Positions 1 through 64,000 of a stretch of 64,000 nt of DNA are shown here, one piece after another (the first letter of the stretch is position 1; the number at the start of each line of letters is the position of its first letter). The translations under genes were made by a program, and so were the position numbers. This DNA comes from Candidatus Omnitrophota bacterium (lineage in GTDB: Bacteria > Omnitrophota > Gorgyraeia > 2-01-FULL-45-10), in contig JAPLME010000007.1 in NCBI GenBank assembly GCA_026387175.1, positions 487-64,486 on the forward strand, written 5' to 3'. Below the pieces are notes generated by a model. It worked only from the letters and a program-made list of their open reading frames with translations. It was not told the origin of the DNA and did not search any database.

Positions 1-3000
1 CATCGGCGCGGACGCGGCTGGGGGCGGTATAACCACGGGCGGCACAGGCACGATAACCTTAAGCGGAGTCAATCTTTATACTGGTGCAACCACGATTAAC
101 GCGCTCAGCCATTTGACTTTGGATGGAACGGGCACGATCGCAGCAAGTTCAGGCGTGGCGAACGCAGGCACTCTCACAATTCAAGGGGACAAGGTGGTTC
201 AGAAGATGACAGGCGCTGGCGTAACCGCGCTGGGTGCGAATACCCTGACCATTGGCGATGTCCATAACCTCTCCGGCAACTACACCGGTATAGCAAGCGG
301 CACAGGCGGTATAACTACGGCTGGCACAGGAGTACTAACCCTAAGCGGAGCCAATGATTATACTGGTGCAACCACGATTAACGCGCTCAGCCGTTTGACT
401 TTGGATGGAACGGGCACGATTGAAGGCAGTTCAGGCGTGGCGAACGCAGGCACCCTTACGATTCAAGGGAACAAGACGATTGACTCGATGACCGGCGCCG
501 GCGTAACCACGCTGGGCGCGAATACCCTGACCATTGGCGATGCCACCGGCACTTCCGGCACCTACAGCGGTGTGGCAAGCGGCACAGGCGGTATAACCAA
601 GGCAGGCGCAGGCACGCTAACCCTCTCTGGCGCCAACGACTACACCGGCGTAACCACCTACACAGCCGGCACCGTGAGCGCGAACACTATCGGTAATGGC
701 GGCGCGGCAGGCAGCATCGGCAAAGCCGCGGCAGCGGCCGGGAACCAGGTCCTTAACGGTGGCACTCTATCATATACCGGAAACAATACCACTACGGACC
801 GTGGTTTTACCGTCAATGCCGCTGGCAGCGAGATTGATGTAACGACAGTCGGCCAGACACTCACTATTCAAACAACCGGGATCGTTACAAACGCAGCAGC
901 TGACATTTTGACCATAGGTGGAGCCGGTAATACTGAGATAAAAAGCGCAATCTCCGGTACAGGCGGATTGGCTAAAGATGATGCAGGCACTCTTACTCTA
1001 AGCGGCGTGAACACCTTCACCACCGGTGGGATAGCTCTTAACGCGGGCACGCTGAAGCTCGGTAGCACCACGGCGCTGGGCGGGGCGACTAGCAAGCTCA
1101 CCATTAACGGCGGTACGATTGATAACAGCAACGGCGCCGCTCTCGTAATGGCGAACAACAACCCGGTTGATGTGAAAAGCGACTGGACCTTCACCGGTAC
1201 CAATGATCTCACTTTTGCCGCAGGCGCGTGGACGTTGTATGGTACTGGTACAGTCACGCTTACCACTGCAGGTAAAAACCTGACCGTTGGTGGAATCGTC
1301 GGAGACCTTGGTAATGCCTTTGGCTTGGGTACGGCTGGCGCGGGCACGCTAACCTTGGACAAGGCCAATACTTATACGGGCGCGACCACGATCGGCGCGG
1401 GCAGTACGTTGGCTTTGGACGCAACGGGCACTATTGAAACAAGTTCAGGCGTGGCGAATTCAGGCACCTTTACGACTGCGGCGGCCAAGACGATTCAGTC
1501 GTTGACCGGCGCGGGCGTAACCACGCTGGGAGGCGGCGACTTGACCGTCGGCGATGCCAATAACCGCTCCGGTACCTACAGCGGCGCCATTGGAGACGGT
1601 GGTGGTGCCAGAGGCGTGATCAAGGCCGGCACCGGCACCTGGACGATTTCCGGCGTGAACACTTACACCGGAGCCACAGCAATCAACGCTGGAACATTAG
1701 CGTTAGGAGGCGCTACCACCATTAAAGGCAACATTACGCAGGCTGCCGCCGGCACGCTCGATCTTGGCACCAGCACGTTGACGCTTAATGGAATAGGTGC
1801 GTTGGGTAATTATACGCAGGCCGCCGCTACAACCCTGAATACAACTATCCTGAACGCCACTACGGCGGGTAATATCAATGCCTCAGCCGCAGGCACCGGT
1901 AAAATGACGACACTGGCAGCGTCTGCGCTTAATATTAACGTCGGCTCTGCATACATTCCTAATAATACGACCTGGACGATCCTTGACGGTAAGACAGGAG
2001 CGACAGGCGTTGTCGCGCCTACGACTATTACAACTAATAGTTCTGTCCTCACGTTCACGGCAGCGGCGGCGAACGGCGGCGACGATCTGACTATCACCGC
2101 GAGCCGTGGAACTAACGGTTATCCCGCGCGCGCCTCGAACTCAAATGCAGCAGCGGCAGGAGCGGCGCTTGAAGCGGCGGGCAATGCCGGCGCCACCGGA
2201 GATATGGCGACTGTGCTGGGCACGCTCGACGGCTTATCCGCTTCGCAGGTAAGCGCAGCGCTCAATACGGTTGTCCCGGAGGTCGATGCCGGGGTCATCA
2301 ATACGAGCACGACCGTTCTAAATAACTTCGTCGGGGTCGCTATGGACAGGGTGGAACAAACTCTGAAGGTTGCCAAGGCCGCGGACTCCGCGACCACGGG
2401 TCTCTCAGCGGGAGAGGCGAGTAAAATAAGCGGCGCTTGGGGAAAAGGGTACGGCAGTTATTTGACGCAAGGTACGCGCAATGGTATCGCCGGATATGAA
2501 GCGTGGAATGCCGGCACCGCGCTTGGCGCCGATCACCTCTTCGCGGATCTCGTTACCGTTGGCGTAAGCGGCGGTTACGCGTATGGGAACGTCGACTCGG
2601 ATGTTAATAACGCGAGTACGTATATCAATAGCGCCCAGACCACCGTGTACGGGGGGTATGAAGATAAAAATCTTCCTTTCTTCATCGACGCGGCAGGTTC
2701 CTTCGCATGGAACTGGTATGAAGGCCGGCGCGATATAAATATCGGCGGCGCTATATTAAGGACTGCGAATGCCGCATATGACGGCCAGCAATACGGCGCA
2801 TATTTAGGCGGTGGCTACAGGTTCAATATGACAAAGAATATTGAATTTACGCCTCTCCTGTCGCTTCAGTATAATCACCTTCAGCTGGGGAGTTATACCG
2901 AAACAGAAGCCGGAGCGCTCAATTTAAGCGTCGCGAGCCAGGGCTATGATCAATTACAGTCCGGCCTCGGCGCGCGCATAGCCGCTCCTATAAAGTGTAA

Positions 3001-3265
3001 ATGGGGCACTTTCACTCCGGAAGCTCATGGAAAATGGTTCTATGACTTTATCGGTGATAACATGGCAGTGACATCGAACTTCAACGGCGGCGGTGGGAAC
3101 TTCGGCTCAAACGGCGCTAAACCTGCGCTGAATAGCTTCAATGCCGGAGGTCAGTTGACGTTTAATTTCAAAAACGATATTTCTCTTATAGCGAACTGCG
3201 ATACGGAGATGAAGGACGAGTTCTTTGGTATCTACGGTTCGGCGACGGTCAGGTACAATTTCTAA
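1..3265 (+). CDS. Autotransporter (type Va) outer-membrane protein, 5' end outside the window. The passenger is built from autotransporter-associated beta-strand repeats and is followed by a C-terminal beta-barrel translocator.
   Basis: The frame is open back to position 2 and the upstream sequence continues the repeat. The passenger repeats read 'GTLTLSGANDYTGATTINA..'. The C-terminal ~300 aa carry a classical autotransporter linker and beta-domain (AWGKGYGSY.., alternating aromatic strands) and end in ..RYNF. Confidence 0.8.
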   Translation, partial: IGADAAGGGITTGGTGTITLSGVNLYTGATTINALSHLTLDGTGTIAASSGVANAGTLTIQGDKVVQKMTGAGVTALGANTLTIGDVHNLSGNYTGIASGTGGITTAGTGVLTLSGANDYTGATTINALSRLTLDGTGTIEGSSGVANAGTLTIQGNKTIDSMTGAGVTTLGANTLTIGDATGTSGTYSGVASGTGGITKAGAGTLTLSGANDYTGVTTYTAGTVSANTIGNGGAAGSIGKAAAAAGNQVLNGGTLSYTGNNTTTDRGFTVNAAGSEIDVTTVGQTLTIQTTGIVTNAAADILTIGGAGNTEIKSAISGTGGLAKDDAGTLTLSGVNTFTTGGIALNAGTLKLGSTTALGGATSKLTINGGTIDNSNGAALVMANNNPVDVKSDWTFTGTNDLTFAAGAWTLYGTGTVTLTTAGKNLTVGGIVGDLGNAFGLGTAGAGTLTLDKANTYTGATTIGAGSTLALDATGTIETSSGVANSGTFTTAAAKTIQSLTGAGVTTLGGGDLTVGDANNRSGTYSGAIGDGGGARGVIKAGTGTWTISGVNTYTGATAINAGTLALGGATTIKGNITQAAAGTLDLGTSTLTLNGIGALGNYTQAAATTLNTTILNATTAGNINASAAGTGKMTTLAASALNINVGSAYIPNNTTWTILDGKTGATGVVAPTTITTNSSVLTFTAAAANGGDDLTITASRGTNGYPARASNSNAAAAGAALEAAGNAGATGDMATVLGTLDGLSASQVSAALNTVVPEVDAGVINTSTTVLNNFVGVAMDRVEQTLKVAKAADSATTGLSAGEASKISGAWGKGYGSYLTQGTRNGIAGYEAWNAGTALGADHLFADLVTVGVSGGYAYGNVDSDVNNASTYINSAQTTVYGGYEDKNLPFFIDAAGSFAWNWYEGRRDINIGGAILRTANAAYDGQQYGAYLGGGYRFNMTKNIEFTPLLSLQYNHLQLGSYTETEAGALNLSVASQGYDQLQSGLGARIAAPIKCKWGTFTPEAHGKWFYDFIGDNMAVTSNFNGGGGNFGSNGAKPALNSFNAGGQLTFNFKNDISLIANCDTEMKDEFFGIYGSATVRYNF

Positions 3266-3291
3266 TAAATCCTGACACAGTGATTCACTAC

Positions 3292-3321
3292 AGCCCCGGC
3301 TATCAGCCGGGGCTGTTTTTT
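3292..3321 (+). terminator. Rho-independent terminator after the autotransporter gene
   Basis: A perfect 10-bp stem agccccggct/agccggggct with loop atc, followed by TTTTTT. Confidence 0.7.
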
Positions 3322-3346
3322 AAGAGATAACTCAGGATAATTAACT

Positions 3347-4198
3347 ATGTCGAAAAAATGGTGCCTGCCCCTAATTTTACTGATGTTGGTCTTTGCGAGC
3401 GGCTGCGCGACAATGCCGGAGTTTATGGATAGGGCATATGAAGCACAAAAAACAGCGCGGCAGGCCGGTTTCGATAAAGAATATGTCAAGGCTCCCGGCT
3501 TCGAGCTCATGACCTATCAGCGATTTAAGAAACCCTCTGAAAATATCCGTATCTATATCGAAGGGGACGGAAGGGCCTGGGAGACCAGAAGCAGGCTTTC
3601 CGACGATCCGACCCCGTCGGATCCGATCGCGCTGGGGCTGGCCGTAGTCGACTCTTTCGATAGTGTTGCTTATATCGCGAGGCCGGGTCAATTTCCCGCG
3701 CCGGATTCTGCCGGATGCGACCCGACGTATTGGTCCCAGCGGCGGTTTGCGCCGGAAGTCGTGGAAGCCTTTGACAGGACTATCGACATATTGAAGAAAA
3801 AGTCGGGGGCCAAACATGTGGAACTCGTCGGATATTCCGGAGGCGCGGCGATAGCGGTTCTCGTCGCCGCAAGGCGTGGTGATGTTACTGCGCTTCGCAC
3901 CGTAGCAGGGAACCTTAACCCGAAGGCATTGTGCAGCTACCACCATGTGAGCCGGCTCGATGGGTCGATGGATCCGCTCGATCTCGCGCAAAAGGTGGCC
4001 CATATACCCCAGCGCCACTTTGTCGGATCGAAAGATAGAATCGTCCCCTCATCGATAGCCGAATCCTTCGTGAAAAAAGAGGGTGATACAAATTGCGAGA
4101 GCATTACTATCGTGGATGGCGCCGCACATAGGGACGGCTGGCGCGAACGTTGGAAAGAACTTCTGTCGATATCCCTTCTCAACGATCTCCCGCATTAA
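3347..4198 (+). CDS. Lipoprotein, alpha/beta-hydrolase-fold esterase/lipase-like
   Basis: Signal peptide with lipobox (LVFASGC). GYSGG nucleophile-elbow motif (GxSxG). Confidence 0.55.
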   Translation: MSKKWCLPLILLMLVFASGCATMPEFMDRAYEAQKTARQAGFDKEYVKAPGFELMTYQRFKKPSENIRIYIEGDGRAWETRSRLSDDPTPSDPIALGLAVVDSFDSVAYIARPGQFPAPDSAGCDPTYWSQRRFAPEVVEAFDRTIDILKKKSGAKHVELVGYSGGAAIAVLVAARRGDVTALRTVAGNLNPKALCSYHHVSRLDGSMDPLDLAQKVAHIPQRHFVGSKDRIVPSSIAESFVKKEGDTNCESITIVDGAAHRDGWRERWKELLSISLLNDLPH

Positions 4199-4233
4199 AA
4201 CCCTTGATATAATATTTCCGCGCGTATATAATA

Positions 4234-4917
4234 TTGCTTGTGAAAAATAATAATCAAAGATCGATGATCGGCCTTCACGCGCACACGTTATTCAGTGACG
4301 GCGCGCTCTTGCCGAGCGAGATAGTTAGGCGCGCTGAGGCAAAAGGCTATAAGGCTTTCGCGCTCACCGATCACGTCGACTCTTCAAACATAGATTTTGT
4401 CCTTCCGCGTATCGTGAAGGTCTGTAAGGCATTGAATAAATTCTGGGCTATCCGCGCCATACCGGGCGTAGAGATCACTCATGCGCCTGTTCAGGAGATC
4501 AAATCCCTTGTAAAATTCGCGAGAAAGAACGGAGCTAAGATCGTAGTGGTGCACGGCGAGACGGTCTCGGAGCCTGTCCTGAAAGGTACTAACAGGGCCG
4601 GCATAGAGGCCGGTTGTGATATATTGGCTCATCCCGGGACCATATCTATAGAGGACGTGAGGCTGGCTAAGGCCAGGGGGGTGGCCCTGGAGCTCACGAC
4701 CAGAAAGAACCACGCTGTCACCAATAAGCGCGTCTTTAAGATGGCAAAGTCCGTAGGCGCGAAGCTTGTCCTGAACACCGATGCGCACGATGAATGCGAT
4801 GTAGCGACATATAGTCAAGCGGTGAGAGTGCTTAAAGGTATAGGAATGACCGGCGCCGATATAGAGAAAGTATTTGAAAATTCCAGGGAATTAGTAAAGA
4901 GGTTAAGTACCTATTGA
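4234..4917 (+). CDS. PHP-domain (histidinol-phosphatase-like) metal-dependent phosphoesterase
   Basis: N-terminal HAHTLFSDG motif, then His/Asp-rich motifs (LTDHVD, HGE, NTDAHD) typical of the PHP domain. Confidence 0.6.
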   Translation: MLVKNNNQRSMIGLHAHTLFSDGALLPSEIVRRAEAKGYKAFALTDHVDSSNIDFVLPRIVKVCKALNKFWAIRAIPGVEITHAPVQEIKSLVKFARKNGAKIVVVHGETVSEPVLKGTNRAGIEAGCDILAHPGTISIEDVRLAKARGVALELTTRKNHAVTNKRVFKMAKSVGAKLVLNTDAHDECDVATYSQAVRVLKGIGMTGADIEKVFENSRELVKRLSTY

Positions 4918-4941
4918 CAAAAGTTAGATATATGGTATACT
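4914..4941 (+). promoter_or_regulatory. Sigma-70-like promoter: TTGACA, 16-nt spacer, extended -10 TGgTATACT
   Basis: Consensus -35 and near-consensus -10 read directly. About 240 nt upstream of the OMP start codon. Confidence 0.5.
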
Positions 4942-5183
4942 TTGCGTTAAGTACAGAAAGGTAGTTCCCGAACGACTATAACACCATAGATAATTTAAAT
5001 CTTGGCGAAAGAGGAGGTGGTGGACCAAATAGCCTTGGGTTATCAACACGTGGTGATGTAGATAAGAAATAAAATGCAATATATATATAGAGGGCTTAAG
5101 AGTTAAGCTAGTTTTTATGAAGTAAAAAGCCCTTACTTAAAATATAGTAGAAATTGAATTTGAAATTACCCTTAGGAGGTAAC

Positions 5184-6749
5184 ATGAAGTTTGTAAAATT
5201 AGCTTTAGTTTTAGCGATGGCGCTCTGCCTCACGGCAAGTGTTTACGCTGAGACGCAGAGCGTAAAAGTCAGCGGAGACCTCACGGTTAGAGGTATCTGG
5301 AGAAACGCTTACGATTACAGGAACAACGGCCCTCGGGACACCGCCACCGCGGTTGCCACCAGAACCGGCCTGTCTTCTGATAATACCGGAATGCTCAATC
5401 CGGCAGTGAGCTCGAACCAAGCGTCATCATCTCAGTCATGGTTTATGAGCACGGCTGAAGTGCAGGTGGATGCGGATCTGACAGATAATGTCGCGACTTG
5501 CATCAGAATCCTGAACGAGAGGGATTGGAGCCGGACGAGCAAGAATATTGTTCAAGGTACCACTCTTGCTCCGAATGGCCTTGGCGGATATACGCCTGAT
5601 GCCGAGGATTTCAACGTTCAGCTGGATCTGGCATATGTAAAGTTGAAAAACTTTATTTATAGCCCTCTTACAGTTACCATCGGTCGTCAGGATCTCTGGT
5701 TCGGTAAGGGCTTCGTAGTCGGGTCCAATCAGGTCTTCAACAACTATGCGAATACAAATAACCTCAACAACTTCCAGTTGTCTGCACCGGAATACACCGC
5801 TCAGACTGCCTTTGATTCAGTGAAGGCGGTATTGGATTACGATCCATGGGCGATCACGGCTGTTTACTCCAAGCTATGGGAAAATGCCATCTCCGCTGAT
5901 GATGACGTTGACCTGTATGGCGTAAACGTCGGTTACAAGTTCGACAACTACAAGGCCGAAGCGGAAGCATATTGGTTCTTCAAAATGGACCATAGTATGG
6001 AAACTTGGGCCTCCAACAAGAATAGCCGTAACAATGACGTCCACACTATCGGTATGAGAGGCAGTTTTGATCCGATAGATACCGTTACGGTTGCCGGTGA
6101 AGGCGCGTATCAGTTCGGTTCTTACTCAGGCAATAGATCGGACAACTACCAAAGATCTCGCGCAGCATACGCTCTCGATTTCTCAGCTGAGTGGAGAGGT
6201 CTGATGGATAAATGCGCCTGGAAGCCGAAAGTCGCCGCTGAGTATATCCTTTACTCAGGCCAGAAGTATAATGAAGTCAATCAGGGCGATATTCAACAGG
6301 GGTGCACATACACCGGTTGGGATCCGATGTTCAGAGGCAAGTTCGATTCAGCGATCCGCGAGTTCGTTGGAACTTATTATGCTTCATACGCTTATCCGGT
6401 TAATCCTAACTCAAGAAATAGCTGTCAGGATGCTTCATTTACCAACCAGAATCAGATAATGTTCTCCGGCAGCGTTACGCCGATGGAGAGCCTGACGCTG
6501 AAGGGTAACGTGAATATGTTCATGACAGCCAACGATTATGCTATACCTGATCCCGCTCTACCGGGGAAAGCCTTCTTCCGTGGCGGATATATAGGCACGG
6601 AATTTGACGGCCAGGCGATATGGGACTACACCGAAGATGTCAGCTTCGGAGTTCTATATGCCTTCTTTGTCCCGGGCGGCGATGTGTACTACGGCGGTAA
6701 TAACGACGTAGCTACGGACTTCGTTGGTACGGTAAAGGTAAGCTTCTAA
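5184..6749 (+). CDS. Outer-membrane beta-barrel protein (porin-like)
   Basis: The AGGAGG RBS sits 6 nt before the ATG at 5184, so the ORF-track start at 5154 is probably too long. Signal peptide ..SVYA/ETQ. Amphipathic beta-strand pattern with a C-terminal ..VKVSF aromatic terminus. Confidence 0.55.
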   Translation: MKFVKLALVLAMALCLTASVYAETQSVKVSGDLTVRGIWRNAYDYRNNGPRDTATAVATRTGLSSDNTGMLNPAVSSNQASSSQSWFMSTAEVQVDADLTDNVATCIRILNERDWSRTSKNIVQGTTLAPNGLGGYTPDAEDFNVQLDLAYVKLKNFIYSPLTVTIGRQDLWFGKGFVVGSNQVFNNYANTNNLNNFQLSAPEYTAQTAFDSVKAVLDYDPWAITAVYSKLWENAISADDDVDLYGVNVGYKFDNYKAEAEAYWFFKMDHSMETWASNKNSRNNDVHTIGMRGSFDPIDTVTVAGEGAYQFGSYSGNRSDNYQRSRAAYALDFSAEWRGLMDKCAWKPKVAAEYILYSGQKYNEVNQGDIQQGCTYTGWDPMFRGKFDSAIREFVGTYYASYAYPVNPNSRNSCQDASFTNQNQIMFSGSVTPMESLTLKGNVNMFMTANDYAIPDPALPGKAFFRGGYIGTEFDGQAIWDYTEDVSFGVLYAFFVPGGDVYYGGNNDVATDFVGTVKVSF

Positions 6750-6771
6750 GTAGTCTGTTGTTTGATAAGAG

Positions 6772-6807
6772 ACCCCCGTTCTCGAAAGAGGCCGGGGGTT
6801 TCTTATT
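6772..6807 (+). terminator. Rho-independent terminator after the OMP gene
   Basis: Stem acccccg/cgggggt with an inner ctc-gaaa-gag hairpin, followed by a U-run tttcttatt. Confidence 0.6.
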
Positions 6808-6845
6808 GACTTTTTCTATCTATCAAAATATAATTGACAGTTAAT

Positions 6846-7565
6846 ATGCGCCGGAATTTAATTATTTTATCAGCTGTCTTAGTCGCGTTAATCCTTGGGC
6901 TTATATTAACGCTTCGATCCATACCCTGGTGGAAAGCAGGAGTAGCCAAGGGGAAGGCCGTGACGCTCGTAAAACTCTTTTCGTTCTCCAGCGATGATGC
7001 CTTGAAAGAATGGGAAGATAAGATTTTTAAGGGCAAGGTCGTATATAAGATCGAAAAGGATAAAGACCTTTCGTATGTGCAGGCGCATAGCACGGGAAGC
7101 GCCTCCGCCCTGTATTATAAGATAAAGTTAGACGCGAAGAACAGGCAGCCTGTCCTAAGATGGAAGTGGCATGCCGAAAGGTTTCCTGTGAAGAGCGCCC
7201 CGGAAAGCCTGGAGGCCCCGGGCGAGGATGATTTTGCCGGAAGAGTGTATGTTATCTTTCCGGCCATGTTTATCCTGAACTCAAATGTGATCGAGTATAT
7301 ATGGGCCGAAAAACTGCCCGTCGGCACTACAGGGACAAGCCCCTATTCGAAGAATATAAAACTTATGGTCCTGGAGAGCGGGCCCGCTAAAGACGGCAAA
7401 TTTGTTTCGGAGGAGAGGGATGTGGTCGCGGATTATCTTAAAGTTTTTGGAAAACCGCCCGAACATAATATAGGCGCAGTGGCGTTCATGACTAACGCCG
7501 AGCACACTAATACGAGCGCGGACGCGATGTATGATGAGATAGAGCTCGGATATAAGGAGAAATAG
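6846..7565 (+). CDS. Hypothetical protein with an N-terminal membrane anchor
   Basis: ATG at 6846 followed by one TM helix (LIILSAVLVALILGLILTL). No motif I recognise with confidence. Confidence 0.4.
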   Translation: MRRNLIILSAVLVALILGLILTLRSIPWWKAGVAKGKAVTLVKLFSFSSDDALKEWEDKIFKGKVVYKIEKDKDLSYVQAHSTGSASALYYKIKLDAKNRQPVLRWKWHAERFPVKSAPESLEAPGEDDFAGRVYVIFPAMFILNSNVIEYIWAEKLPVGTTGTSPYSKNIKLMVLESGPAKDGKFVSEERDVVADYLKVFGKPPEHNIGAVAFMTNAEHTNTSADAMYDEIELGYKEK

Positions 7566-7568
7566 ACG

Positions 7569-8009
7569 ATGATACGAGTCAAATTTTTAAGGACCAGATA
7601 TCTGACCGGAAGCCATATCCAGATAAAATATCTGTCCCTTCTTCTCATCTCTATGGCGGTGCCGCTCATCCTTGTCGGATGCTGCCTCTATTACCTGATA
7701 TTTACGCTTATGGGCGAACAGATAGGCATACCCGAATATATCGCGTACCATCTCTCTCCCGTTGTGAGCAAGATAAATATGATGCTTTTGATAGGCGTAC
7801 CGCCGTTATTTTTACTGCTTACGCTGTGGGGGATAGTGCTCTCTCACCGTTTTGCCGGCCCCCTCGAGAGGCTGGAGAAAGAATTGCATGAGATTTCGGA
7901 AGGCAAGCATCACAGACACAGGATAACGCTGCGCAAACATGACGATATCAGGCCCATCGCCGACGCCATAAATAAGTTGTTGGCCAAGCATGAGGAAAGG
8001 AAAGGATGA
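7569..8009 (+). CDS. Small membrane protein with a HAMP-like linker
   Basis: Two TM helices, then an amphipathic segment (FAGPLERLEKELHEISEG..) resembling a HAMP domain. 4-bp overlap with lpxA. Confidence 0.4.
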   Translation: MIRVKFLRTRYLTGSHIQIKYLSLLLISMAVPLILVGCCLYYLIFTLMGEQIGIPEYIAYHLSPVVSKINMMLLIGVPPLFLLLTLWGIVLSHRFAGPLERLEKELHEISEGKHHRHRITLRKHDDIRPIADAINKLLAKHEERKG

Positions 8010-8806
8010 ACAAGATAAGCAACCTTGCCGTAGTGAGCAAGAACGCGCGAATAGCCGAGGGCGTTGAGATAGGCCCGTTCTCCATAATAGAGGATGAAGT
8101 GGAGATCGGAGCCAATGTCAGGATCCTGCCGCATGCCTGTATCTGCAAAGGGACCTCTATCGGGGAGAACACGCAGGTCCATATGGGCGCGGTGATTGGA
8201 AATATTCCACAGGACCTGGGGTTCGACGCGAATAAAAAGACATATACCAGGATAGGCAAGAATACCGTAATAAGGGAGTACGCCACCATACATAGGGCGA
8301 CCGAAGAGGGCTCGGCTACGGTTGTGGGAGACAATTGTTATCTGATGGCCGTATCTCATATAGGCCATGACTGTCATATCGGCAATAACGTTATAATAGC
8401 CAACGGCGCGCTCCTGGCCGGGCATGTCAGCGTCGGGGATTACGCCTTCATATCCGGCAATGTCGTCATGCATCAATTCTGCCGCATAGGAACGCTTGCC
8501 ATGATAGGAGGTTTCACCGGGATCAATAAAGACGTGCCGCCGTATATGCTGGTCAGAGGGCCGTCGGTGATACGCGGCGTGAACCTGGTCGGATTACGCA
8601 GGTTAAAAATCCCGCGCGAGGTTATCGGTGAAATAAAAGAAGCTTATAAGTTGATATTTATGTCAAATCTGAATACCGCTCAGGCCGTGGAAGGTATTAA
8701 GAAACTTAAACCTTCAAAGGAGCTTGATCATTTGGTGGATTTTATTCAAACTTCCAAGCGGGGCATATGTAAGTATAAATATAGCGATGACGAATATTTC
8801 GAATGA
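8006..8806 (+). CDS. lpxA: UDP-N-acetylglucosamine O-acyltransferase
   Basis: Hexapeptide-repeat left-handed beta-helix throughout and characteristic LpxA length (266 aa). Motifs include MHQFCRIG and GINKDVPPY. Confidence 0.9.
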   Translation: MNKISNLAVVSKNARIAEGVEIGPFSIIEDEVEIGANVRILPHACICKGTSIGENTQVHMGAVIGNIPQDLGFDANKKTYTRIGKNTVIREYATIHRATEEGSATVVGDNCYLMAVSHIGHDCHIGNNVIIANGALLAGHVSVGDYAFISGNVVMHQFCRIGTLAMIGGFTGINKDVPPYMLVRGPSVIRGVNLVGLRRLKIPREVIGEIKEAYKLIFMSNLNTAQAVEGIKKLKPSKELDHLVDFIQTSKRGICKYKYSDDEYFE

Positions 8807-8818
8807 TCGGAGGCGTTA

Positions 8819-9181
8819 ATGGCAGTTAAGAAAAAGAAATCGGTTCGTAAGGGCGCCAGGCCGGCAAAGGCTAAAGCGAAGAAGGCTGTGAAGAAGACGA
8901 AGATTAAGCCTGTAGCGAAGCCGCCTGAGATTAAATTTGAAAAGATAGGAGAAGTTACGCACTACTTCCCGCACGTCAAAGCGGCGGCGGTCAAGCTTAT
9001 AAAGAGCGGTATGGCGGTGGGGGATAAGATATATATAAAGGGCCACACTACTGATTTTAAAGAGAATGTCCGGTCCATACAGCTTGATCATGTGTCGATA
9101 GTGAAAGGCAAGAAAGGGCAGGAGATCGGATTATTTGTTAAGTCCCGGGTTAGAATAGGGGACAGCATATATAAGGTATAA
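8819..9181 (+). CDS. Basic protein with a lysine/alanine-rich histone-H1-like N-terminus and a small beta-rich C-terminal domain
   Basis: N-terminal 35 aa are KKKKSVRKGARPAKAKAKKAVKKTKIKPVAKP. GGAGG RBS. Confidence 0.45.
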   Translation: MAVKKKKSVRKGARPAKAKAKKAVKKTKIKPVAKPPEIKFEKIGEVTHYFPHVKAAAVKLIKSGMAVGDKIYIKGHTTDFKENVRSIQLDHVSIVKGKKGQEIGLFVKSRVRIGDSIYKV

Positions 9182-9185
9182 TACT

Positions 9186-9440
9186 ATGACCAGAATTTAC
9201 AAAAAAATACTATTAGGACTGGGCCTTGACAGCAAGGACGGCCACGTGCGCGTAACGAAGGGCAAGAACTTCCGTCTTTACGGAGGGAGCGAAGAGACTC
9301 ACGAAACTATGCAGGAGAAGGCGGTAAAGTTCAATGAGCAACTCGACAAGCGTAGCAAGACGATAGATGATATTAATAAAGAAGAGTTTAGAGAGATAGC
9401 GGCGAAAGTGGGCCTGGAGATACCGAAGGACGATAAATAA
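9186..9440 (+). CDS. Hypothetical small protein
   Basis: 84-aa ORF tightly packed between neighbours. No recognisable motif. Confidence 0.35.
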   Translation: MTRIYKKILLGLGLDSKDGHVRVTKGKNFRLYGGSEETHETMQEKAVKFNEQLDKRSKTIDDINKEEFREIAAKVGLEIPKDDK

Positions 9441-9442
9441 AG

Positions 9443-10009
9443 ATGAAGGTTATCGGAATAAGCGCCAGCCCCAGAAGATCCGGTAACAGCGAGATCCTTC
9501 TGGATAGGGCTCTCGAGGGCGCCATGTCGGCGGGAGCCGACGTAGAGAAGATCGTGTTAAATGAGCTCGACTTCAAAGCGTGTCAGGAGTGCGGCGGGTG
9601 TGAAAGAAGCGGCGTATGCGTTATCCGTGACGGTATGAGCCATCTTTATAAAGAACTGGATAAGGCCGACGCCATTATTGTATCGTCCCCAATATTCTTC
9701 GCTTCACTAAGCGCTCAGGCAAAAATGATGATAGACCGTTTCCAATGCGCCTGGGTGGCAAAGTATATTTTAAAGAATCGTGCTAAGGCAAAGAAGCGTA
9801 AAGGTATATTCATAAGCGTAGCCGGCTCTTACAGGAAAGATTCTTTTGACAATGCAAAGAGCATAATCAAAGCGTTTTTCGCGACGCTCGACATTGAATA
9901 CGCCGACGAATTATTTTGCGGCGGTATCGAGAAGATGAAAGATATAGATCAGGATGAGAAGGTTCTGAACAGAGCATATACTTTAGGGGTTGGTTTAGTT
10001 AAAATATAA
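9443..10009 (+). CDS. Iron-sulfur flavoprotein (Isf) / NADPH-dependent FMN reductase family
   Basis: Flavodoxin-like N-terminus (VIGISASPRRSGNS) plus the compact Cys motif CQECGGCERSGVC (C-x2-C-x2-C-x5-C) typical of Isf. Confidence 0.7.
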   Translation: MKVIGISASPRRSGNSEILLDRALEGAMSAGADVEKIVLNELDFKACQECGGCERSGVCVIRDGMSHLYKELDKADAIIVSSPIFFASLSAQAKMMIDRFQCAWVAKYILKNRAKAKKRKGIFISVAGSYRKDSFDNAKSIIKAFFATLDIEYADELFCGGIEKMKDIDQDEKVLNRAYTLGVGLVKI

Positions 10010-10028
10010 AATAGTTATATTTTAAATG

Positions 10029-10057
10029 TTGACACATAACAAACGTTGATATATACT
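10029..10057 (+). promoter_or_regulatory. Sigma-70-like promoter: TTGACA, 17-nt spacer, TATACT
   Basis: Read directly. Lies 26 nt upstream of the ATG at 10084. Confidence 0.5.
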
Positions 10058-10083
10058 ATGTGGTGCAAATAAAAAGGTGGAAT

Positions 10084-10446
10084 GTTATGAGATTTAAAAC
10101 TACAATTCAATTAGTATCAGATGCACAGGACAAGAGCGAAGCATTAGATCTGGTCGAAGAATATCTCGCAGGCAATATAGTTTCCGGCGTAGATATGAGA
10201 TGCGTAACTAAACCGGTTTACAAGTCAAACATAGTATGTGTGGCGGCAATTTCATTGGCTATAGTTACCGGCATACTTGTAGGGTCGCATATCAAACATC
10301 CGCAAAACATGATACAGACAATCCCCGGCACAAGCGCTATCCAGTCACCCCTCAAGACCTCCGATATTACGCATAGTAAACCGGAGTTTAAGAAAGAATG
10401 GCAGGACAGGCAGACGAAAGAAGCGTTGGATCAGATTAGCCGGTAA
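10084..10446 (+). CDS. Hypothetical membrane-anchored protein
   Basis: The ATG at 10084 has an upstream RBS (aaaggtgg), whereas the ORF-track GTG start at 10060 lies inside the promoter. One TM helix. Confidence 0.4.
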   Translation, partial: VMRFKTTIQLVSDAQDKSEALDLVEEYLAGNIVSGVDMRCVTKPVYKSNIVCVAAISLAIVTGILVGSHIKHPQNMIQTIPGTSAIQSPLKTSDITHSKPEFKKEWQDRQTKEALDQISR

Positions 10447-10525
10447 TTCGCGGCGGTTCCCTCCTGATTTATCTTGAAATTTCAAAAATTCATTGTATAC
10501 TACTCCTATAGCTAAAGGAGAACGC

Positions 10526-11002
10526 ATGAAGATTTTGACGTATATTCTGATATTAGGGCTTGTTCTTTCGATGGGCGTTCCCGCCGTATGCGCGCGTGAT
10601 AATAACGATGATGATTCCGGTGATGAAGGCGGAAGCTCTACCTTGGGCAGCGCTATAATGGGCGGCCTTCTTGGCGGCGGCCTGGGTGCCGCTATAGGCA
10701 GCGGTAGCGGTAACGCAGGGAAAGGGGCATTGATAGGGGCCGGGATCGGAGCTGTCGGCGGCACGCTTATGGGAGCGGCAAAGGACGATCAGAGAAATAA
10801 AGACCGTCAGTATAAACGCGAGGCGCAGATGGAACAGCAGAGGTATGAAAAGGAGCAATATCTGCAGGAACCTGTTCCTGTTCAAGTGCAAGCGCCGGCT
10901 CAAGCGCAAGCTATGGAAACGTCGCCAATCAAGAAAAAGATCGTGCGCCAGTACGATTCCAACGGCAACGTGGTTTCGGAGAAGGAAGTCCCTGTCAACT
11001 GA
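10526..11002 (+). CDS. Secreted glycine-zipper (YMGG / 17-kDa-antigen-like) protein with a Gln-rich tail
   Basis: RBS aaaggag before the ATG at 10526. Signal peptide. G-x3-G-x3-G zipper (GGLLGGGLGAAIGSGSGNAGKGALIGAGIGAVGG). C-terminal motif KKKIVRQYDSNGNVVSE shared with the paralog at 12561. Confidence 0.55.
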   Translation: MKILTYILILGLVLSMGVPAVCARDNNDDDSGDEGGSSTLGSAIMGGLLGGGLGAAIGSGSGNAGKGALIGAGIGAVGGTLMGAAKDDQRNKDRQYKREAQMEQQRYEKEQYLQEPVPVQVQAPAQAQAMETSPIKKKIVRQYDSNGNVVSEKEVPVN

Positions 11003-11079
11003 TAACTAAAAAAGATCCCGACATTTTAAAGTCCTACCTGGAGGATAGCTCAAACCTCAAAGGCGGCCACGCCGAAGAG

Positions 11080-12489
11080 GTGGCGATTCCGGAGAACATC
11101 GAAGAGCTTTCCGATTTCCTGAAAAAATCGAATTTCGAGAAGTTGCCCGTGACGATATCGGGTGGAGGTACCGCTACGACAGGTTCGCGCGTGCCATTCG
11201 GCGGCGCCGTGATCTCAATGGAGAAATTCAACAGGATATTGAAGATATCGAAGAAAGATATGTCAGCCACGCTTGGGGCCGGTGTGATGGTCGATGAGCT
11301 TAAGAAGGCCGCTGAGAGGGAAGGCCTCTTTTATACGTGCCACCCTACGGAAAGTTCCGCGTTTGTAGGAGGGACCATCTCCACTAATGCCTCAGGCTCA
11401 AGATCGTTTAAGTACGGACCCACCCGAAATTATGTGAAAAGGCTTAAGATGGTGCTCGCTGACGGCGCTGTAATGGACCTGCGTCGCGGCGAGGTTTTTC
11501 TGTCGCGCGAGAGTTCCAAAGTTAAAATGCCGGGCCGCACTGAAATAGTTGTGCCATTGCCGCATTACAGGATGCCCGACGTAAAAAGCTCTTCCGGCTA
11601 TTTCGCGAAAGACGGCATGGATCTGATAGATCTATTCATAGGACAGGAGGGGACCCTCTCCGTTATAGTCGAGGCCGAACTTGCGCTTGTTAAGAGGCCG
11701 CTTAAAATATTAAGCTCGTTCGTTTTTTTTAATAGAGAGGAAGACGCCTGGAGCTTCGCCTTCGAGGCCCGCGATCTTTCAAAGAAGAAGAGGGCCTCTC
11801 CCGGGAATTTAATGTTAGACGCTCTTTCGATAGAATATTTCGACTCAAATGCGCTTGCCATTTTAAGGGAGGCCAAAGCGAATATTCCTTCTAATGCGCG
11901 GGCCGCCATATTTTTTGAACAGGAGACGGTCACCGGCAAAGATGGAGATAAGGTTCTGGATGAATGGCTCGGGCTTATCTCGAAGCATGGGGCGCCGCTC
12001 GATGATACATGGGTCGCCATGAACGAGAAGGAAGCGGCGAAATTCGCAGAATTCCGGCATGCCGTTCCGGAGGCTGTCAATGATCTTGTAAGGGAATACG
12101 GTTACCATAAGTTCAGCACGGATATAGCGGTGCCTGATGGCAGGGCGCTGGAAATGCTGGAGTTCTATACCGGGACATTGAGGAACCAAAAGCTCAGGCA
12201 CGTTATGTTCGGCCATATAGGAGAAAGCCACGTTCATGTCAATATCCTGCCCAGGTCCGAGGAAGAGTTAACAGCGGCCAGGGAAATTGTTCTAAGATTC
12301 GTGAGGAAAGGCGTTTCGGTGGGCGGGGCCGTATCTGCCGAACACGGTATAGGTAAGATAAAGCACAAATATCTGGAAGAGATGTATGGAACTTCCGGTG
12401 TGTTGGAGATGTCTAAGATAAAGAAGGCGTTTGACCCTAATTGCATCCTGGGGCTCGATAATATATTTCCGAGAGAGCTGTTGAAATGA
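11080..12489 (+). CDS. FAD-binding oxidoreductase (FAD-linked oxidase family, GlcD / D-lactate-dehydrogenase-like)
   Basis: FAD_binding_4-type N-terminal domain (PVTISGGGTATTGSRVPFGGAVISMEKFNRIL) and C-terminal oxidase domain. The listed start is GTG, and the frame stays open and coding-like upstream to about 11005. Confidence 0.8.
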   Translation: MAIPENIEELSDFLKKSNFEKLPVTISGGGTATTGSRVPFGGAVISMEKFNRILKISKKDMSATLGAGVMVDELKKAAEREGLFYTCHPTESSAFVGGTISTNASGSRSFKYGPTRNYVKRLKMVLADGAVMDLRRGEVFLSRESSKVKMPGRTEIVVPLPHYRMPDVKSSSGYFAKDGMDLIDLFIGQEGTLSVIVEAELALVKRPLKILSSFVFFNREEDAWSFAFEARDLSKKKRASPGNLMLDALSIEYFDSNALAILREAKANIPSNARAAIFFEQETVTGKDGDKVLDEWLGLISKHGAPLDDTWVAMNEKEAAKFAEFRHAVPEAVNDLVREYGYHKFSTDIAVPDGRALEMLEFYTGTLRNQKLRHVMFGHIGESHVHVNILPRSEEELTAAREIVLRFVRKGVSVGGAVSAEHGIGKIKHKYLEEMYGTSGVLEMSKIKKAFDPNCILGLDNIFPRELLK

Positions 12490-12560
12490 AATGAGCTTGA
12501 ATTTTATAAAATATAGGAGTATTATTAATCCATACTTTATAAAATGAGGGGGAACGACGG

Positions 12561-13313
12561 ATGAATATTAGAAAATCGGGATCATGTCTTATAGCTGTAT
12601 TATTTATATGTGTTTTATTTGTTGCTTTCACTTACGGGCAAGACGATGATAATACCCGAAACGTGTTAAAACAGGGCCTGCTTGGAGCGGGAGTCGGCGC
12701 CATATCGTCCTCGGCATCGGGCGGAAACGCTGGACAGGGCGCGTTGATAGGCGCCGGAACGTCGGTCATAGGCAGCGCTCTCTTAGACGCTATTACCGGC
12801 CCTTCATCCTCATCTTCTTCGCGCAGGAGCGCGCCGCCACCGGATAACTATTATTACGCGGATTCGCCCCAGGATTATTACTATGAAGAGGAACCTCCCC
12901 AGGAATCCGGCACATCTAAGATATTGAAGCAGGGGCTTGTTGGCGCGGGCACCGGGGCCCTGGCCTCCGGTATGTCCGGTGGTGACGCCGGCAAAGGCGC
13001 GTTAATAGGCGCCGGAACCTCGGTCATAGGCAATGCTCTTCTGGACGCGATAACCCAGCCGCCGCAGCAGAGGAGAAAAGTATACAGGCGCGCGCCGCCG
13101 CCACAGCAGTATCCTCCGCAGCAGCAGTATCCGCCGCAGGCTTATCAACAGCAGTACCAGCCTCAACAGCAATATCAGCCTCAGGCCCAACCCCAGCCTC
13201 AGAACATCCAGGTCTCGGAAGAGCCGACAGGATCGGGCGAGGGGAAGAAGAAGATCGTCAAAAAATATGACGCTAACGGAAAACTGGTTTCAGAGGAAGA
13301 GATATATTACTAG
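12561..13313 (+). CDS. Secreted glycine-zipper protein with a Pro/Gln-rich low-complexity region (paralog of 10526..11002)
   Basis: Signal peptide. Two copies of ILKQGL(L/V)GAG.GA..S..SGG.AG.GALIGAGTSVIG.ALLDAIT. A PPQQQYPPQ.. tract. C-terminal KKKIVKKYDANGKLVSEEE motif. Confidence 0.55.
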   Translation: MNIRKSGSCLIAVLFICVLFVAFTYGQDDDNTRNVLKQGLLGAGVGAISSSASGGNAGQGALIGAGTSVIGSALLDAITGPSSSSSSRRSAPPPDNYYYADSPQDYYYEEEPPQESGTSKILKQGLVGAGTGALASGMSGGDAGKGALIGAGTSVIGNALLDAITQPPQQRRKVYRRAPPPQQYPPQQQYPPQAYQQQYQPQQQYQPQAQPQPQNIQVSEEPTGSGEGKKKIVKKYDANGKLVSEEEIYY

Positions 13314-13387
13314 CCGATGAAAAGGCCGATGCCAGAGACATCGGCACTTAGCCTGCAATACGGCTGAATAAACTAGGAGCGTATAGT

Positions 13388-13636
13388 ATGAAGAATATAA
13401 GTTGGGTGGCGGTAGTTCTTATATTGGCTGTTTTGTTTATCCTCGAGTTTCGCTATACAGTTGTGGTCCATTCCCCGATCGTGGCAAAGGTAGACCGTCT
13501 TACCGGCGATGTATGGATAGCCAATTCCGGAATGTGGCTAAAGGTGCAGCATTCCGTAAAAGACAAGGCTGTTCCACAGGCCGCGAGTTCTGTCCAGAAA
13601 CCGGCTAAAGATGCCTCGCAGGAAAAATCCAAATAA
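13388..13636 (+). CDS. Hypothetical small membrane-anchored protein
   Basis: RBS aggag. N-terminal TM helix. Confidence 0.35.
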   Translation: MKNISWVAVVLILAVLFILEFRYTVVVHSPIVAKVDRLTGDVWIANSGMWLKVQHSVKDKAVPQAASSVQKPAKDASQEKSK

Positions 13637-13658
13637 AGTCGTAATAGCCTAGCCAAAA

Positions 13659-14201
13659 ATGCCGAAAGAGCTTAAGTATATCCAGGTTGCCGCGCTTCTC
13701 ATAGCAGCGATAATTTATCTGGGTATAAAAAATTACCCGTTTACCAAAAGCACATCCGGAACAGATAAAACCGAATTTTATTATGTCGCGCGGGTAGTCG
13801 ACGGCGATACGTTAAAGCTTTCTTCGGGTGAAAAGATCAGGCTTATCGGGATGGATACGCCGGAGGTATATTACAGTAATAAACTTTTGAGAGACTCGAA
13901 AAGAAGCGGCACAGATATAAAGACGATACAGTCCTTGGGCGCCAAGGCATCCAAATTCACTAAAGATCTCTGTCTCGGCAAGAGAGTGCGGCTTGAATAT
14001 GATGCTGTAAAACATGATCGATACGGCAGAACGCTGGCATACGTATATCTGGAAGACGGCACATTTGTAAACGCGAAGATCGTAGAAGAGGGTTATGGAC
14101 AGATTATGACCGTGCCTCCCAATGTAAAATATGCCGACTATTTCCTGAAACTGGAAAGGCAGGCAAGGGAGGGCAAGAAAGGGCTCTGGAAATTTAAATG
14201 A
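13659..14201 (+). CDS. Thermonuclease (staphylococcal/micrococcal nuclease, SNase-like), membrane-anchored
   Basis: N-terminal TM helix. SNase motifs DGDTLKL..IRLIGMDTPE and RYGRTLAYVY...AKIVEEGYG. Confidence 0.8.
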   Translation: MPKELKYIQVAALLIAAIIYLGIKNYPFTKSTSGTDKTEFYYVARVVDGDTLKLSSGEKIRLIGMDTPEVYYSNKLLRDSKRSGTDIKTIQSLGAKASKFTKDLCLGKRVRLEYDAVKHDRYGRTLAYVYLEDGTFVNAKIVEEGYGQIMTVPPNVKYADYFLKLERQAREGKKGLWKFK

Positions 14202-14229
14202 AAATGGGTTATAATTAAAAACGGATATT

Positions 14230-15150
14230 ATGGAAGAGTTTAAAATTCTTAAAAATGTGGAGTTAACAAATCCCGTCATGATCGCGGGCTGGCCCGGTAT
14301 GGGCAGCGTAGCGCTCGGTGTCGTAGACTATTTGCGCAAGACTCTCGATGCGAATCCGCTGGCCGAGATAAGATTGGATCCCATGGCGACGGTAGATTCC
14401 GTGGTAGTTGAAAACGGCATAGCGAGCCTGCCTCCGGGACCTAAGAACACTTTATACTATACGAAAAATCCCGATCTGATAATCCTGGAAGGAGAAGTGC
14501 AGCTTGCGGGGCCTGCCGGTATAGCCTTATTGAACAAGATTCTGGATCTGGCCGTAAAATTTAAAGTGAAGGCTATATATACAGGCGCGGCATTCCCTTT
14601 GCCCATAAGTCATAAGGAGGATCCTGATATCTATGGCGCGGTCAATAAAAAGTCGCTTACCGGAATGCTCTCAGGACTTGACATAAAGGCCATGGAAGAA
14701 GGCCATATATCCGGCCTCAACGGCCTTATCCTTGGGCTTGCTAAAGAAAGAGATATAGACGCCGTCTGCCTACTGGCGACGATGCCCCAATACGCGATAA
14801 GCCTCCCTAATCCTAAGGCGTCCGGCGCTATTATCGAGACTCTCGAGAAGATACTGAATTTCGTGGTATCCCTGGAAGAGATGGACGAGTATATAAGGGA
14901 GATGGATGAGAAGATGTCCGCCATAGAGGAGAAGGTCAAGGATGTGATGACGATAGAGAATAAAGAACTTCACTCTACTCCGGAAGCGAAGAAGGTACCC
15001 GGTTATATAGTGGAGAAGATAGAGAAGCTATTTCAGGAAGCTAAGAAGGACAAATCTAAGGCGAAAGCGCTGAAGAAGGAACTGGATCGGTGGGATCTGT
15101 ATAAGCTCTATGAGGACAGGTTTCTCGACCTGTTCAAAGACAGCCAATGA
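14230..15150 (+). CDS. PAC2-family (proteasome-assembly-chaperone-like) protein with a C-terminal coiled-coil extension
   Basis: The N-terminus (NPVMIAGWPGMGSVALGVVDYL) matches the PAC2 signature (..P.LI.G.PG.G.VG..A.DYL). A second Gly-rich block and overall size (~210 aa) also fit. Then a charged helical tail. Confidence 0.5.
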   Translation: MEEFKILKNVELTNPVMIAGWPGMGSVALGVVDYLRKTLDANPLAEIRLDPMATVDSVVVENGIASLPPGPKNTLYYTKNPDLIILEGEVQLAGPAGIALLNKILDLAVKFKVKAIYTGAAFPLPISHKEDPDIYGAVNKKSLTGMLSGLDIKAMEEGHISGLNGLILGLAKERDIDAVCLLATMPQYAISLPNPKASGAIIETLEKILNFVVSLEEMDEYIREMDEKMSAIEEKVKDVMTIENKELHSTPEAKKVPGYIVEKIEKLFQEAKKDKSKAKALKKELDRWDLYKLYEDRFLDLFKDSQ

Positions 15151-16400
15151 TAAAATCAGCCTCCCCCTATAAAAAGATATTTATCATAGTTATATCCCTA
15201 ACCATATTGGCCGTCGTGGGCCTATTTATAGGCAGGTATCAAATCCTTCAATATTCCACTGAAAAGATAGTCAGAAAGTTATTGCCTGATTATATCGTAG
15301 TAGAAAAAATGAACTTCAATTATAGGGATAGTAAGATAATTTTTAGCGCTTTTAAAATCCTGAATCCTCCAAATTTCTCAAACAAATACCTGATAGAGAT
15401 CGGCGAGATGGAGTGCCGGTATAAAATGAAAGGCAAGAACATACTGGATGGGATCGAGATTTTGGAGCCGGTATTTAAAAAACCGGTATTATTTATAGAG
15501 AGGTTGGCTGGCGGGCGGACGAACCTTCAGGAGATGACCAGTCTTTTACAGAAAAAAGATCAAGAAGCTAAGATTCTTAAGCCGGCTGCTGCTGCAGGAT
15601 CTCAAATGGCTGCGGATAGCCGGATGGCAGGGGGGAGTAACTTATCCAAAATCGTGAAGTTGCCGGAAAATTTTATCATAAAGGACGGCAGAGTTGTTTT
15701 TCTGGATGGGATGGTCCGGCCGGGGACGTATACGATCACTCTTGATAATGTTGATGCCGCCTTGCGCCTCGCCCTCGACAGCTCTTATACCAGAGCTCTC
15801 AGTATCTCTACGACCGGCATGGGCATCGTTAACGGCAGGCCCGGCGAAACCATAAAATGGGATACTAAATTCGATCCTACGGCGCGCGAGCTTACTATGT
15901 CTAACAGGTTCAACGTCTCAGGCGTAGACATCCTGGCTTTTCGACCGTATTATGATAGGTATTCGCCTCTTGTTTTCAATAGTGGCTATTTCTCAGGCTC
16001 GCTTATATTCGATTTTGATAATGGCAGCATAGGCTCGACAAATGAGGTGCTCCTGTCGAAGATATCATTTTCCATAAAGAGAGGGTATGAGAACGCGCAG
16101 TTTTTGGAGACTACAGTGCCCGACCTTGTGAAATATTTTACTTCAGCAAGCGGCGACATCATATTCGATTTTAAGATAAAGGGCCGGATGTCGGACCCCC
16201 AGTTTTACCTGGGCCCGATCTCTAAACAGGCAGTAGCCGCGATGGCGATAGATAAGATCACCCAGGCATTATCGAATGCGGCCAAAGGCCAGGCGAGTCC
16301 GCAAAGCGCCGGGGCCATTGGGACCGGGAAAAGCAGTGATATCGAGAAGGCCTCGGAGTATATTAATATGTTCAAAGGACTGCTGAAGGAAAAACAATAG
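15147..16400 (+). CDS. Hypothetical membrane-anchored protein
   Basis: N-terminal TM helix and a large soluble domain with no motif I can place. 4-bp overlap with the upstream gene. Confidence 0.4.
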   Translation: MIKSASPYKKIFIIVISLTILAVVGLFIGRYQILQYSTEKIVRKLLPDYIVVEKMNFNYRDSKIIFSAFKILNPPNFSNKYLIEIGEMECRYKMKGKNILDGIEILEPVFKKPVLFIERLAGGRTNLQEMTSLLQKKDQEAKILKPAAAAGSQMAADSRMAGGSNLSKIVKLPENFIIKDGRVVFLDGMVRPGTYTITLDNVDAALRLALDSSYTRALSISTTGMGIVNGRPGETIKWDTKFDPTARELTMSNRFNVSGVDILAFRPYYDRYSPLVFNSGYFSGSLIFDFDNGSIGSTNEVLLSKISFSIKRGYENAQFLETTVPDLVKYFTSASGDIIFDFKIKGRMSDPQFYLGPISKQAVAAMAIDKITQALSNAAKGQASPQSAGAIGTGKSSDIEKASEYINMFKGLLKEKQ

Positions 16401-16401
16401 A

Positions 16402-17625
16402 ATGGGGAAGATAGAGCGAAATTTTTTATGGCTGACAGCTGCCAATATTGCAGGCAGCTTTTTTACTGTCATACTATTCATCTATCTGGCCAGGATCCTT
16501 GAAGCAGCGAACTTCGGATATCTTTCGTATGCCAGCGCTTTAGTATTTTACCTTTTTAATTTCATAGATTTGGGGCTTTCGACATACGGCATAAGAGAGA
16601 TCGCTAAGGATAAATCCGCGGTGTCCGAATATGTGTCAAATATAGTCTCTTTTAAGTTAATACTTGCGGTCATCCTCTTCATAGGCTTTGCCCTGATAAG
16701 CTTTTTAACGCATCAGTTTGCGCTTACGAGGATCCTTATGCTGGAGTTATCACTGATGTTTTTTGTATCAGCCTTAGCCTCCGAATGGGCGTTCCAGGGA
16801 CTTGAAAAGATGCATATGGTCTTTGTGTCGCTTGGGGTTACGTCTTTTCTTCAGCTCTTACTGAACATTCTTCTGGTAAAGCACCCCGGCGATGTCTTAA
16901 AGGTACCGCTTATTAACTTCTTAGCGTCAATGCCTGTAATAGTATTCTTTTTGCACCGGCTAAGGTTCAGGTTCCGTTTATTTTCACTTGATTTAAAAAA
17001 GATCCGGCTCTACCTGTCGAGCGCCATCGTAATATGGTCGATATCGATCTTCGCTCAAGTCTATAACGGCCTGGACATAGTGATACTTGGTTTCTTCAGG
17101 CCGCCCCAGGAAGTCGGTTATTTCAGCGTCGCAAGGCGCATCGTAGGCGGCGTAACGCTCTTGCTGACGTTTCTGGCCAGCGCTGTGCTGCCGCACCTGT
17201 CATGTACGTTTAAAGACGATATGCCCGGTTTCCGGCAGGGTACACGTAAATTTTTAAAAATGTCAGGCATAATATTGGTACTCGTATTCGTGCCTGTAAT
17301 GTTATTCAGCGGCCGGATCATATCACTTACCGTCGGGAGCGAGTATCTGCCCGCCAGCGTCCCGTTGAAGATAATGATAATGGCGATCATTCTGGTGACA
17401 TTCAATCTGCCGTATTCAACAGGCCTGATAGCGGCGTGCATGGAAAGAGAGGTGCTGAAGCAGGCCTCGGCCAGCGCGGCCTTGAGCGTATTTTTAAATT
17501 TCCTACTTATACCGAGATATGGTATGATAGGCGCATCCGTATCATTCTTATTTGCTGAGCTATTGGCGCTTGTTTGGATCCTTTGGGTTTATAATAACAA
17601 GATCCGCGCTCGTAGAAAGGCATAA
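16402..17625 (+). CDS. Polysaccharide biosynthesis protein / oligosaccharide flippase (Wzx-like, MOP superfamily)
   Basis: About 12 predicted TM helices. N-terminal signature ..NFLWLTAANIAGSFFTVILFIYLARIL..FGYLSYA typical of Wzx/RfbX flippases. Confidence 0.7.
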   Translation: MGKIERNFLWLTAANIAGSFFTVILFIYLARILEAANFGYLSYASALVFYLFNFIDLGLSTYGIREIAKDKSAVSEYVSNIVSFKLILAVILFIGFALISFLTHQFALTRILMLELSLMFFVSALASEWAFQGLEKMHMVFVSLGVTSFLQLLLNILLVKHPGDVLKVPLINFLASMPVIVFFLHRLRFRFRLFSLDLKKIRLYLSSAIVIWSISIFAQVYNGLDIVILGFFRPPQEVGYFSVARRIVGGVTLLLTFLASAVLPHLSCTFKDDMPGFRQGTRKFLKMSGIILVLVFVPVMLFSGRIISLTVGSEYLPASVPLKIMIMAIILVTFNLPYSTGLIAACMEREVLKQASASAALSVFLNFLLIPRYGMIGASVSFLFAELLALVWILWVYNNKIRARRKA

Positions 17626-17638
17626 AAAGGGAGGCAGC

Positions 17639-17812
17639 ATGGCAGAGATATCGAGAACCGAATTTAAGGGTAAGCCGGTCCTGGTAATAAAAAGGGACGC
17701 AGAAGATAAGTATCCGTTCAGCTTTGGCCTGACAAAAGCGAAACTTATCCTGGAAAATCTTGAAGAGATAAAGAGGTTTGTCGAGGATAATTCAAAAGAA
17801 GCCGGCGAATAA
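17639..17812 (+). CDS. Hypothetical small protein
   Basis: GGGAGG RBS 6 nt before the ATG at 17639. The ORF-track start at 17552 would overlap the flippase 3' end. Confidence 0.4.
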   Translation: MAEISRTEFKGKPVLVIKRDAEDKYPFSFGLTKAKLILENLEEIKRFVEDNSKEAGE

Positions 17813-17821
17813 TATCGTTTG

Positions 17822-18142
17822 ATGCGTTTTTTGAACAGGCTGTTATTTTTTATAGGCTGGCTCTTATCGCCGTTTACTACCTGGAACGACATATTTATAA
17901 ATATCCCTTTGGCGTATCTTGCGGCCAGCCTATTTTTTAAAATATTTCCTAACAATTTCGCTCTGCAGGTAATAATTTTTTACTGGCTCAGTAACGGTCT
18001 CGGATTATTATTGATGTACACGACGGGCCGTAACGTATTAAAAGAAAAACGCCTGAGTTTCAGATCGATCCTCAGCACACTCCTAATCTACAGCATTATT
18101 TTATTTCTGCTCGATAAATTTGTTAATCTCCGTCCTGTGTAA
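17822..18142 (+). CDS. Hypothetical small integral membrane protein
   Basis: Three hydrophobic helices. No known motif. Confidence 0.4.
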   Translation: MRFLNRLLFFIGWLLSPFTTWNDIFINIPLAYLAASLFFKIFPNNFALQVIIFYWLSNGLGLLLMYTTGRNVLKEKRLSFRSILSTLLIYSIILFLLDKFVNLRPV

Positions 18143-18192
18143 GGCGAAAAAGCTAACTTTCGTTAGGCCTTAAAAAAGTTTGTATTTAGCTA

Positions 18193-18220
18193 TTGACACT
18201 TTTAAAATCTGTGATATACT
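18193..18220 (+). promoter_or_regulatory. Sigma-70-like promoter: TTGACA, 16-nt spacer, TATACT
   Basis: Read directly. Lies about 215 nt upstream of the first giant GLUG-repeat gene. Confidence 0.55.
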
Positions 18221-18391
18221 CGAACTGTAGCTTCGATAAAGGCAAAGCCGTCGAAAGACGGTGGCGTTCCCTGAAGTGGAGAAGGGGACTGCGGCCTAAG
18301 AGAAAATAGGCCGTAGCAAAGCCAAGGATCTAGAAAATTAACTAGATAGCCTGGTTACCGAAAAGCGGTTTCGGAAACCAGGCTTTTTTAT
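18221..18391 (+). promoter_or_regulatory. Structured leader RNA of about 170 nt, ending in an intrinsic terminator 43 nt before the start codon. Candidate riboswitch or attenuator.
   Basis: Several local hairpins, including ccguc-GAAA-gacgg and cggccu..aggccg. The leader then runs into a 14-bp terminator stem plus U6. Confidence 0.45.
18350..18391 (+). terminator. Rho-independent terminator inside the leader (the attenuator 'OFF' element)
   Basis: Stem cctggttaccgaaa/tttcggaaaccagg (13 of 14 bp paired, loop agcgg), followed by cTTTTTTatt. Confidence 0.7.
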
Positions 18392-18433
18392 TACGGTGGT
18401 AGTGAGGCTTCAATAACCAAAAGGGGGTACTCC

Positions 18434-21391
18434 ATGAACGCCCTGGCGATAACCAAAAAGACCTTATCAGTCCTTCTCATCTGCACTTTTATCACGAGCC
18501 AGGCGGCCTATCCCGTAACAGAAAACACCCAAACTAAAACTACCTACGAACAGAGTGTGCCCGGATCTTCCGTAGAAAAGACAATAAGCGCCGCCGCCGC
18601 TCTTACCTCTATGATAGAGGCCAAGAATGCCCTGATCTCCGCGCCTGTCGTTAGCAACCCCGCGGCACAGCAGATCATCATACACAGTGTATTCGAATTA
18701 CAGAACATCTCACAAAACCTCACCGCACATTATGCTCTCGCCAATGACATCGACGCCTCTATTACTAAAACATGGAACGGCGGATTAGGGTTTAATCCTA
18801 TTGATGGCTTTGCCGGTATATTCGATGGCCAGGGATACACGATCTCCAGCCTATATATAAATAGAGATACGCTAAATTTACTTGGGAGAAGGGATAACAT
18901 AGGACTTTTTGGTAAAACTGCTATTAATGCATGGGAAACCAGAATTATAAACACACATCTCGAGTCTGTTTTCATAACTGCTAATAGCTCTGCCGGAGGG
19001 TTGGTGGGCTTTTTCGCTAGTGGTGTAATCGAAAACTGCTCGGTAACGGGAACGATAAATATGGTGAATAGTAGTAGCGTTGGCGGCGGCCTTGTGGGCT
19101 GGAATGAGGGAGAGATATATAACTCCTCGGCGGAGGTAGCCGTGACCAGCTATAGCGAAGGCGGCGGCCTTGTCGGACAAAATAACGGATTAATTTACGG
19201 CTCTTACGCCGCAGGCATACTCGACGGCGCTTTATATACCGGCGGTCTCGCAGGCCGGAACGATGGGCGGATATATTACTCCACGGCTACGGGATCTGTG
19301 AATTGCTATCAATATGGCGGTGGCCTTGTAGGCTGGAACGAGGGGGAGATATACAGCTCCACGGCAGCGGGAGCCGTGAATGGCTATTATGGCATGGGCG
19401 GCCTCGTAGGCCGGAACAAGGGAGATATATATTACTCCATGGCTACGGGAGATGTAAACAAGAACTATTACGGTTCTTTCGATGCCGGCGGTCTTGTAGG
19501 CTGGAACGATGGAGAGATATACAGCTCCACGGCTGCTGGAACCGTTCGTGGTCGTTACAGCCCCGGTGGCTTCGTAGGGTCTAACAACGGGCAGATATAC
19601 TATTCCGCGGCAACGGGAACTGTGGAAGGATATGAGGGTGCTGGCGGTTTCGCGGGATTAAACGGTAATATCGGTACGATCTCAGGCTGTTACGCCACAG
19701 GTATCGTCACCAGTACTTCTGGTACCGATTACAGTACCAAGCGCACTGGTGGCTTTGTTGGTATGAACTATCGTTCCGGCATAACCGGTATAACCAATTC
19801 ATATGCGTCTAAGTTATATAACGTCCTCGACCTACAGCTTATTAAGTACAGGCCGACCGGTACATTTACAGTAATGCAGGACATCGATGCCATCGATACA
19901 AAAAACTGGAACGGGGGGCAGGGGTTCGAGTCGATCGCGAACTTCAATGGGATTTTCGACGGTAAGAACAAGGTCATCTCCAACCTCTATATAAACAGGC
20001 CCACCGAGAATAGTATAGGGCTTTTCGGATGGAATATGGGCACCATCATAAATACAGCCCTCAGCTGGGCAAATGTAAATGGTAGTTGCTACATTGGGGC
20101 GCTTGTAGGCATGAATTATGGCCAGATATCTAACTCTTGGGCAAACGGCGTGATAAAAGGAGCCTATTACCTTGGCGGCCTCGTTGGCATGAATTATGGC
20201 CAAATATGTAACTCCTGGACAAGCGGAACAATAAACGGCTATTACGGCGTAGGCGGCCTCGTCGGATACAATTACGGACTAATCCGGAGTTCTAATGCAT
20301 CGACCACTGTAAATGGCACTTACTATGTAGGCGGCCTCGCCGGCATGAACTATGCCCAGATATATAGCTCCACAGCAATAGGGATAATAAGCGGCTATTA
20401 CGGTATCGGCGGCCTCGCCGGATATAACTATGGTTTGATCTGGGGTTCTACCGCGTCGCCCACTGTAAATGGCACTTACTATGTCGGCGGCCTCGCCGGC
20501 ATGAGCTACGGCCAAATATATAACTCCACGGCGGTAGCGACGGTGAACGGCTATTACGGCGTCGGCGGCCTCGCAGGATATAATTATGGCTTAATCTGGG
20601 GTTCTTACGCCGCATGTGCTGTAAAAGGTACTTACTATGTCGGCGGCCTCGCCGGCATGAACTACAGCCAGATATATAATTCAACGACATGGGGAGTAAT
20701 AAACGGTTATTCCGGCATCGGTGGACTTGTCGGATATAACTACGGATTGATATATGGTTCCAGCGCATACGCCAATGTCACAGGCACCTGCTATGTCGGC
20801 GGCCTCGCCGGCATGAATTATGGCCAGATATATAACTCCTGGGCCAGTGGAATAGTAAATGGCTGGAACTACATCGGCGGGCTTGTCGGGGTAAATAGCG
20901 GCACTATCTCGGGATCCTCGGCACGGGGAGCCGTAACAGGCTATTACGGTACAGGCGGGCTTTGTGGATTGAATTACAGTGTTATCTCATCCTGTTATGC
21001 CACAGGCGCTGTCGCAGGCACTTACTATGCCGGCGGCCTTACCGGCATGAACTATGGCCAGATATCTTACTCTACCGCATATGGAGCCGTGAACGGCTTT
21101 TACGGTATCGGCGGCCTGGTCGGATATAACGCCGGCGTGATCTTAAACTCTTACGCCGTAGGCGCAGTTTCAGGAACTTACGATGTCGGCGGTCTTGTCG
21201 GTTTGAATATGTATACCGGCAAGATATATAATTCCGCGGCAACAGGAGGAGTAAATGGCTATGCCTATGTCGGCGGCCTCGTAGGCGCCAACTATGGCTT
21301 AATATCGAAGTGCTGGGCTATTGGACGTGTATTTGGTTCATACTATGTTGGTCAGTTAGTCGGTTATAACGCAGGGACCATAATATATTGA
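18434..21391 (+). CDS. Giant secreted GLUG-motif beta-solenoid repeat protein, first gene of the pair (985 aa)
   Basis: Signal peptide (..FITSQA/AYP). A ~110-aa N-terminal module (ANDIDASITKTWNGGLGFNPIDGFAGIFDG.GYTIS.LYINR) that recurs internally. More than 25 tandem ~26-aa repeats YVGGL(V/A)G.NYG.I.NS.A.G.V.G, which I read as the GLUG motif (PF07581-like). A conserved C-terminal tail. Confidence 0.75.
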   Translation: MNALAITKKTLSVLLICTFITSQAAYPVTENTQTKTTYEQSVPGSSVEKTISAAAALTSMIEAKNALISAPVVSNPAAQQIIIHSVFELQNISQNLTAHYALANDIDASITKTWNGGLGFNPIDGFAGIFDGQGYTISSLYINRDTLNLLGRRDNIGLFGKTAINAWETRIINTHLESVFITANSSAGGLVGFFASGVIENCSVTGTINMVNSSSVGGGLVGWNEGEIYNSSAEVAVTSYSEGGGLVGQNNGLIYGSYAAGILDGALYTGGLAGRNDGRIYYSTATGSVNCYQYGGGLVGWNEGEIYSSTAAGAVNGYYGMGGLVGRNKGDIYYSMATGDVNKNYYGSFDAGGLVGWNDGEIYSSTAAGTVRGRYSPGGFVGSNNGQIYYSAATGTVEGYEGAGGFAGLNGNIGTISGCYATGIVTSTSGTDYSTKRTGGFVGMNYRSGITGITNSYASKLYNVLDLQLIKYRPTGTFTVMQDIDAIDTKNWNGGQGFESIANFNGIFDGKNKVISNLYINRPTENSIGLFGWNMGTIINTALSWANVNGSCYIGALVGMNYGQISNSWANGVIKGAYYLGGLVGMNYGQICNSWTSGTINGYYGVGGLVGYNYGLIRSSNASTTVNGTYYVGGLAGMNYAQIYSSTAIGIISGYYGIGGLAGYNYGLIWGSTASPTVNGTYYVGGLAGMSYGQIYNSTAVATVNGYYGVGGLAGYNYGLIWGSYAACAVKGTYYVGGLAGMNYSQIYNSTTWGVINGYSGIGGLVGYNYGLIYGSSAYANVTGTCYVGGLAGMNYGQIYNSWASGIVNGWNYIGGLVGVNSGTISGSSARGAVTGYYGTGGLCGLNYSVISSCYATGAVAGTYYAGGLTGMNYGQISYSTAYGAVNGFYGIGGLVGYNAGVILNSYAVGAVSGTYDVGGLVGLNMYTGKIYNSAATGGVNGYAYVGGLVGANYGLISKCWAIGRVFGSYYVGQLVGYNAGTIIY

Positions 21392-21442
21392 AGAGCAATA
21401 TGATAGGGTAGGCAATTTTCAATAACGATAGGGAGGTGTCCC

Positions 21443-24400
21443 ATGAACACCCTGGCCGTAATGAAGAAAACAGTATCGGTATTTCTCATATGCACTTTTA
21501 TCACGAGCCAGGCGGCCTACCCTGTATTAGAAAACACCCAAACTAACACATCCTACGAACAGAGTGTGCCCGGAACCTCCGTAGAAAAGACATTAAGCAC
21601 TACAGCTGCTCTTACCTCTATGATAGATGCCAAGAACGCTCTCCTGGGGCCGACGCCTGTGGCCAGTAACCCTGCTGCGCAATAGGTTGCCAGTACTACC
21701 ACCGTTCAACCCACTATCGTTATACACAGCGTATTCGAACTGCAAAATATTTCACAGAACCTCACCGCGCATTATACCCTCGCCAATGACATTGATGCTT
21801 CTATCACTAACACATGGAATGGTGGTCTAGGATTCAACCCTATAGACAATTTTGCCGGTATCTTCGATGGCGGTGGATATACCATCTCCAACCTCTATAT
21901 AAATAGGCCCAACGAAGACTTTATAGGGTTATTCGGTAGTACGGTCATAAGTAAATGGGATACCAGGATAATGAATGTGCGGCTCGAATCGGTTTCTATA
22001 ACCGGATTAAATGCTGTAAGCGGTCTTTGCGGATATAATGCAGGGACAATCTTAGCTTCTTATGTCACTGGGTCTGTTATTGGCTATACCGCTGCGGGGG
22101 GGCTGGTAGGAATAAATGATGGCAAAATAGATAATTGCCAAGTGACTGGAACAGTAAGTGGCCGTCCCGGTGAAACTTCTGGTATCGGCGGTCTTGTAGG
22201 TGAAAACTACGGCACGATCTCAAACTCACAAACGGGTGGGACTGTGGAAGGGACTTTAGGTAATAAAGCCCTTTGTGCTGGTGGCCTTGTCGGATTTAAT
22301 GAAGGTATAATTTCAACTTCTTATTCCACGAGTAATGTTGGCGGAAGTGACTTTCTCGGCGGATTCGTAGGTATAAATGGCGGTAAAATATATAATTCCT
22401 CTGCAATGGGAACAGTAATTGGCCCGCACTCTGAAGGTATAGGTGGATTTGCTGGTGGAAATTGGGGAGAGATCTTTAGTTCACGGGCAAGCGGAGCCGT
22501 GAACGGATATGGAGATGTCGGCGGCCTGTGCGGCGGAGTCGCGATAGGTGGGATGGTTTTCGATTCTTACGCTACAGGTATTGTTACAGGTGTTGAAGTT
22601 GTCGGTGGTCTCGCAGGCATAAGTTATGGAAATGTAACTAATTCCAGGGCAACTGGAACAATAAGCGGTAAGACATGTATTGGCGGTCTCATAGGTAGCA
22701 ATATTGGCTTGATATCGGAATCTTGGGCGAGTGGCGTTGTAAGTGGCGACTGGACGATTATCGGCGGCCTGTGCGGGTACAATGGTGATGGCGGTACAAT
22801 TAAAGCCTCTTATGCTAAAGGAAGCGTCACTTGTAATGACACTTATAACTATTATACCAGTAGCGATGATGTTGGCGGATTGGTGGGTGATAATTTTGGC
22901 ACAATTTCAGATTCTTGGGCAGCTGGTACGGTAAAAGGTGCTGAAGGTGTTGGCGGTCTATGCGGGTATACCGGTGGTATAATATCCGCCTCATATTCTT
23001 TAGGCAACGTTATCGGTAAATCTAAAGTCGGTGGGTTTTCCGGTGCTACCTCTGGGGACATATCTAACTCTTGGGCGACAGGAGCAGTGACTGGTGGCAA
23101 CAGTACCGGCGGGTTCTCGGGTTTAAATTTCGGTTCAGTATCCGATTCCTGGGCAAGCGGAGTTGTGAAGGGGTCTTCATATGTAGGTGGTTTTGTGGGT
23201 AGTAATGGTTATGAAGGCACGATCTCAAACTCCTGGGCAAGCGGAGCTGTGGATGGAGTTTCATATGTTGGCGGTTTATGTGGATACAATGTTTACGGCA
23301 TGATAGCGTCCTCTTACGCCTTAGGCAACATCACTGGAACCGACCACGTAGGCGGACTTGTAGGCATGAATATTAGCAAGATATATAACTCCTGGACAAG
23401 CGGAGCTGTGAATGGATCTTTATATGTTGGCGGCATAGCTGGATATAATATGAATTACGACATAGGTGGCATAATTTTATCGACTGGCATAATCTCAGGC
23501 TCTTGTGCCACAGGCGTTGTCACCGGCACCAACTTTGTCGGCGGCCTTGTCGGCAAAAACGATAAATCCGGCATAACCGGTATTACCAATTCCTATGCAT
23601 TGAACTTGTATAACGTCCTCGACCTCCAGCTTATGAAGTACAAGCTGGACGGCACATTTACGGTGATGGGTGACATCGACGCCTCCGACACCAAAAACTG
23701 GAATGGGGGAAAGGGGTTCGAGTCGATCGCAAACTTTGCGGGTATTTTCGACGGCAAGAACAAGGTCATCTCCAACCTCTATATAAATAGGCCTACTGAG
23801 ACCAATATAGGATTCTTCGGCAGTACAGCTATAGGTCCGTGGGAAGTCAAGATCATGAATACGCGGCTTGAGTCGGTTTCTGTGACTGGTAATGGTTCCG
23901 TTGGTGGTCTTGTTGGCTGTTTGTCAGCAAATGGCACAATAGAGCGCTCTTTGGTAACGGGAACTATAAACGGTCTCGGCTACTATATAGGCGGCCTTGT
24001 TGGTGGCAACTTTGAAGGAACCATTCGACAGTCATTTGCATCCGCGACAGTAACTGCCCCCGGCCTTGTTGGCGGTTTAGTTGGTATGAATACCGGAGAT
24101 ATTTATGATTCATATTCGACCTCCGATGTCAGCGGCAATTATTGGGCTGGCGGACTTGTCGGATTTAACAATGCCCAGTGGCAATATGCATATGGCCCAC
24201 ACGGTACGCGCATCCCTTATTTGGCATATGCCGGTAATGTTTACCGCAGCTATTCTACGGGCAGAGTTACTGGTTCTGACATTTATAATGGCGGGCTTAT
24301 AGGGTGCTCATGGGGTGGTACTATCTCCGACTCATACTGGAATATGAATACTTCCGGCATGAGTACAAGCGGTGGTGGCATGGGGAAGACCACAGCTCAG

Positions 24401-26866
24401 ATGATGGACGCCTCGACGTTTACGGGATGGGATATTTCATATAATTCCGGGCACACGTGGATCATGGCTGGGTATCCGCATCTGCAGTGGGAGTGGACCG
24501 ACAAGATAACCAACGCCTCCCAGCTCCAGATGGTGACGCTCAATACTAGCGCTAACTATACCATCGCTAATAACATCGATGCCTTCGCCACTAAAGGATG
24601 GAATGGCGGGTTGGGTTTTAACCCTATCGATGATTTTGCGGGCATTTTTGATGGCAAGAACAAGGTCATCTCCAACCTCTATATAAATAGGCCTAGTGAG
24701 TACTATGTAGGCCTTTTTGGCAGCATAGGTACAGGTTCGCAGGAAGCCAGGATTACGAATACAAGGCTCGAGTCGGTTTCTATAACCGGCGATAGTGATG
24801 TGGGCGGCCTCGTCGGTAGTCTATCAAATAAAGGCGTGATTGAGAATTGCTCCGTAACCGGAACGGTAAAAGGCTATAATTACACTATAGGTGGACTGGT
24901 CGGTTATAATGGTATTTACGGAACTATCCTGCAGTCATTCACGTCCGCGATAGTAAGCGCTGTTTATGGTTATGGCTACATAGTGGGCGGTCTTGTGGGC
25001 ATGAATGTCGGTAATATTTATAATTCATACTCGACATCCGCTGTAAACAATGGTTATAAATATACCGGCGGACTTGTAGGTTCCAATGCCGGTAATATTT
25101 ATAATTCCTGGGCAACAGGGACGGTAAGCAGCAATATCAGTAGTAATGTCACCGGCAATATCAGCAGTAGCGATGGTGCTGGTGGACTTGTGGGCGCGAA
25201 CTCCGGAGGAATATACGGTTCCTGGGCAAGCGGAGCAGTAATAGGAGGCGCATATGGATCTTCGCATCTCGGCGGCCTGATCTCGGCCTCGTATGCGATA
25301 GGTAGTATTATAGGGCGTAACGCTTTCCGTATCGGCGGCCTTGTAGGAGAGAACCAGGGCAAAATATATAATTCCTGGGCAAGCGGAGCTGTGAACAGTG
25401 TATATAGCTATGCCGGAGGTCTCGTCGGATACAATGCAGCTAATGGTTTGATATCGGCTTCTTATGCCATAGGTAATGTCACGGCCAGCTCATCTATCGG
25501 CGGCCTCGCAGGTTTTAACGACAACGGCACTATCTCGGACTCATGGGCAAGCGGAACTATCGCTGGAGCTAGCAATATAGGCGGCCTAGTAGGAGATAAT
25601 ACAGGAACGATTTCTAACTCTTATGCTAAAGGGAGCCTTAAGAATGGCTGTGTTGCCGGCGGACTTGTCGGTGAAAACAAGGGCTCCGGCAAAATATATA
25701 ACTCTTGGGCCACCGGAGCTGTGGATGGGAGCTCATGTGCCGGCGGCCTTGTGGGGCTTAACAACATCGGAGCCATGATTTCGAACTCATGGGCAAGCGG
25801 CGCCATAAAGGGATATGCGTATTATTCTTCAGGCCTCGGCGGCCTGGTCGGGACCAACGCCGGTATAATTTCGGCCTCGTATGCTACAGGTAGTGTTATC
25901 GGTGCGCTCAATGCAGTTCGTCTCGGCGGCCTTGTAGGAAATAACTGCGGCAAAATATATAGCTCATGGGCGAGAGGAGCCATAACCGGCGCATATACCT
26001 ATGCCGGTGGATTAGTCGGATATAACGAAGTTAATAGTTTGATTTCATACTGTTATGCGCTAGGCGCTGTTACCGGCACCTACTTTGCCGGCGGACTTGT
26101 AGGCCAGAACCGCGGCACGATCTTGAGTTCCCGGGCAAACGGCGTTGTAAATGGACAATCACTTGCCGGCGGCCTCGTTGGAGATAATTATGGCGTAATT
26201 TCCGCCTCTTATGCCACAGGCAGTGTCACCAGTACTGGTGCCGACATCGGCGGACTTGTAGGCCAGAACCGCGGCACGATCTTGAGTTCCTGGGCAAGCG
26301 GAGCCGTGAAGGGGAGATCTGAAGTCGGCGGCCTCGTCGGATGGAATGACGGACTGATCTCGGCCTCGTATGCTTTGGGCAATGTTATTGGCTCTGCTAT
26401 TCTTGGCGGCCTTGTAGGCGACAATTATTATTCCGGCACGATCTCGAATTCATGGGCCGGGGGAGCCGTAACCGGGGATACAAATGTTCTATCTTTTCAA
26501 TCCTTTGCCGGCGGATTGGTGGGAAATAATCATGGCTTGATCTCAACCTCCTGCGCCACCGGTAATGTTACCACAGCCTCTTCCTGGATCGGCGGGCTTG
26601 TGGGTATAAATTACGGCAAAATATATAATTCCTGGGCGTCGGGAATAGTAAAAGGATATGATTTCGTTGGCGGGCTCACAGGTTTTAATAATAACACGAT
26701 CTCTAATTCCTGGGCGAGGGGAACTGTAAGCGGGCATTACTACGTCGGCGGCCTGGTGGGCGCCAACTACGGCCTGATATACAAGTGCCGGGCATTTGGC
26801 CGCGTATTCGGTTCACGTTATGTAGGTTGGCTAGTCGGTTATAACGCTGGGACCATAATATACTAG
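21443..26866 (+). pseudogene. Second giant GLUG-repeat protein, interrupted by one in-frame TAG at 21683-21685. As a single frame it would encode about 1807 aa.
   Basis: ORFs 21443..21685 and 21971..26866 share a frame, and I translated 21686..21970 with no further stop. The N-terminal 80 codons are highly similar to the 18434 paralog, including its signal peptide. The ORF-track alternative is a 1631-aa product from the internal ATG at 21971, which would lack a signal peptide. Confidence 0.6.
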
Positions 26867-26914
26867 AGGCAGTAACCGCATTTGCCGGGCCTCCACTCCC
26901 GGCAGATGTATTAT

Positions 26915-26960
26915 CCCCATGTCGATTGACGCTGTCGGCATGGGGATTTTTTTGTTTTTG
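26915..26960 (+). terminator. Rho-independent terminator after the giant gene pair
   Basis: Stem ccccatg/catgggg followed by TTTTTTTGTTTTTGTTTT. A second short hairpin gccggg/cccggc lies just upstream (26884-26903). Confidence 0.7.
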
Positions 26961-26967
26961 TTTTAAT

Positions 26968-26996
26968 TTGACTATCAACTTCTCCTGTGGTATATA
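26968..26996 (+). promoter_or_regulatory. Sigma-70-like promoter: TTGACT, 17-nt spacer, extended -10 TGgTATATA
   Basis: Read directly. Lies about 60 nt upstream of the DUF134 gene. Confidence 0.5.
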
Positions 26997-27055
26997 TGGG
27001 TATACACTCATAAAATAAGCTGTGGATAGATTTTGTAAAATGGGGGTTTAATTTT

Positions 27056-27385
27056 ATGCCGATGGGAAAGGATAGCGAAAAACCGGTAAAAAAAGGCCGG
27101 CCTATCAAGGCCAGGATAGTGCATAGGGAGCCGGGGACAAAACAATTTAGCCCTCGCGGCAGGCGAGGGAGGCCGGGCTATAACGCTCTGAAGCACGAGG
27201 AGTTGGAGGCTATAAGATTGGCCGATTTTACAGGCTTGAAACAGGCCGAGGCTGCCGAGCAGATGAACATAAGCCAGCAGACGTTTTCCAGGGTCTTGAG
27301 ATCCGGCCGGAAATGCCTGGCGGAGGCCATTGTATTGGGCCATATAATAAAGGTCGATGGGGGAGACTTCAAGCTTGAAAAATAA
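27056..27385 (+). CDS. DUF134 / UPF0251-family predicted DNA-binding protein
   Basis: Basic N-terminus, then ..ALKHEELEAIRLADFTGLKQAEAAEQMNISQQTFSRVL.. This matches the sigma-70 region-4-like HTH signature of COG1342/DUF134. Confidence 0.65.
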   Translation: MPMGKDSEKPVKKGRPIKARIVHREPGTKQFSPRGRRGRPGYNALKHEELEAIRLADFTGLKQAEAAEQMNISQQTFSRVLRSGRKCLAEAIVLGHIIKVDGGDFKLEK

Positions 27386-27451
27386 GCTAAAATCCATATA
27401 ACGTCCTAAGTTAACATTGATGTTTAGTGCGATTTGTGATATGGTTATGGT

Positions 27452-28315
27452 ATGGCTAAAGGGTTAAGAACAAGATTGAACCAGGAAGAGTTGCGCAGGC
27501 TATATCTTGTAGAGAAAAAATCTCTCGAGGATATCGCGCGGCTACATGGTGCATCCAGGGTTGCCGTGTGGAAGTATTGTAATGCCGAGGGCTTGACGAG
27601 GCGCACCAGGTCGGCCGCCAGATTGGAAGCCCAGAAAAAAGGAAAAGTTCCCCAGGGCTTCTTCGAAATAAATGATAATTTTTTCAGTAATTGGTCTCCG
27701 GAAATGGCGTATGTTTTGGGATTAATCGCCACCGATGGTTGCGTTTCTAAATCCGGTACCGTGTCGCTCTGTATAAACGATAAAGATCTATTAGAAAAAG
27801 TAAGACTGGTTATGGATTCCGAGCATAAGATATGCCGGTCAAAGTATCAAGAAGGGTTATATTCTTTTCATTTTGCAAGGCCCCGGTTAGTTAAGGACTT
27901 GGCAGCGCTTGGTATTCTGCCCAGGAAGAGCCTGAATATTAAGTTTCCGGCAGTTCCGGATGCTTTTTTGATTGATTTTGTCAGAGGAGTTTTTGATGGT
28001 GACGGCTCCGTGTATTTTGAAAAACGAAGCGAACGCTATCCTTTAAGAACGACATTTGTCAGCAGCTCGCAAGAGTTCATTGAAAAACTGGAGATCGTTC
28101 TGCGGCAAATGGGGTTACCTGAACGTGTAATACACAGGCAAACTACGAAAAACGGATTACATTTTAAGATCAGATATAGTCATAAAGATAGCGCGAAACT
28201 GTTTCATTTGATGTACAATGACACTGCCAATTCCTTGTTTTTGGGGCGTAAATATAATAAATTTTTGGATGGTTTTCAGAAAGAAAATAGCGGAGCTGAA
28301 TATAATGGAAAATGA
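27452..28315 (+). CDS. Free-standing LAGLIDADG-family endonuclease-like protein (two LAGLIDADG motifs) with an N-terminal HTH extension
   Basis: The N-terminal ~65 aa form an HTH (SLEDIARLHGASRVAVWKYC). Motif 1 is YVLGLIATDGCVS and motif 2 is FVRGVFDGDGSVY, both keeping the acidic residue. The ~110-aa spacing is typical of single-chain LAGLIDADG enzymes. Confidence 0.65.
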   Translation: MAKGLRTRLNQEELRRLYLVEKKSLEDIARLHGASRVAVWKYCNAEGLTRRTRSAARLEAQKKGKVPQGFFEINDNFFSNWSPEMAYVLGLIATDGCVSKSGTVSLCINDKDLLEKVRLVMDSEHKICRSKYQEGLYSFHFARPRLVKDLAALGILPRKSLNIKFPAVPDAFLIDFVRGVFDGDGSVYFEKRSERYPLRTTFVSSSQEFIEKLEIVLRQMGLPERVIHRQTTKNGLHFKIRYSHKDSAKLFHLMYNDTANSLFLGRKYNKFLDGFQKENSGAEYNGK

Positions 28316-28517
28316 GCTAGAGGCATGGCGCAAAGCGCATAAATTTTACTCATGTAGCGCCTATTTGACGAAAGATTTAGCAGCATATCTAAAAGTCTCA
28401 CCCAGGACGGTTCAGAGGTGGCTAAAAGGAAAGACGCATCCCAAAGAAACGCAATTAGGCCTTATCAAAAAATATCTATCCGAAAACTCCAAAAATACCA
28501 CCAAAAGCGAAATATAG
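28305..28517 (+). CDS. Small HTH DNA-binding protein
   Basis: ATG at 28305 overlaps the upstream stop (ATGGAAAATGA), implying translational coupling. HTH segment TKDLAAYLKVSPRTVQRWLKGK. Confidence 0.5.
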   Translation: MENELEAWRKAHKFYSCSAYLTKDLAAYLKVSPRTVQRWLKGKTHPKETQLGLIKKYLSENSKNTTKSEI

Positions 28518-28746
28518 AGTTAAATATTAATCCGCTGACCCAATAGAAGGCGCCTAAGGACAGTTGTTTGTTTCCCTTCATATATGTCGCACTGCGCCCG
28601 ATAATATATCTTATGTTAACTTGCCAAGCACAAAGTAATTGATATAAGATATTGATGTACAATGTCTTCTGTGTTTATGCGGTTTTCCTGTTGATAAGTG
28701 TATCTCTGCGGGAATCCATTCAACTAACTGCAGTATTGACTTGCGG

Positions 28747-29097
28747 CTAAGTCTTTTCAACTTCTATTGAATCGACCAGGAATTCTTTATTATATATGAT
28801 ATCCAGGTCTGAATCATTGCATTTAACGCATCTGGTGGTCGGTTTATCTACTGAAAAAGTATGTTTGCAAGAACGGCATTTTATTTCGAGCTGCAACACC
28901 TTGATATTAAGAGCTGTATTCTCGAATTTCGTGCCTTTTGTCATGGCCTTGAAGGTCTCGGTAAGGGTTTCGGGTTTGACATGGCTTAAAGGGCTTAATG
29001 CGGCATTTACAGTGATGATTTTAGAGCCTTTTGGTATAGTATTCAGCTTATCATTAAGAGCATTCAATATCTCTTTAGTAAACATCAAATCATGCAT
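28747..29097 (-). CDS. hypA: Hydrogenase nickel-insertion / maturation factor HypA-like zinc-ribbon protein
   Basis: MHD.. N-terminus (HypA starts MHE). About 115 aa. C-terminal CxxC-x13-CxxC (CRSC...CVKC). Confidence 0.5.
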   Translation of the reverse strand: MHDLMFTKEILNALNDKLNTIPKGSKIITVNAALSPLSHVKPETLTETFKAMTKGTKFENTALNIKVLQLEIKCRSCKHTFSVDKPTTRCVKCNDSDLDIIYNKEFLVDSIEVEKT

Positions 29098-29108
29098 TTA
29101 TAGGCTTT

Positions 29109-29501
29109 CTATAGCTGTATTTTTGACCGGATCTCTTCAGGTATTCTGGTCGGCTTCAAATTACCATTTACGCAGGCCCAAACTGCCTTGCAGATAAGTA
29201 AAGTGGTCTCTCCCCTTTTGATCTCCTGTATAAAATTAAGAGAGGCATTTCCTACTTTTTCAGGTCTGGTAAATATACGGATTATATCACCGTATCTGGC
29301 GGGACATTTATAGTCTATTTCCAGGTGTACTACGGGAAATATTATGCCGTTTTTCGCGTATTCTACAAGGTCTACGCCGATATTGCAAAAGTACTCTGTG
29401 CGGGCTTCCTCAAGATGCTTTAGATAGGCGCCGTAATACACAACGCCTCCCGCATCCGTATCATGATAGTACATCTTTTTTTGCAGGTAGAAATCTTTCA
29501 T
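29109..29501 (-). CDS. Acyl-CoA thioesterase, hotdog fold (YbgC/4HBT family)
   Basis: N-terminal YHDTDAGGVVYYGAYLKHLEEARTEYF, the 4HBT signature with a catalytic Asp. Confidence 0.65.
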   Translation of the reverse strand: MKDFYLQKKMYYHDTDAGGVVYYGAYLKHLEEARTEYFCNIGVDLVEYAKNGIIFPVVHLEIDYKCPARYGDIIRIFTRPEKVGNASLNFIQEIKRGETTLLICKAVWACVNGNLKPTRIPEEIRSKIQL

Positions 29502-29505
29502 GTTC

Positions 29506-30132
29506 TTATATCCTCAGAGCAAATTTTATGAATGCCAGTATGACATTCTCCGCTGATATTATAATCGGATTTAGTATTCCTGTAAACAATAAAGCGAACA
29601 GTATTAGCAGGCTATACGGTTCAATCTTTGCCAGCATCGCTTGGCCCTCTTCCGGCAATATACCATAAAGTATTCTTGAGCCGTCCAATGGCGGTATTGG
29701 GATAAGGTTGAACGCTCCTAATATAATATTGATCTTGGCCATGACCACCAGAATTACGGGAACCATCGGAATTGCGGTTATCGTTTTGAACTGGAGCAGC
29801 AGAATGGATAAAGTCGCGATGGCGATATTAGTCACGCAGCCGGCCAGTGATACACAGATCAAGCCAAGCCTGAAATTTCTTAAATTCGAATATACAATTG
29901 GCACAGGCTTTGCCCATCCGAACCCCACCAGGAATAACGCGAGCGTTCCTACCGGGTCCAGATGAACTAACGGGTTTAGCGAAAGCCTTCCGGTGCGTTT
30001 TGCGGTATCGTCGCCGAAAAGATACGCTATCCAGCCATGGGATATTTCATGCAATATTATCGAGTATAAGAGCGGGATGGCGAGGATGGCGAACGCGATC
30101 GGATCCTTAAATAATAGTGAGGCCAGCCCCAT
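29506..30132 (-). CDS. Site-2 protease family zinc metalloprotease (M50)
   Basis: HExxH in a TM helix (ILHEISHGWIAY). Multi-pass membrane protein. LDGSR motif. Confidence 0.7.
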   Translation of the reverse strand: MGLASLLFKDPIAFAILAIPLLYSIILHEISHGWIAYLFGDDTAKRTGRLSLNPLVHLDPVGTLALFLVGFGWAKPVPIVYSNLRNFRLGLICVSLAGCVTNIAIATLSILLLQFKTITAIPMVPVILVVMAKINIILGAFNLIPIPPLDGSRILYGILPEEGQAMLAKIEPYSLLILFALLFTGILNPIIISAENVILAFIKFALRI

Positions 30133-30147
30133 GAGTATATAAACCCG

Positions 30148-30837
30148 TTATTTTCTGGGATATTTGCTCAATATCTCGAGCAATGAATCTGCCGATTTAG
30201 GCATTTTTGCCATCTCTTCAAGCAGTATCTGTCTTGCTGAAAAACTCTTACCGTACAACGCAAAGTTACCGTCCCATTCTTGCGTTATCACGGCGCCCTC
30301 CAGCTTTACGCCAGCGAATAACCCGCGGCTTCTGGAATATGAAAGTATGCCGCCTTTCATCTGTATATCCGTTGAAGCTTCAGCGGCCCTGCCTACAGGC
30401 CCTGCCGCGACCGATGCATCGGCGCCAAGCTTAAATTTTCCATCCAGTATTCCGTCAACGCTTCTTCGATTCATTATAAGCAGGACGAAGTCCGTGCCCT
30501 GGATACCTATCTGCCATCCGAAACTGCCGCCGGCCATTGTAAACGCGGCTGGTGGCGACCACTGGCCGGTCTTTTCATCCCGTACCATAATAATACCCTG
30601 GCCGTATTTGCCGCCGAATATAAAACCGGCTGAGACGGTGTTCGGGAATATGCATATGGCATGGCAGCTTCTCATGAGATCTTCAGGTATCGACTGATCG
30701 GGCATCTGCTGTATCTCGCCGAGCACATGCCCGGCTTCCTCGACCAGTCTCCCCCACCTCGATTCAGCATATACAAAAGGGCTCGCGCAAGACGCAATTA
30801 CCATAAAACTTAACACTGCAAGAGCCAATTTTTTCAT
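30148..30837 (-). CDS. Lipid-binding SYLF (Ysc84/DUF500) domain protein, secreted
   Basis: GGAGG RBS before the ATG at 30837. The ORF-track start at 31098 would overlap the PiT gene. Signal peptide. SYLF-like core GFIFGGKYGQGI...GGSFGWQIG. Confidence 0.55.
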   Translation of the reverse strand: MKKLALAVLSFMVIASCASPFVYAESRWGRLVEEAGHVLGEIQQMPDQSIPEDLMRSCHAICIFPNTVSAGFIFGGKYGQGIIMVRDEKTGQWSPPAAFTMAGGSFGWQIGIQGTDFVLLIMNRRSVDGILDGKFKLGADASVAAGPVGRAAEASTDIQMKGGILSYSRSRGLFAGVKLEGAVITQEWDGNFALYGKSFSARQILLEEMAKMPKSADSLLEILSKYPRK

Positions 30838-30866
30838 GAAAACCTCCTTTTTATTTTCTTGCAACA

Positions 30867-31856
30867 CTACCTTTTCAAACTGGTTGCGTAGTATGCCATG
30901 GCAGATAATAACGCAGAACATGGTATGGTTAATACCCATGCCCACACAATTTGCCCGGCTACGCCCCACTTTACCGCGCTCATGCGTTTTAAGGAGCCCA
31001 CGCCGACAATGGAACCCGTTATAGTGTGTGTGGTGCTTACCGGGATTCCGAATGCGGACGATACGAAAAGAGTTATGGCTGCGCCAAATTCCGCGCAAAA
31101 CCCATCGACTGGTTTTAATTTTGAGATCTTCTGCCCCATCGTCTTGACAATACGCCAGCCGCCGAACATTGTGCCGACTGAGATCGCGCTATAGCATGCT
31201 ATGACCACCCATGAAGGCGTATGATAAGTGCCGCCTAAAAGACCGGCGCTGAATAGAAGACTTGCGATGATCCCCATCGTCTTCTGGGCGTCATTTCCGC
31301 CATGGCCCATGCTGTAGAAAGCCGCGGATACCAGCTGTCCTTTCCTGAAGATGTGATCGACCTGCATGGGCGAGCTTTTTCGGAATAGCCAGTAGACCGC
31401 TATGCCGATGCCAAGGCCGAGAACCAGACCTAAAGCCGGAGAGATGAATATGAAAGAGACGGTTTTTAGAATGCCTTTCCAAACGAGGGTCTTTGGGCCG
31501 GCTTTTATCAGGGCCGAACCGATCATTCCTCCTATAAGCGCGTGCGAAGAACTTGTGGGGAGACCGAAATACCATGTGATTATATTCCAGCCGCATGCTC
31601 CCACAAGAGCGCCGAATATTATGTGCTTGTCGATAATATGTATATCGATTATGCCTGTGCCGATCGTATTTGCGACATGAAGGCCGAAGAACGCGAATGC
31701 GATAAAATTGAAGAATGCCGCCCATATGATGGCTATGCTGGGCGAGAGTACGCGGGTGGATACTACAGTCGCTATGGAGTTAGCGGAGTCGTGAAAGCCG
31801 TTCAAAAAATCAAAAGCCAGGGCGAGGATGATCAGTAATATGATGCTGAGGGTCAT
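30867..31856 (-). CDS. Inorganic phosphate transporter, PiT family
   Basis: N-terminal GFHDSANSIAT and a second repeat GHGGNDAQKTMG. About 10 TM helices. Confidence 0.85.
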   Translation of the reverse strand: MTLSIILLIILALAFDFLNGFHDSANSIATVVSTRVLSPSIAIIWAAFFNFIAFAFFGLHVANTIGTGIIDIHIIDKHIIFGALVGACGWNIITWYFGLPTSSSHALIGGMIGSALIKAGPKTLVWKGILKTVSFIFISPALGLVLGLGIGIAVYWLFRKSSPMQVDHIFRKGQLVSAAFYSMGHGGNDAQKTMGIIASLLFSAGLLGGTYHTPSWVVIACYSAISVGTMFGGWRIVKTMGQKISKLKPVDGFCAEFGAAITLFVSSAFGIPVSTTHTITGSIVGVGSLKRMSAVKWGVAGQIVWAWVLTIPCSALLSAMAYYATSLKR

Positions 31857-31859
31857 TTA

Positions 31860-32489
31860 TCAGGCCTGTTTAACGAGTATGGACTGGACCACATGCGCGA
31901 CGTCTTCGCATATATCAAGCACCGTCTCCGCGTCCTGGTAGATCTCTTTACGCTTTATTACGTCTATCGGGTCCTTTGAGGTCTCAAAAAGCTCTGCAAG
32001 GACATCATCTCTCATTGTGTCGCCCACGTTTTCGAGCCGGTGCACCTCTACGCAGGATTCCTTTACGACTTTTAAATTTTTACTGTTGCGCAAGCCCCTA
32101 ACGGCGCATGCCACCGCGCGCGTCGATTCCTCGATCACCTTGGAGAATTCGATAAGATTTTTGTCCGCGCCGAGTGTCTTATATGTTTTCATGCGATTGA
32201 CGATAGTGTAGAGCATGTCGACTATATCGTCGAGCTCCTTAGCGAGGGCATGGATGTCTTCGCGGTCGAAAGGGGTTATAAACGTCTTGTCCAGGCGATT
32301 GAGGATATCGTGCGCGATCTCGTCTCCGCGATGCTCGAGGTCATGCATCTTTTTGAGTGATTTCTCATCCAGGACCTCCGGTTTGGTTACCAGCTCCCTG
32401 AAATTAGCCGCCGCCTCTACCGCGCAGGCGGCCTGCTTTTCGAAAAGGTCGTAAAAATTGAATTCTTTAGGAAGAAAACTAAAGCCCAT
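31860..32489 (-). CDS. DUF47 (PhoU-like) phosphate-transport regulator, partner of PiT
   Basis: Typical DUF47 N-terminus (LPKE.NFYDLFE..A) and LE..GDEI motif. Immediately upstream of the PiT gene, as is usual. Confidence 0.75.
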   Translation of the reverse strand: MGFSFLPKEFNFYDLFEKQAACAVEAAANFRELVTKPEVLDEKSLKKMHDLEHRGDEIAHDILNRLDKTFITPFDREDIHALAKELDDIVDMLYTIVNRMKTYKTLGADKNLIEFSKVIEESTRAVACAVRGLRNSKNLKVVKESCVEVHRLENVGDTMRDDVLAELFETSKDPIDVIKRKEIYQDAETVLDICEDVAHVVQSILVKQA

Positions 32490-32648
32490 AACGCTCCTTT
32501 TATTATTTTATTATTAGTCCTGTTTAGCACATTATAGATGGTGAAAGGCGTTTGTGTCAAGACGTTATAATCTTCTTTGAGGCCCTGCTCTTGCCTTTGG
32601 TTATTAGTATGATATAATTGATAAAACAAAACATAAGGAAAGGGTATA

Positions 32649-33899
32649 ATGAAAAGAGTCATAGCGCTTATTTTAGGCGGCGGACAAGGTAAAAGGCTTT
32701 TCCCTCTCACCGAATACCGGTCCAAGCCGGCGGTTCCGATAGCGGCAAAGTACCGGCTCATAGATATTCCTGTATCAAACTGCCTCCACTCCGGGATTAA
32801 GGACATATATGTGCTTACGCAATTTAACTCTGAATCCCTGAACAACCATATAAATAATACATACCGGTTCGACTATTTTTCCAGGGCGTTCGTAAGGATA
32901 CTTGCCGCAGAGCAGACGGTCGATAATACGAACTGGTTCCAGGGGACAGCTGATGCCGTGAGGAGAAATCTGTTTCATCTTAACCTTGAGGGCGATGAGA
33001 TGATACTTATTCTCTCGGGCGACCATCTTTATAACATGGACTATCGAAAGTTCATAACTTTTCACACGAAGCATGGAGCTGATTTCACTTTATCCGCGAT
33101 ACCGATAAAGACGAATGAGGCCGGTGAGTTCGGAGTTATAAAACTGAATCGGGATAACAGGATCATCGGATTTAAGGAAAAGCCCAGGAACAGGACTGAG
33201 CTTAAAGGCTACGTTTTTAAAGGCGATATGCATGGTGTGAGGACTCTGCCGGGAGCGTACTGTCTCGCCTCTATGGGCGTGTACGTATTTAACGCAAATG
33301 CCCTGATGAAAGTCCTGGAAGGCAATGACGCGGATTTCGGAAAAGAGGTCATCCCGAATTCTATAAAAAATTATACAGGGGCGGGTTATGTGTTCGATGG
33401 TTACTGGAAGGACGTCGGCACGATAAAATCATATTATGATGTAAATATGGATCTCGCTAGCGGAAAACAGTACATGTCATTCTTCTACGACGGGTCGGTA
33501 TTTACGAGGCCCCGCTTCCTTCCTGTGGCGAGGATATCCAACTGTAAGCTGGAAAAATCGCTGGTGGCCGAAGGGTCCGTAATAACGGATGCCAGCATAT
33601 CCCACTCGATCGTGGGCGTGCGCTCTATCGTCGGTAAAAACTGCAGAATATCGAGAACGGTGCTTATAGGCGCCGATTTCTATGAGGCGCCGGGTAGCTC
33701 CGAGCCGATAAAGATAGGCGTCGGTGACGGTACGGTTATAGACAAGACCATCGTGGATAAGAACGCCAGGATCGGCAGGAATGTCGTTATAAGAAATATT
33801 AATAAACTGAAAAATTACGATGGCGGGAACTATTTCATCAGAGACGGCATCGTGGTTATTCCGAAGAACGCGAAGATCAAGGACGGCACGCGCATTTAA
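32649..33899 (+). CDS. glgC: Glucose-1-phosphate adenylyltransferase
   Basis: LILGGGQGKRLFPLT..SKPAVP..YRLIDIPVSNC N-terminal nucleotidyltransferase signature, and a C-terminal left-handed beta-helix. Confidence 0.9.
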   Translation: MKRVIALILGGGQGKRLFPLTEYRSKPAVPIAAKYRLIDIPVSNCLHSGIKDIYVLTQFNSESLNNHINNTYRFDYFSRAFVRILAAEQTVDNTNWFQGTADAVRRNLFHLNLEGDEMILILSGDHLYNMDYRKFITFHTKHGADFTLSAIPIKTNEAGEFGVIKLNRDNRIIGFKEKPRNRTELKGYVFKGDMHGVRTLPGAYCLASMGVYVFNANALMKVLEGNDADFGKEVIPNSIKNYTGAGYVFDGYWKDVGTIKSYYDVNMDLASGKQYMSFFYDGSVFTRPRFLPVARISNCKLEKSLVAEGSVITDASISHSIVGVRSIVGKNCRISRTVLIGADFYEAPGSSEPIKIGVGDGTVIDKTIVDKNARIGRNVVIRNINKLKNYDGGNYFIRDGIVVIPKNAKIKDGTRI

Positions 33900-34770
33900 T
33901 CCCCTGGCAGCTTTCTCTCTTCATTAAGGTCTCTTTTATCTTTTGGATCGTCCCCGGCTTGTCGAGCGCCCAGAGCGGGGCAATATGGTCTGGCCTCTTC
34001 CCCTGGCCCGTAAGGCGATGTATTATGATGCCATCAGAAAGGTTCTCTAGGAAATCGCAGACAAGCTCTACATATTCTTCCTGGGCCAGGACTCTTATAT
34101 CGCCATTTTTATAGAGTTTTTCGAATTCGCTTCCCTTAAGAATGTGCAAGAGATGTATCTTCACGCCATCGACCTTCAGCTCGGTGAGCTTCCGTGCGGT
34201 CCCGACGATCTCCTCTTTTGTCTCGCCGGGAAGGCCGATTATTACATGTACGCATACAGGTATCGATAATTTTTTCGTATCGTCGTAGGCCCTTAAAAAG
34301 TCACTAAAGTTATGGCCGCGGTCTATGGTTTTAAGGGTTCGGTCGTGTATCGATTGAAGTCCATACTCCAGCCAGACCTCGTATCTGTCTTTGTACGAAG
34401 ATATCAATTTTAACTTATCAGCGTCTACGCAGTCGGGACGCGTCCCTATAGATAAGCCTATTATCTCTTCAAAAGGCAATATCTGGTCATAGATCTCTTT
34501 TAACCGGTTTACGGGAGAGTTGGTGTTAGTGAAGGCCTGGAAGTATGCGACGAATTTTGACGCATCCCCGGACTTCTTCAAATATTCTATCCGGCCTGAA
34601 AGTTGTTCCGTAATGGATTTTTTCGGGTCCGCGTAAGATGAGCGTGAGCCGTCTTCGTTGCAATAGAGGCAGCGATGAGGACATGAAAATCCGGCATCGA
34701 GCCCGATGCGATAGACCTTAGTGCCGTATCTTTCCTTCAGGTATGAGCCGTAGTCGTTGTAAAGTTTCAT
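33877..34770 (-). CDS. TIGR01212-family radical SAM protein (YhcC-like)
   Basis: CPHRCLYC radical SAM cluster motif near the N-terminus. Size and motifs match TIGR01212. The 3' end overlaps glgC convergently by 23 bp. Confidence 0.7.
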
Positions 34771-36560
34771 TTTGACCTTCTCGCGCTGTCCAGGTATATC
34801 ATAAGGATGGATATGGCGGCGGGCGTAACGCCGGATATGCGCGATGCCTGGCCAAGGTTTATCGGCCTGGCCCTTGAGAGTTTCTCTTTTATTTCCGAGG
34901 AGAGGCAGTTTATTTTTTTGTAATCCAGGCCCTCCGGGATCTTTATCCTTTCTATCTTGCCGAGCCGGCCGACCTCTTTAAGCTGTCTTTTTATAAATCC
35001 CTCATATTTTATCTCTATCTCCACGACTTTTGCTTCCTCCTCCGAGATATTTATCCTGTCTTCCGCCGGCACGACTTCTTCATATGACGCGCCGGGCCGC
35101 CGTAATTTTTTTTCAAGGCGCGTCATTTTAAGCCTGTTTATTTCGGAGCCGATCCTGGCATTTTTAGCTACAGCTTTTTTATACGTTGCCTCGTTAACCA
35201 GGCCGATATTATATCCGATAGGAGTAAGCCGTAAGTCGGTATTGTCTTCCCGCAGGATGAGACGGTATTCAACCCGTGAAGTGAACATTCTGTACGGCTC
35301 GTTAGTTCCCTTTGTTACCAGGTCATCTATCAGGACCCCGATATATGCCTGTGACCGCTCCAGGACCAGCGGTTTTTTGCCTTGAGTTTTCAGGGCGGCG
35401 TTTATTCCGGCCATGAGGCCGAGCGCCGCGGCCTCTTCGTATCCGGTGGTGCCGTTTATCTGGCCGGCGAGATACAGGCCGGAGACAGCTTTCGTCTCAA
35501 GCGTCGGATAAAGTTCGGTAGGATCGACATAATCATATTCGATTCCATAGCCGGGCCTGACTATATTTGCTTTCTCAAGGCCCTCAATGGATCTCACCAT
35601 CTTTTCCTGCACATCCAAAGGCAGGCTCGTCGATATGCCGTTGGGATAACACTGTGTTGTGCCGAGGCCTTCCGGCTCGATAAATACATGGTGCCGGTCG
35701 CGTCCGGGAAATCTATGGATCTTATCCTCTATCGATGGGCAGTATCGGACGCCCGTACCCTTTATCACTCCTGTAAAGAGCGGTGACCGATTGAGGTTTG
35801 ACAATATTATGTCGTGGGTATTTTTGTTTGTGTATGTTATATAACAGGGAAGCTGCTCTCTCGCTATTTTTTTAGTCTGGAATGAGAACGGCGTTATCCG
35901 CTCATCGCCGTATTGAACGGCCATCTTTTTAAAATTTATTGTCCTGCCGTCCAATCTTGCGCAGGTGCCGGTCTTGAGACGGCCCGTTCTAAAGCCGAGG
36001 CTTTTTATAGCGCTCGATAATCCTTTGGAGTTATCTTCCCCTATCCTCCCGCCGGCCCAATTTTTAAGCCCTATATGGATCAAGCCATTAAGGAATGTGC
36101 CGGGCGTGATTATTACGCATTTTGCGTGGAATATTTCACCTGATGCCGTTTTCACTCCCTCTATGCGGCCATTTTTAACTATAAGGTCTTCAACCATCCC
36201 CTCCCGCACCTGAAGTCCGGCCTGGCCCAGGATAGCTGTCTTCATGTATATCCGGTAAGCTTCGATGTCTACCTGGGCCCTGGTCGATCTCACGGCGGGG
36301 CCCTTTTTAGTGTTCAAGATACGGAATTGCACAGCGCTTGCGTCGGTAGCTTTCGCCATTTCGCCGCCCAGGGCATCGATCTCCTTTACAAGCTGGCCCT
36401 TCGCGAGGCCTCCTACGGCGGGGTTGCATGACATCAGGCCTATCGTGTCGATGCTCATAGTTATGAGCAGAGTCTTCCGGCCGAGCCGACTCCCCGCAAG
36501 CGCTGCCTCACAGCCGGCATGTCCTGAGCCTATTACTAATATGTCGAATTTACTGGCCAT
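34767..36560 (-). CDS. mnmG: tRNA uridine-5-carboxymethylaminomethyl modification enzyme MnmG (GidA)
   Basis: FAD-binding [17 protein letters not shown]-terminus. GGLAKGQ and [10 protein letters not shown] motifs. 597 aa. Confidence 0.9.
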
Positions 36561-36603
36561 AGATTATATTGTAACACGCTCTTGTTTTTTTAGAAATATA
36601 AGG

Positions 36604-36732
36604 TATACTTAACATTGGATGACAACGGCTCACTGACCCGTTCTCGGGTTCATGGTACACCGTACCGCAAGATGCTGTTGCCATCCGGACTTCTTCCCGC
36701 CATTAAGGAAAATGGCGGGTTTTTTATTTTTA
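36604..36732 (+). ncRNA. Candidate small structured RNA (about 115 nt) ending in an intrinsic terminator, in the mnmG / response-regulator intergenic region
   Basis: A TATACT -10-like hexamer at 36604-36609. A long-range stem ggatgacaacgg..ctgttgccatcc enclosing two hairpins. Then a terminator. No + strand CDS is present. Confidence 0.25.
36696..36732 (+). terminator. Rho-independent terminator, + strand orientation only
   Basis: Stem cccgccat/atggcggg with loop taaggaaa, followed by TTTTTTATTTTT. The opposite strand has no U-run after the hairpin. Confidence 0.6.
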
Positions 36733-36766
36733 CGCTCAAGCTAATTTATTAATATGGCGGGAGAGC

Positions 36767-37144
36767 TTATTTCTTGCGCAGCGGCGCAAGAGAAAGCATT
36801 ATCTGCAGCGCTTTCAATGCCTCTTCAAGATTGATCGGTTTCGTTATGTAGTAATCCGCTTCAAAGGCATATCCCTTCATTATGTTGACAGGCTCTGAAA
36901 TCGCGCTTACTATTATCACCGGCACCCATTTCCTCGACGATCTTATCTCTTCGAGAAACGCGAAACCGTCTTTTTTAGGCATCCTTATATCGCACATGAC
37001 TATGTCGGGATTATCGGAATCGAATTTCTTTATTCCATCCTCGCCGTCACATGCCTTTGATACTGCGTAGCCGCGAGCGGTAAAAAAATCCGAGAGCGTA
37101 TCTACGATATCTTTCTCGTCGTCGATTATCAATATTTTCTGCAT
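36767..37144 (-). CDS. Single-domain response regulator (CheY-like receiver)
   Basis: ILIIDDEKD acidic pocket, phospho-acceptor D in VMCDIRMP, and a conserved K. No output domain. Confidence 0.8.
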   Translation of the reverse strand: MQKILIIDDEKDIVDTLSDFFTARGYAVSKACDGEDGIKKFDSDNPDIVMCDIRMPKKDGFAFLEEIRSSRKWVPVIIVSAISEPVNIMKGYAFEADYYITKPINLEEALKALQIMLSLAPLRKK

Positions 37145-37193
37145 ATAGGCATAGCCTTACTTTTGCTGATCAGATCTTTCCGGAAATCGCCTT

Positions 37194-38414
37194 TTAAAGG
37201 CTTATTATCGAGTCGAACGTGCCGAAAGAGTTCTGTTCGCGCTCCTTATTCTGAGAATCCGATATCCATTCGCCGTCGATAATGAATTTGTATTTATGCC
37301 TGCCTGCGGTTAATCCCAGCTTCTTTTCCCATCTGCCGTTATCAAGCCTCGAGAGACGGCAGTCTTCGGTGATCTTCCAGTTATTGAAATCACCGACAAC
37401 GTATATCTCCTTTGCGCTCGGCGCGTCTACGTTAAAGAGTATATCCCTCGGAGAGGTCGTCGACTCTTCAATATTATTGGTAACTCCTCTGGGCAAGTTC
37501 ATGACCGGCGCGGCGCTTTCGCGCGCGACGTCACTTACCGTTTCTTCTATTCTTGAGCCGGATGATGGCAGGACGGCTTCGGCACTCCGGGCGGTCTCTG
37601 TAGCCGCCGTCGGCGATACGGCGTTCAACGCCTTTTCGAATTCAAGGGCTCCATCCGCCCTAAGCATCTCCTGAGCCAAGGCCATATAATCCTTCGCGCC
37701 GATAGAGTCCTTATTGAACCGGGTAATACATACCCCTTTGGCGGCGGCTTTTTTCAGGTCTACATTCATTCTTATCACGGTCGATAGTAACTGGTCCTTA
37801 AAGAACGCTTTTATCTCGTTATACATGACCTCAGAGTATTTTGTCCTCCTGTCATAGAGAGTGGCGAGCGCGTTTACCTGAGGCGAATGGAATATCTTTA
37901 TCTTTATCAGTTCCAGCATACCAAGAAGCTTTCCGACGCCCATCAAAGAGAGCGCGCTCATGTCTATCGGAACTATTACCTGGTCGCAAGCGCGTAATGC
38001 GTTAAATGTCAAGAACCCCAGGCTCGGCGGGCAGTCTATGACCATATAATCGTAGTCCAGATGGCTCATCGTCAGCGCCTGGTGCAATTTTGATACCGCG
38101 TCTTCCTTGTCCTTTAATTCCTGTTCAAGGGTGCTTAATAGTATATTCGCGGGCACTATATCCAGATTAGGAGAAACGTTGACTATGCAATCTTTTATGG
38201 GGCGGTTCTTTTCCGGATTATCCGTCAGGACGTTGTAGACAGAGCGGTCCATGCTCTGATTCGTCCGGTTGAGGCTGAAGCTCGCATGAGCCTGAGGGTC
38301 GAGATCCACCACCAGGGTCTTTTTACCCGTCTCCGCAAGTGCGCCTGCGAGATTTATGGCCGTCGTGGTCTTACCGCAACCGCCCTTTTGATTGGCTATT
38401 GCTATTTTCTTCAT
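37194..38414 (-). CDS. ParA/MinD-family ATPase fused to a C-terminal CBM48 / AMPK-beta-type glycogen-binding domain
   Basis: Deviant Walker A KGGCGKTT near the N-terminus, then a ParA-like fold to about aa 250. A Ser/Ala/Thr-rich linker follows. C-terminal IYVVGDFNNWK..HKYKFIIDGEWISD..NSFGTFDSIISL. Confidence 0.75.
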   Translation of the reverse strand: MKKIAIANQKGGCGKTTTAINLAGALAETGKKTLVVDLDPQAHASFSLNRTNQSMDRSVYNVLTDNPEKNRPIKDCIVNVSPNLDIVPANILLSTLEQELKDKEDAVSKLHQALTMSHLDYDYMVIDCPPSLGFLTFNALRACDQVIVPIDMSALSLMGVGKLLGMLELIKIKIFHSPQVNALATLYDRRTKYSEVMYNEIKAFFKDQLLSTVIRMNVDLKKAAAKGVCITRFNKDSIGAKDYMALAQEMLRADGALEFEKALNAVSPTAATETARSAEAVLPSSGSRIEETVSDVARESAAPVMNLPRGVTNNIEESTTSPRDILFNVDAPSAKEIYVVGDFNNWKITEDCRLSRLDNGRWEKKLGLTAGRHKYKFIIDGEWISDSQNKEREQNSFGTFDSIISL

Positions 38415-38459
38415 TATCAGTATCCCCTTTCTGTAATGTGGCCGCTATAAAAGGATATC

Positions 38460-39263
38460 CTATAAATATTTTTTGGCGTAACGTACGCCATTTTTAAAGA
38501 TAGCGAATCCGTCGCCATCTGTTTTTTTCTTATTCCTGGTCCAGCTCGGATGCTGGTAGGCTCTTATGTGCCGTTCAGGATGAGGCATCAGGCCGAATAT
38601 GCGGCCGCTGGGATCGCATATCCCGGCTATATTCTCTATCGAACCGTTCGGACAATATGGATAAGGCGCCCTCTTCCCCGCGCTATCGACATACTCGAAG
38701 ACCACCAGGCCTTTATCCTTCATTCTCTTCAATACGTTTTTATCTTTCGGGATGAATTTGCCTTCGCCGTGCGCTACCGGAAGCTGTATGATCTTATCTA
38801 TGCCTTCGGTCCAAACGCATCCGGCCCCCGCTCCCCGGCCCCCAACCTTTTTCAGGTATACCCATCTGTCTTCAAATTTGTCCGAATCATTCAATGTAAG
38901 GGTCGACTCTATCGTTTGGGCGTCGCCGGCAAGGTTAGGCAGGAGCCCGGCCTTGACCAGGACCTGGAAACCATTGCATATTCCGATGATAAGTTTACCG
39001 CTATTTATGAATTTTCGCAAGGGCCCGCCGATCTTGTACTTCAGCTCATTGGCAAGGATCTTGCCGCTGGCTATATCGTCGCCATAAGTGAACCCGCCGG
39101 GTATCGCCATGATATGGTAACTATCCAGGCTCTTCTCTTTTCGCGTCAGTTCATTAATGTGCACCAGCTCGCTCTCGGCACCCGCTTCCTCGAAAGCGAA
39201 CGCCGTCTCCTTATCGCAATTTGTTCCGGCGGTCCTTAGCACTATGACTCTTATCTTACCCAT
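38460..39263 (-). CDS. purQ: Phosphoribosylformylglycinamidine synthase subunit PurQ (glutaminase)
   Basis: N-terminal KIRVIVLRTAGTNCDKE. Class-I glutamine amidotransferase Cys (GICNGFQ) and His/Glu. Confidence 0.85.
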   Translation of the reverse strand: MGKIRVIVLRTAGTNCDKETAFAFEEAGAESELVHINELTRKEKSLDSYHIMAIPGGFTYGDDIASGKILANELKYKIGGPLRKFINSGKLIIGICNGFQVLVKAGLLPNLAGDAQTIESTLTLNDSDKFEDRWVYLKKVGGRGAGAGCVWTEGIDKIIQLPVAHGEGKFIPKDKNVLKRMKDKGLVVFEYVDSAGKRAPYPYCPNGSIENIAGICDPSGRIFGLMPHPERHIRAYQHPSWTRNKKKTDGDGFAIFKNGVRYAKKYL

Positions 39264-42121
39264 TACATATCCTCGAACGGCCCGCTCCAGGCGGCTTTAA
39301 GTACCTTCGTATCTGAATTAATTATGAGTTTTCCTTCGAAGTCGTAAACCTTAAACGAAGTATCTTTACGGGCTTTTCCGAGCTTCCAGACGCTTAAAGC
39401 CCCCATCGCTTTCAAGAATTTATCTTCATCCGCGACTTCTACGATGAAACGGGTATTGGATTCAGAAAATAATTGCACATCGCTTACCAATAGTTCCTGT
39501 CCTGCGGGCATTGCGTACGGGTCCAGTCTTATATCCATGCCGAGCCCTCCGGCAAAAGACATTTCAGCGAGCGCCACCGCCATGCCGCCGTCCGAACAGT
39601 CATGGCATGAAACGACCAGGCCCTTTCTGATGGCCTTAGTAAGAGAGCCCATCAGCTTCCTGCCGCTTACGGGGTCGACTCTCGGGACGTCATTTCCTAC
39701 GGCGCCGCGCATCTTGTAGTACTGAGATCCGCCTAGCTCATCGAACGTCAGGCCGACCATATATATCGGATTGCCGGGTTTTTTAACATCCATCGTGATA
39801 GCCTTCGAAACATCATCCATTACGGATATTGCCGATATCAGGAGCGTCGGAGGTATGGATATGGTCTCCTTGCCGTCCGAGTATTCATTGTTCAAGCTGT
39901 CCTTGCCGGAGATGAACGGAACGCCGTAAGCCTTCGCGATATCGTAACAGGCATATGAGGCTCTCACGAGGCCGCCGAGCCTGTCAGGTTTATTGGTATT
40001 GCCCCAGCAGAAGTTATCCAGAATGGCGCACTTGTTTATGTCGCCGCCTACGGATACGATCTGTCTCAGTGCCTCATCTATGGCGCTTGCGGCCATCCAG
40101 TAAGGGTCTATCTTGCCGTAGTCAGGATTTATGCCGCATCCGAGCACAATGCCTTTCCGCGAGCCGAACACGGGAACGGTTACGCATGCGTCGCCTGGCC
40201 CCTGGTTTGGTCCATGCAGGGGTTTGACCACGCTTCCTCCCTGTACCTCATGGTCGTATTGGCGTATTATCCATTCCTTGCTTGCGATATTGAGGTTCGA
40301 GAGCAGTTTTAACAGGTCACCGGTAAGGTCCTTTTTTGTTTTTTTACGAGGTTCCTTAAAATTCGGCTTTCGCCAGACGGCTTTACGCGTAACGCGGGGC
40401 AGTCCGTTATGCAGGAACTTCATGTTCATATCGGCGACGAGAGCGCCGTCATAGAAGAGTTTCAGCTTTTTAGCATTCGTGAATTTTCCTATGACCGTCG
40501 CCTCAACATTCTCACGCTCGAATACGGCCTTAAGCTTATCGATCTTCGCCGGGTCCACCGCGAGGACCATCCGTTCCTGGGCCTCCGATATCCATATCTC
40601 CGTGTAGCTCAGGCCTTTGTATTTGATGGGTACGGCCTCGAGATTAACTTCGGCGCCTATCTCCTCAGCCATCTCACCGACGGCGCTTGATAGCCCGCCC
40701 GCGCCGCAGTCCGTGATAGCGGTATATAAGTTCAGGTCCCTGGCCTGGATGATCGTATCGGCCACTTTCTTTTCCTGTATCGGGTTGCCTATCTGGACCG
40801 CCGAGCCAGATACGCTCTCCGATTCGTGGGTGAGCTCTCCCGATGAGAATGTGGCGCCGTGAATTCCGTCGCGGCCGGTCCTGCCTCCGACTACAACTAT
40901 CAGGTCTCCGGGCCTCGATCTCTTTTCGCATTTATTTCTCGGCAGTATCCCTACGTTGCCGGCGAATACGAGAGGGTTTCCCACAAAGTCGTCGTCGAAG
41001 AGCACGGCTCCATTCGAAGTCGGTATGCCCATCCTGTTGCCATAGTCCCTGACGCCGGCTACGACGCCCTTCATGATCCTTTTGGGATGAAGGCTGCCTT
41101 TGGGTAATCTATTGTACGGATAGTCGGGATTTCCAAAGCAGAATACATCCGTATTTATTATCGGTCTCGCGCCGAGCCCTGTGCCGAGCGGATCGCGGAT
41201 GACCCCGCCTATACCTGTGCCCGCGCCGCCGTAGGGTTCGAGCGCCGACGGGTGGTTGTGCGTCTCGACCTTAAAGCAGATATTATTCTTTTCGTCAAAC
41301 CTGATGATGCCGGAGTTATCCTTAAAGACAGATACGCACCAGGGTTTATTCAATTCATCCGTAACTTTCATTACGGTATTCTTCAATAGATTATTAATGA
41401 TTGCGCCTTCATATTCAATAAGCCCCCTGAAGGTCTTATGCTTGCAGTGCTCGCTCCAGGTCTGGGCGAGCGTCTCGAGTTCGCAATCGGTGGGGTTTCT
41501 TCCCAATTTGACGAAATATTTTTTTATGACGCGCATCTCGTCTAATGACAGGAAGAGCTGCCCCTCCTTCGATAATTTTTTCAGCTTTTGGTCGTTCGCG
41601 CCCAGGATATAGATGTGTTTTAACGCGAAACGGTATGGCGGCGGCTCAAGAGGTATTTCGGAGGAGCCCTTTACGGCATGCTGGATCACTTTATTGTAAA
41701 GTATTTTCTCGGCTATGGAGTGGATCTGGCTGTAGGATAAATTCCCCTTGATCAGGTATTTCTTCGCGGTCTTTACAGCGGAGACGCCGGATACGCCCAG
41801 ATCCCTGATCGCCTTCCTTGCGCTCTCCTCGACAGGATCCATAACGCCGGCATTATACGCGACCTCGACGGCCTTGAAGGACCTTTCGTCGAGCACATTG
41901 CCGCGGTAACTGTACTTTTGCGTTATCGGATCGATTAAAAGATTTTCGCAGATCTTCTTTACGCTATACTCGTCGATCGTGCCATCCAGCAGATAGACCT
42001 GCACCGTCTTGACTTCTTTGACCTTACAGTTTATCCTGAGGTCGCGTATGTCGTGTTTTACGCTCTCGCCCACAGCATCGTAAAAACCGTCTTTTTCGGC
42101 CACTTCAATTCGCCAGGACAT
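39263..42121 (-). CDS. purL: Fused PurS-PurS-PurL (FGAM synthase II with two N-terminal PurS-like modules)
   Basis: Two ~80-aa PurS-like segments in the first ~170 aa. The PurL body follows (SEHCKHKTF, two AIRS-like domains). Start overlaps the purQ stop. Confidence 0.8.
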   Translation of the reverse strand: MSWRIEVAEKDGFYDAVGESVKHDIRDLRINCKVKEVKTVQVYLLDGTIDEYSVKKICENLLIDPITQKYSYRGNVLDERSFKAVEVAYNAGVMDPVEESARKAIRDLGVSGVSAVKTAKKYLIKGNLSYSQIHSIAEKILYNKVIQHAVKGSSEIPLEPPPYRFALKHIYILGANDQKLKKLSKEGQLFLSLDEMRVIKKYFVKLGRNPTDCELETLAQTWSEHCKHKTFRGLIEYEGAIINNLLKNTVMKVTDELNKPWCVSVFKDNSGIIRFDEKNNICFKVETHNHPSALEPYGGAGTGIGGVIRDPLGTGLGARPIINTDVFCFGNPDYPYNRLPKGSLHPKRIMKGVVAGVRDYGNRMGIPTSNGAVLFDDDFVGNPLVFAGNVGILPRNKCEKRSRPGDLIVVVGGRTGRDGIHGATFSSGELTHESESVSGSAVQIGNPIQEKKVADTIIQARDLNLYTAITDCGAGGLSSAVGEMAEEIGAEVNLEAVPIKYKGLSYTEIWISEAQERMVLAVDPAKIDKLKAVFERENVEATVIGKFTNAKKLKLFYDGALVADMNMKFLHNGLPRVTRKAVWRKPNFKEPRKKTKKDLTGDLLKLLSNLNIASKEWIIRQYDHEVQGGSVVKPLHGPNQGPGDACVTVPVFGSRKGIVLGCGINPDYGKIDPYWMAASAIDEALRQIVSVGGDINKCAILDNFCWGNTNKPDRLGGLVRASYACYDIAKAYGVPFISGKDSLNNEYSDGKETISIPPTLLISAISVMDDVSKAITMDVKKPGNPIYMVGLTFDELGGSQYYKMRGAVGNDVPRVDPVSGRKLMGSLTKAIRKGLVVSCHDCSDGGMAVALAEMSFAGGLGMDIRLDPYAMPAGQELLVSDVQLFSESNTRFIVEVADEDKFLKAMGALSVWKLGKARKDTSFKVYDFEGKLIINSDTKVLKAAWSGPFEDM

Positions 42122-43666
42122 TTACTCCCACTCTATGGTTGAGGGCGGCTTAGAGCTTATATCGTAAGCGACCCTGTTTACGCCCTTGACCTCGTTTATG
42201 ATCCTGTTGGATATCTTTCCCAGCACGTCGTACGGTATCCTGGCCCAGTCGGCGGTCATGCCGTCGACCGAGGTCACAGCTCTTATGGCGACCACGTTCT
42301 CATAGGTGCGTTCATCGCCCATCACCCCTACCGATTTCACGGGTAAGAGCACCGCGAATGCCTGCCATATCTCGTCATAGAGATCTTCGCGTTTTAATGT
42401 GCTGATGAAGCGGTCATCGACTTCGCGCAATATATCACAGCGTTCCTTGGTCACATCGCCCAGGATCCTTACGGCCAGGCCCGGCCCCGGAAAAGGATGC
42501 CGTCCAAGCACCTCAGGCGGCATTCCGAGTTCTTTCCCTACCTTCCTCACCTCATCCTTGAAAAGATATTTTAAGGGTTCGATCAGTTTCAGGTTCATCT
42601 TCTTCGGTAATCCGCCGACGTTATGGTGCGTCTTTATGGTCGCGCTGGGCCCGCCGAACGCGGACCGGGACTCTATCAGGTCCGGATAGAGCGTACCCTG
42701 GGCGAGATATTTTACGTTACCCACCGATTTAGCCGCGCGATCGAACACTTTTATGAATGTGTGGCCTATTATCTTTCTCTTTTTTTCAGGTTCGGTGACG
42801 CCCCGCAGGTTTTTCAAAAACTCTTCAGAAGCGTCTACGGAGCGAAGGTTAAGCTTAAAATGCTTCTGGAACACTTCCCTGACGGCCTTTCCTTCGCTCT
42901 TACGCAGTAAACCGTTATCGACAAAGATGCAGACCAGCCTCCGGCCTATGGCCTTATTTATTAGGACGGCCGCTACCGAGGAGTCTACTCCCCCGGAAAG
43001 CCCCAGTATGACCCTGTCGTTCGGCCCCGCGGCCTTGCGTATATCCGATACGGTTTCATTTATGAAAGACTTCATCGACCAGTCGCCGCGACAGCGGCAT
43101 ATCTGCCTGACAAAGTTCTTTATGACCGTCTTTCCGGCCTGAGTGTGGGCCACTTCGGGATGGAACTGGACGCCGAAGAAATTCCTCCTGAAATCCGCGA
43201 AAGCGGCTATCGAAGTATTTCCGCTTCTCGCGACACGGACAAACCCCTTAGGCATCTTCCTCACTTTATCGCCGTGGCTCATCCATGAAACGCTTGTCTT
43301 CGGGACGTCTTTAAATAATAGCTTGTGGTTCGTTATTTCGAGAGGCGCCCTGCCGTATTCCCTGTGGCGTGACTTGGCGACATCTCCGCCGAGCATCTTA
43401 GCCATGAGCTGCATTCCGTAGCATATCCCCAGTATCGGGATACCGAGGGAGAAGACCCTGCTATCGCAGTGCGGAGCGCCCTTCGAATATACGCTTGCCG
43501 GGCCGCCCGAGAATATTATGCCCTTTATCTCTTTCGGGTCTATCGATTCGATGGAAAAGTCCGGAGGCAGGATCTCGCAGAATACGTTTAGCTCCCTCAC
43601 CTTTCGGGCTATGAGCTGGTTATACTGTGAACCGAAATCTATTATCAGTATCTTCTCTCTGGACAT
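42122..43666 (-). CDS. guaA: GMP synthase (glutamine-hydrolysing)
   Basis: N-terminal GATase ([23 protein letters not shown]). ATP-PPase SGGVDSSV motif. C-terminal dimerisation domain ending IEWE. Confidence 0.9.
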
Positions 43667-43667
43667 A

Positions 43668-45077
43668 TTACGCTTTCTTCATTCCGGCGCACCTCGTCTT
43701 TTCAAGGGCCTTCTTGGACGGAGGCCGGCATATCGTCGTAGGATAGTTTCCGGTGAAGCATGCGGTGCAGAACTCTTCTTTGGGCAGAGTCATCGAGCTA
43801 AGCATGCCCTCAAGAGATATAAATTTTAAGCTGTCGACCCCTATGAACTCTCTTATCTCTTCGACGGAGTGGCTCGACGCGATCAGCTCTTTTTTGGTCG
43901 GGAAATCTATTCCGTAAAAACATGGTGAGATAAGCGGCGGACAGCTCACTCTCATATGTATCTCTTTGGCGCCAGACGCCCGCAGCGCCCTGACCCTGCC
44001 TCTGGAGGTCGTGCCCCGCACGATGGAGTCCTCCACTATGACTATCCTCTTACCTTTCAGGGCGTCTTTTACGGGGTTCAACTTGACCTTCACCTTGAAA
44101 TCCCTTATGAGCTGGCTTGGCTGGATGAAGGTCCTGCCTATATAATGGTTCCTGACGAAAGCTATTTCCAGCGGCAGCTTGGATTCCTCGGCAAATCCGA
44201 GCGCCGCGCATGTGCCGGAATCGGGAATGGGCATTACCATGTCCGCATTGGCGGGATGCTCTCTAGCTAGCGTCTTGCCGAGGTTCTTCCTCGCAAGGTA
44301 TACGCTCTGGGTGAATATGTTGGAATCCGGCCGTGAGAAGTAAATGTATTCAAATATGCAGAATGCGTGCTTTTTGGATTCGGGCTGTTTCAGGGATCTT
44401 ATGCCGTTCTTGTCGATTATTACGATCTCCCCCGGCTCGACATCCCTTACGTAGGATGCCTCGACCATGTCCAGCGCGCATGTCTCGCTCGCGACGATAT
44501 ACGCGTCGCCCATCTTTCCTATGCAAAGCGGCCTGAATCCGTGAGGGTCGCGCATCGCGTAGATCGCGTCATTTATCATTATCACGAACGAAAACGCGCC
44601 CTCGAGCCTGTCCATTATCGGCAATAGTTTCCCCGAGTAATTATTCTGGTGGTCCTTCACCAGGAGATGCAGTATAAGTTCCGAGTCCATCGTGGTCTGT
44701 AATATGGAGCCGGCGTCTTCGAGCTCATTTCTCAAGGCGACCGAATTTGTGAGGTTGCCGTTATGGGCGACGGCTATGAAACCTTTTTTATGGTTGATCA
44801 AGAGCGGCTGGACGTTCTTTGCCGTCGAGGAGCCTGTGGTGGAATAGCGGACGTGCCCGATCGCGAGATGGCCTTTAAGCTTCTTGAGATTTTCCTCTTT
44901 GAAGACATTGCCGACCAGCCCCTGCCCCTTATGCATATATATCTTCTTCTTGTCGAAGCTTACGATGCCGGTCGATTCTTCGCCGCGGTGCTGCAGCGCG
45001 TAGAGGGCCAGGTAGGCAAGCTGCGCGGCGTTCTTATGCCCGTATATCCCGACCACACCGCAATAATCTTTCATCAT
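43668..45077 (-). CDS. purF: Amidophosphoribosyltransferase
   Basis: Ntn Cys in [13 protein letters not shown]. PRTase motif ([13 protein letters not shown]). C-terminal Cys cluster. Confidence 0.9.
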
Positions 45078-46651
45078 GATTTGAGCTCTTTATGATATTC
45101 CTGCAGGCTCTTTACGGAAACATTTGGTTTTTTTATCATATGTTCAATTCCGTTCACGGAAGCTTGCGCTCCGGAAACTGTAGTGATAAGAGGCACATTG
45201 TAAAGCGTAGCGTGTGAACGTATCTTCACCTCATCCGCCTTAGTTACTTTGCCGGAAGGAGTGTTGATGATCAGATCCACCTTTCCGTCTTTCATCAGGT
45301 CGAGCACATTGGGGCGGCCCTCATTGAGTTTCGGCAGGACCTGCACGTCGACATCATTACTCTTCAGCGCGTCCGCTGTGCCGGATGTCGCCATGATATT
45401 AAATCCAAGGTCCTCCAGCTTCTTCGCGACGAATACGATATTGCGCTTATCCTGGTTCTTGACGCTTATGAATACGTTCCCTTTTATCGGGAGCCTCTGC
45501 CCCGCGGCGATCTGGCTCTTGGCGTATGCGGCGCCGAAGGTGGCGTCTATGCCCATCACCTCGCCGGTAGATTTCATCTCAGGGCCCAGTATCGCGTCTA
45601 CCCCCGGGAATTTTATGAAAGGAAATACCGATTCTTTTACCGCGACGCACCCTACCTTCTTTTCTTTGGTGAAGCCGAGTTCCTTCAGGCTCTTGCCGAG
45701 CATTACTTTTGTCGCGAGTTTTGCCAGCGGCGCACCTATGGCTTTACTTACGAAAGGGATCGTCCTGGAGGCTCTCGGGTTCACCTCAAGCACATATACG
45801 ATATTGTTTTTGACGGCGTATTGCACGTTCATCAGACCCTTGACATTCAATTCCATCGCCATCGCGAACGTATTCTTTCTTATGGTTTCCAGGATGTCTT
45901 TACCCAGGGTGTGAGGCGGAATGACCATAGCGCTGTCGCCGGAATGGATGCCTGCCTCTTCTATATGTTCCAGTATTCCGCCTATGACGCAAATTTCGCC
46001 GTCGGCTATGGCATCGACGTCTACCTCGATGGCATCCTCGAGAAATTTATCGATAAGTATCGGATGTTCGGGAGACGCCTCCACCGCCTTCGCCATGTAA
46101 TCGGCGAGGCTCTTCTCGTCGTACACTATCTCCATCGCGCGTCCGCCCAACACAAAAGACGGCCTTACTACTACAGGATAGCCTATGCGCCCGGCCACCT
46201 CTTGCGCCTCGTCAAATGAAGTGGCTGTTCCATTGTCCGGCTGGATCAGCTTCAGCTTCTTCAGCATCAGCTGGAACAATTTTCTGTCCTCAGCCATGCT
46301 GATCGACTCGGGGCTAGTGCCCAGTATCTTAAGCCCTTTACTGGAAAGAGCGTTTGAGATATTGAGCGGCGTCTGGCCCCCGAATTGCACTATTGCCCCT
46401 ATGGGGTCTTCTATGGCCACTATATTCATTACGTCTTCTACCGTGAGCGGCTCGAAGTAAAGCCTGTCCGATGTGTCATAATCCGTTGAGACCGTTTCGG
46501 GGTTGCAGTTGATCATTATGCTCTCGAAGCCTTCTTCCCGAAGGGCATAAGAAGCATGACAGCAGCAGTAATCAAATTCGATACCCTGGCCTATTCGGTT
46601 AGGGCCGCCGCCAAGTATAAGAACCTTCTTATTATCGTTCTTTTTAAGCAT
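45074..46651 (-). CDS. carB: Carbamoyl-phosphate synthase large subunit, C-terminal half (second ATP-grasp plus MGS-like domain)
   Basis: Starts at the second CPSase repeat (KVLILGGGPNRIGQGIEFDYCC) and ends with an MGS-like allosteric domain. Complemented by the N-terminal half at 54195..55862. Confidence 0.8.
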   Translation of the reverse strand: MLKKNDNKKVLILGGGPNRIGQGIEFDYCCCHASYALREEGFESIMINCNPETVSTDYDTSDRLYFEPLTVEDVMNIVAIEDPIGAIVQFGGQTPLNISNALSSKGLKILGTSPESISMAEDRKLFQLMLKKLKLIQPDNGTATSFDEAQEVAGRIGYPVVVRPSFVLGGRAMEIVYDEKSLADYMAKAVEASPEHPILIDKFLEDAIEVDVDAIADGEICVIGGILEHIEEAGIHSGDSAMVIPPHTLGKDILETIRKNTFAMAMELNVKGLMNVQYAVKNNIVYVLEVNPRASRTIPFVSKAIGAPLAKLATKVMLGKSLKELGFTKEKKVGCVAVKESVFPFIKFPGVDAILGPEMKSTGEVMGIDATFGAAYAKSQIAAGQRLPIKGNVFISVKNQDKRNIVFVAKKLEDLGFNIMATSGTADALKSNDVDVQVLPKLNEGRPNVLDLMKDGKVDLIINTPSGKVTKADEVKIRSHATLYNVPLITTVSGAQASVNGIEHMIKKPNVSVKSLQEYHKELKS

Positions 46652-46924
46652 ATATTCCGGTTAAAATAAAAAAACCGGCAGAGACGACTGTCCCTCCGGC
46701 CTGAAAATCAGGAGCCACAATGTGAGGATTACTCGCCTTGTACGCGCTCCCGCTTGCTGCAGACATTGAGTTTAGTATCCATAATCTTATAATATAACAT
46801 ATAATATCATCACATCCGTTTAAGCGGATGTGCTTTTCTTTGCTGACGAAATTTTAGCATGGGCCAATGCCGGTGTCAAGAGATTTTGAGACAGGTAATG
46901 GGATGACAAGGTAAAAACCGCGCG

Positions 46925-48733
46925 TTATTTCGACTTACTGTTAATAACCCCCAGATTAAGGCGCGCATTCGTATGGGCAGGATTTATCTCCAGAGCTCTC
47001 TTGTACATGGCGATAGCCTCTCCCACTTTCCCCATCCCAAAGTATGCATTACCAAGGTTATTATATGCTTCGGCGTAATTGGGATTGATCTCTATCGCTT
47101 TCTTATACATGGCGGTAGCCTCTTCCTCCCTGCCAATTCCATGGTATGCTACGCCAAGGTTAATATACGCAGGGGCAAAATTGGGATTGATCTCGATTGA
47201 TTTTTCATACATGGCGATAGCCTCTTCTTTCCTGCCCGTCTCATTATATCTGTTAGCGAGGTTACTATATGCAGGGGCGTAATTGGGATTGATCTCTATC
47301 GCTTTCTTATACATGGCGATAGCCTCTTCTTTCCTGCCTGCCTCATTATATCTGTTAGCGAGGTTACTGTATGCTTCGGCGTAATTGGGATTGATCTCTA
47401 TCGCTTTCTTATACATGGCGATAGCCTCTTCTTTCCTGCCCGCCTCATCATATATGCTAGCGAGGTTATTATATACTTTCGGGCTACCGGGAGCGTATTT
47501 CAATATTCTTTCATAAAATGGTACCGGCTCTCTCCATGTATCATTTTGTATGATGGTCAGGTATGAGTAAAAGGCCAGGAGTAATACTGCGAGTGTTATT
47601 GTGAGTATCCTGTATCTTTCTTTTCTGTAAGCTTCTATTAAGAATCTCGATAGGATGAGGAAGAACCCTATTGAGGGCAGATACAGCCAGTTCTCTGCCA
47701 TATAGGCATTTATCGGATAGAGGTTGGATACGGGAATAAGTGTTACGAGAAACCACAATATTGAGAATGATGTCAGTCTATTTGTTTTCACTGTCTTTAC
47801 GGCGAGGAATATCAACGTGATTAGTATGGCTATGCCGCATATCACTTTAGGGTCTATAAAGCTGAATATGGGGGCTCCGTATTCCATGTGCAGGCCAATG
47901 GGTAAGAAGGGTAGTTTTATGTAGTCAGTTATAGCAGCGAAGAAGCCGGGAATCCTCTGAAGTAGAGTGCTGTTAGATATGGAGCCGGTCATTAAATATT
48001 TTAAAACAGTCACTCTTAATAGTATGTAAATAAACGTTATGCCTGATATGGAGAGAAACTCTTTTAATCTTATCTTCTCCTTGAAGGTATAGTGATAGAG
48101 GAGTATTAAAGCTGGGAGGATGAGGCTGTTCTCTTTTGAAAGGAGCGCCAATAAATAGCTTGATGCCATGATGATGTAGTGTATCGCGTTATTGGCTCTT
48201 GAGGATTTGATGTAGAATATCAAAGAGATGAGCATGAAGAATAGGTACATGGGGTCGGCGCGGCTTGATATGTAATTGACTACCCCTGTATGTAGGGGGT
48301 GAACTACGAAAAAAATGGCGGTGAGAAATGAAAGGGTCTTATCGTTAAACAGGATGTCGATGAGCCAGTAGATGCATAATGCTACAAGGATATGCAGAAG
48401 TATGCTGGTGAGATGATATCCGATTACGCTTAACTTCCATGAGTGGTAGTTCATAGCATAGGTGATCATCTGCAAGGGGCGGTAGAAAGAGGATTTCATG
48501 TAGCCGGATATTCCGAAGCCCGTGGTGAACAACTTAAGGCTGATTGGCCATTCTCTAATGAGCGCGTTGTCCTTCACCAAGATATGATCATCGTAAACAA
48601 ACTTGCCGTTTAGAGAGTTGGCGTAAACCGCGATACCCAGGATTATTATAAGGGCAATGGAAGCCAATATTATTGGTTTTTTAACTGGAGCGGGCTTAGC
48701 GGGGGTATTCTTTATGTTTTTAGGGTTCATCAA
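46925..48733 (-). CDS. Multi-pass membrane protein with C-terminal TPR repeats (TMTC/PMT-like putative glycosyltransferase)
   Basis: About 11 TM helices in the first 400 aa, then 6 TPR units. Five of the TPR units are near-identical 34-mers (AIAMYKKAIEINPNYAEAYSNLANRYNEAGRKEE). Confidence 0.55.
   Translation of the reverse strand: MMNPKNIKNTPAKPAPVKKPIILASIALIIILGIAVYANSLNGKFVYDDHILVKDNALIREWPISLKLFTTGFGISGYMKSSFYRPLQMITYAMNYHSWKLSVIGYHLTSILLHILVALCIYWLIDILFNDKTLSFLTAIFFVVHPLHTGVVNYISSRADPMYLFFMLISLIFYIKSSRANNAIHYIIMASSYLLALLSKENSLILPALILLYHYTFKEKIRLKEFLSISGITFIYILLRVTVLKYLMTGSISNSTLLQRIPGFFAAITDYIKLPFLPIGLHMEYGAPIFSFIDPKVICGIAILITLIFLAVKTVKTNRLTSFSILWFLVTLIPVSNLYPINAYMAENWLYLPSIGFFLILSRFLIEAYRKERYRILTITLAVLLLAFYSYLTIIQNDTWREPVPFYERILKYAPGSPKVYNNLASIYDEAGRKEEAIAMYKKAIEINPNYAEAYSNLANRYNEAGRKEEAIAMYKKAIEINPNYAPAYSNLANRYNETGRKEEAIAMYEKSIEINPNFAPAYINLGVAYHGIGREEEATAMYKKAIEINPNYAEAYNNLGNAYFGMGKVGEAIAMYKRALEINPAHTNARLNLGVINSKSK
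46990..47460. repeat. Near-identical 102-bp tandem DNA repeats (about 4.5 copies) encoding the TPR units
   Basis: Direct inspection: ..gggattgatctctatcgctttcttatacatggcgatagcctcttctttcctgcc.. recurs with 1-5 mismatches per unit. Confidence 0.75.
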
Positions 48734-48740
48734 ACATTAA

Positions 48741-50270
48741 CTACGTTACGAATAGATTATGCGAGGAAAACTTGCCATCGGTGGTTACGTTTAAGCCTAT
48801 CATCTTTAATCCGACTTCATCGCCCGGGGTGGCGATATGGGTCATATGCATCTCACAGTCGCGCAGTCCGCTCAGCTTCTTCATGGCTATCTCGGCGGTG
48901 TGATTGGTGGTGGCGCTTATGGATAGCGCGATCAGTATCTCTTCGAGATCCAGGCTCTCCGGATTCCCTTTCAAGATATCCTCTTTAAGAACTGCAATCT
49001 GTTTAATGATCTGCGGAGATATCAGGAGTATCTCATCCGGTATTTTAGCAATTATCTTAACGGCGTTAAGGATGAGGCTGGAGGCCGCATGCATAAGCTT
49101 TGAGTTTTTTCCCGTGACAATTCTCCCGTCCTCCAGTTCAAGCGCCGCACCGCAGTATATTCCATCAAAACCCTTGCCGCTCGATTCCGCTTCATCCGCG
49201 GTCTTCCTGGCATGCGCAACAACGGAGCGGTCTGTAACCTTTACATCCATCTCCTCCATCAGCATCTTGACTCTGGTCACGGTCTCCTTGCTCTCTATGC
49301 CAAGGACATACTCCTGATTGTAACGAAAGTATCTTCTTATGAGCTCTTGTTTTGCGGCATTTTGCACTATGGCATCATTCACTATTCCGTAGCCCGCCCT
49401 GTTCACGCCCATATCTGTGGGCGAATTGTACATCGGAAGGGCCGCGGCCTTATCCACGATCTTCATAAGCATCAGTTTCAATATCGGAAAACTGTCGACG
49501 TCGCGGTTGTAATTTATAGCCGTTTCACCGTATTTCGATAAATGGAACGGGTCGACCAGATTAAAATCGAGGATATCCGCGGTCGCGGCTTCATAGGCGA
49601 CATTAACAGGGTGTTTCAGCGGCAGGTTCCATATAGGGAATGTCTCGAATTTTGCGTAGCCGGCATTGATGCCGCGCCTGTGTTCATGATACAGCTGCGA
49701 AAGGCAGACGGACAGCTTCCCGCTATTCGGTCCGGGAGCGGTGACGACCACTATCGGTTTATTGGTCTCTATATAATCGTTTTTGCCGAATCCGTTGTCG
49801 CTCGCCACATGATCGGTGTTTGTGGAATACCCCTCTATGGGATAGTGGAGGTATACCGTAACGCCGCGGCGCTCAAGCTTATTCCTAAATATAATCGCGG
49901 ACGGCTGATTCGTAAACCGCGTGATGACCACCGAAGATATGTCGAGCCCCCATCTTCTGAGATCGTCGATAAGTTTAAATGTGGCGGCGTCGTATGTTAT
50001 ACCGAAGTCCCCCCTCACCCTTCCCTTTTCGATATCGCCGGCGAATATCGCCAGCACTATCTCGATTTTATCCTTAAGGGCCTGCAGGAGCCTTATCTTG
50101 ACGTTCGGATCGTAACCCGGCAGGACGCGCGCGGCGTGATAGTCGAAGCAGAGCTTTCCGCCGAACTCCAGATAGAGTTTATTGCCAAATTTTTTGACAC
50201 GATCCAGTATCGCGGCGGTCTGTTCTCTTAGGTACTTTTCGTTATCGAAACCGGTTTTATCCGGGGTCAT
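48741..50270 (-). CDS. DUF1846 / UPF0371-family protein
   Basis: N-terminus FDNEKYLREQTAAILDRV..KLYLEFGGKL.FDYHAARVLPGYD matches the UPF0371 signature. About 500 aa. Confidence 0.6.
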   Translation of the reverse strand: MTPDKTGFDNEKYLREQTAAILDRVKKFGNKLYLEFGGKLCFDYHAARVLPGYDPNVKIRLLQALKDKIEIVLAIFAGDIEKGRVRGDFGITYDAATFKLIDDLRRWGLDISSVVITRFTNQPSAIIFRNKLERRGVTVYLHYPIEGYSTNTDHVASDNGFGKNDYIETNKPIVVVTAPGPNSGKLSVCLSQLYHEHRRGINAGYAKFETFPIWNLPLKHPVNVAYEAATADILDFNLVDPFHLSKYGETAINYNRDVDSFPILKLMLMKIVDKAAALPMYNSPTDMGVNRAGYGIVNDAIVQNAAKQELIRRYFRYNQEYVLGIESKETVTRVKMLMEEMDVKVTDRSVVAHARKTADEAESSGKGFDGIYCGAALELEDGRIVTGKNSKLMHAASSLILNAVKIIAKIPDEILLISPQIIKQIAVLKEDILKGNPESLDLEEILIALSISATTNHTAEIAMKKLSGLRDCEMHMTHIATPGDEVGLKMIGLNVTTDGKFSSHNLFVT

Positions 50271-50656
50271 TTTATCACTTTGACATTTGCCTGGACGCTA
50301 TTCTTAAAATCTTCATTCGCTTTTTTGAAAATCTCAGGATTTGATTCCCACCCTTTATATTGAGGCCGGCTATTGACCCATTCCTCGAAAAGCGCCCATC
50401 TAAAATGAGCCGCTGTGACATCATTCGATTCCAGGCCGATCCTGTCGCTCTTTCGATCCGTGACGGTCTTATTTATTGTTTTTCCTTTGTATGCGGTGAT
50501 CGGGACGGCTTTACCGGTGAGTATATTATATCTGGCCGGTATGTCGATGCCCCCGATGTTGTAGTTTACTGTTCTTATGAACAGGGTACGATAGATGAAG
50601 AATATGCCCATTATGACCAGTGTGGTTACGAGCGCGATCTTTAAATTTTTATTCAC
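50267..50656 (-). CDS. Hypothetical membrane-anchored protein
   Basis: One N-terminal TM helix. Overlapping start/stop codons with its neighbours suggest operon coupling. Confidence 0.35.
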   Translation of the reverse strand: MNKNLKIALVTTLVIMGIFFIYRTLFIRTVNYNIGGIDIPARYNILTGKAVPITAYKGKTINKTVTDRKSDRIGLESNDVTAAHFRWALFEEWVNSRPQYKGWESNPEIFKKANEDFKNSVQANVKVIK

Positions 50657-51120
50657 TTATGCTCCTCCTTGTCTTGATCTTTATCTACTACCTGGCCTTC
50701 GACGTCAATAACATCATCATAAGTCTTGCGGGGCCTTTCGCTATTTTTCAGGATATTAAATTTCAGGCTAGTGTTGGTATTGGGAACGAGTATGAGGCTC
50801 AGGATGAAGCTTAAGATGCTGAACAATAACGCGGCCATGAACGCGCTCCAGAAACTTGCCACGGTGAAACCGATTACGAATTTTGAGGCAAGATAAAACA
50901 TGAATGCGTTTATGATGAGCGTGAATAAACCGAGTGAAAATATCGTGAACGGCAGTGTCAGCAGTATCAGGACGGGCCTTAGAAACGCGTTTAAGAGCCC
51001 TATGACCAGAGCGGCAATGATCACTACATTGGAGTTGGCCGCGCTTACGCCCGCTATTGTATGTATCACGACAAAGAGAGCGATGATATTCACGAGCCAC
51101 TTTACGAAAAATGACAGCAC
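50653..51120 (-). CDS. Membrane protein of the PF04020 ('phage holin family 4' / YvlD-like) type
   Basis: Four TM helices. N-terminal WLVNIIALFVV..LLNAFLRPVL pattern typical of this family. Confidence 0.45.
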   Translation of the reverse strand: MLSFFVKWLVNIIALFVVIHTIAGVSAANSNVVIIAALVIGLLNAFLRPVLILLTLPFTIFSLGLFTLIINAFMFYLASKFVIGFTVASFWSAFMAALLFSILSFILSLILVPNTNTSLKFNILKNSERPRKTYDDVIDVEGQVVDKDQDKEEHK

Positions 51121-51125
51121 CTTTA

Positions 51126-51542
51126 TTATTCCCCTATTATCTTTACCAGGACGCGTTTACGGCGTTGTCCGTCAAATTCGCCGTAAAATATCCGCTCCCA
51201 CGGCCCGAAGTCAAGCTGCCCTCCGGTTATCGCCACAACGACTTCCCTGCCCATGATGGTCCTCTTCAGGTGCGCGTCGCCGTTATCCTCGCCCATCAGA
51301 TTATGGCTATATTTATCTTTTCCGTATGGCGCCAGTTTCTCCAGCCATAGCAGGAAGTCCTTATGCAGTCCCGGCTCATTGTCGTTTATAAAGACGCTTG
51401 AGGTTATATGCATCGCGTTTACCAGGCAGAGGCCCTCTTTCACGCCGCTTTTTTTGACGGCGTCCTCGACCTGAGAGTTAATATTTACTATTTCCCGCCG
51501 GTTTTTTGTGTTTAATTGAATATATTCGGTATAGGATTTCAT
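51126..51542 (-). CDS. YjbQ / UPF0047-family protein (secondary thiamine-phosphate synthase fold)
   Basis: Conserved blocks [26 protein letters not shown] and [30 protein letters not shown]. Confidence 0.8.
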
Positions 51543-51546
51543 AATA

Positions 51547-52512
51547 TCAGTTAAAAGAATCGATTAATTCTAACATCTTTTCGTAGCTTCTTACAAGAGA
51601 TATCTCTCCGCGCATACTCCTGGCGCCCGGAAACGATCTTAAATACCACAGGGCGGTCTTTCTCATTACGCCCACCTTTCCCGGATCGCTGCATTCCATA
51701 TACTTATACATGTAAGAAAGATGGCGTTTGGCGACCGTTTTTATTGTCGACAGATCTTTCTGCCTTGGCAAAGTACCGTCTTTCATATATTCCCCAATTT
51801 CGTTGAATATCCAGGGGTTCCCGAGGGCGCCTCTGGCCACGAGTATTGCGTCGCAAGACGTTTCGTCGAACATCTTCTTTGCTAACTGGGCCGAGAGCAC
51901 GTCGCCGCTTCCGATAACGGGTATCTTCACCGAGTCTTTTATCGCGTGTATGGCCTCATAATTAACCGTCCCGGCGTAATGCTGCAGTCTTGTCCTGCCA
52001 TGTATGAATATCGCCGAAGCGCCGCTTGATTCGCATCGTTTTGCGAGATGTGTGATATCGGCGAGGGTCTCTTTTTCATGGCCCAGCCTCATCTTGACGG
52101 TGATGGGCAGCTTCAGGGATGACGCCAGCAGTTTTATCGTTTCACAAAGCATGTCCCCATTTTTCAATAGATACGCGCCCGCCTTCTTCTTCATTACTTT
52201 CTTTACCGGACATGCGGCGTTTATATCAAGAAACGCCGCTTTCGTAAATGGGAGCACTGTCTTTGCCGCGCTTAATATTATCCGCGGGTCATTACCAAGA
52301 AGCTGCAGGGCTATGGGCTGGTCTTGCTCAATAGTCTTAAGCATCGCGAATGTTTTCTGGCGGTGGTGAGTAACTGAATGCGCGTCGATCATTTCGAAGA
52401 AACAGAACTTTGCGCCATGCTCGCGGGCTATCAGCCTGAACGGCAGGTCTGTGCAGCCCGACATGGGCGCGAGCAGCGCTTTGGTGCGGATATCGCAGGA
52501 GCCTATCTTCAT
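51547..52512 (-). CDS. tRNA-dihydrouridine synthase
   Basis: [14 protein letters not shown]-terminus, INAACP motif, TIM-barrel FMN-binding blocks, C-terminal helical domain. Confidence 0.85.
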
Positions 52513-54176
52513 CTCGGTAAATTTACGGTTTTTTCAATAATGAAGTTATTTTCAAAATCGGCGTCTGCGGTTAACTCAGGAGCCTTGAACTGTCCTTCGC
52601 CTGCTGCGCTCTTGGCCGTTTTTCTGGCGCGATAATCTTCAAATGAACCCGGTTTCAGAATTTTCATTACGGGAGAGTCTAATAGCTGGGCCTGTCGGAC
52701 ATAATCGTATTCCCTGTTTTGCTTTCGAAGGGCTTCTTCTATTGATACGAGGATCCTTATAGTATCTTTATCCGCCGGCTGAGGGTCGGAAAATTCCACC
52801 ATAAACGTATAGCGCGGCCCTTCCAGAGGCTTTGCGACTGCGCAGAAAAATACCATGCGGATCTTCTCTTTTTCCAGGACTTTCGTCATTGCCTCGCTCA
52901 CATGCGACTCGTAGAGCTTCTCGCCGGCAAGCGATGTAGCGCCGAGGCCCTTCTGGACAAACTCTATCATGGGGGTTTGCTTAAAGAAACCGGTGACCTT
53001 TATTATATCGTCTATATTATATCTATATAGCCCGCCGGCGGTAGTGACTATTATAAAATATTCCCTGCCCATTTCGAGTTCATTGCAGAGAAGGGTGCGC
53101 TTTTTTTTATTGGTTATATCTTCTTTCGGAATGAACTCATAAAAATTAGTCCGGATCGCCAGGACGCCGCTTGATGTATCGTCGCTTATAGGTATGGAGC
53201 TCCTGGCTTCCGTAGATACGCAGCCGATGTCGCGTTTAGGTATTGCGCCAAAATAGTCCTCGAGTTCTTTCAGGTATAATTTCATCATGCCGCCCTGCCA
53301 GCACTCGATAAGCTCCATGTTTGGCCAGAAGTCCTTTGGCAGGAGCCTTCCGCGGTCTTTCAGTATCTTTTTCAGCTCGTCCGCCTTTTTGGAATTGGGC
53401 TTAAAGGACTTCTCGAGTATCGCGCGGATCTCTGGTGATATTTCAAACTTTTCGGAAAGCTTGCCGAGAGATATGTCGTCTATTATCAGATCCTGCCACT
53501 TCTCTATCTTGCGCATGAGCAGAACTATCGTATTCGGGTTAAGCGTCGCGATATTGGTGATATTCTGTTCTATGCTTATTCTGAGCATAGTGTAATGGCG
53601 GGCCTCATAGTTCTCTATCTCGAATACCTCGTAAGGAAGCGAGTATAGCTCTATGATGAGTTTCGGCAGGGCCCGGTAGCTGTAACCGCTCTCGGCGCCG
53701 AACGGAATACCGGCTTCCGTAGCACCTTCGGTCTCCGGGCTTACGATGGCGAGTATCTTACCATCGAGTACACCAGGATGGTCGCGGGATATGTAGTAGC
53801 TCCATAGGTCCAGGAGGGCATTCTTGATCTTTTCCGAATAACCTGTTGTGGGGATCAGTTTTGGTTTATCTGTGGTGCCGCTTGTAGCGCCAAAGAATTC
53901 GACTTTATCTTTGGTGAGGATATTCTGCTCGCCCGAAGCGATCTTATCGACGTACGGGCGGATGGCCTCGTAGGTATTGATCGGCACCAAGCGCCTGTAA
54001 TCATCTATCGATCGTATCGCACCGAAATTATATTTACGGCCGTACTCCGTATCCTTATTGCGCCGCAGGTATTTCAGGAGGGTCTTTTCCTGGGCTTTAA
54101 GCGGATCTTCTGTCGATGCCTCGAAGACGATTCGTCTGGGCTCGAGATACTTCAGCAAAAGAGTTATTATGCTCAT
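52509..54176 (-). CDS. GH3-family (auxin-responsive-GH3-like) acyl-adenylate-forming enzyme
   Basis: N-terminal ..FEASTEDPLKAQEKTLLKYLRRNKDTEYGRKY and FGATSGTTDKPKLIPTT (GH3 P-loop). About 555 aa. Confidence 0.7.
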   Translation of the reverse strand: MSIITLLLKYLEPRRIVFEASTEDPLKAQEKTLLKYLRRNKDTEYGRKYNFGAIRSIDDYRRLVPINTYEAIRPYVDKIASGEQNILTKDKVEFFGATSGTTDKPKLIPTTGYSEKIKNALLDLWSYYISRDHPGVLDGKILAIVSPETEGATEAGIPFGAESGYSYRALPKLIIELYSLPYEVFEIENYEARHYTMLRISIEQNITNIATLNPNTIVLLMRKIEKWQDLIIDDISLGKLSEKFEISPEIRAILEKSFKPNSKKADELKKILKDRGRLLPKDFWPNMELIECWQGGMMKLYLKELEDYFGAIPKRDIGCVSTEARSSIPISDDTSSGVLAIRTNFYEFIPKEDITNKKKRTLLCNELEMGREYFIIVTTAGGLYRYNIDDIIKVTGFFKQTPMIEFVQKGLGATSLAGEKLYESHVSEAMTKVLEKEKIRMVFFCAVAKPLEGPRYTFMVEFSDPQPADKDTIRILVSIEEALRKQNREYDYVRQAQLLDSPVMKILKPGSFEDYRARKTAKSAAGEGQFKAPELTADADFENNFIIEKTVNLPR

Positions 54177-54194
54177 AAGCCTTTAGAGACCTTA

Positions 54195-55862
54195 TTACTG
54201 ACTGTCGTAGGTGGAGTAATAGTACGGCGTGTATGCCTGAAATTCCGCAGCGCAGGTGTCGACCAGCTTATAGTCCGGTTTAATGTTGTGGGTCTTTCTC
54301 AAGGCGGAGATCTCATCCTCGGTAACTCCGGTCAGGAGCGCTATCTGGCGGTCGCTGAAACCGAACTCTTTTGCTGTCTTTAGCAGTTTTGCGGTGATGG
54401 GGCTCCCTTTCCGGGTGATCTCTTTTTCGAGTTCAATTATCTCTTTTATGTTATACAGGAACCACCTGTCGATACAGGTCAACTCATAGATCTTGTCTAT
54501 AGACACTCCGGCTCTTATGGCATCCCCGATATAGAATATCCTGTCGCAGTTGGGTTTTCTCAGCTTTTCATAGATGATGTTCAATGTGTCGTCGTCGGCC
54601 TTTATCTCCCGAGGATAATTTTTAAAGAGCAGGCTTTCAAGACCGCTCTTCTTTATTTCAAGAGATCTCAGGCCCTTCTGCAGGGACTCCTTGAAGGTCC
54701 TGCCGATCGACATCGCCTCCCCTACGGATTTCATCGATATAGTTAGCGTCGGATCGGCCGCAGGGAACTTTTCGAAAGTGAAGCGCGGTATCTTCACGAC
54801 GCAGTAATCGATCGACGGTTCAAAACATGCGGGAGTCTCTTTAGTGATATCGTTAGGTATCTCATCGAGCGTGTATCCGACCGCGAGCTTAGCCGCGATC
54901 TTCGCTATGGGAAAGCCCGTTGCCTTTGAGGCCAGCGCTGAGCTTCTTGAAACGCGGGGGTTCATCTCTATTACGACCATACGTCCGTTATCGGGGTTTA
55001 TGGCAAACTGTATGTTGGATCCGCCGGTTTCGACGCCTATCTCCCTTATGCAGGCTATTGCCGCGTTCCTCATGACCTGGTATTCCTTGTCGGTCAACGT
55101 TTGGGCCGGCGCGACAGTTATCGAATCTCCGGTATGCACGCCCATAGGATCAAAGTTCTCTATAGAGCATATGACGACGACATTATCCTTCTTGTCTCTC
55201 ATGACCTCGAGCTCAAACTCTTTCCAGCCGATCACGGATTCCTCGATGAGCACTTCGCTTATCATGCTGGAGTCCAGCCCTATCTTCGCCAGTTCCCTGA
55301 ACTCTTCCATGTTATAAGCGACAGCCCCGCCCGTTCCGCCCAGAGTGAAGCTCGGCCTTATTATTATAGGAAAACCGATCTTTTCGGCGACCGAGATCGC
55401 CTCATTAAGGTTATAGGCCTTACCGCTCTCCGGAAGGTCCAGCCCTATCTTCTGCATGGCCTCTTTAAAGAGATGCCTGTCTTCCGCCTTCTTTATCGCT
55501 TTTATATTGGCACCTATCATAGTGACCCTGTATTTTTTCAAAACTCCGGCTTTATCAAGCCCCACTGCGACGTTCAACGCTGTCTGTCCGCCCAGAGTCG
55601 GAAGAAGAGCGTCGGGCCGCTCTCTTTCGATGATCTTCCTTATCGCGTCCACGGTGATCGGTTCGATGTAAGTTTTATCCGCAAGCTCGGGATCCGTCAT
55701 GATAGTCGCGGGGTTAGAATTTATCAGGATCACTTTGTAACCTTCCTGCCTCAGGACCTTACAGGCCTGTGAGCCGGAATAGTCGAACTCGCAGGCCTGC
55801 CCTATCACTATGGGGCCGGAGCCTATTATCAATATCTTTTTCAGGTCTGTGCGTTTTGGCAT
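54195..55862 (-). CDS. carB: Carbamoyl-phosphate synthase large subunit, N-terminal half (first ATP-grasp plus oligomerisation domain)
   Basis: [26 protein letters not shown].. start and a complete first CPSase repeat. Stops after the oligomerisation domain at 555 aa. Confidence 0.85.
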
Positions 55863-55863
55863 A

Positions 55864-56940
55864 TCAGTTCTTCTTCATCAATTCTACGAATCTTCCGAAC
55901 AGGTATTCAGCGTCCTTGGGGCCCGGGCACGCCTCCGGGTGAAACTGTACAGAAAATATCGGGAGTTTCTTATGTCTGATGCCTTCAAGAGTCTCATCGT
56001 TCAGGTTTATATGCGTGATCTCGAGCTCTTTTGTATTCAATGTGTTGATATCGACGCAGAATCCGTGGTTTTGGACGGTGATGGCTACCTTGCCGGTCTT
56101 CAGGTCCTTGACCGGCTGATTTCCCCCATGGTGCCCGAATTTTAACTTGTAGGTCTTTCCGCCGAATGCCTGGCCGAGCATCTGGTGTCCGAGGCATATT
56201 CCGAAGATCGGCAATTTACCGATCAGGCCCTGTACTGTCTTTACAATGTAAGGAAGCGCTCCGGGATCGCCGGGGCCGTTAGACAGCATTATGCCGTGAG
56301 GCTTCAGGTCCAATATCTCTTTTGCGCTCGTAGTGGCGGGGACTACCGTTACTTTGCAGTCATTACGCGCAAGCTCGCGCATTATATTAAATTTGGCTCC
56401 GCAGTCGAGAACGATGACTTTAAAGCGCCCTTTGGCGTTCCACTCGTAAGGCTTAGATGGGATAACTTCTTTTATCAGGTCTATACCGACGAGCCCCGGC
56501 GATGCCTTTGCCTTTTTAATGAGATTTGTTTCATTCAGGTCTTCGGTGGACAGGACCGCCTTCATGGCGCCGGATTGCCTTATATGCATAGTAAGGCTGC
56601 GCGTATCGATGCCTTCTATGCCCAGAATGTTGTTGTCTTTGAGGTAGTCCCCGAGCGTCTTTTTACTGCGCCAGTTAGATGCGATCTTCGAACACTCTTT
56701 TACTACGAAGCCTTCAAGGAACGGTTTGCGGGATTCGGAGTCTTCATCATTGATGCCGTAATTACCTATCAGCGGATACGTCATCGTGACGATCTGGCCT
56801 TTGTAAGATGGATCTGTCAGCACTTCCTGGTAACCGGCCATGCTGGTATTAAAGACGACTTCGCCGTAACTTTCGCCTTTGGCGCCGAAAGATTGGCCCT
56901 TGAATATACGGCCGTCCTCTAAAGCTAATATAGCTTCCAT
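55864..56940 (-). CDS. carA: Carbamoyl-phosphate synthase small subunit (glutaminase)
   Basis: CPSase_sm N-domain ([14 protein letters not shown]..) and a GATase domain with GICLGHQ. Confidence 0.9.
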
Positions 56941-57011
56941 CTCACACTCCTGCCTTATTTCAGCGATTATATATTACCGGCTGGTAAAAGTCAAAGCACA
57001 AATCGAGCGGG

Positions 57012-58610
57012 CTATTTTTTGAGCGCGGCTTTGATGAAGTCGCGGAATAGCGGATGCGGCCTATCCGGCTTTGACTTGAATTCAGGGTGGTACTGGACGG
57101 CTATAAAGTAAGGATGGCCTTTTATCTCGACCATCTCTACGAGATTCTTATTCGGATATATGCCGGAGAAGACCATGCCGTTTTTGGAGAAGAGATCCCT
57201 GTATTTATTATTGAACTCATATCTATGGCGGTGGCGCTCCAGGACGAGGTCCTTACCGTATGCTTTGAATGCGGCGGAAGGCCTCTTTATCTCGCACGGG
57301 TAGACGCCCAATCTCATGGTTCCGCCCATGTCTTTTATGCCCTTCTGCTCCTCGAGCAAGCTGATCACAGGATCTTTTGTGTCCGGTTCGAATTCGGTGG
57401 AATTGGCGCTTTTCAGGCCGCACTTGTTTCGCGCGAATTCTATCACCGCGCACTGCATTCCCAGACACAGCCCGAAGAATGGTATTTTGTGCTCTCTGGC
57501 GTATTTTATGGTTTTGATCTTGCCTTCTATACCGCGGTAGCCGAAGCCCCCCGGCACAAGTATACCGGATACGCCGCCAAGCAGCCTGTCCGCTCCAATT
57601 CTCTCTACATCTTCAGAGTCAACCTTTTTTATGATCACCTTAGTGTTATTAGATATACCCGCGTGTACGAGAGATTCATAAATGGATTTGTAGGCATCCT
57701 GCAAACCAATATACTTACCTACCACGGCAACGGTCACCTTCTCTTTTGGTTTCAGGATCCTGTCCACAACCATTGTGCGCCACTTCTTAAGGTTAGTGGA
57801 TTTGCATTTGATATTGAAGTGGTTCAGCAGTATCTTGTCAAGCCCCTGGTCCTTGAATATCAGGGGCACTTCATATATCGTTTCGGCGTCAGGCGCCTCG
57901 ATGACAGCCCCTTTGCGGACATTGCAGAATAGAGATATCTTATCTTTTATGTCGTCGGAAAGCGGTTTTTCCGTGCGGCACAGCAAGACGTCTGGCTGTA
58001 TGCCTATTTCGCGTAGTTTACCTACAGAGTGCTGAGTGGGTTTTGTCTTTATTTCGCCGGCCGAGCGCACATATGGGATCAGCGTCAGGTGTATATATAG
58101 AGCGTTATTATAACCGACATCGAGGCGGAATTGTCTGGCGGCTTCCAGGAACGGAAGGCTTTCGATGTCACCGACGGTGCCGCCTATCTCCACTATTAAA
58201 ATATCAGCGTCAGATACCTGAGCCGCTTTCTTTATCCGTTCCTTTATTTCGTCGGTTATATGCGGAATGACCTGGATGGTCTTGCCGAGGTAGTCTCCGC
58301 GCCTCTCTTTGAGTATTACAGTATTGTAAACCTGGCCGGTGGTGACGTTATTAAATTTTGTCATCTGAGCGCTTGTGAAACGTTCATAATGGCCGAGATC
58401 GAGATCCGTCTCGGCGCCGTCTTCCGTGACGTAGACCTCTCCATGCTGATACGGATTCATGGTGCCGGGGTCTACGTTTATATAAGGATCGAGCTTAATG
58501 AGAGAGACTTTAAGGCCTCTTGACTCCAAAATCTTGGCTATAGACGCTGAGGCGATTCCTTTACCTAGACTCGAAATCACACCGCCAGTGGTGAATATAT
58601 ATTTTGTCAT
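57012..58610 (-). CDS. pyrG: CTP synthase
   Basis: RBS AGAGGAGAG before the ATG at 58610 ([19 protein letters not shown]..). C-terminal GATase with GLCLGMQ. Confidence 0.9.
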
Positions 58611-58632
58611 GCTCTCCTCTTTTATTAAAAAC

Positions 58633-58690
58633 AACAAGGACGCTTTGAGCGCCGATAGTACGGCTTCAAAACGTCCTTGTTTTTTGAGGT
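58633..58690. terminator. Bidirectional hairpin terminator between the GltB-like gene and pyrG
   Basis: 8-bp stem caaggacg/cgtccttg with a long loop. T-runs on both sides: ttttttg on +, ttgtttttaat on the - strand reading. Confidence 0.45.
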
Positions 58691-58717
58691 ATTCTACGCT
58701 GAGCTACCTACAGCGGA

Positions 58718-60358
58718 TTATACCATAACCCTGGTTCGTGTCAAGGAAGTTTTCGATTGCTTCGATGTCTTCCCATCCAGAACCATTTCAGCCTCTTTCC
58801 TGTAGGCATCCATAACACAAGAGATGCCGGAGACTTTTGCGGCTTCTTCCGTCAGGGCCATCAGGTCTTTTCTCGATATCGTGTTTAACGAGAAGTTTCT
58901 CGACCCTGCCATAAGCTGCTGCAGGCCCACCTTTATCCGCTGAGAGAACGTGTAAATTCCGACCGCTCCGAGAGGTATGTCCTTCATGTCGCTGCCATAC
59001 TTTTCTTTAAGCTCGTCGTATGTTACGAAGATCTCTTCCGGTTTCATTCCAAACTCCGCAATGTTCGGCGGCAGTTTACCGTCTTTGATCCAGGTTTCGA
59101 TATTCTTTCCGACGAAGCCGGGGATCATCAGAGCCCTGCCCATGCAGACGGCTTTCACGTAAGGCGCGCCCATCGCGAGCACTTTGAATACATGATCCTC
59201 GAGGGCGAATCCGCCGGCGATAGCTATGCTGGGGATCCTCGCCTTCTTCTTCGACAGCTTTTCGCAGAACTCATATGCGAGAGACTGCAGATAGAATGTC
59301 GGTATTCCCCATTCCTGCATCATCCTCCAGGGGCTCATGCCCGTTCCGCCGGAAGAGCCGTCTATCGTCAGAAGGTCGATCTTCGCCTCGGACGAGAATT
59401 TAATGGCCTGCGCGAGTTCTACCATCGAGTAGGCGCCGGTCTTAAGCGTGATGCGTTTGAATCCTATATTTCTTAATCGTTTGACCTCATCCATGAACCC
59501 GTCATAAGAAACGAACCCGAGTCTTGAATGCCTCTCGAACTCTTTTATGGCGCCGTCCTTGAATGCCATCTGGTTCGAATGCACGGTCGGGTCGGGAGTA
59601 ACGATATAACCGCGCTTCTTAAGCTCTTTTGCTCTGTCGAGCGAATTGACTTTGATCTCACCGCCGATGCACTTCGCTCCCTGTCCCCACTTAAGCTCTA
59701 TAGTGTCGAGCTTATGCTTTTTGTGGACGTATTCGGCGACCCCCAGTCTCGTATCCTCGACGTTCATCTGAACGAGTATTTCGCCATAGCCTTCCTGGAA
59801 CCGTCTGTACAGCTCTATGCGCCTGTCCATATCCGGCGCGCTTGTGATCTTGCCTTTTGAGTCGAGCTCCAGCTTAGGGTCGATCCCGCAGACGTTTTCA
59901 CCGCATACAAGCGTAACGCCGGAAATAGCGGCTCCGACGGCGAAATGTTCCCAGTTCTTCCTCGCTATCTCGGTCGAGCCGAGCGCGCCGGTGAAGATCG
60001 GAAGGCGCATCTTCACTTTTTTGTCCCAGCCGTACTCTGTCTCAGTGTTTACTGAAGGAAAGGTGGCCGTATCAGGATTACCTTCCACGCCTTTAGGCAG
60101 CCCTTTTGCGCCGGAGGCGTATCCCTGAATATTTAGATGTGAATAATCTACCGGATAATCCTTGTCCCCGCCCGCTGTCATTTCACCGAAGGGCCCGGGG
60201 TAGATAACTTCCCTGCCTCTGAACGAGGACTTAAATACTTCGCAATTTCCGCGGCATGCTTCAAGGCATCTTGAACATAGACCTGAACTTGGCACGACGT
60301 TCTTTGAGCGGTTGAACGTGCGGCTTGCATCGTTTCCACCCGGACAACGCAGGTTCAT
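58718..60358 (-). CDS. FMN-binding glutamate-synthase-family protein (archaeal-type GltB domain-2 homolog) with an N-terminal Cys-rich segment
   Basis: Conserved SSGGTGMSPW..EWGIPT and FMN/TIM-barrel blocks. N-terminal C-x2-C..C-x3-C. Confidence 0.7.
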   Translation of the reverse strand: MNLRCPGGNDASRTFNRSKNVVPSSGLCSRCLEACRGNCEVFKSSFRGREVIYPGPFGEMTAGGDKDYPVDYSHLNIQGYASGAKGLPKGVEGNPDTATFPSVNTETEYGWDKKVKMRLPIFTGALGSTEIARKNWEHFAVGAAISGVTLVCGENVCGIDPKLELDSKGKITSAPDMDRRIELYRRFQEGYGEILVQMNVEDTRLGVAEYVHKKHKLDTIELKWGQGAKCIGGEIKVNSLDRAKELKKRGYIVTPDPTVHSNQMAFKDGAIKEFERHSRLGFVSYDGFMDEVKRLRNIGFKRITLKTGAYSMVELAQAIKFSSEAKIDLLTIDGSSGGTGMSPWRMMQEWGIPTFYLQSLAYEFCEKLSKKKARIPSIAIAGGFALEDHVFKVLAMGAPYVKAVCMGRALMIPGFVGKNIETWIKDGKLPPNIAEFGMKPEEIFVTYDELKEKYGSDMKDIPLGAVGIYTFSQRIKVGLQQLMAGSRNFSLNTISRKDLMALTEEAAKVSGISCVMDAYRKEAEMVLDGKTSKQSKTSLTRTRVMV

Positions 60359-60580
60359 AGATCCTCCCCTTGTTTGTTATTTTTTTTGCATCATTTGCCT
60401 GTTTTTAAGGCTCACCAATGCAAAAAAATATATGCCTCCATTGGCTATTTTAGGACGTCTCTGTCCCCGGGCCCATAGCGTCATCGGTAAGGGCGGGAGG
60501 CTGCTTAATTATATGTAATTATACGCACAAATGCCGGATATTTCTACAAATATATTTTATTTGGATTTTACTTATTTGTT

Positions 60581-61186
60581 TTATTCTTTCGGTTTCATAA
60601 TGAGCCAGGCTATACTTAAGATGCATATCAGGAGATATCCGTACATAGTCTGCCATAGTCCATTTTCGATTGCGATCTGGACGGGAAGCTTGGAAAGATC
60701 CGTCGACATTAATTTGTATAGCCCGCCAATACCTATGGCTCCTCCAATAAGGGCTGTCGCTATAGCCGATACTTTATATTTAAAGCCTATTACGGCCAGG
60801 ATAATGCATACTATCGCAAATAACGGCAGAAGATAAACCAGCATGCTCTTCTTATCCAGGTCCTTGGCATCTTTGAAGAGTATCTGCGCAAGCTGAATGG
60901 CTATATTTGAAGATTTCTTGTTTATCAGGGTCGGAATATCATAACCGCTTACTGTGGTCTTCACCTCTATGTCACCGAGATTACCTATGGCATTCGTTGC
61001 CTTGTCGAATTCTTTGACAAACTTCCCGGCAAAAGACGTATTCTGGAGCTTGCCGCTTGCGGAATCTGCCAGATTCTTCGCTACTTTAGTCGCATTAACC
61101 GACGCCCTGGCCCAAGGCATGAAAAATGAAACTATTATGATAGCCGCGCACGCAACGATCGAACCTGCGAATACTATTTTTTTCAT
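60581..61186 (-). CDS. Hypothetical membrane protein (N- and C-terminal TM helices)
   Basis: RBS gggagg. Hydrophobic termini. No recognisable motif. Confidence 0.4.
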   Translation of the reverse strand: MKKIVFAGSIVACAAIIIVSFFMPWARASVNATKVAKNLADSASGKLQNTSFAGKFVKEFDKATNAIGNLGDIEVKTTVSGYDIPTLINKKSSNIAIQLAQILFKDAKDLDKKSMLVYLLPLFAIVCIILAVIGFKYKVSAIATALIGGAIGIGGLYKLMSTDLSKLPVQIAIENGLWQTMYGYLLICILSIAWLIMKPKE

Positions 61187-61223
61187 CTTTTTCCTCCCGT
61201 TTATTATCTTTTAACGCCGATTT

Positions 61224-62984
61224 TCATTCCTTAAATTTTTTAGGGAATTGTTTTACAAGACCATCCACCAACATACCTGAAAACATTACCATGTGGGCAC
61301 GGTCTTTTTCGTAATAGTCCAAGTCCTTTATCCCATCTTTTGTAAGTATAGCTTCGATATCGCTCCAGGTAAGATCCAAGTGCTTATATAACAGATCTGT
61401 CAAATCTTTCTTGGTCTGGTTATGCGGGATGGAGAAGAAACCCGCCAAGCCGCGCGCATTCTCATACCATTCTTTCTTGGCCCGTTCCAGCGCTTCTTCT
61501 TTGGACTTCTTGGCCCGTTCCAGCGCTTCTTTCCTGGCCTTCTCAGTCATCTCCATGGCCATTTCCTTGGCCTTCTTAATCAGATCCATGGCCATTTCCT
61601 TGGCCTTCTTAATCAGATCCATGGCCATTTCCTTGGCCTTCTCATTCAGATCCAGGGCCTCTTTATTGCCTTTCTCAGTTAGATCCAGGGTTTTTTTATT
61701 GCTTTTCTCAGTCAGATCCAGGGCTTTTTCCTTGGCCTTCTCAGTCAGTCCCAGGGCTTTTTCCTTGGCCTTCTCAGTAGTTTCTTTATTGCCTTTTTCA
61801 GTCAGTCCCAGGGCTTTTTCCTTGGCCTTCTCACTCAGTCCCAGGGCTTTTTCCTTGGCCTTCTCAGTCATATCCAGGGCTTCTTTATTGCCTTTCTCAC
61901 TCAGATCCAGGGCTTTTTCCTTGGCCTTCTCAGTCATATCCAGGGCTTTTTCCTTGGCCTTCTCAGTCAGTCCCAGGGCTTCTCCTTTGGCCTTCTCAGT
62001 CATATCCAGGGCTTTTTCCTTGGCCTTCTCATTCAGATCCAGGGCTTCTTTATCGCTTTTTTCAGTCAGTCCCAGAGCTTCTTCCTTGGCCTTCTCAGTC
62101 ATATCCAGGGCTTTTTCCTTAGCCTTTTCAGTCAGTCCAAGAGCTTCTTCTTTGGCCTTCTCAGTCATATCCAGGGCTTCTTTATCGCCTTTTTCAGTCA
62201 GTCCCAGGGCTTTTTCCTTGGCCTTCTCATTCAGATCCAGGGCTTCTTCCTTGGCCTTCTCAGTCAGACCAAGAGCTTCTTCCTTGGCCTTCTCAGTTAG
62301 TCCCAGAGCTTCTTTATTGCCTTTCTCAGTCAGACCAAGAGCTTCTCCTTTGGCCTTCTCAGTTAGTCCCAGGGCTTCTCCTTTGGCCTTCTCAGTCAGA
62401 CCAAGAGCTTCTCCTTTGGCCTTCTCAGTTAGTCCCAGGGCTTCTCCTTTGGCCTTCTCATCTCCTTTGGCCTTCTCAGTCAGACCAAGAGCTTCTCCTT
62501 TGGCCTTCTCAGTTAGTCCCAGGGCTTCTCCTTTGGCCTTCTCAGTCAGACCAAGAGCTTCTTCTTTGGCCTTCTTAATCAGATCCAGAGCCTCTTCCTT
62601 GCCTGCCTTGACGGCTTTAATAACTTTTTCAGTAAGCTTCACATCATTTTTAAGATAACCGGTCAAAATGGCACTTGCCCAACCTCCGTAATATGGCTTA
62701 ATTGTGTCTCCGAGATTACTCGCATTCTTAAGGAGTTTATCTCTGGCCTGATCCGTATCTGTCGAATCATTCATTTCGCTTACAATGTAAGCTCGTGATA
62801 AAGTTGCGCGTGACTCCCATAGCGTTCTCATGGATGATCTTAACTCAGCTTCCGACTTAGACATGATCTTAGCCGTCACTTCTTTATCCGCTACTTTAAT
62901 CTTCACGTCTTCAGCGCGTAGAAAGTCTCTTATGGCTACCGCGCAAAGTAAAGATAAAATTAGTATTAGAAATATCTTTTTCAT
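61224..62984 (-). CDS. Secreted protein composed of about 35 tandem 11-residue repeats (EALGLTEKAKG / KALDMTEKAKE), flanked by unique N- and C-terminal domains
   Basis: Signal peptide. The 11-mer periodicity is obvious in the translation and as 33-bp DNA repeats. Confidence 0.6.
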   Translation of the reverse strand: MKKIFLILILSLLCAVAIRDFLRAEDVKIKVADKEVTAKIMSKSEAELRSSMRTLWESRATLSRAYIVSEMNDSTDTDQARDKLLKNASNLGDTIKPYYGGWASAILTGYLKNDVKLTEKVIKAVKAGKEEALDLIKKAKEEALGLTEKAKGEALGLTEKAKGEALGLTEKAKGDEKAKGEALGLTEKAKGEALGLTEKAKGEALGLTEKAKGEALGLTEKGNKEALGLTEKAKEEALGLTEKAKEEALDLNEKAKEKALGLTEKGDKEALDMTEKAKEEALGLTEKAKEKALDMTEKAKEEALGLTEKSDKEALDLNEKAKEKALDMTEKAKGEALGLTEKAKEKALDMTEKAKEKALDLSEKGNKEALDMTEKAKEKALGLSEKAKEKALGLTEKGNKETTEKAKEKALGLTEKAKEKALDLTEKSNKKTLDLTEKGNKEALDLNEKAKEMAMDLIKKAKEMAMDLIKKAKEMAMEMTEKARKEALERAKKSKEEALERAKKEWYENARGLAGFFSIPHNQTKKDLTDLLYKHLDLTWSDIEAILTKDGIKDLDYYEKDRAHMVMFSGMLVDGLVKQFPKKFKE

Positions 62985-62997
62985 ATGTAGCTGGGAT

Positions 62998-63384
62998 TTA
63001 TCTTAATTTTGATTCTCTCTTCGCATCTCCTTGCTTCGAATGCGTCTCTCTCTGTAGCTTTTCGCAAAATGTGATCTCCTTGGTAACGTCAATGGCGTAC
63101 TTATTTCCGAGCTCTTTCAGCGTGAAGATGGCGCTTTCCAGATACGATTCCGCGGTGGCATAAAACTCCGCTGCCCTCTGAGGTTGGTGCACGCCGTCAC
63201 CATTCTCAATCCATGGTATGGCTTTTTTATAAAGCTCATTTGCTTCGCCAAGTTTTGGGTTATCGGTTAATTCTTGTTGATATTTCTGCCTCCACGCAAA
63301 ACAGTCTGCGGGATTTATCGAGCTGACAACTAGCATCGCCAGCATTATCAGGCTGCAAATTCCGATATATTTTTTCATTTTCAT
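62998..63384 (-). CDS. Hypothetical secreted protein
   Basis: AGGAGG RBS before MKMKKY. The ORF-track start at 63435 lies upstream of the RBS. Signal peptide. Confidence 0.4.
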   Translation of the reverse strand: MKMKKYIGICSLIMLAMLVVSSINPADCFAWRQKYQQELTDNPKLGEANELYKKAIPWIENGDGVHQPQRAAEFYATAESYLESAIFTLKELGNKYAIDVTKEITFCEKLQRETHSKQGDAKRESKLR

Positions 63385-63418
63385 CCTCCTTTTTTTCATG
63401 AACTTTAGCCGATTAAAG

Positions 63419-63586
63419 CTATTTCTTCTTGCCAAGTAGAAAATAGAGAACCATGCCGATAACAGGTAAAACGATTATCAGAATGAGCCATAATGCTTTA
63501 TTGCCTGTATCCGCAGAGCTTTTCAGGATATCGACAATGGCAATAATATCCAGAACCAAAACTATAAGCGCAACTATTCCTGTCAT
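63419..63586 (-). CDS. Small membrane protein, PLDc_N-like (cardiolipin-synthase N-terminal-domain-like), 55 aa
   Basis: Not in the ORF track because it is under 60 aa. GGAGGAGGA RBS. Sequence MTGIVALIVLVLDIIAIVDILKS...ALWLILIIVLPVIGMVLYFLLGKKK fits the PLDc_N pattern. Confidence 0.45.
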   Translation of the reverse strand: MTGIVALIVLVLDIIAIVDILKSSADTGNKALWLILIIVLPVIGMVLYFLLGKKK

Positions 63587-63661
63587 ACATCCTCCTCCTC
63601 TTTAATTATATTACAGTTCCGCTGCTATTTCAATAAGTGCGGATTGACGTAATATATTTTT

Positions 63662-64000
63662 TCATTCGGTTTTTTCCGGGCCTTCATCCTCCGCTGCGTA
63701 TCCGGGCGGCGTCTTATGCCACTTGTACCCGTTCACCGCGTCATCATATCCGCGCTTGAAGAGCCTCTGCATTTCTTGTTTATCGAATAACTCTTTCGGA
63801 TGAGGTTTAAAATCGGCTGGAATATATGCTAAATTAAAATCCAGGCCTCTTCTTTTAGCAGTGGCATAGAGCCTGTAAATATCTCCGTTATTTGCGGCTG
63901 CCACCACCGTGTCAAGAGAACGTATGCTTATATCTACCAGGCTGTCTTTTACCTGTTGCCTGTTCGGCGACATATAAGAATTACTTAAAACATAGATTTG
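63662..64000 (-). CDS. Hypothetical protein, 3' portion
   Basis: The frame is open from 63973 to the window edge with no stop upstream of the listed Met. No family assignment I can support. Confidence 0.35.
   Translation of the reverse strand, partial: QIYVLSNSYMSPNRQQVKDSLVDISIRSLDTVVAAANNGDIYRLYATAKRRGLDFNLAYIPADFKPHPKELFDKQEMQRLFKRGYDDAVNGYKWHKTPPGYAAEDEGPEKTE

What the first reader, a model, noticed from the sequence alone, without database searches (positions are those of the whole stretch)
18193..18433. Promoter, then a ~170-nt structured leader, then an intrinsic terminator 43 nt before the giant adhesin-like gene: candidate riboswitch or attenuator
A near-consensus promoter at 18193-18220 drives a leader that folds into several hairpins, including ccguc-GAAA-gacgg, cggccu-N10-aggccg and aucuag-N7-cuagau. 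The leader ends in a strong terminator (14-bp stem plus U6) before the RBS of the 985-aa secreted repeat protein. This is the classic layout of a transcription-attenuating riboswitch. Fragments (GGCAAAG followed by a GAAA-tetraloop hairpin, CGGCCUAAG, GCAAAGCC) loosely recall elements of c-di-GMP-I (GEMM) aptamers, which often control adhesin genes. I could not make the full consensus fit by eye, so the class is open.
Basis: partly seen in the sequence, partly recalled or inferred. Interest (0 to 1): 0.6.

Follow-up and report, generated by a model that had tools for sequence, protein, structure and literature searches.

The report
c-di-GMP riboswitch before adhesin genes
The leader is a class I cyclic-di-GMP riboswitch, a well-known kind of RNA sensor, that most likely switches on two giant adhesin-like genes when the signal molecule is abundant; its only unusual feature is two extra hairpins inserted into the sensor.

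Summary

**Identity.** Rfam's c-di-GMP-I model (RF01051) matches 18231-18362 (+) above its curated cut-off: 39.8 bits against 35. The ligand-contact residues G20, A47 and C92 and the C44-G83 pair are all present. G at position 20 argues against the cGAMP subtype.

**Mechanism.** The 5' arm of the intrinsic terminator (18348-18389) is the 3' strand of P3, plus C92, plus the 3' strand of P1. Aptamer and terminator therefore exclude each other, which predicts an ON switch. The regulated unit is the leader plus two GLUG-repeat genes, ending at a terminator at 26913-26954.

**Conservation.** A syntenic Candidatus Omnitrophota locus (L126) carries the same promoter, aptamer and overlapping terminator. 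These are 88-91% identical, against 70-75% for the flanking genes, and the differences include compensatory changes.

**Unusual feature.** Two hairpins (Pa 18266-18289, Pb 18290-18315) are inserted between C44 and G45. The same module recurs in at least 33 aptamers, mostly from Omnitrophota, with strong covariation. Close relatives lack it, so it is optional.

**Verdict.** A new member of a known class. I found no description of the expanded-P2 architecture. Ligand binding and switching are untested.

The parts
18193..18220 (+). Sigma-70-type promoter: TTGACA, 16 nt, TG-n-TATACT. The inferred transcription start is about 18227-18228, 4-5 nt before P1.
   Evidence: 11 of 12 matches, extended -10. 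It is conserved with the same spacing to the aptamer in the orthologous locus L126. The start site is inferred, not mapped.
18231..18362 (+). c-di-GMP-I (GEMM-I) aptamer, expanded type
   Evidence: Rfam RF01051 scores 39.8 bits against a gathering score of 35. My own model R1 scores 125.2 bits over 18228-18367.
18232..18235 (+). P1 5' strand (UUCG). It pairs with 18359-18362 (CGAA).
   Evidence: P1 is the weakest helix in the family alignment, with 70% of cells paired.
18241..18241 (+). G equivalent to Vc2 G20, which contacts the G-alpha base of the ligand
   Evidence: Alignment to RF01051 and RF03167. The role of G20 comes from PMC6140456.
18242..18262 (+). P2. The 2-bp base GC (18242-18243) pairs with GC (18316-17). 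It is followed by the AAA internal loop and then a 6-bp stem with a GAAA tetraloop (18247-18262).
   Evidence: In the family alignment 6 of 6 stem pairs show compensatory changes and 99.5% of cells are paired.
18265..18265 (+). C equivalent to Vc2 C44, whose interhelical partner is G18349 (equivalent to G83)
   Evidence: The position follows from the Rfam alignment. The C44-G83 pair is described as universal in GEMM in PMC4744006. This column is a C in all 33 aligned relatives and was not fixed by my search pattern.
18266..18289 (+). Pa: extra hairpin 1 (7 bp, 10-nt loop), inserted directly after C44
   Evidence: In the family alignment 5 of 5 pairs show compensatory changes and 98.8% of cells are paired.
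18290..18315 (+). Pb: extra hairpin 2 (9 bp, 8-nt loop), directly followed by G45/C46 (18316-18317)
   Evidence: In the family alignment 8 of 8 pairs show compensatory changes and 94.5% of cells are paired. The orthologue L126 has a C-G to U-A change in this stem.
18318..18318 (+). A equivalent to Vc2 A47, which contacts c-di-GMP (PMC4744006). It is the first A of the conserved AAA linker.
   Evidence: for the alignment; PMC4744006 for the role.
18320..18356 (+). P3 hairpin with the bulged AG (18348-18349). The canonical tetraloop-receptor columns are absent.
   Evidence: (the receptor columns are deleted in the alignment). The orthologue L126 has an A-U to G-C change in this stem.
18358..18358 (+). 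C equivalent to Vc2 C92, which forms a Watson-Crick pair with the G-beta base of the ligand
   Evidence: for the alignment; PMC6140456 for the role.
18348..18389 (+). Intrinsic terminator (the expression platform). The 5' arm, 18348-18363, is the P3 3' strand plus A/C92 plus the P1 3' strand. The 3' arm is 18369-18384. The U6 run is 18384-18389.
   Evidence: -22.7 kcal/mol. The same overlapping design is seen in L126 and in 9 of the other 10 closest relatives.
18423..18427 (+). Shine-Dalgarno sequence GGGGG, 6 nt before the ATG
   Evidence: Read from the sequence. The stretch between terminator and start codon is not conserved in L126, so there is no evidence that it has a regulatory role.
18434..21391 (+). 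Regulated gene 1: a 985-aa secreted GLUG-repeat (beta-helix, adhesin-like) protein
   Evidence: The best named homologue is from Candidatus Omnitrophota.
21443..26866 (+). Regulated gene 2: a paralogous GLUG-repeat gene of 1807 codons with one in-frame TAG at 21683-21685. It starts 51 nt after gene 1, with no terminator between them.
26913..26954 (+). Intrinsic terminator that ends the two-gene unit (14-bp stem, T7)

Best explanation
The leader is a class I cyclic-di-GMP riboswitch (GEMM-I, Rfam RF01051) that works by transcription termination and antitermination as a genetic ON switch.

Transcription starts a few nucleotides before P1. The aptamer (P1, P2, P3, plus two lineage-specific hairpins Pa and Pb inserted in the P2 domain) is complete before the 3' arm of the terminator has been made.

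If c-di-GMP binds at the P1/P2/P3 junction (G18241, A18318, C18358), it holds the P3 3' strand and the P1 3' strand in the aptamer. The terminator then cannot form, and RNA polymerase reads into the two GLUG-repeat adhesin-like genes (18434-26866).

Without ligand, the 3' arm (18369-18384) displaces P1 and lower P3, the 15-bp terminator forms, and transcription stops at the U6 run, about 18389.

Shown here: family membership at the sequence and structure level, conservation and covariation, and mutual exclusivity of the two folds. Inferred: the ligand, the ON direction, the transcription start and co-transcription of both genes. Pa and Pb are most likely peripheral stabilising helices that stack on the 2-bp base of P2 next to the binding pocket. 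That last point is inference only.
For: (1) Rfam RF01051 scores 39.8 bits against a gathering score of 35 over 18231-18362. It is the only hit above a curated cut-off in the 64-kb window.

(2) The hallmark residues are present with the canonical spacing: G20, C44, A47, G83 and C92, the AAA linker, a GNRA-capped P2 with 2-bp and 6-bp stems, and the 3-nt internal loop. Definitions are from PMC1950547, PMC4744006 and PMC6140456.

(3) In the 33 related expanded aptamers, 93.5% of pair cells are paired, against 66.9% in shuffles and 27-46% with slid partners. 28 of 37 pairs show double-sided changes. RNAalifold independently recovers P2, Pa, Pb and P3. The Pa+Pb stretch folds on its own into exactly two hairpins in 33 of 33 sequences, median z = -5.1.

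(4) The orthologous syntenic locus L126 (Candidatus Omnitrophota) has the same promoter, aptamer (117.7 bits) and overlapping terminator. Aptamer identity is 88% and terminator identity 91%, against 70-75% in the flanking genes and 64% upstream of the -35. Compensatory changes occur in Pb and P3.

(5) The transcript up to 18367 folds essentially as the aptamer (-52.7 kcal/mol). The full leader prefers the terminator fold (-67.5 against -47.8 kcal/mol for the aptamer fold).

(6) The overlapping terminator design recurs in 10 of the 11 closest sequences, the window included, with different loops and co-varying arms.

(7) Genes downstream of relatives are typical c-di-GMP targets: collagen-repeat, PKD, subtilase, pilin-like, transglutaminase-like and DPBB proteins, and response regulators.

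(8) There is experimental precedent. Bc2 of B. thuringiensis is a c-di-GMP-I ON switch that antiterminates transcription of an adhesin gene (PMC4933901).
Against: There is no experimental evidence of any kind: no binding assay, no mapped start site, no termination assay.

The Rfam score is only about 5 bits above the cut-off, because the model has to jump over a 64-nt insertion.

P3 lacks the tetraloop receptor that usually accompanies a GAAA loop (PMC1950547).

P1 is short (4 bp) and is the least supported helix (70% paired).

The covariation alignment A3 was fitted to my own model. The columns for G20, A47, the AGC of the bulge and the two Cs of the C92 region were fixed by the search pattern in most rows, so their invariance there is not independent evidence.

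The terminator fold is about 20 kcal/mol more stable than the aptamer fold, so any ligand effect must be kinetic. That is usual for this type of switch but is unproven here.

No GGDEF or EAL gene was seen among the 28 window ORFs I scanned. With only 64 kb this is uninformative.
Confidence: 0.82

Rival explanations
1. It is a c-di-GMP-I aptamer but with different regulatory logic. It could be an OFF switch, or it could act mainly on translation or mRNA stability rather than by antitermination.
For: Both ON and OFF c-di-GMP-I switches are known; for example, the abstract of bioRxiv 10.1101/617340 describes Vc2 as an off-switch. More distant relatives of this aptamer have separate downstream terminators, or start codons right after P1, so platforms vary within the family.
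Against: In the window the terminator's 5' arm is made of P3-3', C92 and P1-3'. A ligand-stabilised aptamer can therefore only disfavour the terminator. The same overlap is conserved in L126 and in 9 of the other 10 closest relatives. The stretch between the terminator and the start codon is not conserved in the orthologue, which argues against a translational element there.
Confidence: 0.08
2. The aptamer senses a different ligand: 3'3'-cGAMP as in the GEMM-Ib subtype, another cyclic or linear dinucleotide, or something new made possible by the Pa/Pb insertion beside the pocket.
For: Single-nucleotide changes in GEMM-I are known to change specificity (G20A, PMC6140456). Rfam keeps separate variant models, and RF03167 gave a sub-threshold match here. 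The insertion lies between C44 and G45, next to pocket residues.
Against: Position 20 is G, not the A of GEMM-Ib. Position 47 is A, not the G of the GGC variant. Position 92 is C. RF03167 scores 38.1, far below its cut-off of 59. Very close relatives with identical pocket and P3 sequences lack the insertion altogether (L121, L124), so the insertion is optional rather than pocket-defining.
Confidence: 0.05
3. It is not a riboswitch. It could be a protein- or ribosome-dependent attenuator, or simply a structured leader in which the terminator of a short independent transcript (an sRNA of about 160 nt) happens to resemble GEMM.
For: The promoter-plus-terminator layout would also produce a stable short RNA of about 160 nt. 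Weak sub-threshold matches to sRNA families (McaS, SSRC8) cover the terminator hairpin.
Against: Those matches are far below their cut-offs and cover only the terminator stem. The c-di-GMP-I match passes the curated cut-off with all pocket residues. More than 30 homologues covary and sit in 5' UTRs of diverse surface or signalling genes. I saw no leader peptide ORF. A terminated product acting additionally as an sRNA or a ligand sponge is not excluded, but it would be an addition, not an alternative.
Confidence: 0.03

Closest known systems
c-di-GMP-I riboswitch (GEMM-I, Rfam RF01051); structural reference Vibrio cholerae Vc2
   Same: Same three-helix junction core, P1/P2/P3. Same G20, A47 and C92 contacts and C44-G83 interhelical pair. 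Same GGCAAA and GCAAAGCC blocks, AAA linker and GNRA-capped P2 with 2-bp and 6-bp stems. Same 5'-UTR location before a surface-protein gene.
   Different: Two extra hairpins (50 nt, Pa and Pb) are inserted between C44 and G45, which turns the P2 internal loop into a four-way junction. P3 lacks the tetraloop receptor although the loop is GAAA. The Rfam model reaches only 39.8 bits because it skips the insertion. The abstract of bioRxiv 10.1101/617340 describes Vc2 as an off-switch; this one is predicted to be ON.
Bc2 RNA of Bacillus thuringiensis (c-di-GMP-I ON switch upstream of the collagen adhesion protein gene cap; PMC4933901)
   Same: Same class and same logic. An intrinsic terminator just before an adhesin gene is the default state, and c-di-GMP binding gives antitermination and read-through.
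   Different: Bc2 has the compact canonical aptamer, comes from a Firmicute and is experimentally validated. The window's element has the expanded P2 domain, comes from an uncultured Omnitrophota lineage, controls GLUG-repeat rather than collagen-binding proteins, and is untested.
GEMM-Ib (3'3'-cGAMP riboswitch, e.g. Geobacter Gs1761)
   Same: Same overall fold and clan.
   Different: GEMM-Ib has A at the position equivalent to G20 (PMC6140456). The window has G (18241).
c-di-GMP-I-GGC variant (Rfam RF03167)
   Same: Same clan (CL00126). It gave the lowest E-value in the permissive scan.
   Different: It scores 38.1, below its gathering score of 59. At the position equivalent to A47 its consensus has G, whereas the window has A (18318).

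Membership tests
c-di-GMP-I riboswitch (RF01051) | Covariance-model score at or above Rfam's curated gathering score | tested here: met
   39.8 bits against 35 over 18231-18362, model positions 1-87 of 87. The margin is small because a 64-nt insertion is skipped.
c-di-GMP-I riboswitch (RF01051) | Ligand-contact nucleotides G20, A47 and C92 (Vc2 numbering) | tested here: met
   G18241, A18318 and C18358 align to these positions. Their roles are taken from PMC6140456 and PMC4744006.
c-di-GMP-I riboswitch (RF01051) | Universally conserved interhelical C44-G83 Watson-Crick pair | tested here: met
   C18265 is the last base before the insertion. G18349 is the bulged G of AGCC, 9 nt before C92 as in Vc2. 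The C column is a C in all 33 relatives and was not imposed by the search pattern. Tested at the sequence level only; the tertiary pair itself cannot be tested here.
c-di-GMP-I riboswitch (RF01051) | First hairpin made of 2-bp and 6-bp stems, a 3-nt internal loop and a GNRA tetraloop; AAA linker to the second hairpin (Weinberg 2007) | tested here: met
   GC/GC base, AAA loop, a 6-bp stem with GAAA (18242-18262), and AAA at 18318-18320. The one departure is that the 3' side of the internal loop carries the 50-nt Pa/Pb insertion.
c-di-GMP-I riboswitch (RF01051) | Tetraloop receptor in the second hairpin when the tetraloop is GAAA (usual, present in about half of members; not obligatory) | tested here: not met
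   The receptor columns (CUAA...UAU) are deleted in the Rfam alignment, and P3 is a plain helix. The orthologue has GAGA and close relatives have GYGA or GCGA loops, which normally lack a receptor (PMC1950547).
c-di-GMP-I riboswitch (RF01051) | Helices supported by covariation in homologues | tested here: met
   The orthologue has compensatory changes. P1 is only weakly supported (70% paired).
c-di-GMP-I riboswitch (RF01051) | Selective binding of c-di-GMP and ligand-dependent gene control | not testable with these tools
   This needs in-line probing or ITC, and transcription termination assays.
GEMM-Ib (cGAMP riboswitch) | Adenine at the position equivalent to G20 | tested here: not met
   The window has G18241. 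The definition is from PMC6140456.
c-di-GMP-I-GGC variant (RF03167) | Score at or above a gathering score of 59; G at the position equivalent to A47 | tested here: not met
   38.1 bits; the window has A at 18318.
c-di-GMP-II riboswitch (Rfam family as I recall it, RF01786) | Match to the class II model | tested here: not met
   There was no such hit in the gathering scan or in the E<=1 scan of 18100-18500.
Intrinsic (Rho-independent) terminator | G+C-rich hairpin immediately followed by a U run | tested here: met
   A 15-bp stem at -22.7 kcal/mol with U6 at 18384-18389. It is conserved in L126 with U5. Actual termination was not tested.

The most novel reading that the evidence does not exclude
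The Pa/Pb two-hairpin module, inserted with no linker nucleotides between C44 and G45, defines an undescribed structural subclass of c-di-GMP-I riboswitches. In it the P2 internal loop becomes a four-way junction beside the ligand pocket. The subclass is prevalent in Candidatus Omnitrophota and related PVC-group MAGs. On this reading the module changes folding, affinity or switching kinetics, for instance by stacking Pb on the 2-bp P2 base or by replacing the missing tetraloop-receptor contact. Rfam's model only just detects these RNAs (36-48 bits against a cut-off of 35), so c-di-GMP regulons in these phyla would be under-annotated.
Probability: 0.4. Interest if true: 0.5.

Novelty: new member of a known kind. 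Interest (0 to 1): 0.33.

Why it matters
The result puts a concrete regulatory link into an uncultured phylum. In this Omnitrophota lineage a second messenger appears to switch on giant GLUG-repeat adhesin-like proteins directly at the RNA level. That fits the general rule that high c-di-GMP favours attachment.

It also shows that c-di-GMP-I aptamers tolerate, and in this lineage often carry, a conserved two-helix insertion right next to the binding pocket. This matters for riboswitch structural biology and for annotation, because these expanded aptamers sit only 1-13 bits above Rfam's cut-off.

The class, the ligand and the mechanism themselves are ordinary and well understood.

Tried and rejected
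- **Exact look-up of the 985-aa protein:** not on record.
- **MAFFT alignment of divergent members (A1):** it misaligned Pa and Pb. I replaced it with a covariance model seeded from the five closest sequences (A2 to R1) and a model-guided alignment (A3).
- **tblastn of the GLUG protein against all riboswitch loci:** no hit. Those loci are riboswitch homologues, not orthologous loci. The orthologue was found through the protein search instead.
- **Best GLUG homologue P0001 (L127):** no riboswitch upstream. It starts 83 nt after another gene, so it is probably the second gene of an operon, like gene 2 here.
- **Pb as a relocated 11-nt tetraloop receptor for the GAAA loop (CCUAAG...UAGG):** the loop is kept in L126 (UCUAAG...UAGA) but is absent from L097, L108, L117 and L080. 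Two sequences at 88% identity cannot show constraint. Unsupported.
- **Sub-threshold Rfam matches (McaS, SSRC8_2, HOTAIR_2):** noise on the terminator hairpin.
- **RF03167 (GGC variant):** rejected on score and on A47.
- **Chance hits in the genome pattern scan:** about three quarters of the 120 hits are chance matches. They include a recurrent 151-nt match that my structural filter did not pass and that looks like coding sequence (for example L002, L009, L021, L037). A structural filter and the model removed them.
- **Literature searches for an expanded-P2 GEMM-I, or for c-di-GMP riboswitches in Omnitrophota or Planctomycetes:** nothing found. The library is incomplete, so this is weak evidence of novelty.
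- **GGDEF/EAL genes:** none among 28 window ORFs.

Full report
**1. Observation**

The region reads as the first-stage reader described it.
- A sigma-70-type promoter is present: TTGACA, 16 nt, TG-n-TATACT at 18193-18220, 11 of 12 consensus positions.
- The downstream 215 nt fold far better than shuffled controls: -81.7 kcal/mol, z = -6.17, 0 of 200 shuffles as stable.
- The three named hairpins are at 18248-18261, 18292-18313 and 18328-18347. The last has an 8-nt loop, not 7.
- The terminator is a 15-bp stem with one A.A mismatch (18348-18384, -22.7 kcal/mol) and a U6 run at 18384-18389. It ends 44 nt before the ATG at 18434.
- The gene encodes a 985-aa protein with a signal-peptide-like N-terminus and GLUG repeats (Pfam PF07581, E = 4e-64).

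**2. Identity**

A scan of the whole window against Rfam 15 gives one hit above a curated threshold. It is c-di-GMP-I (RF01051) at 18231-18362 (+), 39.8 bits against a gathering score of 35, covering all 87 model positions.

The alignment places the window's bases on the defining positions of the class:
- G18241 corresponds to G20, A18318 to A47 and C18358 to C92. These are the three ligand contacts (PMC4744006, PMC6140456).
- C18265 and G18349 correspond to the C44-G83 interhelical pair, which PMC4744006 calls universally conserved.

The first hairpin matches the original description (Weinberg 2007, PMC1950547). It has a 2-bp base, an AAA internal loop, a 6-bp stem, a GNRA (GAAA) loop and the AAA linker.

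Related models are excluded. The GGC variant (RF03167) scores 38.1, below its cut-off of 59, and its consensus has G where the window has A47. The cGAMP subtype has A at position 20, whereas the window has G. No c-di-GMP-II match appeared.

**3. Why it did not fit by eye**

Rfam aligns 64 nt where its consensus has 14. The extra sequence forms two hairpins, Pa (18266-18289) and Pb (18290-18315). They are inserted with no linker nucleotides between C44 and G45. This converts the P2 internal loop into a four-way junction.

The P3 columns that normally hold the tetraloop receptor are deleted.

**4. Relatives and covariation**

I scanned the GTDB species genomes for c-di-GMP-I cores with a 50-80-nt P2 domain. 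About a quarter are real aptamers with the same layout: P2, 'GAC', Pa, Pb, then GCAAAGCC. The rest are chance matches.

By record title, most of the real hits are Candidatus Omnitrophota MAGs. Several are labelled uncultured Planctomycetia.

I seeded a covariance model (R1) from the window and its four closest relatives. It found 33 expanded aptamers at E < 1e-11 and only one copy in the window.

On the model-guided alignment:

| Measure | Observed | Control |
|---|---|---|
| Pair cells that are standard pairs | 93.5% | 66.9% in column shuffles; 27-46% with partners slid 1-3 columns |
| Pairs with changes on both sides | 28 of 37 | - |
| Pa: compensatory pairs; cells paired | 5 of 5; 98.8% | - |
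| Pb: compensatory pairs; cells paired | 8 of 8; 94.5% | - |

That alignment leans toward its own model, so I ran two independent checks. RNAalifold predicted the same P2, Pa, Pb and P3. Each Pa+Pb stretch folded alone gives exactly two hairpins in 33 of 33 cases, median z = -5.1 against dinucleotide shuffles.

One caveat applies. The columns for G20, A47, the AGC of the bulge and the two Cs of the C92 region were fixed by my search pattern in most rows, so their invariance in that alignment is not independent evidence.

Rfam's own model detects 19 of 20 expanded loci, but only at 36-48 bits.

A metagenome scan for the window's closest clade found three kinds of member:
- without the insertion (L121, L124);
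- with a longer Pa (L122);
- with a 108-nt elaboration of Pb (L123, L125).

All have near-identical P3 sequences and flanks. The module is therefore optional and sits at one fixed site.

**5. The orthologous locus**

The best full-length homologue of the GLUG protein is P0002, at 42% identity and 100% coverage. Its source names it as Candidatus Omnitrophota.

Its contig (L126) is syntenic with the window. The gene order is PAC2, DUF748, Polysacc_synt, a small ORF, a 106-aa ORF, the leader, then GLUG.

Its leader contains the same element at 117.7 bits. It also has the same promoter, at the same distance from P1, and the same overlapping terminator.

| Region | Nucleotide identity, window vs L126 |
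|---|---|
| Aptamer | 88% |
| Terminator | 91% |
| Three flanking genes | 70-75% |
| Upstream of the -35 | 64% |

The substitutions include a C-G to U-A change in Pb, an A-U to G-C change in P3, and G.U to G-C in P2.

It also places the window in an Omnitrophota lineage.

**6. Mechanism**

The terminator's 5' arm (18348-18363) consists of the bulged AG including G83, the P3 3' strand, A/C92 and the P1 3' strand. The aptamer and the terminator therefore cannot coexist.

- The transcript up to 18367 has a minimum-energy fold that is essentially the aptamer (-52.7 kcal/mol).
- Once the 3' arm is present, the terminator fold wins: -67.5 against -47.8 kcal/mol.

This is the standard kinetic ON design. 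Ligand captured during transcription locks P1 and P3 and prevents termination; without ligand, transcription terminates.

The same overlap occurs in 10 of the 11 closest sequences, the window included, with different loops and co-varying arms.

Bc2 of B. thuringiensis is an experimentally proven c-di-GMP-I ON switch of this kind in front of an adhesin gene (PMC4933901).

No terminator lies between gene 1 and the paralogous gene 2 (51-nt gap). A strong terminator follows gene 2 at 26913-26954. The likely regulated unit is therefore 18227-26954.

Genes behind the relatives encode secreted or surface proteins and response regulators. This matches the known GEMM regulon.

**7. What is inferred, not shown**

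The following are all inferred: the transcription start, c-di-GMP binding, the ON direction, co-transcription of both genes, and any role for Pa and Pb. My guess for Pa and Pb is that they stack so as to stabilise the 2-bp P2 base beside the pocket.

**8. Novelty**

The class, the ligand logic and the link to adhesins are all known, and Rfam's model finds the element. It is therefore a new member of a known kind.

The expanded P2 architecture is conserved and well supported by covariation. I did not find it in the original GEMM description or in the searchable literature. Rfam's model does not include it and skips over it. It may deserve description as a structural subtype, but I cannot exclude that it is already noted in supplementary alignments.

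Noticed in passing
window 21443-26866 (+), stop codon at 21683-21685: The second GLUG gene really starts at 21443; its N-terminus is a close paralogue of gene 1. It carries a single in-frame TAG at codon 81, inside a 10-residue insertion relative to gene 1. The listed 1631-aa ORF (21971-26866) is only its downstream part. The TAG could mean a pseudogene, an assembly error or read-through.
   Followed up: partly
window 27452-28315 (+): A free-standing ORF with a LAGLIDADG_3 (homing-endonuclease-like) domain lies just downstream of the GLUG operon. The syntenic locus L126 has a DUF134 gene at that place instead, which suggests a lineage-specific insertion.
   Followed up: no
L095 2706-2837 and 2861-2992; L112 388-530 and 676-827; L056 1851-2011 and 6223-6372: Some Omnitrophota loci carry two expanded-type aptamers. 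In L095 the two are separated by 23 nt, before a single gene, and look like a tandem arrangement. L112 has two within about 450 nt. L056 has two in front of different genes.
   Followed up: no
L042 4711-4849, L027 1382-1533: Two MAGs labelled Planctomycetia and Planctomycetales have c-di-GMP-I-like cores in which the extra hairpins appear to lie on the 5' side of the GNRA hairpin instead of after C44. They score low with model R1 (39 and 28 bits). This may be a second, different way of expanding P2.
   Followed up: no
L123 4572-4794, L125 2123-2345: Metagenome relatives of the window's clade have a 108-nt elaboration inside Pb, giving an aptamer of 223 nt in total. Position 19 is G (AAGGGC) instead of A.
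   Followed up: no
window 113-3265 (+): A 1050-aa autotransporter (PATR passenger repeats plus a beta-domain). It is another surface adhesin-type gene in the same window and indicates a diderm envelope. No riboswitch precedes it within the window.
   Followed up: no
L002, L009, L021, L037, L043, L086, L087, L089, L091, L100, L101, L106 (151-nt matches): My search pattern also hit a conserved 151-nt stretch in many unrelated MAGs. The flanking sequence looks like coding sequence read on the opposite strand. My structural filter did not pass these matches, and the ones the model screened gave no hit. These are false positives of the pattern, not RNA elements.
   Followed up: partly
L039 6391-6523: A TPP riboswitch (RF00059, 56.4 bits against a cut-off of 54.3) lies on the same contig as one expanded c-di-GMP-I aptamer.
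   Followed up: no

Follow-up and report, generated by a model that had tools for sequence, protein, structure and literature searches.

GLUG repeats make up a non-catalytic domain of the IgA1 proteases, and we know of no demonstration that GLUG domains are adhesins in their own right. In the M26 IgA1 proteases of S. pneumoniae (6XJA/7JGJ) and G. haemolysans (7UVK) they form an N-terminal β-helix domain, and BACOVA_03286 of Bacteroides ovatus (3N6Z) also carries GLUG repeats. The domain is very common (>51,000 protein clusters) and functionally almost uncharacterized. Riboswitches that sense c-di-GMP control the type IV pili of C. difficile and gbpA of V. cholerae (Vc1), the C. difficile ON switches being class II aptamers with a sortase-anchored collagen-binding protein as cargo. 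The C. difficile adhesin CD2831 is riboswitch-controlled and positively regulated by c-di-GMP (PMC6447587). The Omnitrophota, which are uncultivated, ultra-small and suspected to be host-dependent, encode large surface proteins that are poorly understood and for which a role in host attachment, as adhesins, has been proposed (PMC10066038).

Here we describe a cassette with two GLUG genes within a window of 64 kb, the whole stretch of DNA that was analysed (Table 1). The window holds LpxA and an autotransporter, and the host is therefore taken to be a diderm; synteny with a Candidatus Omnitrophota MAG speaks for its lineage. With moderate confidence we favour the reading that this is an accessory chromosomal cassette of an Omnitrophota-related diderm, encoding long GLUG β-helix surface proteins that are most likely adhesins and whose transcription would be turned on by c-di-GMP. 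Its parts come from known families and its regulatory logic has precedents, so that it presents known kinds of parts rather than a new kind of system. As in CD2831-type systems, a predicted c-di-GMP-sensing leader stands before a presumed surface attachment factor and the ligand is predicted to favour expression; the locus differs from the C. difficile systems in its class I aptamer, its unusual branched first arm, its GLUG β-helix cargo and its uncultivated phylum. A literature search for GLUG together with riboswitch or β-helix found nothing.

Unlike the IgA1 proteases and BACOVA_03286, the window proteins have no M26 metalloprotease domain, G5 domain or LPXTG anchor, their solenoids are much longer and more regular (10–17 coils per unit, two to three units per protein) and their host is a diderm of the Omnitrophota type. 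A match to Peptidase_M26_N was partial, lay over a GLUG coil and remained below threshold (17.1 versus 27.7 bits), so that assignment as an M26 IgA1 protease was rejected; Pfam gave no peptidase domain (M26, HExxH zinc site) in the GLUG proteins. In contrast to the β-helix adhesins of the TpsA/FHA and autotransporter types (EtpA, Ag43, TibA, Vag8, Hbp), the window proteins lack a TPS domain, an ESPR and a β-barrel, and a TpsB gene is absent from their vicinity. The closest described proteins, P0034 (an NCBI ‘GLUG motif-containing protein’ from a Candidatus Omnitrophota MAG, GCA_043808115.1) and the metagenomic P0151, belong to orthologous cassettes that sit in the corresponding chromosomal slot and share the 85-aa leader, the C-terminal coils and the terminator, as well as the promoter and riboswitch at locus L080, although their overall identity to the window proteins is only 42–44%.

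Table 1. Features of the GLUG cassette and its flanks (window positions in nt, or residues of the gene 1 product in aa).
Feature	Position	Strand	Details
DUF7980 membrane-protein gene, conserved	17819–18142		upstream flank
Whole accessory cassette	18143..26985	+	8.8 kb, between the DUF7980 and DUF134 genes
Sigma-70-type promoter	18193..18220	+	TTGACA, 16 nt, extended −10 TGnTATACT
Probable c-di-GMP-I (GEMM-I) riboswitch aptamer	18231..18363	+	RF01051, 39.8 bits
Expression-platform intrinsic terminator	18348..18390	+	AGCCUGGUUaCCGAAA / UUUCGGaAACCAGGCU, then U6
Gene 1 RBS	18421–18427		AAGGGGG
GLUG gene 1, intact ORF	18434..21391	+	985 aa
Gene 1 putative signal peptide	aa 1–24
Gene 1 flexible lineage-specific leader	aa 25–78
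Gene 1 predicted β-solenoid 1	aa 80–427
Gene 1 linker	aa 428–457
Gene 1 predicted β-solenoid 2	aa 460–985
Gene 2 RBS	21430..21436	+	AGGGAGG, within the 51-nt intergenic spacer 21392–21442
Gene 2 5′ fragment, putative signal peptide and leader	21443..21685	+	80 codons, then premature TAG
In-frame TAG, gene 2 codon 81	21683..21685	+	CAG (Gln) in gene 1, L080 and L081
Gene 2 remainder	21686..26866	+	1726 codons, stop-free
Closing intrinsic terminator	26913..26957	+	14-bp stem and T-run at 26913–26947
DUF134 gene	27056–27385		downstream flank

The leader RNA and its terminators

The leader is the strongest functional clue for the GLUG genes. A reading from the sequence alone (hereafter the sequence-only reading) had placed both genes behind a single regulated leader, and this proved correct: the leader is structured and matches the RF01051 riboswitch, which that reading had left unnamed. 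The promoter ahead of it presents 11 of 12 consensus matches with a TG before the −10 element, and its two hexamers recur unchanged in the syntenic cassette of a Candidatus Omnitrophota MAG (L080), which has the same promoter and riboswitch followed by one GLUG gene of 1265 aa. The aptamer scores 4.8 bits above the RF01051 gathering score of 35 and its L080 orthologue reaches 41.9 bits, while assignment to the GGC variant was rejected (38.1 bits, below that variant's gathering score of 59). The c-di-GMP-I consensus is matched instead, by the first G of GGCAAA and by the GCAAAGCC and AGC motifs. A 64-nt three-hairpin domain takes the place of the usual single first hairpin, and the second hairpin is short; a GAAA/GAGA loop is present but the cmscan alignment shows deletions at the consensus CUAAG...UAUG receptor positions, and the type 1 architecture, with a GNRA tetraloop docked into its receptor, is absent. 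The regulatory regions of the window and L080 are 86% identical and, in this comparison of two sequences only, pairing is maintained through all seven stem substitutions, which include two compensatory pairs. These two were the only homologous copies of the riboswitch found.

Folded alone, the aptamer forms P1, the three hairpins and P3, whereas the minimum-free-energy fold of aptamer plus terminator switches to the terminator, whose 5′ arm shares sequence with the 3′ strands of P3 and P1. In the full leader, too, the minimum-free-energy fold contains this terminator (z = −6.6), which L080 keeps with a U-A to U-G change. The leader is thus probably a c-di-GMP-I riboswitch, with binding of c-di-GMP predicted but not assured because of the 4.8-bit margin, the atypical branched insert and the missing tetraloop-receptor positions. 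Since the terminator competes with the aptamer, the ligand response would be expected to be that of an ON switch. The promoter would be strong and constitutively active, and the nascent leader would fold into the aptamer; without ligand the terminator hairpin would capture the 3′ strands of P3 and P1 and transcription would end before gene 1, while bound c-di-GMP would keep these strands within the aptamer, prevent the terminator and allow read-through of both genes to position 26913. The proposal of one transcription unit with a strong terminator is supported by the promoter and the closing hairpin at its two ends; the intergenic spacer has no terminator, and L080 and a further relative, L081, keep the closing hairpin downstream of their GLUG genes.

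The coupling of this riboswitch to GLUG genes looks lineage-specific. A crude screen of 79 distant GLUG loci with a GEMM-like core pattern gave nothing except one spurious minus-strand match (L032), and an exact-pattern metagenome scan for the long-insert variant gave none. Nor did a c-di-GMP-I match turn up in seven metagenome loci with the upstream DUF7980 gene, whose slots are empty or hold something else. With a c-di-GMP ON switch predicted directly ahead of an accessory GLUG gene, there is a concrete cue for when such proteins are made, and the leader itself is a compact RNA with an unusual branched arm suited to biochemistry.

The two GLUG genes and their products

Gene 1 is intact and encodes the 985 residues claimed for it. 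The exact protein has no database record, its peptides found no close relative among GTDB genomes, and its N-terminal 179 aa gave no match in a set of 5.8 billion proteins; the last result is a false negative of the word index, as the P0151 leader is 90% identical. The tandem repeats of about 26 aa were confirmed by the GG[LFI]xG cores, of which gene 1 has about 26 (with 20 out of 26 spacings exactly 26 aa) and gene 2 about 47–50, and by a DNA period of 78 nt with super-periods of 156 and 312 nt (Tandem Repeats Finder). Their identification as GLUG is supported by repeated matches to Pfam PF07581 above the gathering score of 20.5 bits, in gene 1 with 209 bits (E 4.3e-64, 8 scored stretches) and in gene 2 with 281.9 bits (E 2.5e-87, 9 scored stretches); Pfam and NCBIfam give GLUG alone in both. 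The proposed β-helix is borne out by an AlphaFold model of the gene 1 product (pLDDT 88) in which each 26-aa repeat consists of three short strands, a fold like that of the solved GLUG-containing structures (3N6Z and the IgA1-protease N-domain). This relation came from fold comparison, phmmer finding no match in the PDB. The protein alignment comprised 27 sequences.

The conserved module of about 110 aa had been described as N-terminal, a view that did not hold. It occurs in five copies over the two proteins, some of them internal (aa 492 in gene 1, aa 753 and aa 1053 in gene 2), and 51,276 protein clusters match it (E≤1e-3); the comparison identifies it as the ubiquitous generic head of the GLUG domain, leaving the 85-aa leader as the only lineage-specific part.

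Inspected by eye, the N-terminus of gene 1 (MNALAITKK / LSVLLICTFI / TSQA↓AY) presents a positive KK n-region, a hydrophobic core of 11 residues and an S-Q-A↓A site with small residues at −3 and −1 and no lipobox, and the AlphaFold model has a helix at residues 2–24. Sec would export the proteins, with cleavage probably following Ala24, and in each mature product a flexible leader of about 55 residues would precede rigid, three-sided, right-handed β-solenoid rods with one repeat per coil. Gene 1 would form two such rods, of about 10 and 16–17 coils, joined by a 30-residue linker, and Tyr/Asn/Ser-rich faces would be offered for binding. As a regulated example of a single domain type, gene 1 offers a clean model in which to ask what such rods bind.

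The sequence-only reading described a pair of giant secreted proteins, which the DNA as sequenced does not bear out; gene 2, taken there as about 1807 aa (21443..26866), is broken by its codon 81. The 51-bp gap and the separate ribosome-binding sites of the two genes are as claimed, and the leaders are 69% identical. As sequenced, gene 2 yields only an 80-aa peptide, and the first possible start in the remainder is an ATG at 21971. That remainder comprises three head-plus-GLUG units with about 47 repeats, one unit closing with the canonical tail YW..TSG..GKTT..YPxLxW (aa 1011). In the window TAG serves as an ordinary stop and terminates eight of 52 ORFs including gene 2 itself; with this, the lack of any tRNA gene within the 64 kb and the orthologous CAG codon, recoding was rejected. 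Comparison with gene 1 and the relatives indicates a recent nonsense mutation in gene 2, from CAG to TAG, and because of this codon a full-length product is possible in this genome from gene 1 only.

Cassette context and export

Comparison of relatives shows the cassette to be accessory and mosaic. The slot between the DUF7980 and DUF134 genes is empty in L083 (149 nt) and L084 (162 nt) and filled with other cargo in L082 and L085, while L081 has two or more GLUG genes together with an AbiEii insertion; neither L080 nor L081 has the TAG of gene 2. DNA identity among the cassettes is confined to the 5′ end, an internal junction and the 3′ end. Such conserved ends and junction against divergent repeat arrays, together with presence and absence among relatives, suggest rapid recombination with gain and loss, a pattern typical of binding proteins exposed at the surface. 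An origin as a mobile element was considered and set aside, with no flanking repeats or integrase seen and only the cassette ends conserved.

The absence of a dedicated secretion partner noted earlier extends over both proteins, the neighbouring genes (PAC2, DUF748, flippase, DUF7980, DUF134, LAGLIDADG) and the 64 kb as a whole, in which no TPS, T1SS or β-barrel partner gene was found. Neither protein contains a TPS domain (PF05860), a PF03797 β-barrel, a PF18962 Por_Secre_tail or an RTX/T1SS signal, and no outer-membrane route or anchor of the TPS, T9SS, T1SS, autotransporter, lipobox or sorting-signal kind was recognized. Surface exposure is assumed here. GLUG homologues from elsewhere occur as fusions with modules for extracellular display, among them TPS, T9SS and dockerin. 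The autotransporter at 113–3262 is unrelated and has its own β-domain.

Alternative readings of the locus

The interrupted gene 2 admits two other accounts of the locus. The TAG may reflect an error of sequencing or assembly, an on/off polymorphism in the population or a leaky stop rather than a true loss, with both proteins being made; the lesion is a single C-to-T transition, the other 1726 codons are open and the RBS and leader are intact. TAG is however a normal stop in this window, at the end of gene 2 among others, and neither a suppressor tRNA nor a recoding signal was seen there, so that we consider this unlikely. Conversely, the mutation at a codon where relatives have CAG and the slots that are empty or otherwise filled in four further relatives could mark a decaying remnant, with gene 2 a pseudogene and the cassette being lost and without current function. 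Such decay is distinctly unlikely given that gene 1, promoter, riboswitch, RBS and terminator are preserved, that the changes from L080 in the regulatory region keep pairing, and that gene 2 has one lesion in 1807 codons despite its frameshift-prone repeats, from which any inactivation would be very recent.

The function of the proteins may also be read otherwise than as adhesion, which like the surface location itself we infer. Secreted or surface-bound glycan-active enzymes or lectins (of the polysaccharide lyase, glycosidase or depolymerase type) appear quite improbable: identity to such enzymes is 5–12% and reflects the generic pectin-lyase fold, domain searches give GLUG alone, the repeats are too regular for active-site loops or clefts, and the flippase is conserved in L080 outside the cassette. 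A periplasmic location or a structural envelope or S-layer-like lattice, the latter akin to the fibres that the sequence-only reading offered beside adhesins, would suit rods that are rigid and repetitive and a putative Sec signal peptide with no identifiable outer-membrane translocation or anchoring signal. This is nevertheless very improbable, as an accessory cassette, hypervariable between close relatives, does not look like a core envelope component, predicted c-di-GMP control suits conditional attachment factors, and the homologues fused to display modules argue for export beyond the periplasm.

The favoured reading, of c-di-GMP-induced GLUG adhesins, can be carried further. The three-hairpin domain may replace the tetraloop/receptor contact and so define a structurally distinct c-di-GMP-I sub-class, which would gate a recombining gain-and-loss adhesin cassette with which Omnitrophota nanobacteria attach to partner cells, the CAG/TAG of gene 2 being a population on/off allele. 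Taken jointly these proposals are doubtful; if true, they would for the first time connect the sensing of a second messenger with host attachment in a phylum that is uncultivated and putatively host-dependent. The cargo in the slot of L085 is a CHASE2-GGDEF cyclase, and a relative therefore encodes a predicted c-di-GMP synthase.

Repeat proteins and their N-terminal regions

The two GLUG-repeat proteins are exceptionally regular but otherwise ordinary representatives of a known and very large family. The tandem 26-aa repeats proposed in the sequence-only reading are real: Tandem Repeats Finder returns a 78-nt period with super-periods of 156 and 312 nt, and the regularly spaced GG[LFI]xG cores lie exactly 26 aa apart in 20 of the 26 intervals of gene 1, gene 2 holding about 47-50 such cores. 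Its proposal of a GLUG-type beta-helix, as in IgA1-protease-type proteins, is likewise supported by Pfam Glug (PF07581) matches in both proteins (E 4.3e-64 and 2.5e-87), by an AlphaFold2 model of the gene 1 product (mean pLDDT 88; alignment of 27 sequences) and by a Foldseek comparison consistent with a beta-solenoid. Residues 80-427 and 460-985 of the model have pLDDT values of about 95-98, segments below 50 include 22-54, 66-77 and 428-457, and each repeat contributes three short strands, forming one coil of a three-sided solenoid. The PDB, searched by sequence alone, gave no match.

The conserved module (..ANDIDASxTKxWNGGLGFNPIxxFAGIFDGxGxxISNLYINR..) described earlier as N-terminal recurs inside both genes, with two copies in gene 1 and three in gene 2. 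A profile of the five copies matched 51,276 clusters at E<=1e-3 and 24,294 at E<=1e-10 among 1.84 billion representatives of 50%-identity clusters, and the module also matches, at 35-46% identity, loci from dozens of phyla of bacteria and archaea; it is thus the generic head of the GLUG unit, and the usual YW..TSG..GKTT..YPxLxW tail closes one unit of gene 2. The lineage-specific stretch is instead the first 85 residues, comprising the signal peptide and ENTQTKTTYEQSVPG...ALTSMIEAKNAL, which, across the 266 GLUG proteins and every locus compared, occur only in both window genes and their two closest proteins, P0034 (42% identity, full coverage) and P0151 (44% identity). When the N-terminal 179 aa served as query, a word-indexed protein search found no match, though the same database holds P0151, whose leader is 90% identical; short queries can yield false negatives in such searches.

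A predicted c-di-GMP switch upstream of gene 1

A promoter, a match to the c-di-GMP-I riboswitch and an intrinsic terminator precede gene 1 (see table); the related GGC variant model falls short of its own threshold (38.1 against 59). The aptamer carries the canonical core motifs AAAGGCAAA, GCAAAGCC and AGCC, and is atypical in having a 64-nt insert in the first arm, which folds into three hairpins with the GNRA loop kept in the first, and a short second arm lacking the consensus tetraloop-receptor positions. The sequence that makes up the 5' arm of the terminator also serves as the 3' strands of aptamer helices P3 and P1. In isolation the aptamer region folds into P1, the three hairpins and P3; once the terminator sequence is added, the minimum-free-energy structure becomes the terminator. 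The layout predicts an ON switch, in which c-di-GMP binding would keep the terminator from forming and so allow the operon to be transcribed.

The promoter, the insert and the terminator logic all recur in the RNA leader of the P0034 gene, at locus L080, where the c-di-GMP-I match scores 41.9 bits. Between these two leaders all seven stem substitutions (7/7) preserve pairing, including two compensatory pairs (C-G to U-A in hairpin 3 and A-U to G-C in P3), and the tetraloop remains GNRA. The extra hairpins, conserved with compensatory changes in two genomes where the usual receptor positions of the other arm are missing, may represent an alternative tertiary solution to the missing tetraloop receptor.

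Features of the locus, its relatives and its surroundings
Feature	Positions	Strand	Remarks
Near-consensus promoter	18193-18220		TTGACA, 16 nt, TGnTATACT; 11/12 matches
c-di-GMP-I riboswitch match (RF01051)	18231-18362		39.8 bits; gathering score 35
Two extra hairpins, first aptamer arm	18266-18314; L080 about 9868-9911	+ (window)	
Intrinsic terminator	18348-18390		AGCCUGGUUaCCGAAA...UUUCGGaAACCAGGCU, then U6; directly downstream of aptamer
Gene 1	18434..21391	+	Intact ORF, 985 aa
Gene 2 frame	21443-26866	+	Starts 51 nt after gene 1; 1807 codons, interrupted
DUF7980-DUF134 slot in relatives	L085 5830-8011; L082 about 2830-3100; L083 375-523; L084 900-1061	- (L085)	
Palindromic motif	about 26996-27020; L083 about 440-470; L084 about 980-1010		TGGGTATACACTCAT (window); ATGAGTATATACTCAT (L083)
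LAGLIDADG_3 ORF	27452-28315	+	287 aa
Autotransporter	113-3262	+	PATR repeats, C-terminal beta-domain
ParA/MinD-CBM48 fusion	37197-38414	-	
Carbamoyl-phosphate synthase large subunit halves	54198-55862; 45077-46651	-; -	About 8 kb apart
GH3 homologue	52512-54176	-	All three GH3 domains

A variable slot among relatives

L080, from a Candidatus Omnitrophota MAG whose GLUG protein bears the standard NCBI name "GLUG motif-containing protein", is syntenic with the window across >20 kb, in the order FMN reductase, Gly-zipper proteins, FAD oxidase, SNase, PAC2, DUF748, flippase, DUF7980, GLUG gene, DUF134, M50, PHO4 and PhoU. The flanking proteins are 75-81% identical; together with the synteny this places the window in a related Omnitrophota-type diderm, and it also carries LpxA and an autotransporter. 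A second relative, L081, has a tandem pair like that of the window, with an AbiEii insertion between the pair and DUF134. In the metagenome relatives L083 and L084 the DUF7980 and DUF134 genes are adjacent (gaps of 149 and 162 nt), L082 has a small ORF that, on visual inspection of its sequence, looks Phd/YefM-like, and L085 has a predicted CHASE2-GGDEF diguanylate cyclase with an N_methyl pilin-like gene. The riboswitch-GLUG unit, about 8.8 kb long (about 18143-26985), is therefore an accessory cassette; the variable slot that it occupies resembles a hot spot where surface and signalling genes insert.

Among paralogues and orthologues, DNA identity of 80-88% is confined to three places: the leader region with its RBS, a segment spanning an internal junction and head, and the final ~120 nt together with the terminator. 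The repeat arrays differ at the DNA level, and this mosaic suggests recombination between copies. Between the genes for DUF134 and HypA lies a free-standing ORF resembling a LAGLIDADG_3 homing endonuclease; it is absent from L080 and hence a second insertion in the same variable neighbourhood. In all relatives a conserved palindromic motif precedes the DUF134 gene, and it is probably an operator or promoter of the putative DNA-binding DUF134 protein.

Interpretation of the locus and neighbouring genes

Of the tandem giant pair described earlier (985 aa and about 1807 aa) gene 1 stands, whereas gene 2 is broken by TAG at codon 81 (21683-21685), so that the ORF list shows an 80-aa ORF and a 1631-aa ORF from ATG 21971, the first start codon. 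The position is CAG (Gln) in gene 1 and in the L080 and L081 orthologues, making the TAG a single C-to-T transition, and it is the sole lesion across the 1807 codons. A rival reading treats this change as an error, as a polymorphism or as a leaky stop; within the window TAG serves as an ordinary stop, ending 8 of 52 long ORFs, gene 2 itself among them, and no tRNA gene is present. Another rival reading is that of a decaying locus, against which stand the intact gene 1 and the otherwise clean frame of gene 2.

As to location, the N-terminus, judged by eye, resembles a signal peptidase I substrate (KK n-region, LSVLLICTFI core, SQA|A site) and has no lipobox. The earlier view that no dedicated secretion partner is visible was borne out by domain scans: the window proteins have no TPS, ESPR, beta-barrel, T9SS or RTX signals, the 64-kb window has no partner gene, and the flanking genes, conserved where the cassette is absent, are not dedicated partners. 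Among the best 120 homologues 15 have a TPS domain and a few T9SS or dockerin modules, all lacking in both orthologues (P0034, P0151). Passage of the outer membrane by a T2SS-type route, or a role for the conserved 85-aa leader, are guesses, and the proteins might instead serve in a periplasmic or structural lattice. They might also be glycan-active enzymes; a Pfam and NCBIfam scan of both proteins found no domain above threshold besides Glug. Membership of the M26 protease family is not supported, as the catalytic domain is absent.

With moderate confidence in the combination as a whole, we favour an operon induced by c-di-GMP whose beta-helix products are exported by Sec to the surface, most likely as adhesins. 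In this reading the operon sits in a rapidly changing accessory cassette, and a recent nonsense mutation at present puts gene 2 out of action. An established precedent is C. difficile, where attachment factors are under c-di-GMP riboswitch control (PMC6447587), and Omnitrophota are already known for large putative adhesins (PMC10066038). The literature search turned up no link between GLUG and c-di-GMP riboswitches, and the Omnitrophota papers searched mention neither riboswitches nor c-di-GMP; this association, like the branched aptamer, counts as modestly new.

Elsewhere in the window, the autotransporter region has a GC content of 0.55-0.57 against about 0.48 for the remainder, and its ORF may start upstream of the window. 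An unusual fusion joins a ParA/MinD-type P-loop ATPase to a glycogen-binding AMPK1_CBM/CBM48 module at the C-terminus; it might act in the positioning of glycogen granules. Carbamoyl-phosphate synthase seems to have its large subunit encoded as two separate halves, and genes of purine and GMP biosynthesis occupy the interval. A housekeeping gene cluster includes a bacterial GH3 homologue (acyl-acid amido synthetase family).

Follow-up and report, generated by a model that had tools for sequence, protein, structure and literature searches.

The second of two tandem genes for GLUG-repeat surface proteins in the window (the whole 64,000-nucleotide stretch of DNA analysed here, from an uncultured Candidatus Omnitrophota bacterium) carries an in-frame TAG at codon 81. 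This TAG is probably a genuine and very recent nonsense allele, by which one copy of a GLUG β-helix surface-protein gene, duplicated in tandem in this lineage, is silenced. An ordinary knockout of recent date is the most likely reading, rather than an error in the sequence or a non-standard genetic code. The features on which this reading is based are the following:

18434–21391, + strand: gene 1, paralogous to gene 2 and intact, encoding 985 aa with GLUG repeats behind an N-terminal signal peptide
21432–21438, + strand: Shine–Dalgarno (SD) sequence GGAGGTG, 4 nt 5′ of the gene 2 ATG, matching the anti-SD complement over 7 nt
21443–21685, + strand: 5′ piece of gene 2, encoding a signal peptide and linker in 80 codons, then the premature TAG
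21683–21685, + strand: premature TAG at codon 81, where gene 1 and the syntenic orthologue both have CAG, recurring in 10 independent assemblies
21686–21715, + strand: 30-nt linker segment encoding VASTTTVQPT (VSNSDSVQAV in the orthologue), ancestral, deleted in gene 1 and predicted to be disordered
21686–26866, + strand: rest of gene 2, 1,726 sense codons and the terminal TAG, with three head modules and GLUG β-helix repeats after each
21971–21973, + strand: first in-frame canonical start after the TAG, at model residue 96 inside the β-helix, with no usable SD

The frame of gene 2 opens at ATG 21443 on the + strand, and its only interruption is TAG 21683–21685, next to codon 80 (CAA, 21680–21682). 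Beyond it the frame remains open for 1,726 codons, up to a TAG at 26864–26866 that is homologous in position to the TGA of gene 1. The earlier note had placed 21443..21685 and 21971..26866 in one frame, with no further stop in 21686..21970 and a protein of about 1807 aa if the TAG is disregarded. All of this holds: a single TAG lies between the two ORFs, the frame is continuous and open to 26864, the intervening segment aligns with gene 1 and with the orthologue, and the interrupted gene counts 1,807 codons. The continuity past the TAG is not a matter of chance, as 58 of the 64 amino acids encoded by codons 92–155 are identical to those of gene 1. Read across the stop, the peptide would be NPAAQ-X-VASTTTVQPTIVIH, or, with the residues around it extended, SNPAAQ[Q/X]VASTTTVQPTIVIHSVFELQ. 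Among the four starts compared (18434, 21443, 21971 and 21977), the one at 21443 has the strongest SD match. In GenBank the 5′ piece is recorded as hypothetical protein MCX5678093.1 (locus tag NTY76_03180); this 80-aa entry and the downstream ORF are better annotated as two pieces of one freshly interrupted gene.

Both genes encode secreted GLUG proteins. The Pfam model GLUG (PF07581, gathering cut-off of 20.5 bits) matches gene 2 with 281.9 bits (E 2.5e-87) and gene 1 with 209 bits (E 4e-64); PDB sequence search and NCBIfam gave no match for the two. The AlphaFold model of gene 2 is a right-handed β-helix (pLDDT 95.6), with a mean pLDDT of 63 over its first 10 residues, which correspond to linker 21686–21715. 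The best Foldseek match of the model is PDB 3n6z (E 1.2e-6, TM 0.53–0.58, rmsd 2.4 Å over 273 columns), followed by β-helix domains of IgA1 proteases.

The TAG was found again outside this assembly. Separate public runs in three run-accession series (SRR2504653x, ERR153021xx-2xx and SRR20698639) yielded ten assembled contigs that agree with the window at 100% identity, TAG included, over up to 3,152 nt. The identity spans 20631–23782, and at both of these positions the repeats interrupt short-read contigs. Because these independent contigs match the window exactly at the site, we judge that the TAG is not a sequencing error, and this alternative of the earlier note is not borne out. A look-up keyed on an upstream gene-1 fragment, and thus blind to the allele, gave TAG in 5/5 informative contigs, and an allele-keyed look-up gave it in 10/10, in both cases as the majority allele, the only one that assemblies report, and minor CAG alleles in those samples would stay hidden. 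All confirming contigs are identical throughout, and their source may be one site or one clonal population.

Codon 81 is CAG (Gln) in both comparators, the paralog and the syntenic orthologue. As had been noted from the sequence, the TAG stands opposite a CAG of gene 1, which reads GCA CAG CAG|ATC in the alignment where gene 2 reads GCG CAA TAG + 30 nt|ATC. The pseudogene option raised at the outset is thus supported, paralog and orthologue having CAG while the contigs have TAG. The orthologue lies in assembly GCA_043808115.1 (hereafter L030), where the locus consists of one intact 1,265-aa gene with the same linker as gene 2, flanked by the same neighbours (a Wzx-like gene upstream and a DUF134 gene downstream). 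Since the relative carries only one gene here, and that one intact, the pair in the window arose by lineage-specific duplication and module reshuffling. The 30 nt behind the TAG had been described as an insertion in gene 2, but this was mis-polarised: segment 21686–21715 is also present in the orthologue, and hence is ancestral and was deleted in gene 1. Relative to gene 2 and the orthologue, gene 1 thus shows a 30-nt deletion, and also an 18-nt insertion. An origin of the segment by copying from elsewhere in the window was rejected, the 33-mer being unique there and the segment having proved ancestral.

The orthologue was recovered only via exhaustive HMMER search. Index-based homologue searches with 365 aa and 137 aa of the N-terminus returned no orthologue, the matches listed being all shorter than ~640 aa; long proteins seem to be beyond the reach of such a word-index search. 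A scan of genome contigs with the gene 2 N-terminus gave only distant GLUG proteins with ≤46% identity, none spanning residues 1–65, and matched neither the source genome nor close relatives of it. The sole metagenome-contig match to the leader alignment (L028) was spurious, since its frame is full of stops and coincides with a long ORF of the other strand. For gene 1, the 1,631-aa ORF and the MnmG and GuaA ORFs, exact look-ups returned no record, probably due to differing start choices, or to long or partial proteins being unrecorded.

Between gene 2 and gene 1, codons 92–155 have a pN/pS of 0.08 at a pS of 0.70, and within codons 82–176 gene 2 has 3 lineage-specific amino-acid changes vs 7 in gene 1. 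Neither relaxed selection nor a further disabling lesion was seen in the 1,726 codons behind the TAG. Out of 15,534 possible substitutions 3′ of the TAG, 586 would make stops and none of these is present, which implies a neutral divergence of less than about 0.015 substitutions per site since the TAG arose. Strong purifying selection and the lack of a second lesion mean that the mutation is very young, so young that neither a second disabling mutation nor a relaxed constraint has yet become visible. Read from the sequence, the open and constrained frame behind the TAG would fit only a very young lesion or readthrough, and these two are indistinguishable from sequence alone.

Upstream of gene 1 and downstream of gene 2, we have identified candidate signals of a common transcription unit:

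18193–18220, + strand: sigma-70-like promoter (TTGACA, 16-nt spacer, TATACT, TG extension) 5′ of gene 1, 11/12 consensus positions, a consensus match only
18231–18362, + strand: c-di-GMP-I riboswitch aptamer (RF01051), placed in the gene 1/gene 2 leader, 39.8 bits, full model 1–87
18348–18393, + strand: terminator hairpin with U-tract, a putative expression platform, overlapping the aptamer 3′ arm
26913–26957, + strand: intrinsic terminator, 14-bp stem and T-run, 47 nt past the gene 2 stop

The promoter-like site is the best in 17600–27500, in a region that is collinear with the upstream region of the orthologue. The aptamer exceeds the RF01051 gathering score of 35, and the element is kept upstream of the single gene in L030 (9833–9957, 41.9 bits). 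The hairpin (AGCCUGGUU...AACCAGGCU, then UUUUUUAUU) has a folding energy of −24.9 kcal/mol (z = −4.0), and 0/200 shuffles were as stable. From its overlap with the aptamer we infer a putative ligand-ON switch. Between the two genes the scan detected nothing resembling a terminator.

Taken together, a C-to-T transition would have turned CAG (Gln) into TAG in a gene that most likely forms one transcription unit with gene 1, in the order promoter-like site, c-di-GMP-I riboswitch, gene 1, gene 2 and terminator. Ribosomes would start at the SD and ATG 21443, read 80 codons up to the TAG and release a product made up of the signal peptide and a linker fragment of roughly 55 aa, and the remaining 5.2 kb of gene 2 would be left untranslated. 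According to the ORF listing, no in-frame ATG, GTG or TTG occurs in 21686–21970. A restart at ATG 21971 would have no usable SD, and its product would be devoid of the signal peptide, the N-terminal cap and the first β-helix strands. With the truncation at codon 81 and no usable restart, gene 2 would be effectively silenced, its function presumably being covered by gene 1.

The intact frame would also be expected if the TAG were sometimes decoded, whether by tRNA-Gln as a near-cognate or by an amber suppressor tRNA whose gene lies elsewhere, giving a reduced amount of the 1,807-aa protein with the stop as an expression attenuator. Such functional readthrough or suppression is consistent with the 1,726 open codons, with the strength of the purifying selection and the lack of surplus changes specific to gene 2, with the strong SD and ATG kept at 21443, and with the replaced codon, Gln being the usual amber-suppression identity. 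Young age of the mutation accounts equally well for the intact frame, and the behaviour of TAG in the window speaks against decoding. About 50 ORFs there end in TAA (21), TGA (19) or TAG (10), and TAG sits at the ends of Pfam models in a PurQ-like gene (GATase_5, 1–259/260) and a DUF3047 gene (2–198/198), as well as at the end of gene 2 itself. The earlier view that code reassignment is unlikely is thereby upheld. Of the four TAG terminators adduced for it, those at 13311, 26864 and 7563 are real gene ends, whereas the one at 28515 cannot be taken as such with confidence: it closes a 99-aa ORF (28218..28517) overlapping the 3′ end of a LAGLIDADG gene. Among the window genes, gene 2 is the only one with homology across a stop. 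Two further pairs considered as TAG-split genes were rejected: 6834..7565 and 7569..8009 are ordinary neighbours, with an own SD and ATG and with the upstream one ending at its Pfam model end, and 37194..38414 and 38460..39263 are separated by two TAGs, the upstream gene being complete to its Pfam model end. The TAG-G context is not known to be notably leaky in E. coli. Neither a readthrough-stimulating nor a PYLIS-like RNA structure was found 3′ of the TAG (fold z = +0.56), nor any Rfam element at the site. No tRNA gene was found in the 64-kb window, the part of the genome covered here, or in L030. The CAG of the orthologue shows that the TAG is not a conserved feature, and full-text literature searches with ‘stop codon’ and ‘pyrrolysine’ retrieved no report of recoding or pyrrolysine in Omnitrophota, nor did the sample accessions lead to any relevant paper. 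On balance we regard functional readthrough as unlikely. A particular form of it, in which a leaky stop with low-frequency Gln insertion, by a near-cognate or amber suppressor tRNA, would hold the larger paralog at a small fixed fraction of gene 1 on the same c-di-GMP-controlled transcript, appears slightly less probable still; if true, it would represent a bacterial surface protein whose dosage is controlled by natural stop-codon readthrough. The TAG itself provides no evidence of recoding in this lineage.

A nonsense allele need not be fixed, and the TAG could coexist with CAG in the population, so that a surface antigen or adhesin would be lost in a reversible or balanced manner, with an effect like that of a contingency locus but brought about by a point mutation. 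Loss-of-function polymorphism is frequent in repeat proteins exposed at the cell surface, and both the very young age of the mutation and the restriction of assemblies to majority alleles are compatible with such a state. All contigs reaching the site nevertheless have TAG, in the allele-keyed and the allele-neutral look-ups alike, and protein searches retrieved no CAG version, the word-index matches listed being apparently only those below about 640 aa. A driver of high-frequency switching is also lacking at the site: the sequence GCGCAATAGGTTGCC contains no repeat, no hypermutable repeat or invertible element was found there, and TRF arrays are confined to 19229–20864. The phase variation proposed earlier is accordingly not borne out, with no simple-sequence repeat at the site and the 33-mer unique in the window. 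A standing on–off polymorphism is in our estimate improbable.

Very improbable is a split but functional gene, in which the 80-aa ORF would encode a separate small secreted peptide and translation of the remainder would begin at an internal start (ATG 21971 or GTG 21977) without a signal peptide. Gene callers applied to the run assemblies did place a start at 21977, with a weak AGGA 8 nt upstream of this GTG. A start at model residue 96 would, however, strip the cap and the first β-helix strands, and the Met at 21971 is unconserved (Lys in the orthologue, Ile in gene 1). Codons 82–176, which extend upstream of this start, are under strong purifying selection and therefore were translated until recently, and in proteins carrying it the GLUG head module typically follows directly after the signal peptide. 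We agree with the earlier note that a 1631-aa product initiated at 21971 would lack a signal peptide, which is located in the 5′ piece 21443..21685. Least probable of all is an error in the metagenome-assembled genome with C as the true base at 21683, favoured by nothing beyond the prior that such consensus sequences carry occasional errors and opposed by the ten separately assembled, identical contigs.

As a young nonsense allele, the locus shows cleanly how the loss of a paralog begins once a repeat-rich surface protein has been duplicated in tandem. Gene 2, in which more of the ancestral sequence survives, was hit, and the derived gene 1, with the promoter and riboswitch, is intact. The context of the gene pair, namely a c-di-GMP-I riboswitch found also at the single gene of a relative, is the more interesting biology than the TAG, and ties these β-helix proteins to surface or attachment behaviour under c-di-GMP control in Omnitrophota.

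Among known systems, amber (UAG) recoding resembles this case in that gene 2 has an in-frame TAG where its homologues have Gln, and TAG-to-Gln recoding is known as genetic code 15 in some phages. It differs in that TAG is an ordinary terminator in the window, gene 2 being a lone case in about 50 genes, and in that the TAG is unconserved in the orthologue and followed by no PYLIS-like structure. Pyrrolysine decoding is not indicated either: the interrupted gene encodes a GLUG surface protein and not a methylamine methyltransferase, the orthologue has CAG, a downstream structure is missing and the 64 kb contain no suppressor tRNA. In its architecture, gene 2 is akin to the GLUG β-helix 3n6z (Bacteroides ovatus BACOVA_03286), as seen from the PF07581 match and the fold of the model, and shares a GLUG β-helix with the N-terminal domains of streptococcal and Gemella IgA1 proteases (6xja, 7uvk). 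From these it differs by consisting of a leader and three head-and-repeat modules only, with no protease or other catalytic domain detected. The regulatory region is similar to GEMM-I (RF01051) riboswitches of adhesin, pilus and surface-protein genes, with an aptamer above threshold 5′ of both gene 1 and the orthologue and a hairpin overlapping its 3′ arm. Unlike in those systems, the aptamer here would serve the whole unit, gene 2 having none of its own, and is unrelated to the TAG. The closest counterparts of gene 2 are young nonsense pseudogenes in duplicated bacterial surface-protein genes, with which it shares a stop at a position that is a sense codon in paralog and orthologue, a tandem paralog that is still intact, reproducibility of the stop in independent assemblies and intact start signals. 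It differs from them in having neither a second lesion nor detectable relaxed selection, which places it, with loss of the product as the prediction, at the very earliest stage of this process.

A genuine and very recent nonsense mutation has most likely silenced one copy of a duplicated gene for a GLUG β-helix surface protein, apparently under c-di-GMP control. Gene 2 starts at ATG 21443 behind the Shine-Dalgarno sequence GGAGGTG (7-nt match, spacer of 4 nt). Direct reading and translation of 21443-26866 place CAA at codon 80 and TAG at codon 81 (21683-21685), past which the frame stays open for 1,726 codons to TAG 26864-26866; the earlier note's single in-frame TAG, 80 codons into an otherwise open frame, is thus confirmed. 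No in-frame ATG, GTG or TTG lies between the TAG and 21971, as the ORF listing begins the downstream ORF at ATG 21971. The 5' piece, an 80-aa ORF on a 247,818-bp contig, is deposited in GenBank as MCX5678093.1 (locus tag NTY76_03180, 'MAG: hypothetical protein [Candidatus Omnitrophica bacterium]'). Gene 1 (18434..21391) and gene 2 both match Pfam PF07581 (GLUG motif; E 4e-64 and 2.5e-87, respectively), and by eye both N-termini are typical signal peptides, MN..KKT.SV.LICTFITSQA followed by AYP.

Word-index protein searches and scans of two contig collections returned no close relatives. Residues 1-180 of gene 1, used as the query in an exhaustive HMMER search, recovered P0129, a 1,265-aa orthologue aligned from residue 1 onwards (E 1e-77). 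Its locus, L030 (NCBI GCA_043808115.1, contig JAZDFG010000051.1), is collinear with 9.1-32.5 kb of the window at ~70-78% nucleotide identity, both sharing the order FMN reductase, Gly-zipper proteins, FAD oxidase, SNase, PAC2, DUF748, Wzx-like flippase, GLUG gene, DUF134, HypA, 4HBT thioesterase, M50 peptidase, Ysc84, PHO4 and PhoU_div. Since L030 has one intact GLUG gene (10001..13798, 1,265 aa) and the window two (985 aa and 1,807 codons), the pair is a lineage-specific tandem duplication with module reshuffling. The ancestral upstream region was retained by gene 1 and more of the ancestral body by gene 2, e.g., the GKTTAQMMDASTF...YPHLQWEW junction; gene 2 residues 724-1805 are 50% identical to orthologue residues 96-1126. 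Gene 1 and the orthologue each have two head-plus-repeat modules, and gene 2 has three. Synonymous divergence between the copies is lower in leader codons 1-80 (pS 0.44) than in the segment after it (pS 0.70-0.9), a hint that the 5' end underwent gene conversion.

At the site itself, gene 1 reads GCA CAG CAG directly followed by ATC, and gene 2 GCG CAA TAG, 30 nt and then ATC. The orthologue reads GCG GCG CAG CAG GTC TCC AAT TCC GAC TCC GTT CAG GCT GTT ATT, with CAG where gene 2 has TAG, so that the gene 2 mutation is CAG to TAG; this had been proposed earlier, and CAG now stands at the position in both gene 1 and the orthologue. The '30-nt insertion' formerly assigned to gene 2 is actually a deletion in gene 1, as the orthologue has the 10-codon linker; relative to both other genes, gene 1 carries this 30-nt deletion and an 18-nt insertion (TLNLLG).

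The following elements flank the pair and its orthologue:
18193-18220, forward strand: promoter-like site, 11/12 matches, with TG extension
18231-18362, forward strand: c-di-GMP-I riboswitch aptamer (RF01051), Rfam 39.8 bits (gathering score 35)
18348-18393, forward strand: terminator hairpin and U-tract overlapping the aptamer 3' arm, -24.9 kcal/mol, z = -4.0
26913-26947, forward strand: strong terminator plus T-run, from a terminator scan
L030 9833-9957: c-di-GMP-I aptamer before the orthologue, Rfam 41.9 bits (gathering score 35)

We infer that aptamer and hairpin form a ligand-ON riboswitch controlling one transcript that spans both genes; the terminator scan gave no terminator-like site in the spacer separating them. 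The presence of aptamer and hairpin in the leader, with conservation upstream of the single GLUG gene of L030, a related Omnitrophota genome, suggests that these β-helix surface proteins are under c-di-GMP-ON control. Gene 2 is preceded only by a 51-nt spacer with its Shine-Dalgarno sequence and has no control region of its own. Translation ending at codon 81 would leave the remaining 5.2 kb untranslated and probably open to Rho-dependent polarity. A promoter-like site within the gene 1 3' end (21203-21232, forward strand; TTGAAT, 18 nt spacer, TATAAT; 10/12) lies at -240 to -211 from the gene 2 ATG, much as the main promoter lies at -241 to -214 from the gene 1 ATG; the similar spacing may be coincidence.

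The intact downstream frame means either a very young TAG or continued translation of the frame. When gene 1 and gene 2 are compared, codons 92-155, beyond the TAG and ahead of any start codon, encode the same amino acid at 58/64 positions and show pS 0.70 and pN 0.057 (ratio 0.08, compared with 0.25 over codons 1-80). Lineage-specific amino-acid changes, the orthologue serving as outgroup, number 4 in gene 2 and 6 in gene 1 over codons 1-80, and 3 and 7 over codons 82-176. As none of the 586 stop-creating substitutions among 15,534 possible ones downstream is present, the TAG arose less than ~0.015 neutral substitutions per site ago (P = 0.05; indels ignored).

Low-level functional readthrough would account for the open frame, and we give it an outside chance. 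TAG is an ordinary terminator in the window, as claimed before: the roughly 50 ORFs taken as genes end in TAA (21), TGA (19) or TAG (10), and TAG closes the PurQ-like gene 38460..39263 (Pfam GATase_5 1-259/260) and the DUF3047 gene 6834..7565 (model 2-198/198), the latter followed by its neighbour's Shine-Dalgarno sequence and ATG. Gene 2 ends ...GYNAGTIIY-TAG where gene 1 ends ...GYNAGTIIY-TGA. Scans of the window for paired ORFs with one stop between them gave no homology crossing a stop besides gene 2; the 64 kb contain no tRNA genes, RNA structure 3' of the TAG is not significant (z = +0.56), and full-text literature searches returned no account of either recoding or pyrrolysine in the Omnitrophota.

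A within-population on/off polymorphism is similarly improbable. The exact 80-aa product was recovered in 10 separately assembled contigs from public runs (SRR25046532, SRR25046533, SRR20698639 and eight ERR153021xx-2xx), 10/10 being 100% identical to the window across 1.2-3.2 kb. Such a search favours the TAG allele and was therefore repeated with the gene 1 C-terminal fragment called at contig start in those assemblies (window 20633-21391); five of the six contigs found extend to the site, and 5/5 have the 80-aa ORF, in assemblies that do not reveal minority alleles. Being identical, the confirming contigs may represent one clonal population. The site has no simple repeat, and its 33-mer is unique in the window. 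The independent short-read assemblies all end at 20631 and 23782, presumably owing to tandem repeats like those inside gene 1 (20174-20864; periods 156 and 312 nt, 2-4 copies, ~77% matches).

Internal initiation is very improbable. ATG 21971, the first start it could use, lacks a usable Shine-Dalgarno sequence, and at this codon the orthologue has Lys and gene 1 has Ile. In an AlphaFold2 model covering the 372 residues that follow the TAG (alignment of 37 sequences; mean pLDDT 95.6, pTM 0.93), a predicted disordered linker (residues 1-9) precedes a β-helix with an N-terminal cap (strand 10-13, helices 16-24 and 39-47), and ATG 21971 is residue 96, within a strand. The restart product would thus lack not only the signal peptide, as foreseen, but by the model also the cap and first strands, which makes a functional 'split gene' unlikely. 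Sequencing or assembly error at 21683-21685, once listed as a cause, is ruled out to a negligible residue by the ten identical contigs and the five of five TAG-bearing ones.

Several other features of the window were recorded. A free-standing LAGLIDADG_3 protein (27452..28315, forward strand; PF14528, E 1.8e-14) sits in a ~1.2-kb segment (27382-28595) between the DUF134 and HypA genes, an insertion of ~1 kb, since the gap in L030 is only ~200 nt; the 2-kb composition window that follows (28001-30000) has the lowest G+C (0.407). The reverse-strand gene 37194..38414 fuses a ParA/MinD-type ATPase (AAA_31, CbiA) to a C-terminal glycogen-binding module (AMPK1_CBM / CBM48), an unusual domain combination, a few kb from glgC (32649..33899). 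A 952-aa PurS-PurL fusion (39263..42121, reverse strand; PurS, FGAR-AT linker and AIRS domains) is followed by purQ (38460..39263, reverse strand), with guaA (42122..43666), a purF-like gene and a truncated CPSase-like gene upstream. A 1,050-aa autotransporter (113..3265, forward strand; PATR repeats, C-terminal β-barrel domain) falls in the highest-G+C stretch (0.57 in 1-2000).

The closest PDB structures to the modelled part of gene 2 are the GLUG domain 3n6z (Foldseek E 1.2e-6, TM 0.53-0.58) and IgA1 protease β-helix domains, and the TAG that probably silences this gene is a known kind of event.

Follow-up and report, generated by a model that had tools for sequence, protein, structure and literature searches.

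What does a free-standing LAGLIDADG gene do on a bacterial chromosome, directly downstream of giant repeat genes and between two further small helix-turn-helix (HTH) genes? The question is raised by three consecutive open reading frames (ORF1, ORF2 and ORF3) of a Candidatus Omnitrophota bacterium, located in a stretch of 64,000 nucleotides that was analyzed as a whole and is referred to here as the window. The initial annotation had grouped the three genes into a single cassette and had left three readings for ORF2: a domesticated regulator, a selfish homing element, or a site-specific nuclease targeting the neighboring repeat locus. The context that is decisive for choosing among them was overlooked in that first reading: dif and the replication terminus are situated immediately downstream.

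Results

Organization of the locus

All three small reading frames with their HTH domains are present as originally described (PF02001, PF14528 and HTH_3; Table 1). ORF1 aligns with the DUF134 profile over its full length (PF02001, E 7e-22, 78.3 bits at a cut-off of 27, profile positions 3-97 of 98) and also reaches the threshold for Sigma70_r4 in Pfam, while ORF2 matches LAGLIDADG_3 (PF14528, E 1.8e-14) in two stretches. The constellation is not due to chance, since ORF2 has 1182 homologues at E<=1e-3 and the ORF1-ORF2-ORF3 trio was found again in more than 20 genomes. As noted before, the start of ORF3 overlaps the upstream stop: its ATG lies inside ORF2, with an overlap of 11 nt (ORF2 stop, 28313-28315), and ORF3 is predicted to be translationally coupled to ORF2.

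Table 1. Features of the dif-proximal locus (window coordinates).
Feature	Position	Strand	Description	Profile
Intrinsic terminator	26913-26947	+	14-bp stem followed by T-run; inverted repeat I3; ends the upstream giant GLUG-repeat gene	
ORF1 promoter-like site	26968-26996	+	-35 TTGACT (26968-26973), 17-nt spacer, extended -10 TGgTATATA (26988-26996)	
Imperfect palindrome	26995-27013	+	TATGGGTATACACTCATAA; just past the -10; putative DUF134 leader/operator, consensus TTATGAGTA-N-TACTCATAA	
DnaA box-like motif	27020-27029	+	CTGTGGATAG; in ORF1 leader; related copy 86 nt past dif	
ORF1	27056-27385	+	109 aa, DUF134/UPF0251 HTH protein	PF02001
Likely dif remnant	27400-27415	+	AACGTCCTAAGTTAAC; outer XerC arm + outer XerD arm, central 13 bp absent	
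ORF2 internal promoter-like site	27417-27445	+	-35 TTGATG, 17-nt spacer, TGa TATGGT	
ORF2	27452-28315	+	287 aa, N-terminal HTH + monomeric double-LAGLIDADG, predicted endonuclease	PF14528
ORF3	28305-28517	+	70-aa HTH protein	HTH_3, E 5.6e-6
ATGTCGCACT box	28584-28593	+	abuts XerC arm of dif; candidate ORF3 binding site	
dif	28594-28621	+	28 bp: XerC arm GCGCCCGATAA, central hexamer TATATC, XerD arm TTATGTTAACT	
CTGTGGA(A/T)AA copy	28688-28697	+	CTGTTGATAA; fixed distance past dif	

The intrinsic terminator behind the giant gene, described as strong, forms the left limit of the locus. ORF1 stands behind its own promoter-like site, as had been proposed, with a layout kept in relatives (L003, L006, L008 and L013); this site was read by eye, as the rule of the automatic scan demands a T at the last -10 position and therefore does not list it. 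The promoter-like site internal to the trio, upstream of ORF2, is kept in position and spacing within the clade, the relatives having TTGACA as their -35 element. Because its -10 ends 6 nt before the ATG, the ORF2 mRNA is probably leaderless; no Shine-Dalgarno sequence was found before ORF2. In the window, a search for terminal repeats flanking the three genes yielded pairs at chance level only, and no integrase is encoded in the cassette.

ORF2 is predicted to adopt a true homing-endonuclease fold

In agreement with its original description as a sigma-70 region-4-like HTH followed by two LAGLIDADG motifs, the ORF2 protein carries an HTH (about residues 11-45) that resembles YlxM/UPF0122, which is of the sigma-70 region-4 type (family profile against PDB 1S7O/1XSV, E about 0.01). 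Among the public gene calls for the protein, at least one (P0002, 230 aa) seems to leave out this N-terminal HTH. The first LAGLIDADG motif, YVLGLIATDG, contains D95 (codon 27734-27736), and the second, FVRGVFDGDG, contains D182 and D184 (D184 codon, 28001-28003). Each LAGLIDADG helix ends with an acidic residue, D95 being conserved in 121/121 and D184 in 120/121 relatives, which bears out the earlier statement that both catalytic acidic residues are retained; purifying selection is strong along the entire protein.

An AF2 model built from 120 sequences reached a pLDDT of 90 and a pTM of 0.76 (a 21-sequence model with pLDDT 69 was discarded). Its best Foldseek match was I-Tsp061I (E 7e-12), with further matches to the TliVMA and PI-PfuI intein endonuclease domains, I-OnuI and I-DmoI (about 1e-6), and 2DCH (I-Tsp061I) was also the nearest solved structure by sequence (E 6.6e-8). 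The modeled chain shows the alpha-beta-beta-alpha-beta-beta-alpha arrangement in twofold repetition, as in the solved enzymes, and judged by this model ORF2 has a true homing-endonuclease fold. It shares with the archaeal monomeric enzymes I-Tsp061I and I-DmoI the two LAGLIDADG helices, each with its acidic residue; those enzymes are intron-encoded and devoid of an N-terminal HTH, whereas ORF2 is free-standing, carries a YlxM-like HTH and lies at dif.

The fusion to an extra HTH, initially taken as an oddity, turned out not to be one. The distant relatives of ORF2 are phage intron endonucleases with 26-34% identity over residues 7-272, HTH included; their alignments to ORF2 start at residue 7-9, and they have the same architecture over the whole length. 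Such relatives occur in a recA-like intron of the Staphylococcus phages Romulus/Remus, in a polymerase intron of Bacillus phage 0305phi8-36 and in Brevibacillus phage Jenst. The phage enzymes reside in introns of replication/recombination genes, whereas the Omnitrophota family is chromosomal and intergenic. ORF2 itself is free-standing, as claimed, because no intron family was matched in 26000-29500 at E<=1 (Rfam) and ORF1 and ORF3 are complete separate genes; an intron or intein setting was therefore rejected. A phage or plasmid origin of the close ORF2 family was likewise considered and rejected: no viral contigs carrying close relatives were found, and the matches were distant ones of at most 36% identity.

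The cassette adjoins dif at the replication terminus

The dif site, which is unique within the window, starts 76 nt past the end of ORF3. Its 11-bp XerC arm ends in ATAA and is separated by a 6-bp center from an 11-bp XerD arm of the form TTATGTnAAnT; the site agrees with the published dif sites of Ralstonia, Anaeromyxobacter and Desulfovibrio (PMC2731167). By sequence, it is a canonical dif, the site of chromosome-dimer resolution. At the scale of the window, GC skew was positive over the first 28 kb (14/14 bins) and close to zero or negative from there on; genes lie on the + strand up to 28517 and mostly on the - strand thereafter. Since skew and gene orientation both switch at dif, its position is read as the replication terminus. 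Skew upstream of dif exceeded that downstream in 25/25 other loci. In CP070837.1, which is 1.553 Mb long, dif is situated near 894.6 kb. The motif CTGTGGA(A/T)AA is located 85-87 nt past the dif core in 36 loci, exclusively on the + strand (0/72 on the reverse strand).

The linkage extends to the relatives. All Omnitrophota ORF2 loci with sufficient downstream sequence have a dif 50-250 nt past the cassette, and a perfect dif follows within 110-700 nt in 5/5 loci of Bacteroidota homologues that are 34-37% identical, compared with 0.175 dif hits per locus in the shuffled control. Linkage to dif in these two groups is thus far beyond chance. With more distant homologues, a search of loci from Planctomycetota, Acidobacteriota, Firmicutes and Chloroflexota detected no dif within about 1.2 kb of the gene.

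These results weigh against the notion that the locus merely encodes three transcription regulators, with ORF2 as a WhiA-like, catalytically dead DNA binder whose proximity to dif would be incidental. An operon-like array of HTH proteins with conserved operators would be in line with this notion, as would a sub-threshold match of ORF2 to LAGLIDADG_WhiA (18.7 vs 23.2 bits), and WhiA resembles ORF2 in combining a LAGLIDADG scaffold with an HTH in bacterial chromosomes. WhiA carries its HTH at the C-terminus and has lost the catalytic acidic residues. ORF2, in contrast, has its HTH at the N-terminus and invariant catalytic Asp residues, the top 50 fold matches do not include WhiA, and the dif linkage would have to be a coincidence; we therefore consider this explanation very improbable. 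A phylum-wide WhiA-like domesticated regulator had first been suggested by homologues of 55-83% identity and the conserved trio, and was abandoned when the dif-side scan and the DUF134 tree (see below) indicated that the insert is optional and the folds were those of true endonucleases. The domesticated regulator of the initial annotation, in the form of a WhiA-type protein, is thus not supported, in view of the kept catalytic residues, the fold matches and a patchy distribution.

Nor did the proposed nuclease against the giant repeat locus survive comparison with relatives. The sole support for a nuclease or regulator with a dedication to the giant GLUG-repeat genes is that they are adjacent in the window. 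In the closest relative, L006 (ORF2 83% identical), the cassette directly follows a polysaccharide-synthesis gene, without giant genes between this same upstream gene and ORF1, and giant GLUG genes are absent from every other locus as well. Synteny contradicts such a dedication, which is almost certainly wrong.

ORF2-ORF3 is optional, DUF134 is resident

A survey of the dif side was based on the metagenome matches listed for one exact 19-nt dif core, and its proportions are rough. Among these listed matches, 54 loci had at least 1.5 kb of upstream sequence, of which 27 contained none of the three genes, 22 DUF134 only, one DUF134 plus ORF3, and four ORF2. Insert-bearing and insert-less loci are interspersed in the DUF134 tree, and the search for syntenic relatives without the cassette, as advised in the initial annotation, was successful: in pairs of loci with 82-86% identical DUF134 and matching flanks, the insert is the sole difference. 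Decayed versions of ORF2 were encountered as a remnant in L094, with frameshifts in L104, L137 (two assemblies) and L031, and in shortened form in L029. Intact, decayed and empty alleles thus exist at one genomic site, as expected of mobile homing endonucleases, and ORF2-ORF3 looks like an optional insertion at dif in two phyla, probably a selfish one.

The idea of a three-gene cassette stood only in part. ORF2 and ORF3 are linked to each other; since DUF134 adjoins dif even without them, the three genes are not one unit, and the distribution across loci identifies DUF134 as a resident neighbor of dif outside the variable insert. The palindrome upstream of ORF1 was found upstream of DUF134 in 12/16 loci, versus at most 6 in shuffles. 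As cassette-less loci also carry it, the palindrome belongs to DUF134, not to ORF2/ORF3; for the same reason, its interpretation as a second dif or as a cassette-specific element was rejected. Candidate target motifs of DUF134 are the palindrome, CTGTGGA(A/T)AA and GGTAAGTTTAAGTAAA.

Within cassette-bearing lineages, ORF1, ORF2 and ORF3 co-diverge (Mantel p about 5e-4), and no recent horizontal transfer of the cassette was detected. ORF2 identity is 72.5% in L003 (GidA, 70.6%) and 83% in L006 (flanking housekeeping genes, 71-85%). Because the trio co-diverges and ORF2 is about as conserved as the flanking housekeeping genes, the patchiness could stem from a single old gain and a series of later losses.

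Edges of the insert

To the right of the cassette, the ATGTCGCACT box is kept in 27 non-redundant ORF3-positive loci, and none of 68 ORF3-negative loci has it; box and outer XerC arm often combine into a palindrome, GCAC-NN-GTGC. The cassette-side XerC arm deviates from ACTTCCTATAA, the form conserved in cassette-less loci, and loci with ORF3 and the box have a relaxed outer XerC arm. An example of a cassette-less dif region reads ...CAACTTCCTATAATATATCTTATGTTAACT..., and an ACGTCC variant exists. ORF3 follows ORF2 in about 25 loci (family HMM); in-frame ORF2-ORF3 fusions were found in P0122 and L032, and ORF3-ORF2-HTH arrays in L104 and L137.

At the left side, a search of 247 loci (1.9 Mb) found AACGTCCTAAGTTAAC in 10 distinct ORF2 loci and solely at a distance of 49 nt from the ORF2 start codon, upstream of it. 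In L009/L064, CCTATGCTCAACGTCCTA agrees at 17/18 bases with the flank and XerC arm that the intact dif has in cassette-less L063/L102. The dif remnant is thus likely to mark the left edge of the insert in the clade of the window. It lies in direct orientation to dif, is confined to this clade and is absent from the larger clade, where ORF1 and ORF2 overlap.

Such edges call to mind the integrative mobile elements exploiting Xer, known as IMEXs (CTXphi, TLCphi with XafT, the gonococcal genetic island), which are integrated directly at chromosomal dif, can be stabilized by a degenerate second dif-like site and encode a small HTH-containing factor beside the site (PMC6744903). By analogy, ORF2-ORF3 might enter and leave by host XerCD between dif and a dif-like site of its own, ORF3 and the box representing an accessory or activation factor and the nuclease being cargo. 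Several observations would be in line with this idea: the cassette is directly adjacent to the chromosomal dif, on its XerC side; the XerC arm beside the insert differs from the cassette-less ACTTCCTATAA; a dif-derived remnant in direct orientation marks the left edge, comparable to the degenerate second dif of the gonococcal island (PMC6744903); arrays occur in L104 and L137; and the cassette has no integrase. However, a left dif-like site is missing in most loci, including the larger clade with overlapping ORF1/ORF2, and the element, at about 1.2 kb and with a homing endonuclease as cargo, has no phage or plasmid functions for replication or transfer and no close relatives on viral contigs. 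ORF3 also lacks DUF3653, the XerD-activating domain in which the activity of XafT resides (PMC6744903), and its matches to VC1465_fam are HTH-only, at most 20 bits against a cut-off of 70, in 4/17 members, for which reasons an identification of ORF3 with XafT was rejected. Overall, we regard entry and exit by XerCD as an unlikely account of the cassette.

A co-opted host function deserves similar consideration: the HTH-LAGLIDADG protein and ORF3 might serve the cell at dif or nearby DNA, as Xer accessory proteins or by nicking or cutting DNA site-specifically during dimer resolution or termination. There is precedent in xerS/difSL and xerH/difH, where the gene for the dif-acting protein is located immediately beside dif (PMC2731167). 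These are single-recombinase systems whose products are tyrosine recombinases, unlike the HTH proteins and LAGLIDADG nuclease found here beside a dif of the classical XerC/XerD two-arm form. The strict dif linkage in two phyla, whole-protein purifying selection with invariant Asp and the co-divergence of ORF2 with its neighbors would all suit a host role; ORF2-ORF3 fusions would tether the nuclease next to the XerC arm, whose outer part is relaxed in loci that have both ORF3 and the box. On the other side, many close relatives do without the cassette, pseudogenised copies are known, and the nearest characterized relatives are mobile endonucleases. A service to the host thus appears rather improbable to us.

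Discussion

Of the three readings left by the initial annotation, the selfish homing element fits best, in view of the presence/absence polymorphism, the decayed copies, the fold, the invariant Asp residues and the phage intron relatives. Our preferred explanation, which we see as evenly poised between right and wrong, is that ORF2-ORF3, inserted between dif and DUF134 and thus at the XerC side, forms an optional module of a probably selfish nature. The known targets of homing endonucleases are conserved genes, among them those for rRNA, polymerase and RecA. As a single-copy, highly constrained 28-bp sequence, dif would be an ideal homing target. With ORF3 as its small HTH partner, ORF2 would be a LAGLIDADG homing endonuclease that is free-standing, carries an additional HTH at its N-terminus and cuts cassette-less dif regions. 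Repair would then copy the module in, the DUF134 gene and the flank distal to dif providing the homology arms; alternatively, the initial insertion may have been Xer-mediated. The resident dif would be spared through its changed outer XerC arm and through ORF3 bound to the adjoining ATGTCGCACT box.

Parallels exist in I-TevI and the free-standing homing endonucleases of T4, whose genes are free-standing or promoter-linked and which carry an HTH module, home beside a conserved target and leave the host allele protected by sequence differences. I-TevI, moreover, represses its own promoter via an uncleavable operator resembling its homing site, and by analogy the dif-like remnant over the ORF2 promoter may act as an uncleavable operator for autoregulation. 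The I-TevI and T4 enzymes have GIY-YIG or HNH domains, phage hosts and targets inside genes, whereas the putative target here is a cis-acting chromosomal site.

Several points speak against the homing module. The nuclease activity is a predicted one, and its target a putative one. Classical homing proceeds without target duplication, yet the insert lies between a dif remnant and an intact dif. The co-divergence of the three genes within cassette-bearing lineages and the housekeeping-like conservation of ORF2 would also suit a single old gain with several later losses, and no recent transfer was detected. The dif sites of cassette-bearing L008, L017 and L049 are nearly canonical, such that immunity via an altered XerC arm is not evident there, and no dif was found near the Planctomycetota, Acidobacteriota and Firmicutes homologues searched.

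More far-reaching, and advanced here as a tentative and rather doubtful proposition, is the claim that the HTH-LAGLIDADG protein and its HTH partner act on dif itself, either as their homing target or as part of a new Xer/terminus machinery in which DUF134 would organize dif. If dif were the target, this would be the first known case of a homing endonuclease making use of the site for chromosome-dimer resolution; a literature search found no report of a dif-tied LAGLIDADG endonuclease family. In the more radical version, nuclease and HTH protein would constitute a new machinery, either accessory or alternative, that serves Xer recombination or the processing of the terminus, and DUF134 would be a previously unrecognized dif-organizing protein. 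Independently of the insert, DUF134/UPF0251 is positioned immediately beside dif and is accompanied by conserved flanking motifs whose spacing is fixed, which suggests that this orphan family has a terminus-related role. A dif-tied LAGLIDADG family in two phyla would join homing-endonuclease targeting with the hijacking of dif by IMEXs. Should dif be the target, ORF2-type proteins would be naturally occurring meganucleases for a 28-bp site that is nearly universal in bacteria, and their genes would flag the terminus in genomes of uncultured bacteria.

Results

All three small genes described in the initial annotation are present, as judged from sequence reading and profile matches (table below). 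Going by the organism names of its homologues, the window belongs to an Omnitrophota MAG. The strong promoter ascribed to the DUF134 gene corresponds to a near-consensus element (TTGACT, 17 nt, TGgTATATA) following a terminator, and the sigma-70 region-4-like HTH claimed for ORF2 is supported by the similarity of its N-terminus to YlxM/UPF0122. The ATG of ORF3 lies 11 nt within ORF2. One public gene call for the ORF2 protein (P0002; 230 aa, 100% identity over 80% of ORF2) apparently uses an internal TTG start near residue 58, so that the N-terminal HTH (window 27452-27622) is lost from the annotation. GC content falls to 0.38-0.42 across 27800-29500, covering the 3' half of ORF2, ORF3, hypA and a thioesterase gene.

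Features of the ORF1-ORF3 and dif region (window coordinates)
Feature	Position	Strand	Size	Remarks
Terminator	26913-26947			strong; precedes ORF1
ORF1	27056-27385	+	109 aa	full-length DUF134/UPF0251, PF02001, E 7e-22
ORF2	27452-28315	+	287 aa	LAGLIDADG_3, two stretches, E 1.8e-14
ORF3	28305-28517	+	70 aa	HTH_3, E 5.6e-6
ATGTCGCACT box	28584-28593			directly before dif
dif	28594-28621		28 bp	GCGCCCGATAA / TATATC / TTATGTTAACT

The ORF2 motifs read YVLGLIATDG and FVRGVFDGDG, and the catalytic acidic residues, both noted as retained at the outset, are kept across the family (55-83% identity; D95 in 121/121, D184 in 120/121 members). An AlphaFold model built from 120 sequences is confident (pLDDT 90, pTM 0.76). 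Its top match among solved structures is I-Tsp061I (E 7e-12), also the nearest by sequence; further true homing endonucleases (the TliVMA and PI-PfuI intein endonucleases, I-OnuI, I-DmoI) are among the best fold matches, as is the bI3 maturase, a LAGLIDADG protein that acts in intron splicing. Sequence and modelled fold give ORF2 the appearance of a functional homing endonuclease. The fusion to an extra HTH had been noted at the outset; phage relatives (26-34% identity; hosts Staphylococcus, Bacillus and Brevibacillus) align from residue 7-9 with the HTH included, so that it represents an existing endonuclease architecture. These relatives are annotated as intron endonucleases, whereas ORF2 is free-standing, as initially proposed: a search around it detected no intron family. 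The wider HTH(n)-LAGLIDADG superfamily comprises 6658 representatives at E<=1e-10, and viral contigs and plasmids carried no close ORF2 relative.

When motifs were counted in the flanks of related loci, a near-invariant element emerged 50-100 nt after ORF3. In the window it consists of the ATGTCGCACT box and a 28-mer built like a XerC/XerD dif site; the 28-mer occurs once and matches published examples such as those of Ralstonia (...CATAATTTATCTTATGTTAAAT) and Anaeromyxobacter (ACGTCCGATAAT...GGTAACT) (PMC2731167). GC skew in 2-kb bins is positive in every bin up to 28 kb, then about zero or negative; genes lie on the + strand up to 28517 and almost all on the - strand beyond 28747. In 25/25 further loci that extend 3 kb or more to both sides of dif (three rows, slicing artefacts, left out), skew is likewise higher upstream than downstream and genes converge on dif. 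Anatomy, published matches, uniqueness, skew switch and gene convergence identify the 28-mer, on sequence grounds, as the chromosomal dif at the terminus. The window thus spans the replication terminus, with GC and AT skew both switching sign near 28-30 kb. An inverted copy of the dif centre and XerD arm follows 19 nt downstream (28606-28619, ATATCTTATGTTAA, versus 28639-28652, TTGATATAAGATAT; 86% complementary), and some relatives carry related GATATAAG strings. The gidA/mnmG gene (34767-36560), usually regarded as origin-proximal, lies 6 kb from dif both in the window and in the related locus L003. Window 37194-38414 encodes a ParA-like AAA_31 + CBM48 protein; a ParA-like ATPase with this glycogen-binding domain lies 1.5-3 kb upstream of the cassette in seven related loci (L012, L015, L016, L018, L028, L029, L046).

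The initial annotation had placed the LAGLIDADG gene directly downstream of the giant repeat genes, with their locus as a possible nuclease target; dif and the terminus immediately downstream went unnoticed. The two GLUG-repeat genes (PF07581; 18434-21391 and 21971-26866) are missing in the closest relative, L006, where the polysaccharide-synthesis gene (window 16402-17625) is followed by DUF134 after ~680 nt, which marks them as a lineage-specific insertion near the terminus; a link to the cassette is thereby ruled out.

All Omnitrophota ORF2 loci with enough downstream sequence, including a complete chromosome (L032), have dif just past the cassette. In Bacteroidota, homologues with 34-37% identity are followed after 110-700 nt by a perfect dif of like orientation (5/5, against 0.175 matches per locus in shuffled loci), with genes converging as in Omnitrophota; DUF134 and ORF3 are absent at these five loci. 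Around more distant homologues, in the Planctomycetota, Acidobacteriota, Firmicutes and Chloroflexota loci searched, no dif lies within about 1.2 kb of the gene. In one Bacteroidales MAG locus (L038), the true dif (7043-7070) is preceded at 20 nt by an inverted dif-like site (6996-7023) whose XerD arm is perfect (ATTTAACATAA), the XerC sides facing each other; its LAGLIDADG protein additionally bears an N-terminal CxxC...CxxC zinc ribbon.

Metagenomes were scanned with the 19-nt dif core alone. Among the matches listed, 54 non-redundant loci with at least 1.5 kb upstream of dif were classified: 27 had none of the three genes, 22 only DUF134 (40-220 nt before dif), one DUF134 + ORF3, and four ORF2 with or without ORF3. 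Judged by gene content, the trio is not one unit, contrary to the single cassette first proposed. Loci that have ORF2-ORF3 and loci that lack it are intermingled in the DUF134 tree, and flank-matched pairs with 82-86% identical DUF134 differ solely by a 1.1-1.2 kb insert; the ORF2-ORF3 part of the cassette is indeed missing from syntenic relatives. ORF2 also decays: L094 retains only a C-terminal remnant, L031 is frameshifted, L029 shortened, and L104 and L137, independent assemblies, share an identical frameshift. There (L104 651-1930, L137 971-2250), ORF3, frameshifted ORF2 and a different HTH precede a dif without the ATGTCGCACT box, constituting either a pseudogene or a rearranged array. 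ORF3 occurs without ORF2 in L092, L099, L119 and L161, and fused in frame to it in homologue P0122 and L032. The XerC side of dif further gathers toxin-antitoxin-like pairs and other small DNA-binding genes (L001 5069-5760, L003 4470-5158, L099, L055), among them PIN_3 and its small partner, a HicB-like gene and an ORF resembling ribbon-helix-helix proteins; this interval looks like an insertion hot spot.

Discussion

The reading with the most support makes ORF2-ORF3 an optional and probably selfish module that was inserted next to dif, on its XerC side, and consists of a free-standing LAGLIDADG homing-endonuclease gene and an HTH partner. Of the roles first considered, the selfish homing element is favoured by an optional insert with decayed copies; a domesticated WhiA-type regulator is not, the catalytic Asp residues being kept and WhiA missing from the top 50 solved-structure matches of the model. 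Two findings speak against a purely selfish reading: the ORF1, ORF2 and ORF3 proteins diverge together (Mantel p about 5e-4), and the conservation of ORF2 equals that of GidA and further neighbours. A single old gain with repeated later losses is therefore possible, as is co-option for a role at dif.

DUF134 is best read as the resident neighbour of dif: with or without the LAGLIDADG insert, it lies directly upstream, on the XerC side, in ~40% of the listed loci with this dif core. In the DUF134-dif unit (window 26995-27385 and 28594-28700; loci L054-L128), its promoter, palindrome and leader are conserved regardless of the insert, CTGTGGA(A/T)AA follows the dif core at a fixed 85-87 nt on the + strand only, and in one clade GGTAAGTTTAAGTAAA of the leader has a mirror counterpart, TTTACTTAAACTTACC, ~110 nt past dif. 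This position and the flanking motifs suggest that the DUF134 protein binds DNA at dif or the terminus.

The ATGTCGCACT box is restricted to loci with ORF3; there, the outer XerC arm is relaxed and often forms with the box a palindrome, GCAC-NN-GTGC, whereas cassette-less loci keep a conserved ACTTCCTATAA arm. At the left edge in the window's clade, GTCCTAAGTTAACATTGACA-N17-TATnTT-N6-ATG lies exactly 49 nt before the ORF2 start, and the 1.9 Mb of locus sequence searched contain it at no other place. The preceding bases in L009/L064, CCTATGCTCAACGTCCTA, agree at 17/18 positions with the intact dif of cassette-less L063/L102 (flank and XerC arm), so that the left edge carries a likely dif remnant from which the central 13 bp are missing. 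A conserved promoter overlaps this remnant; as its -10 stops 6 nt short of the ORF2 ATG, ORF2 is probably transcribed into a leaderless mRNA. The other clade, in which ORF1 and ORF2 overlap, retains no dif remnant. Remnant and altered XerC arm agree with insertion by Xer, as in integrative mobile elements exploiting Xer (IMEX), yet this origin fits only in part, as the left site is missing in most loci and ORF3 is not a homologue of the TLCphi factor XafT: it lacks DUF3653, which belongs to XafT, and resembles it only weakly, at the HTH level. For the optional homing module, we envisage that the ORF2 enzyme would cut cassette-less dif regions, that ORF3 would bind the ATGTCGCACT box, and that the dif remnant may be an uncleavable operator similar to that of I-TevI.

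In full-text literature searches, no paper tied dif or Xer to either LAGLIDADG enzymes or DUF134. The components (LAGLIDADG endonuclease, dif, HTH proteins) are of known kinds; the apparently new element is their conserved association in two phyla, which is directly testable.
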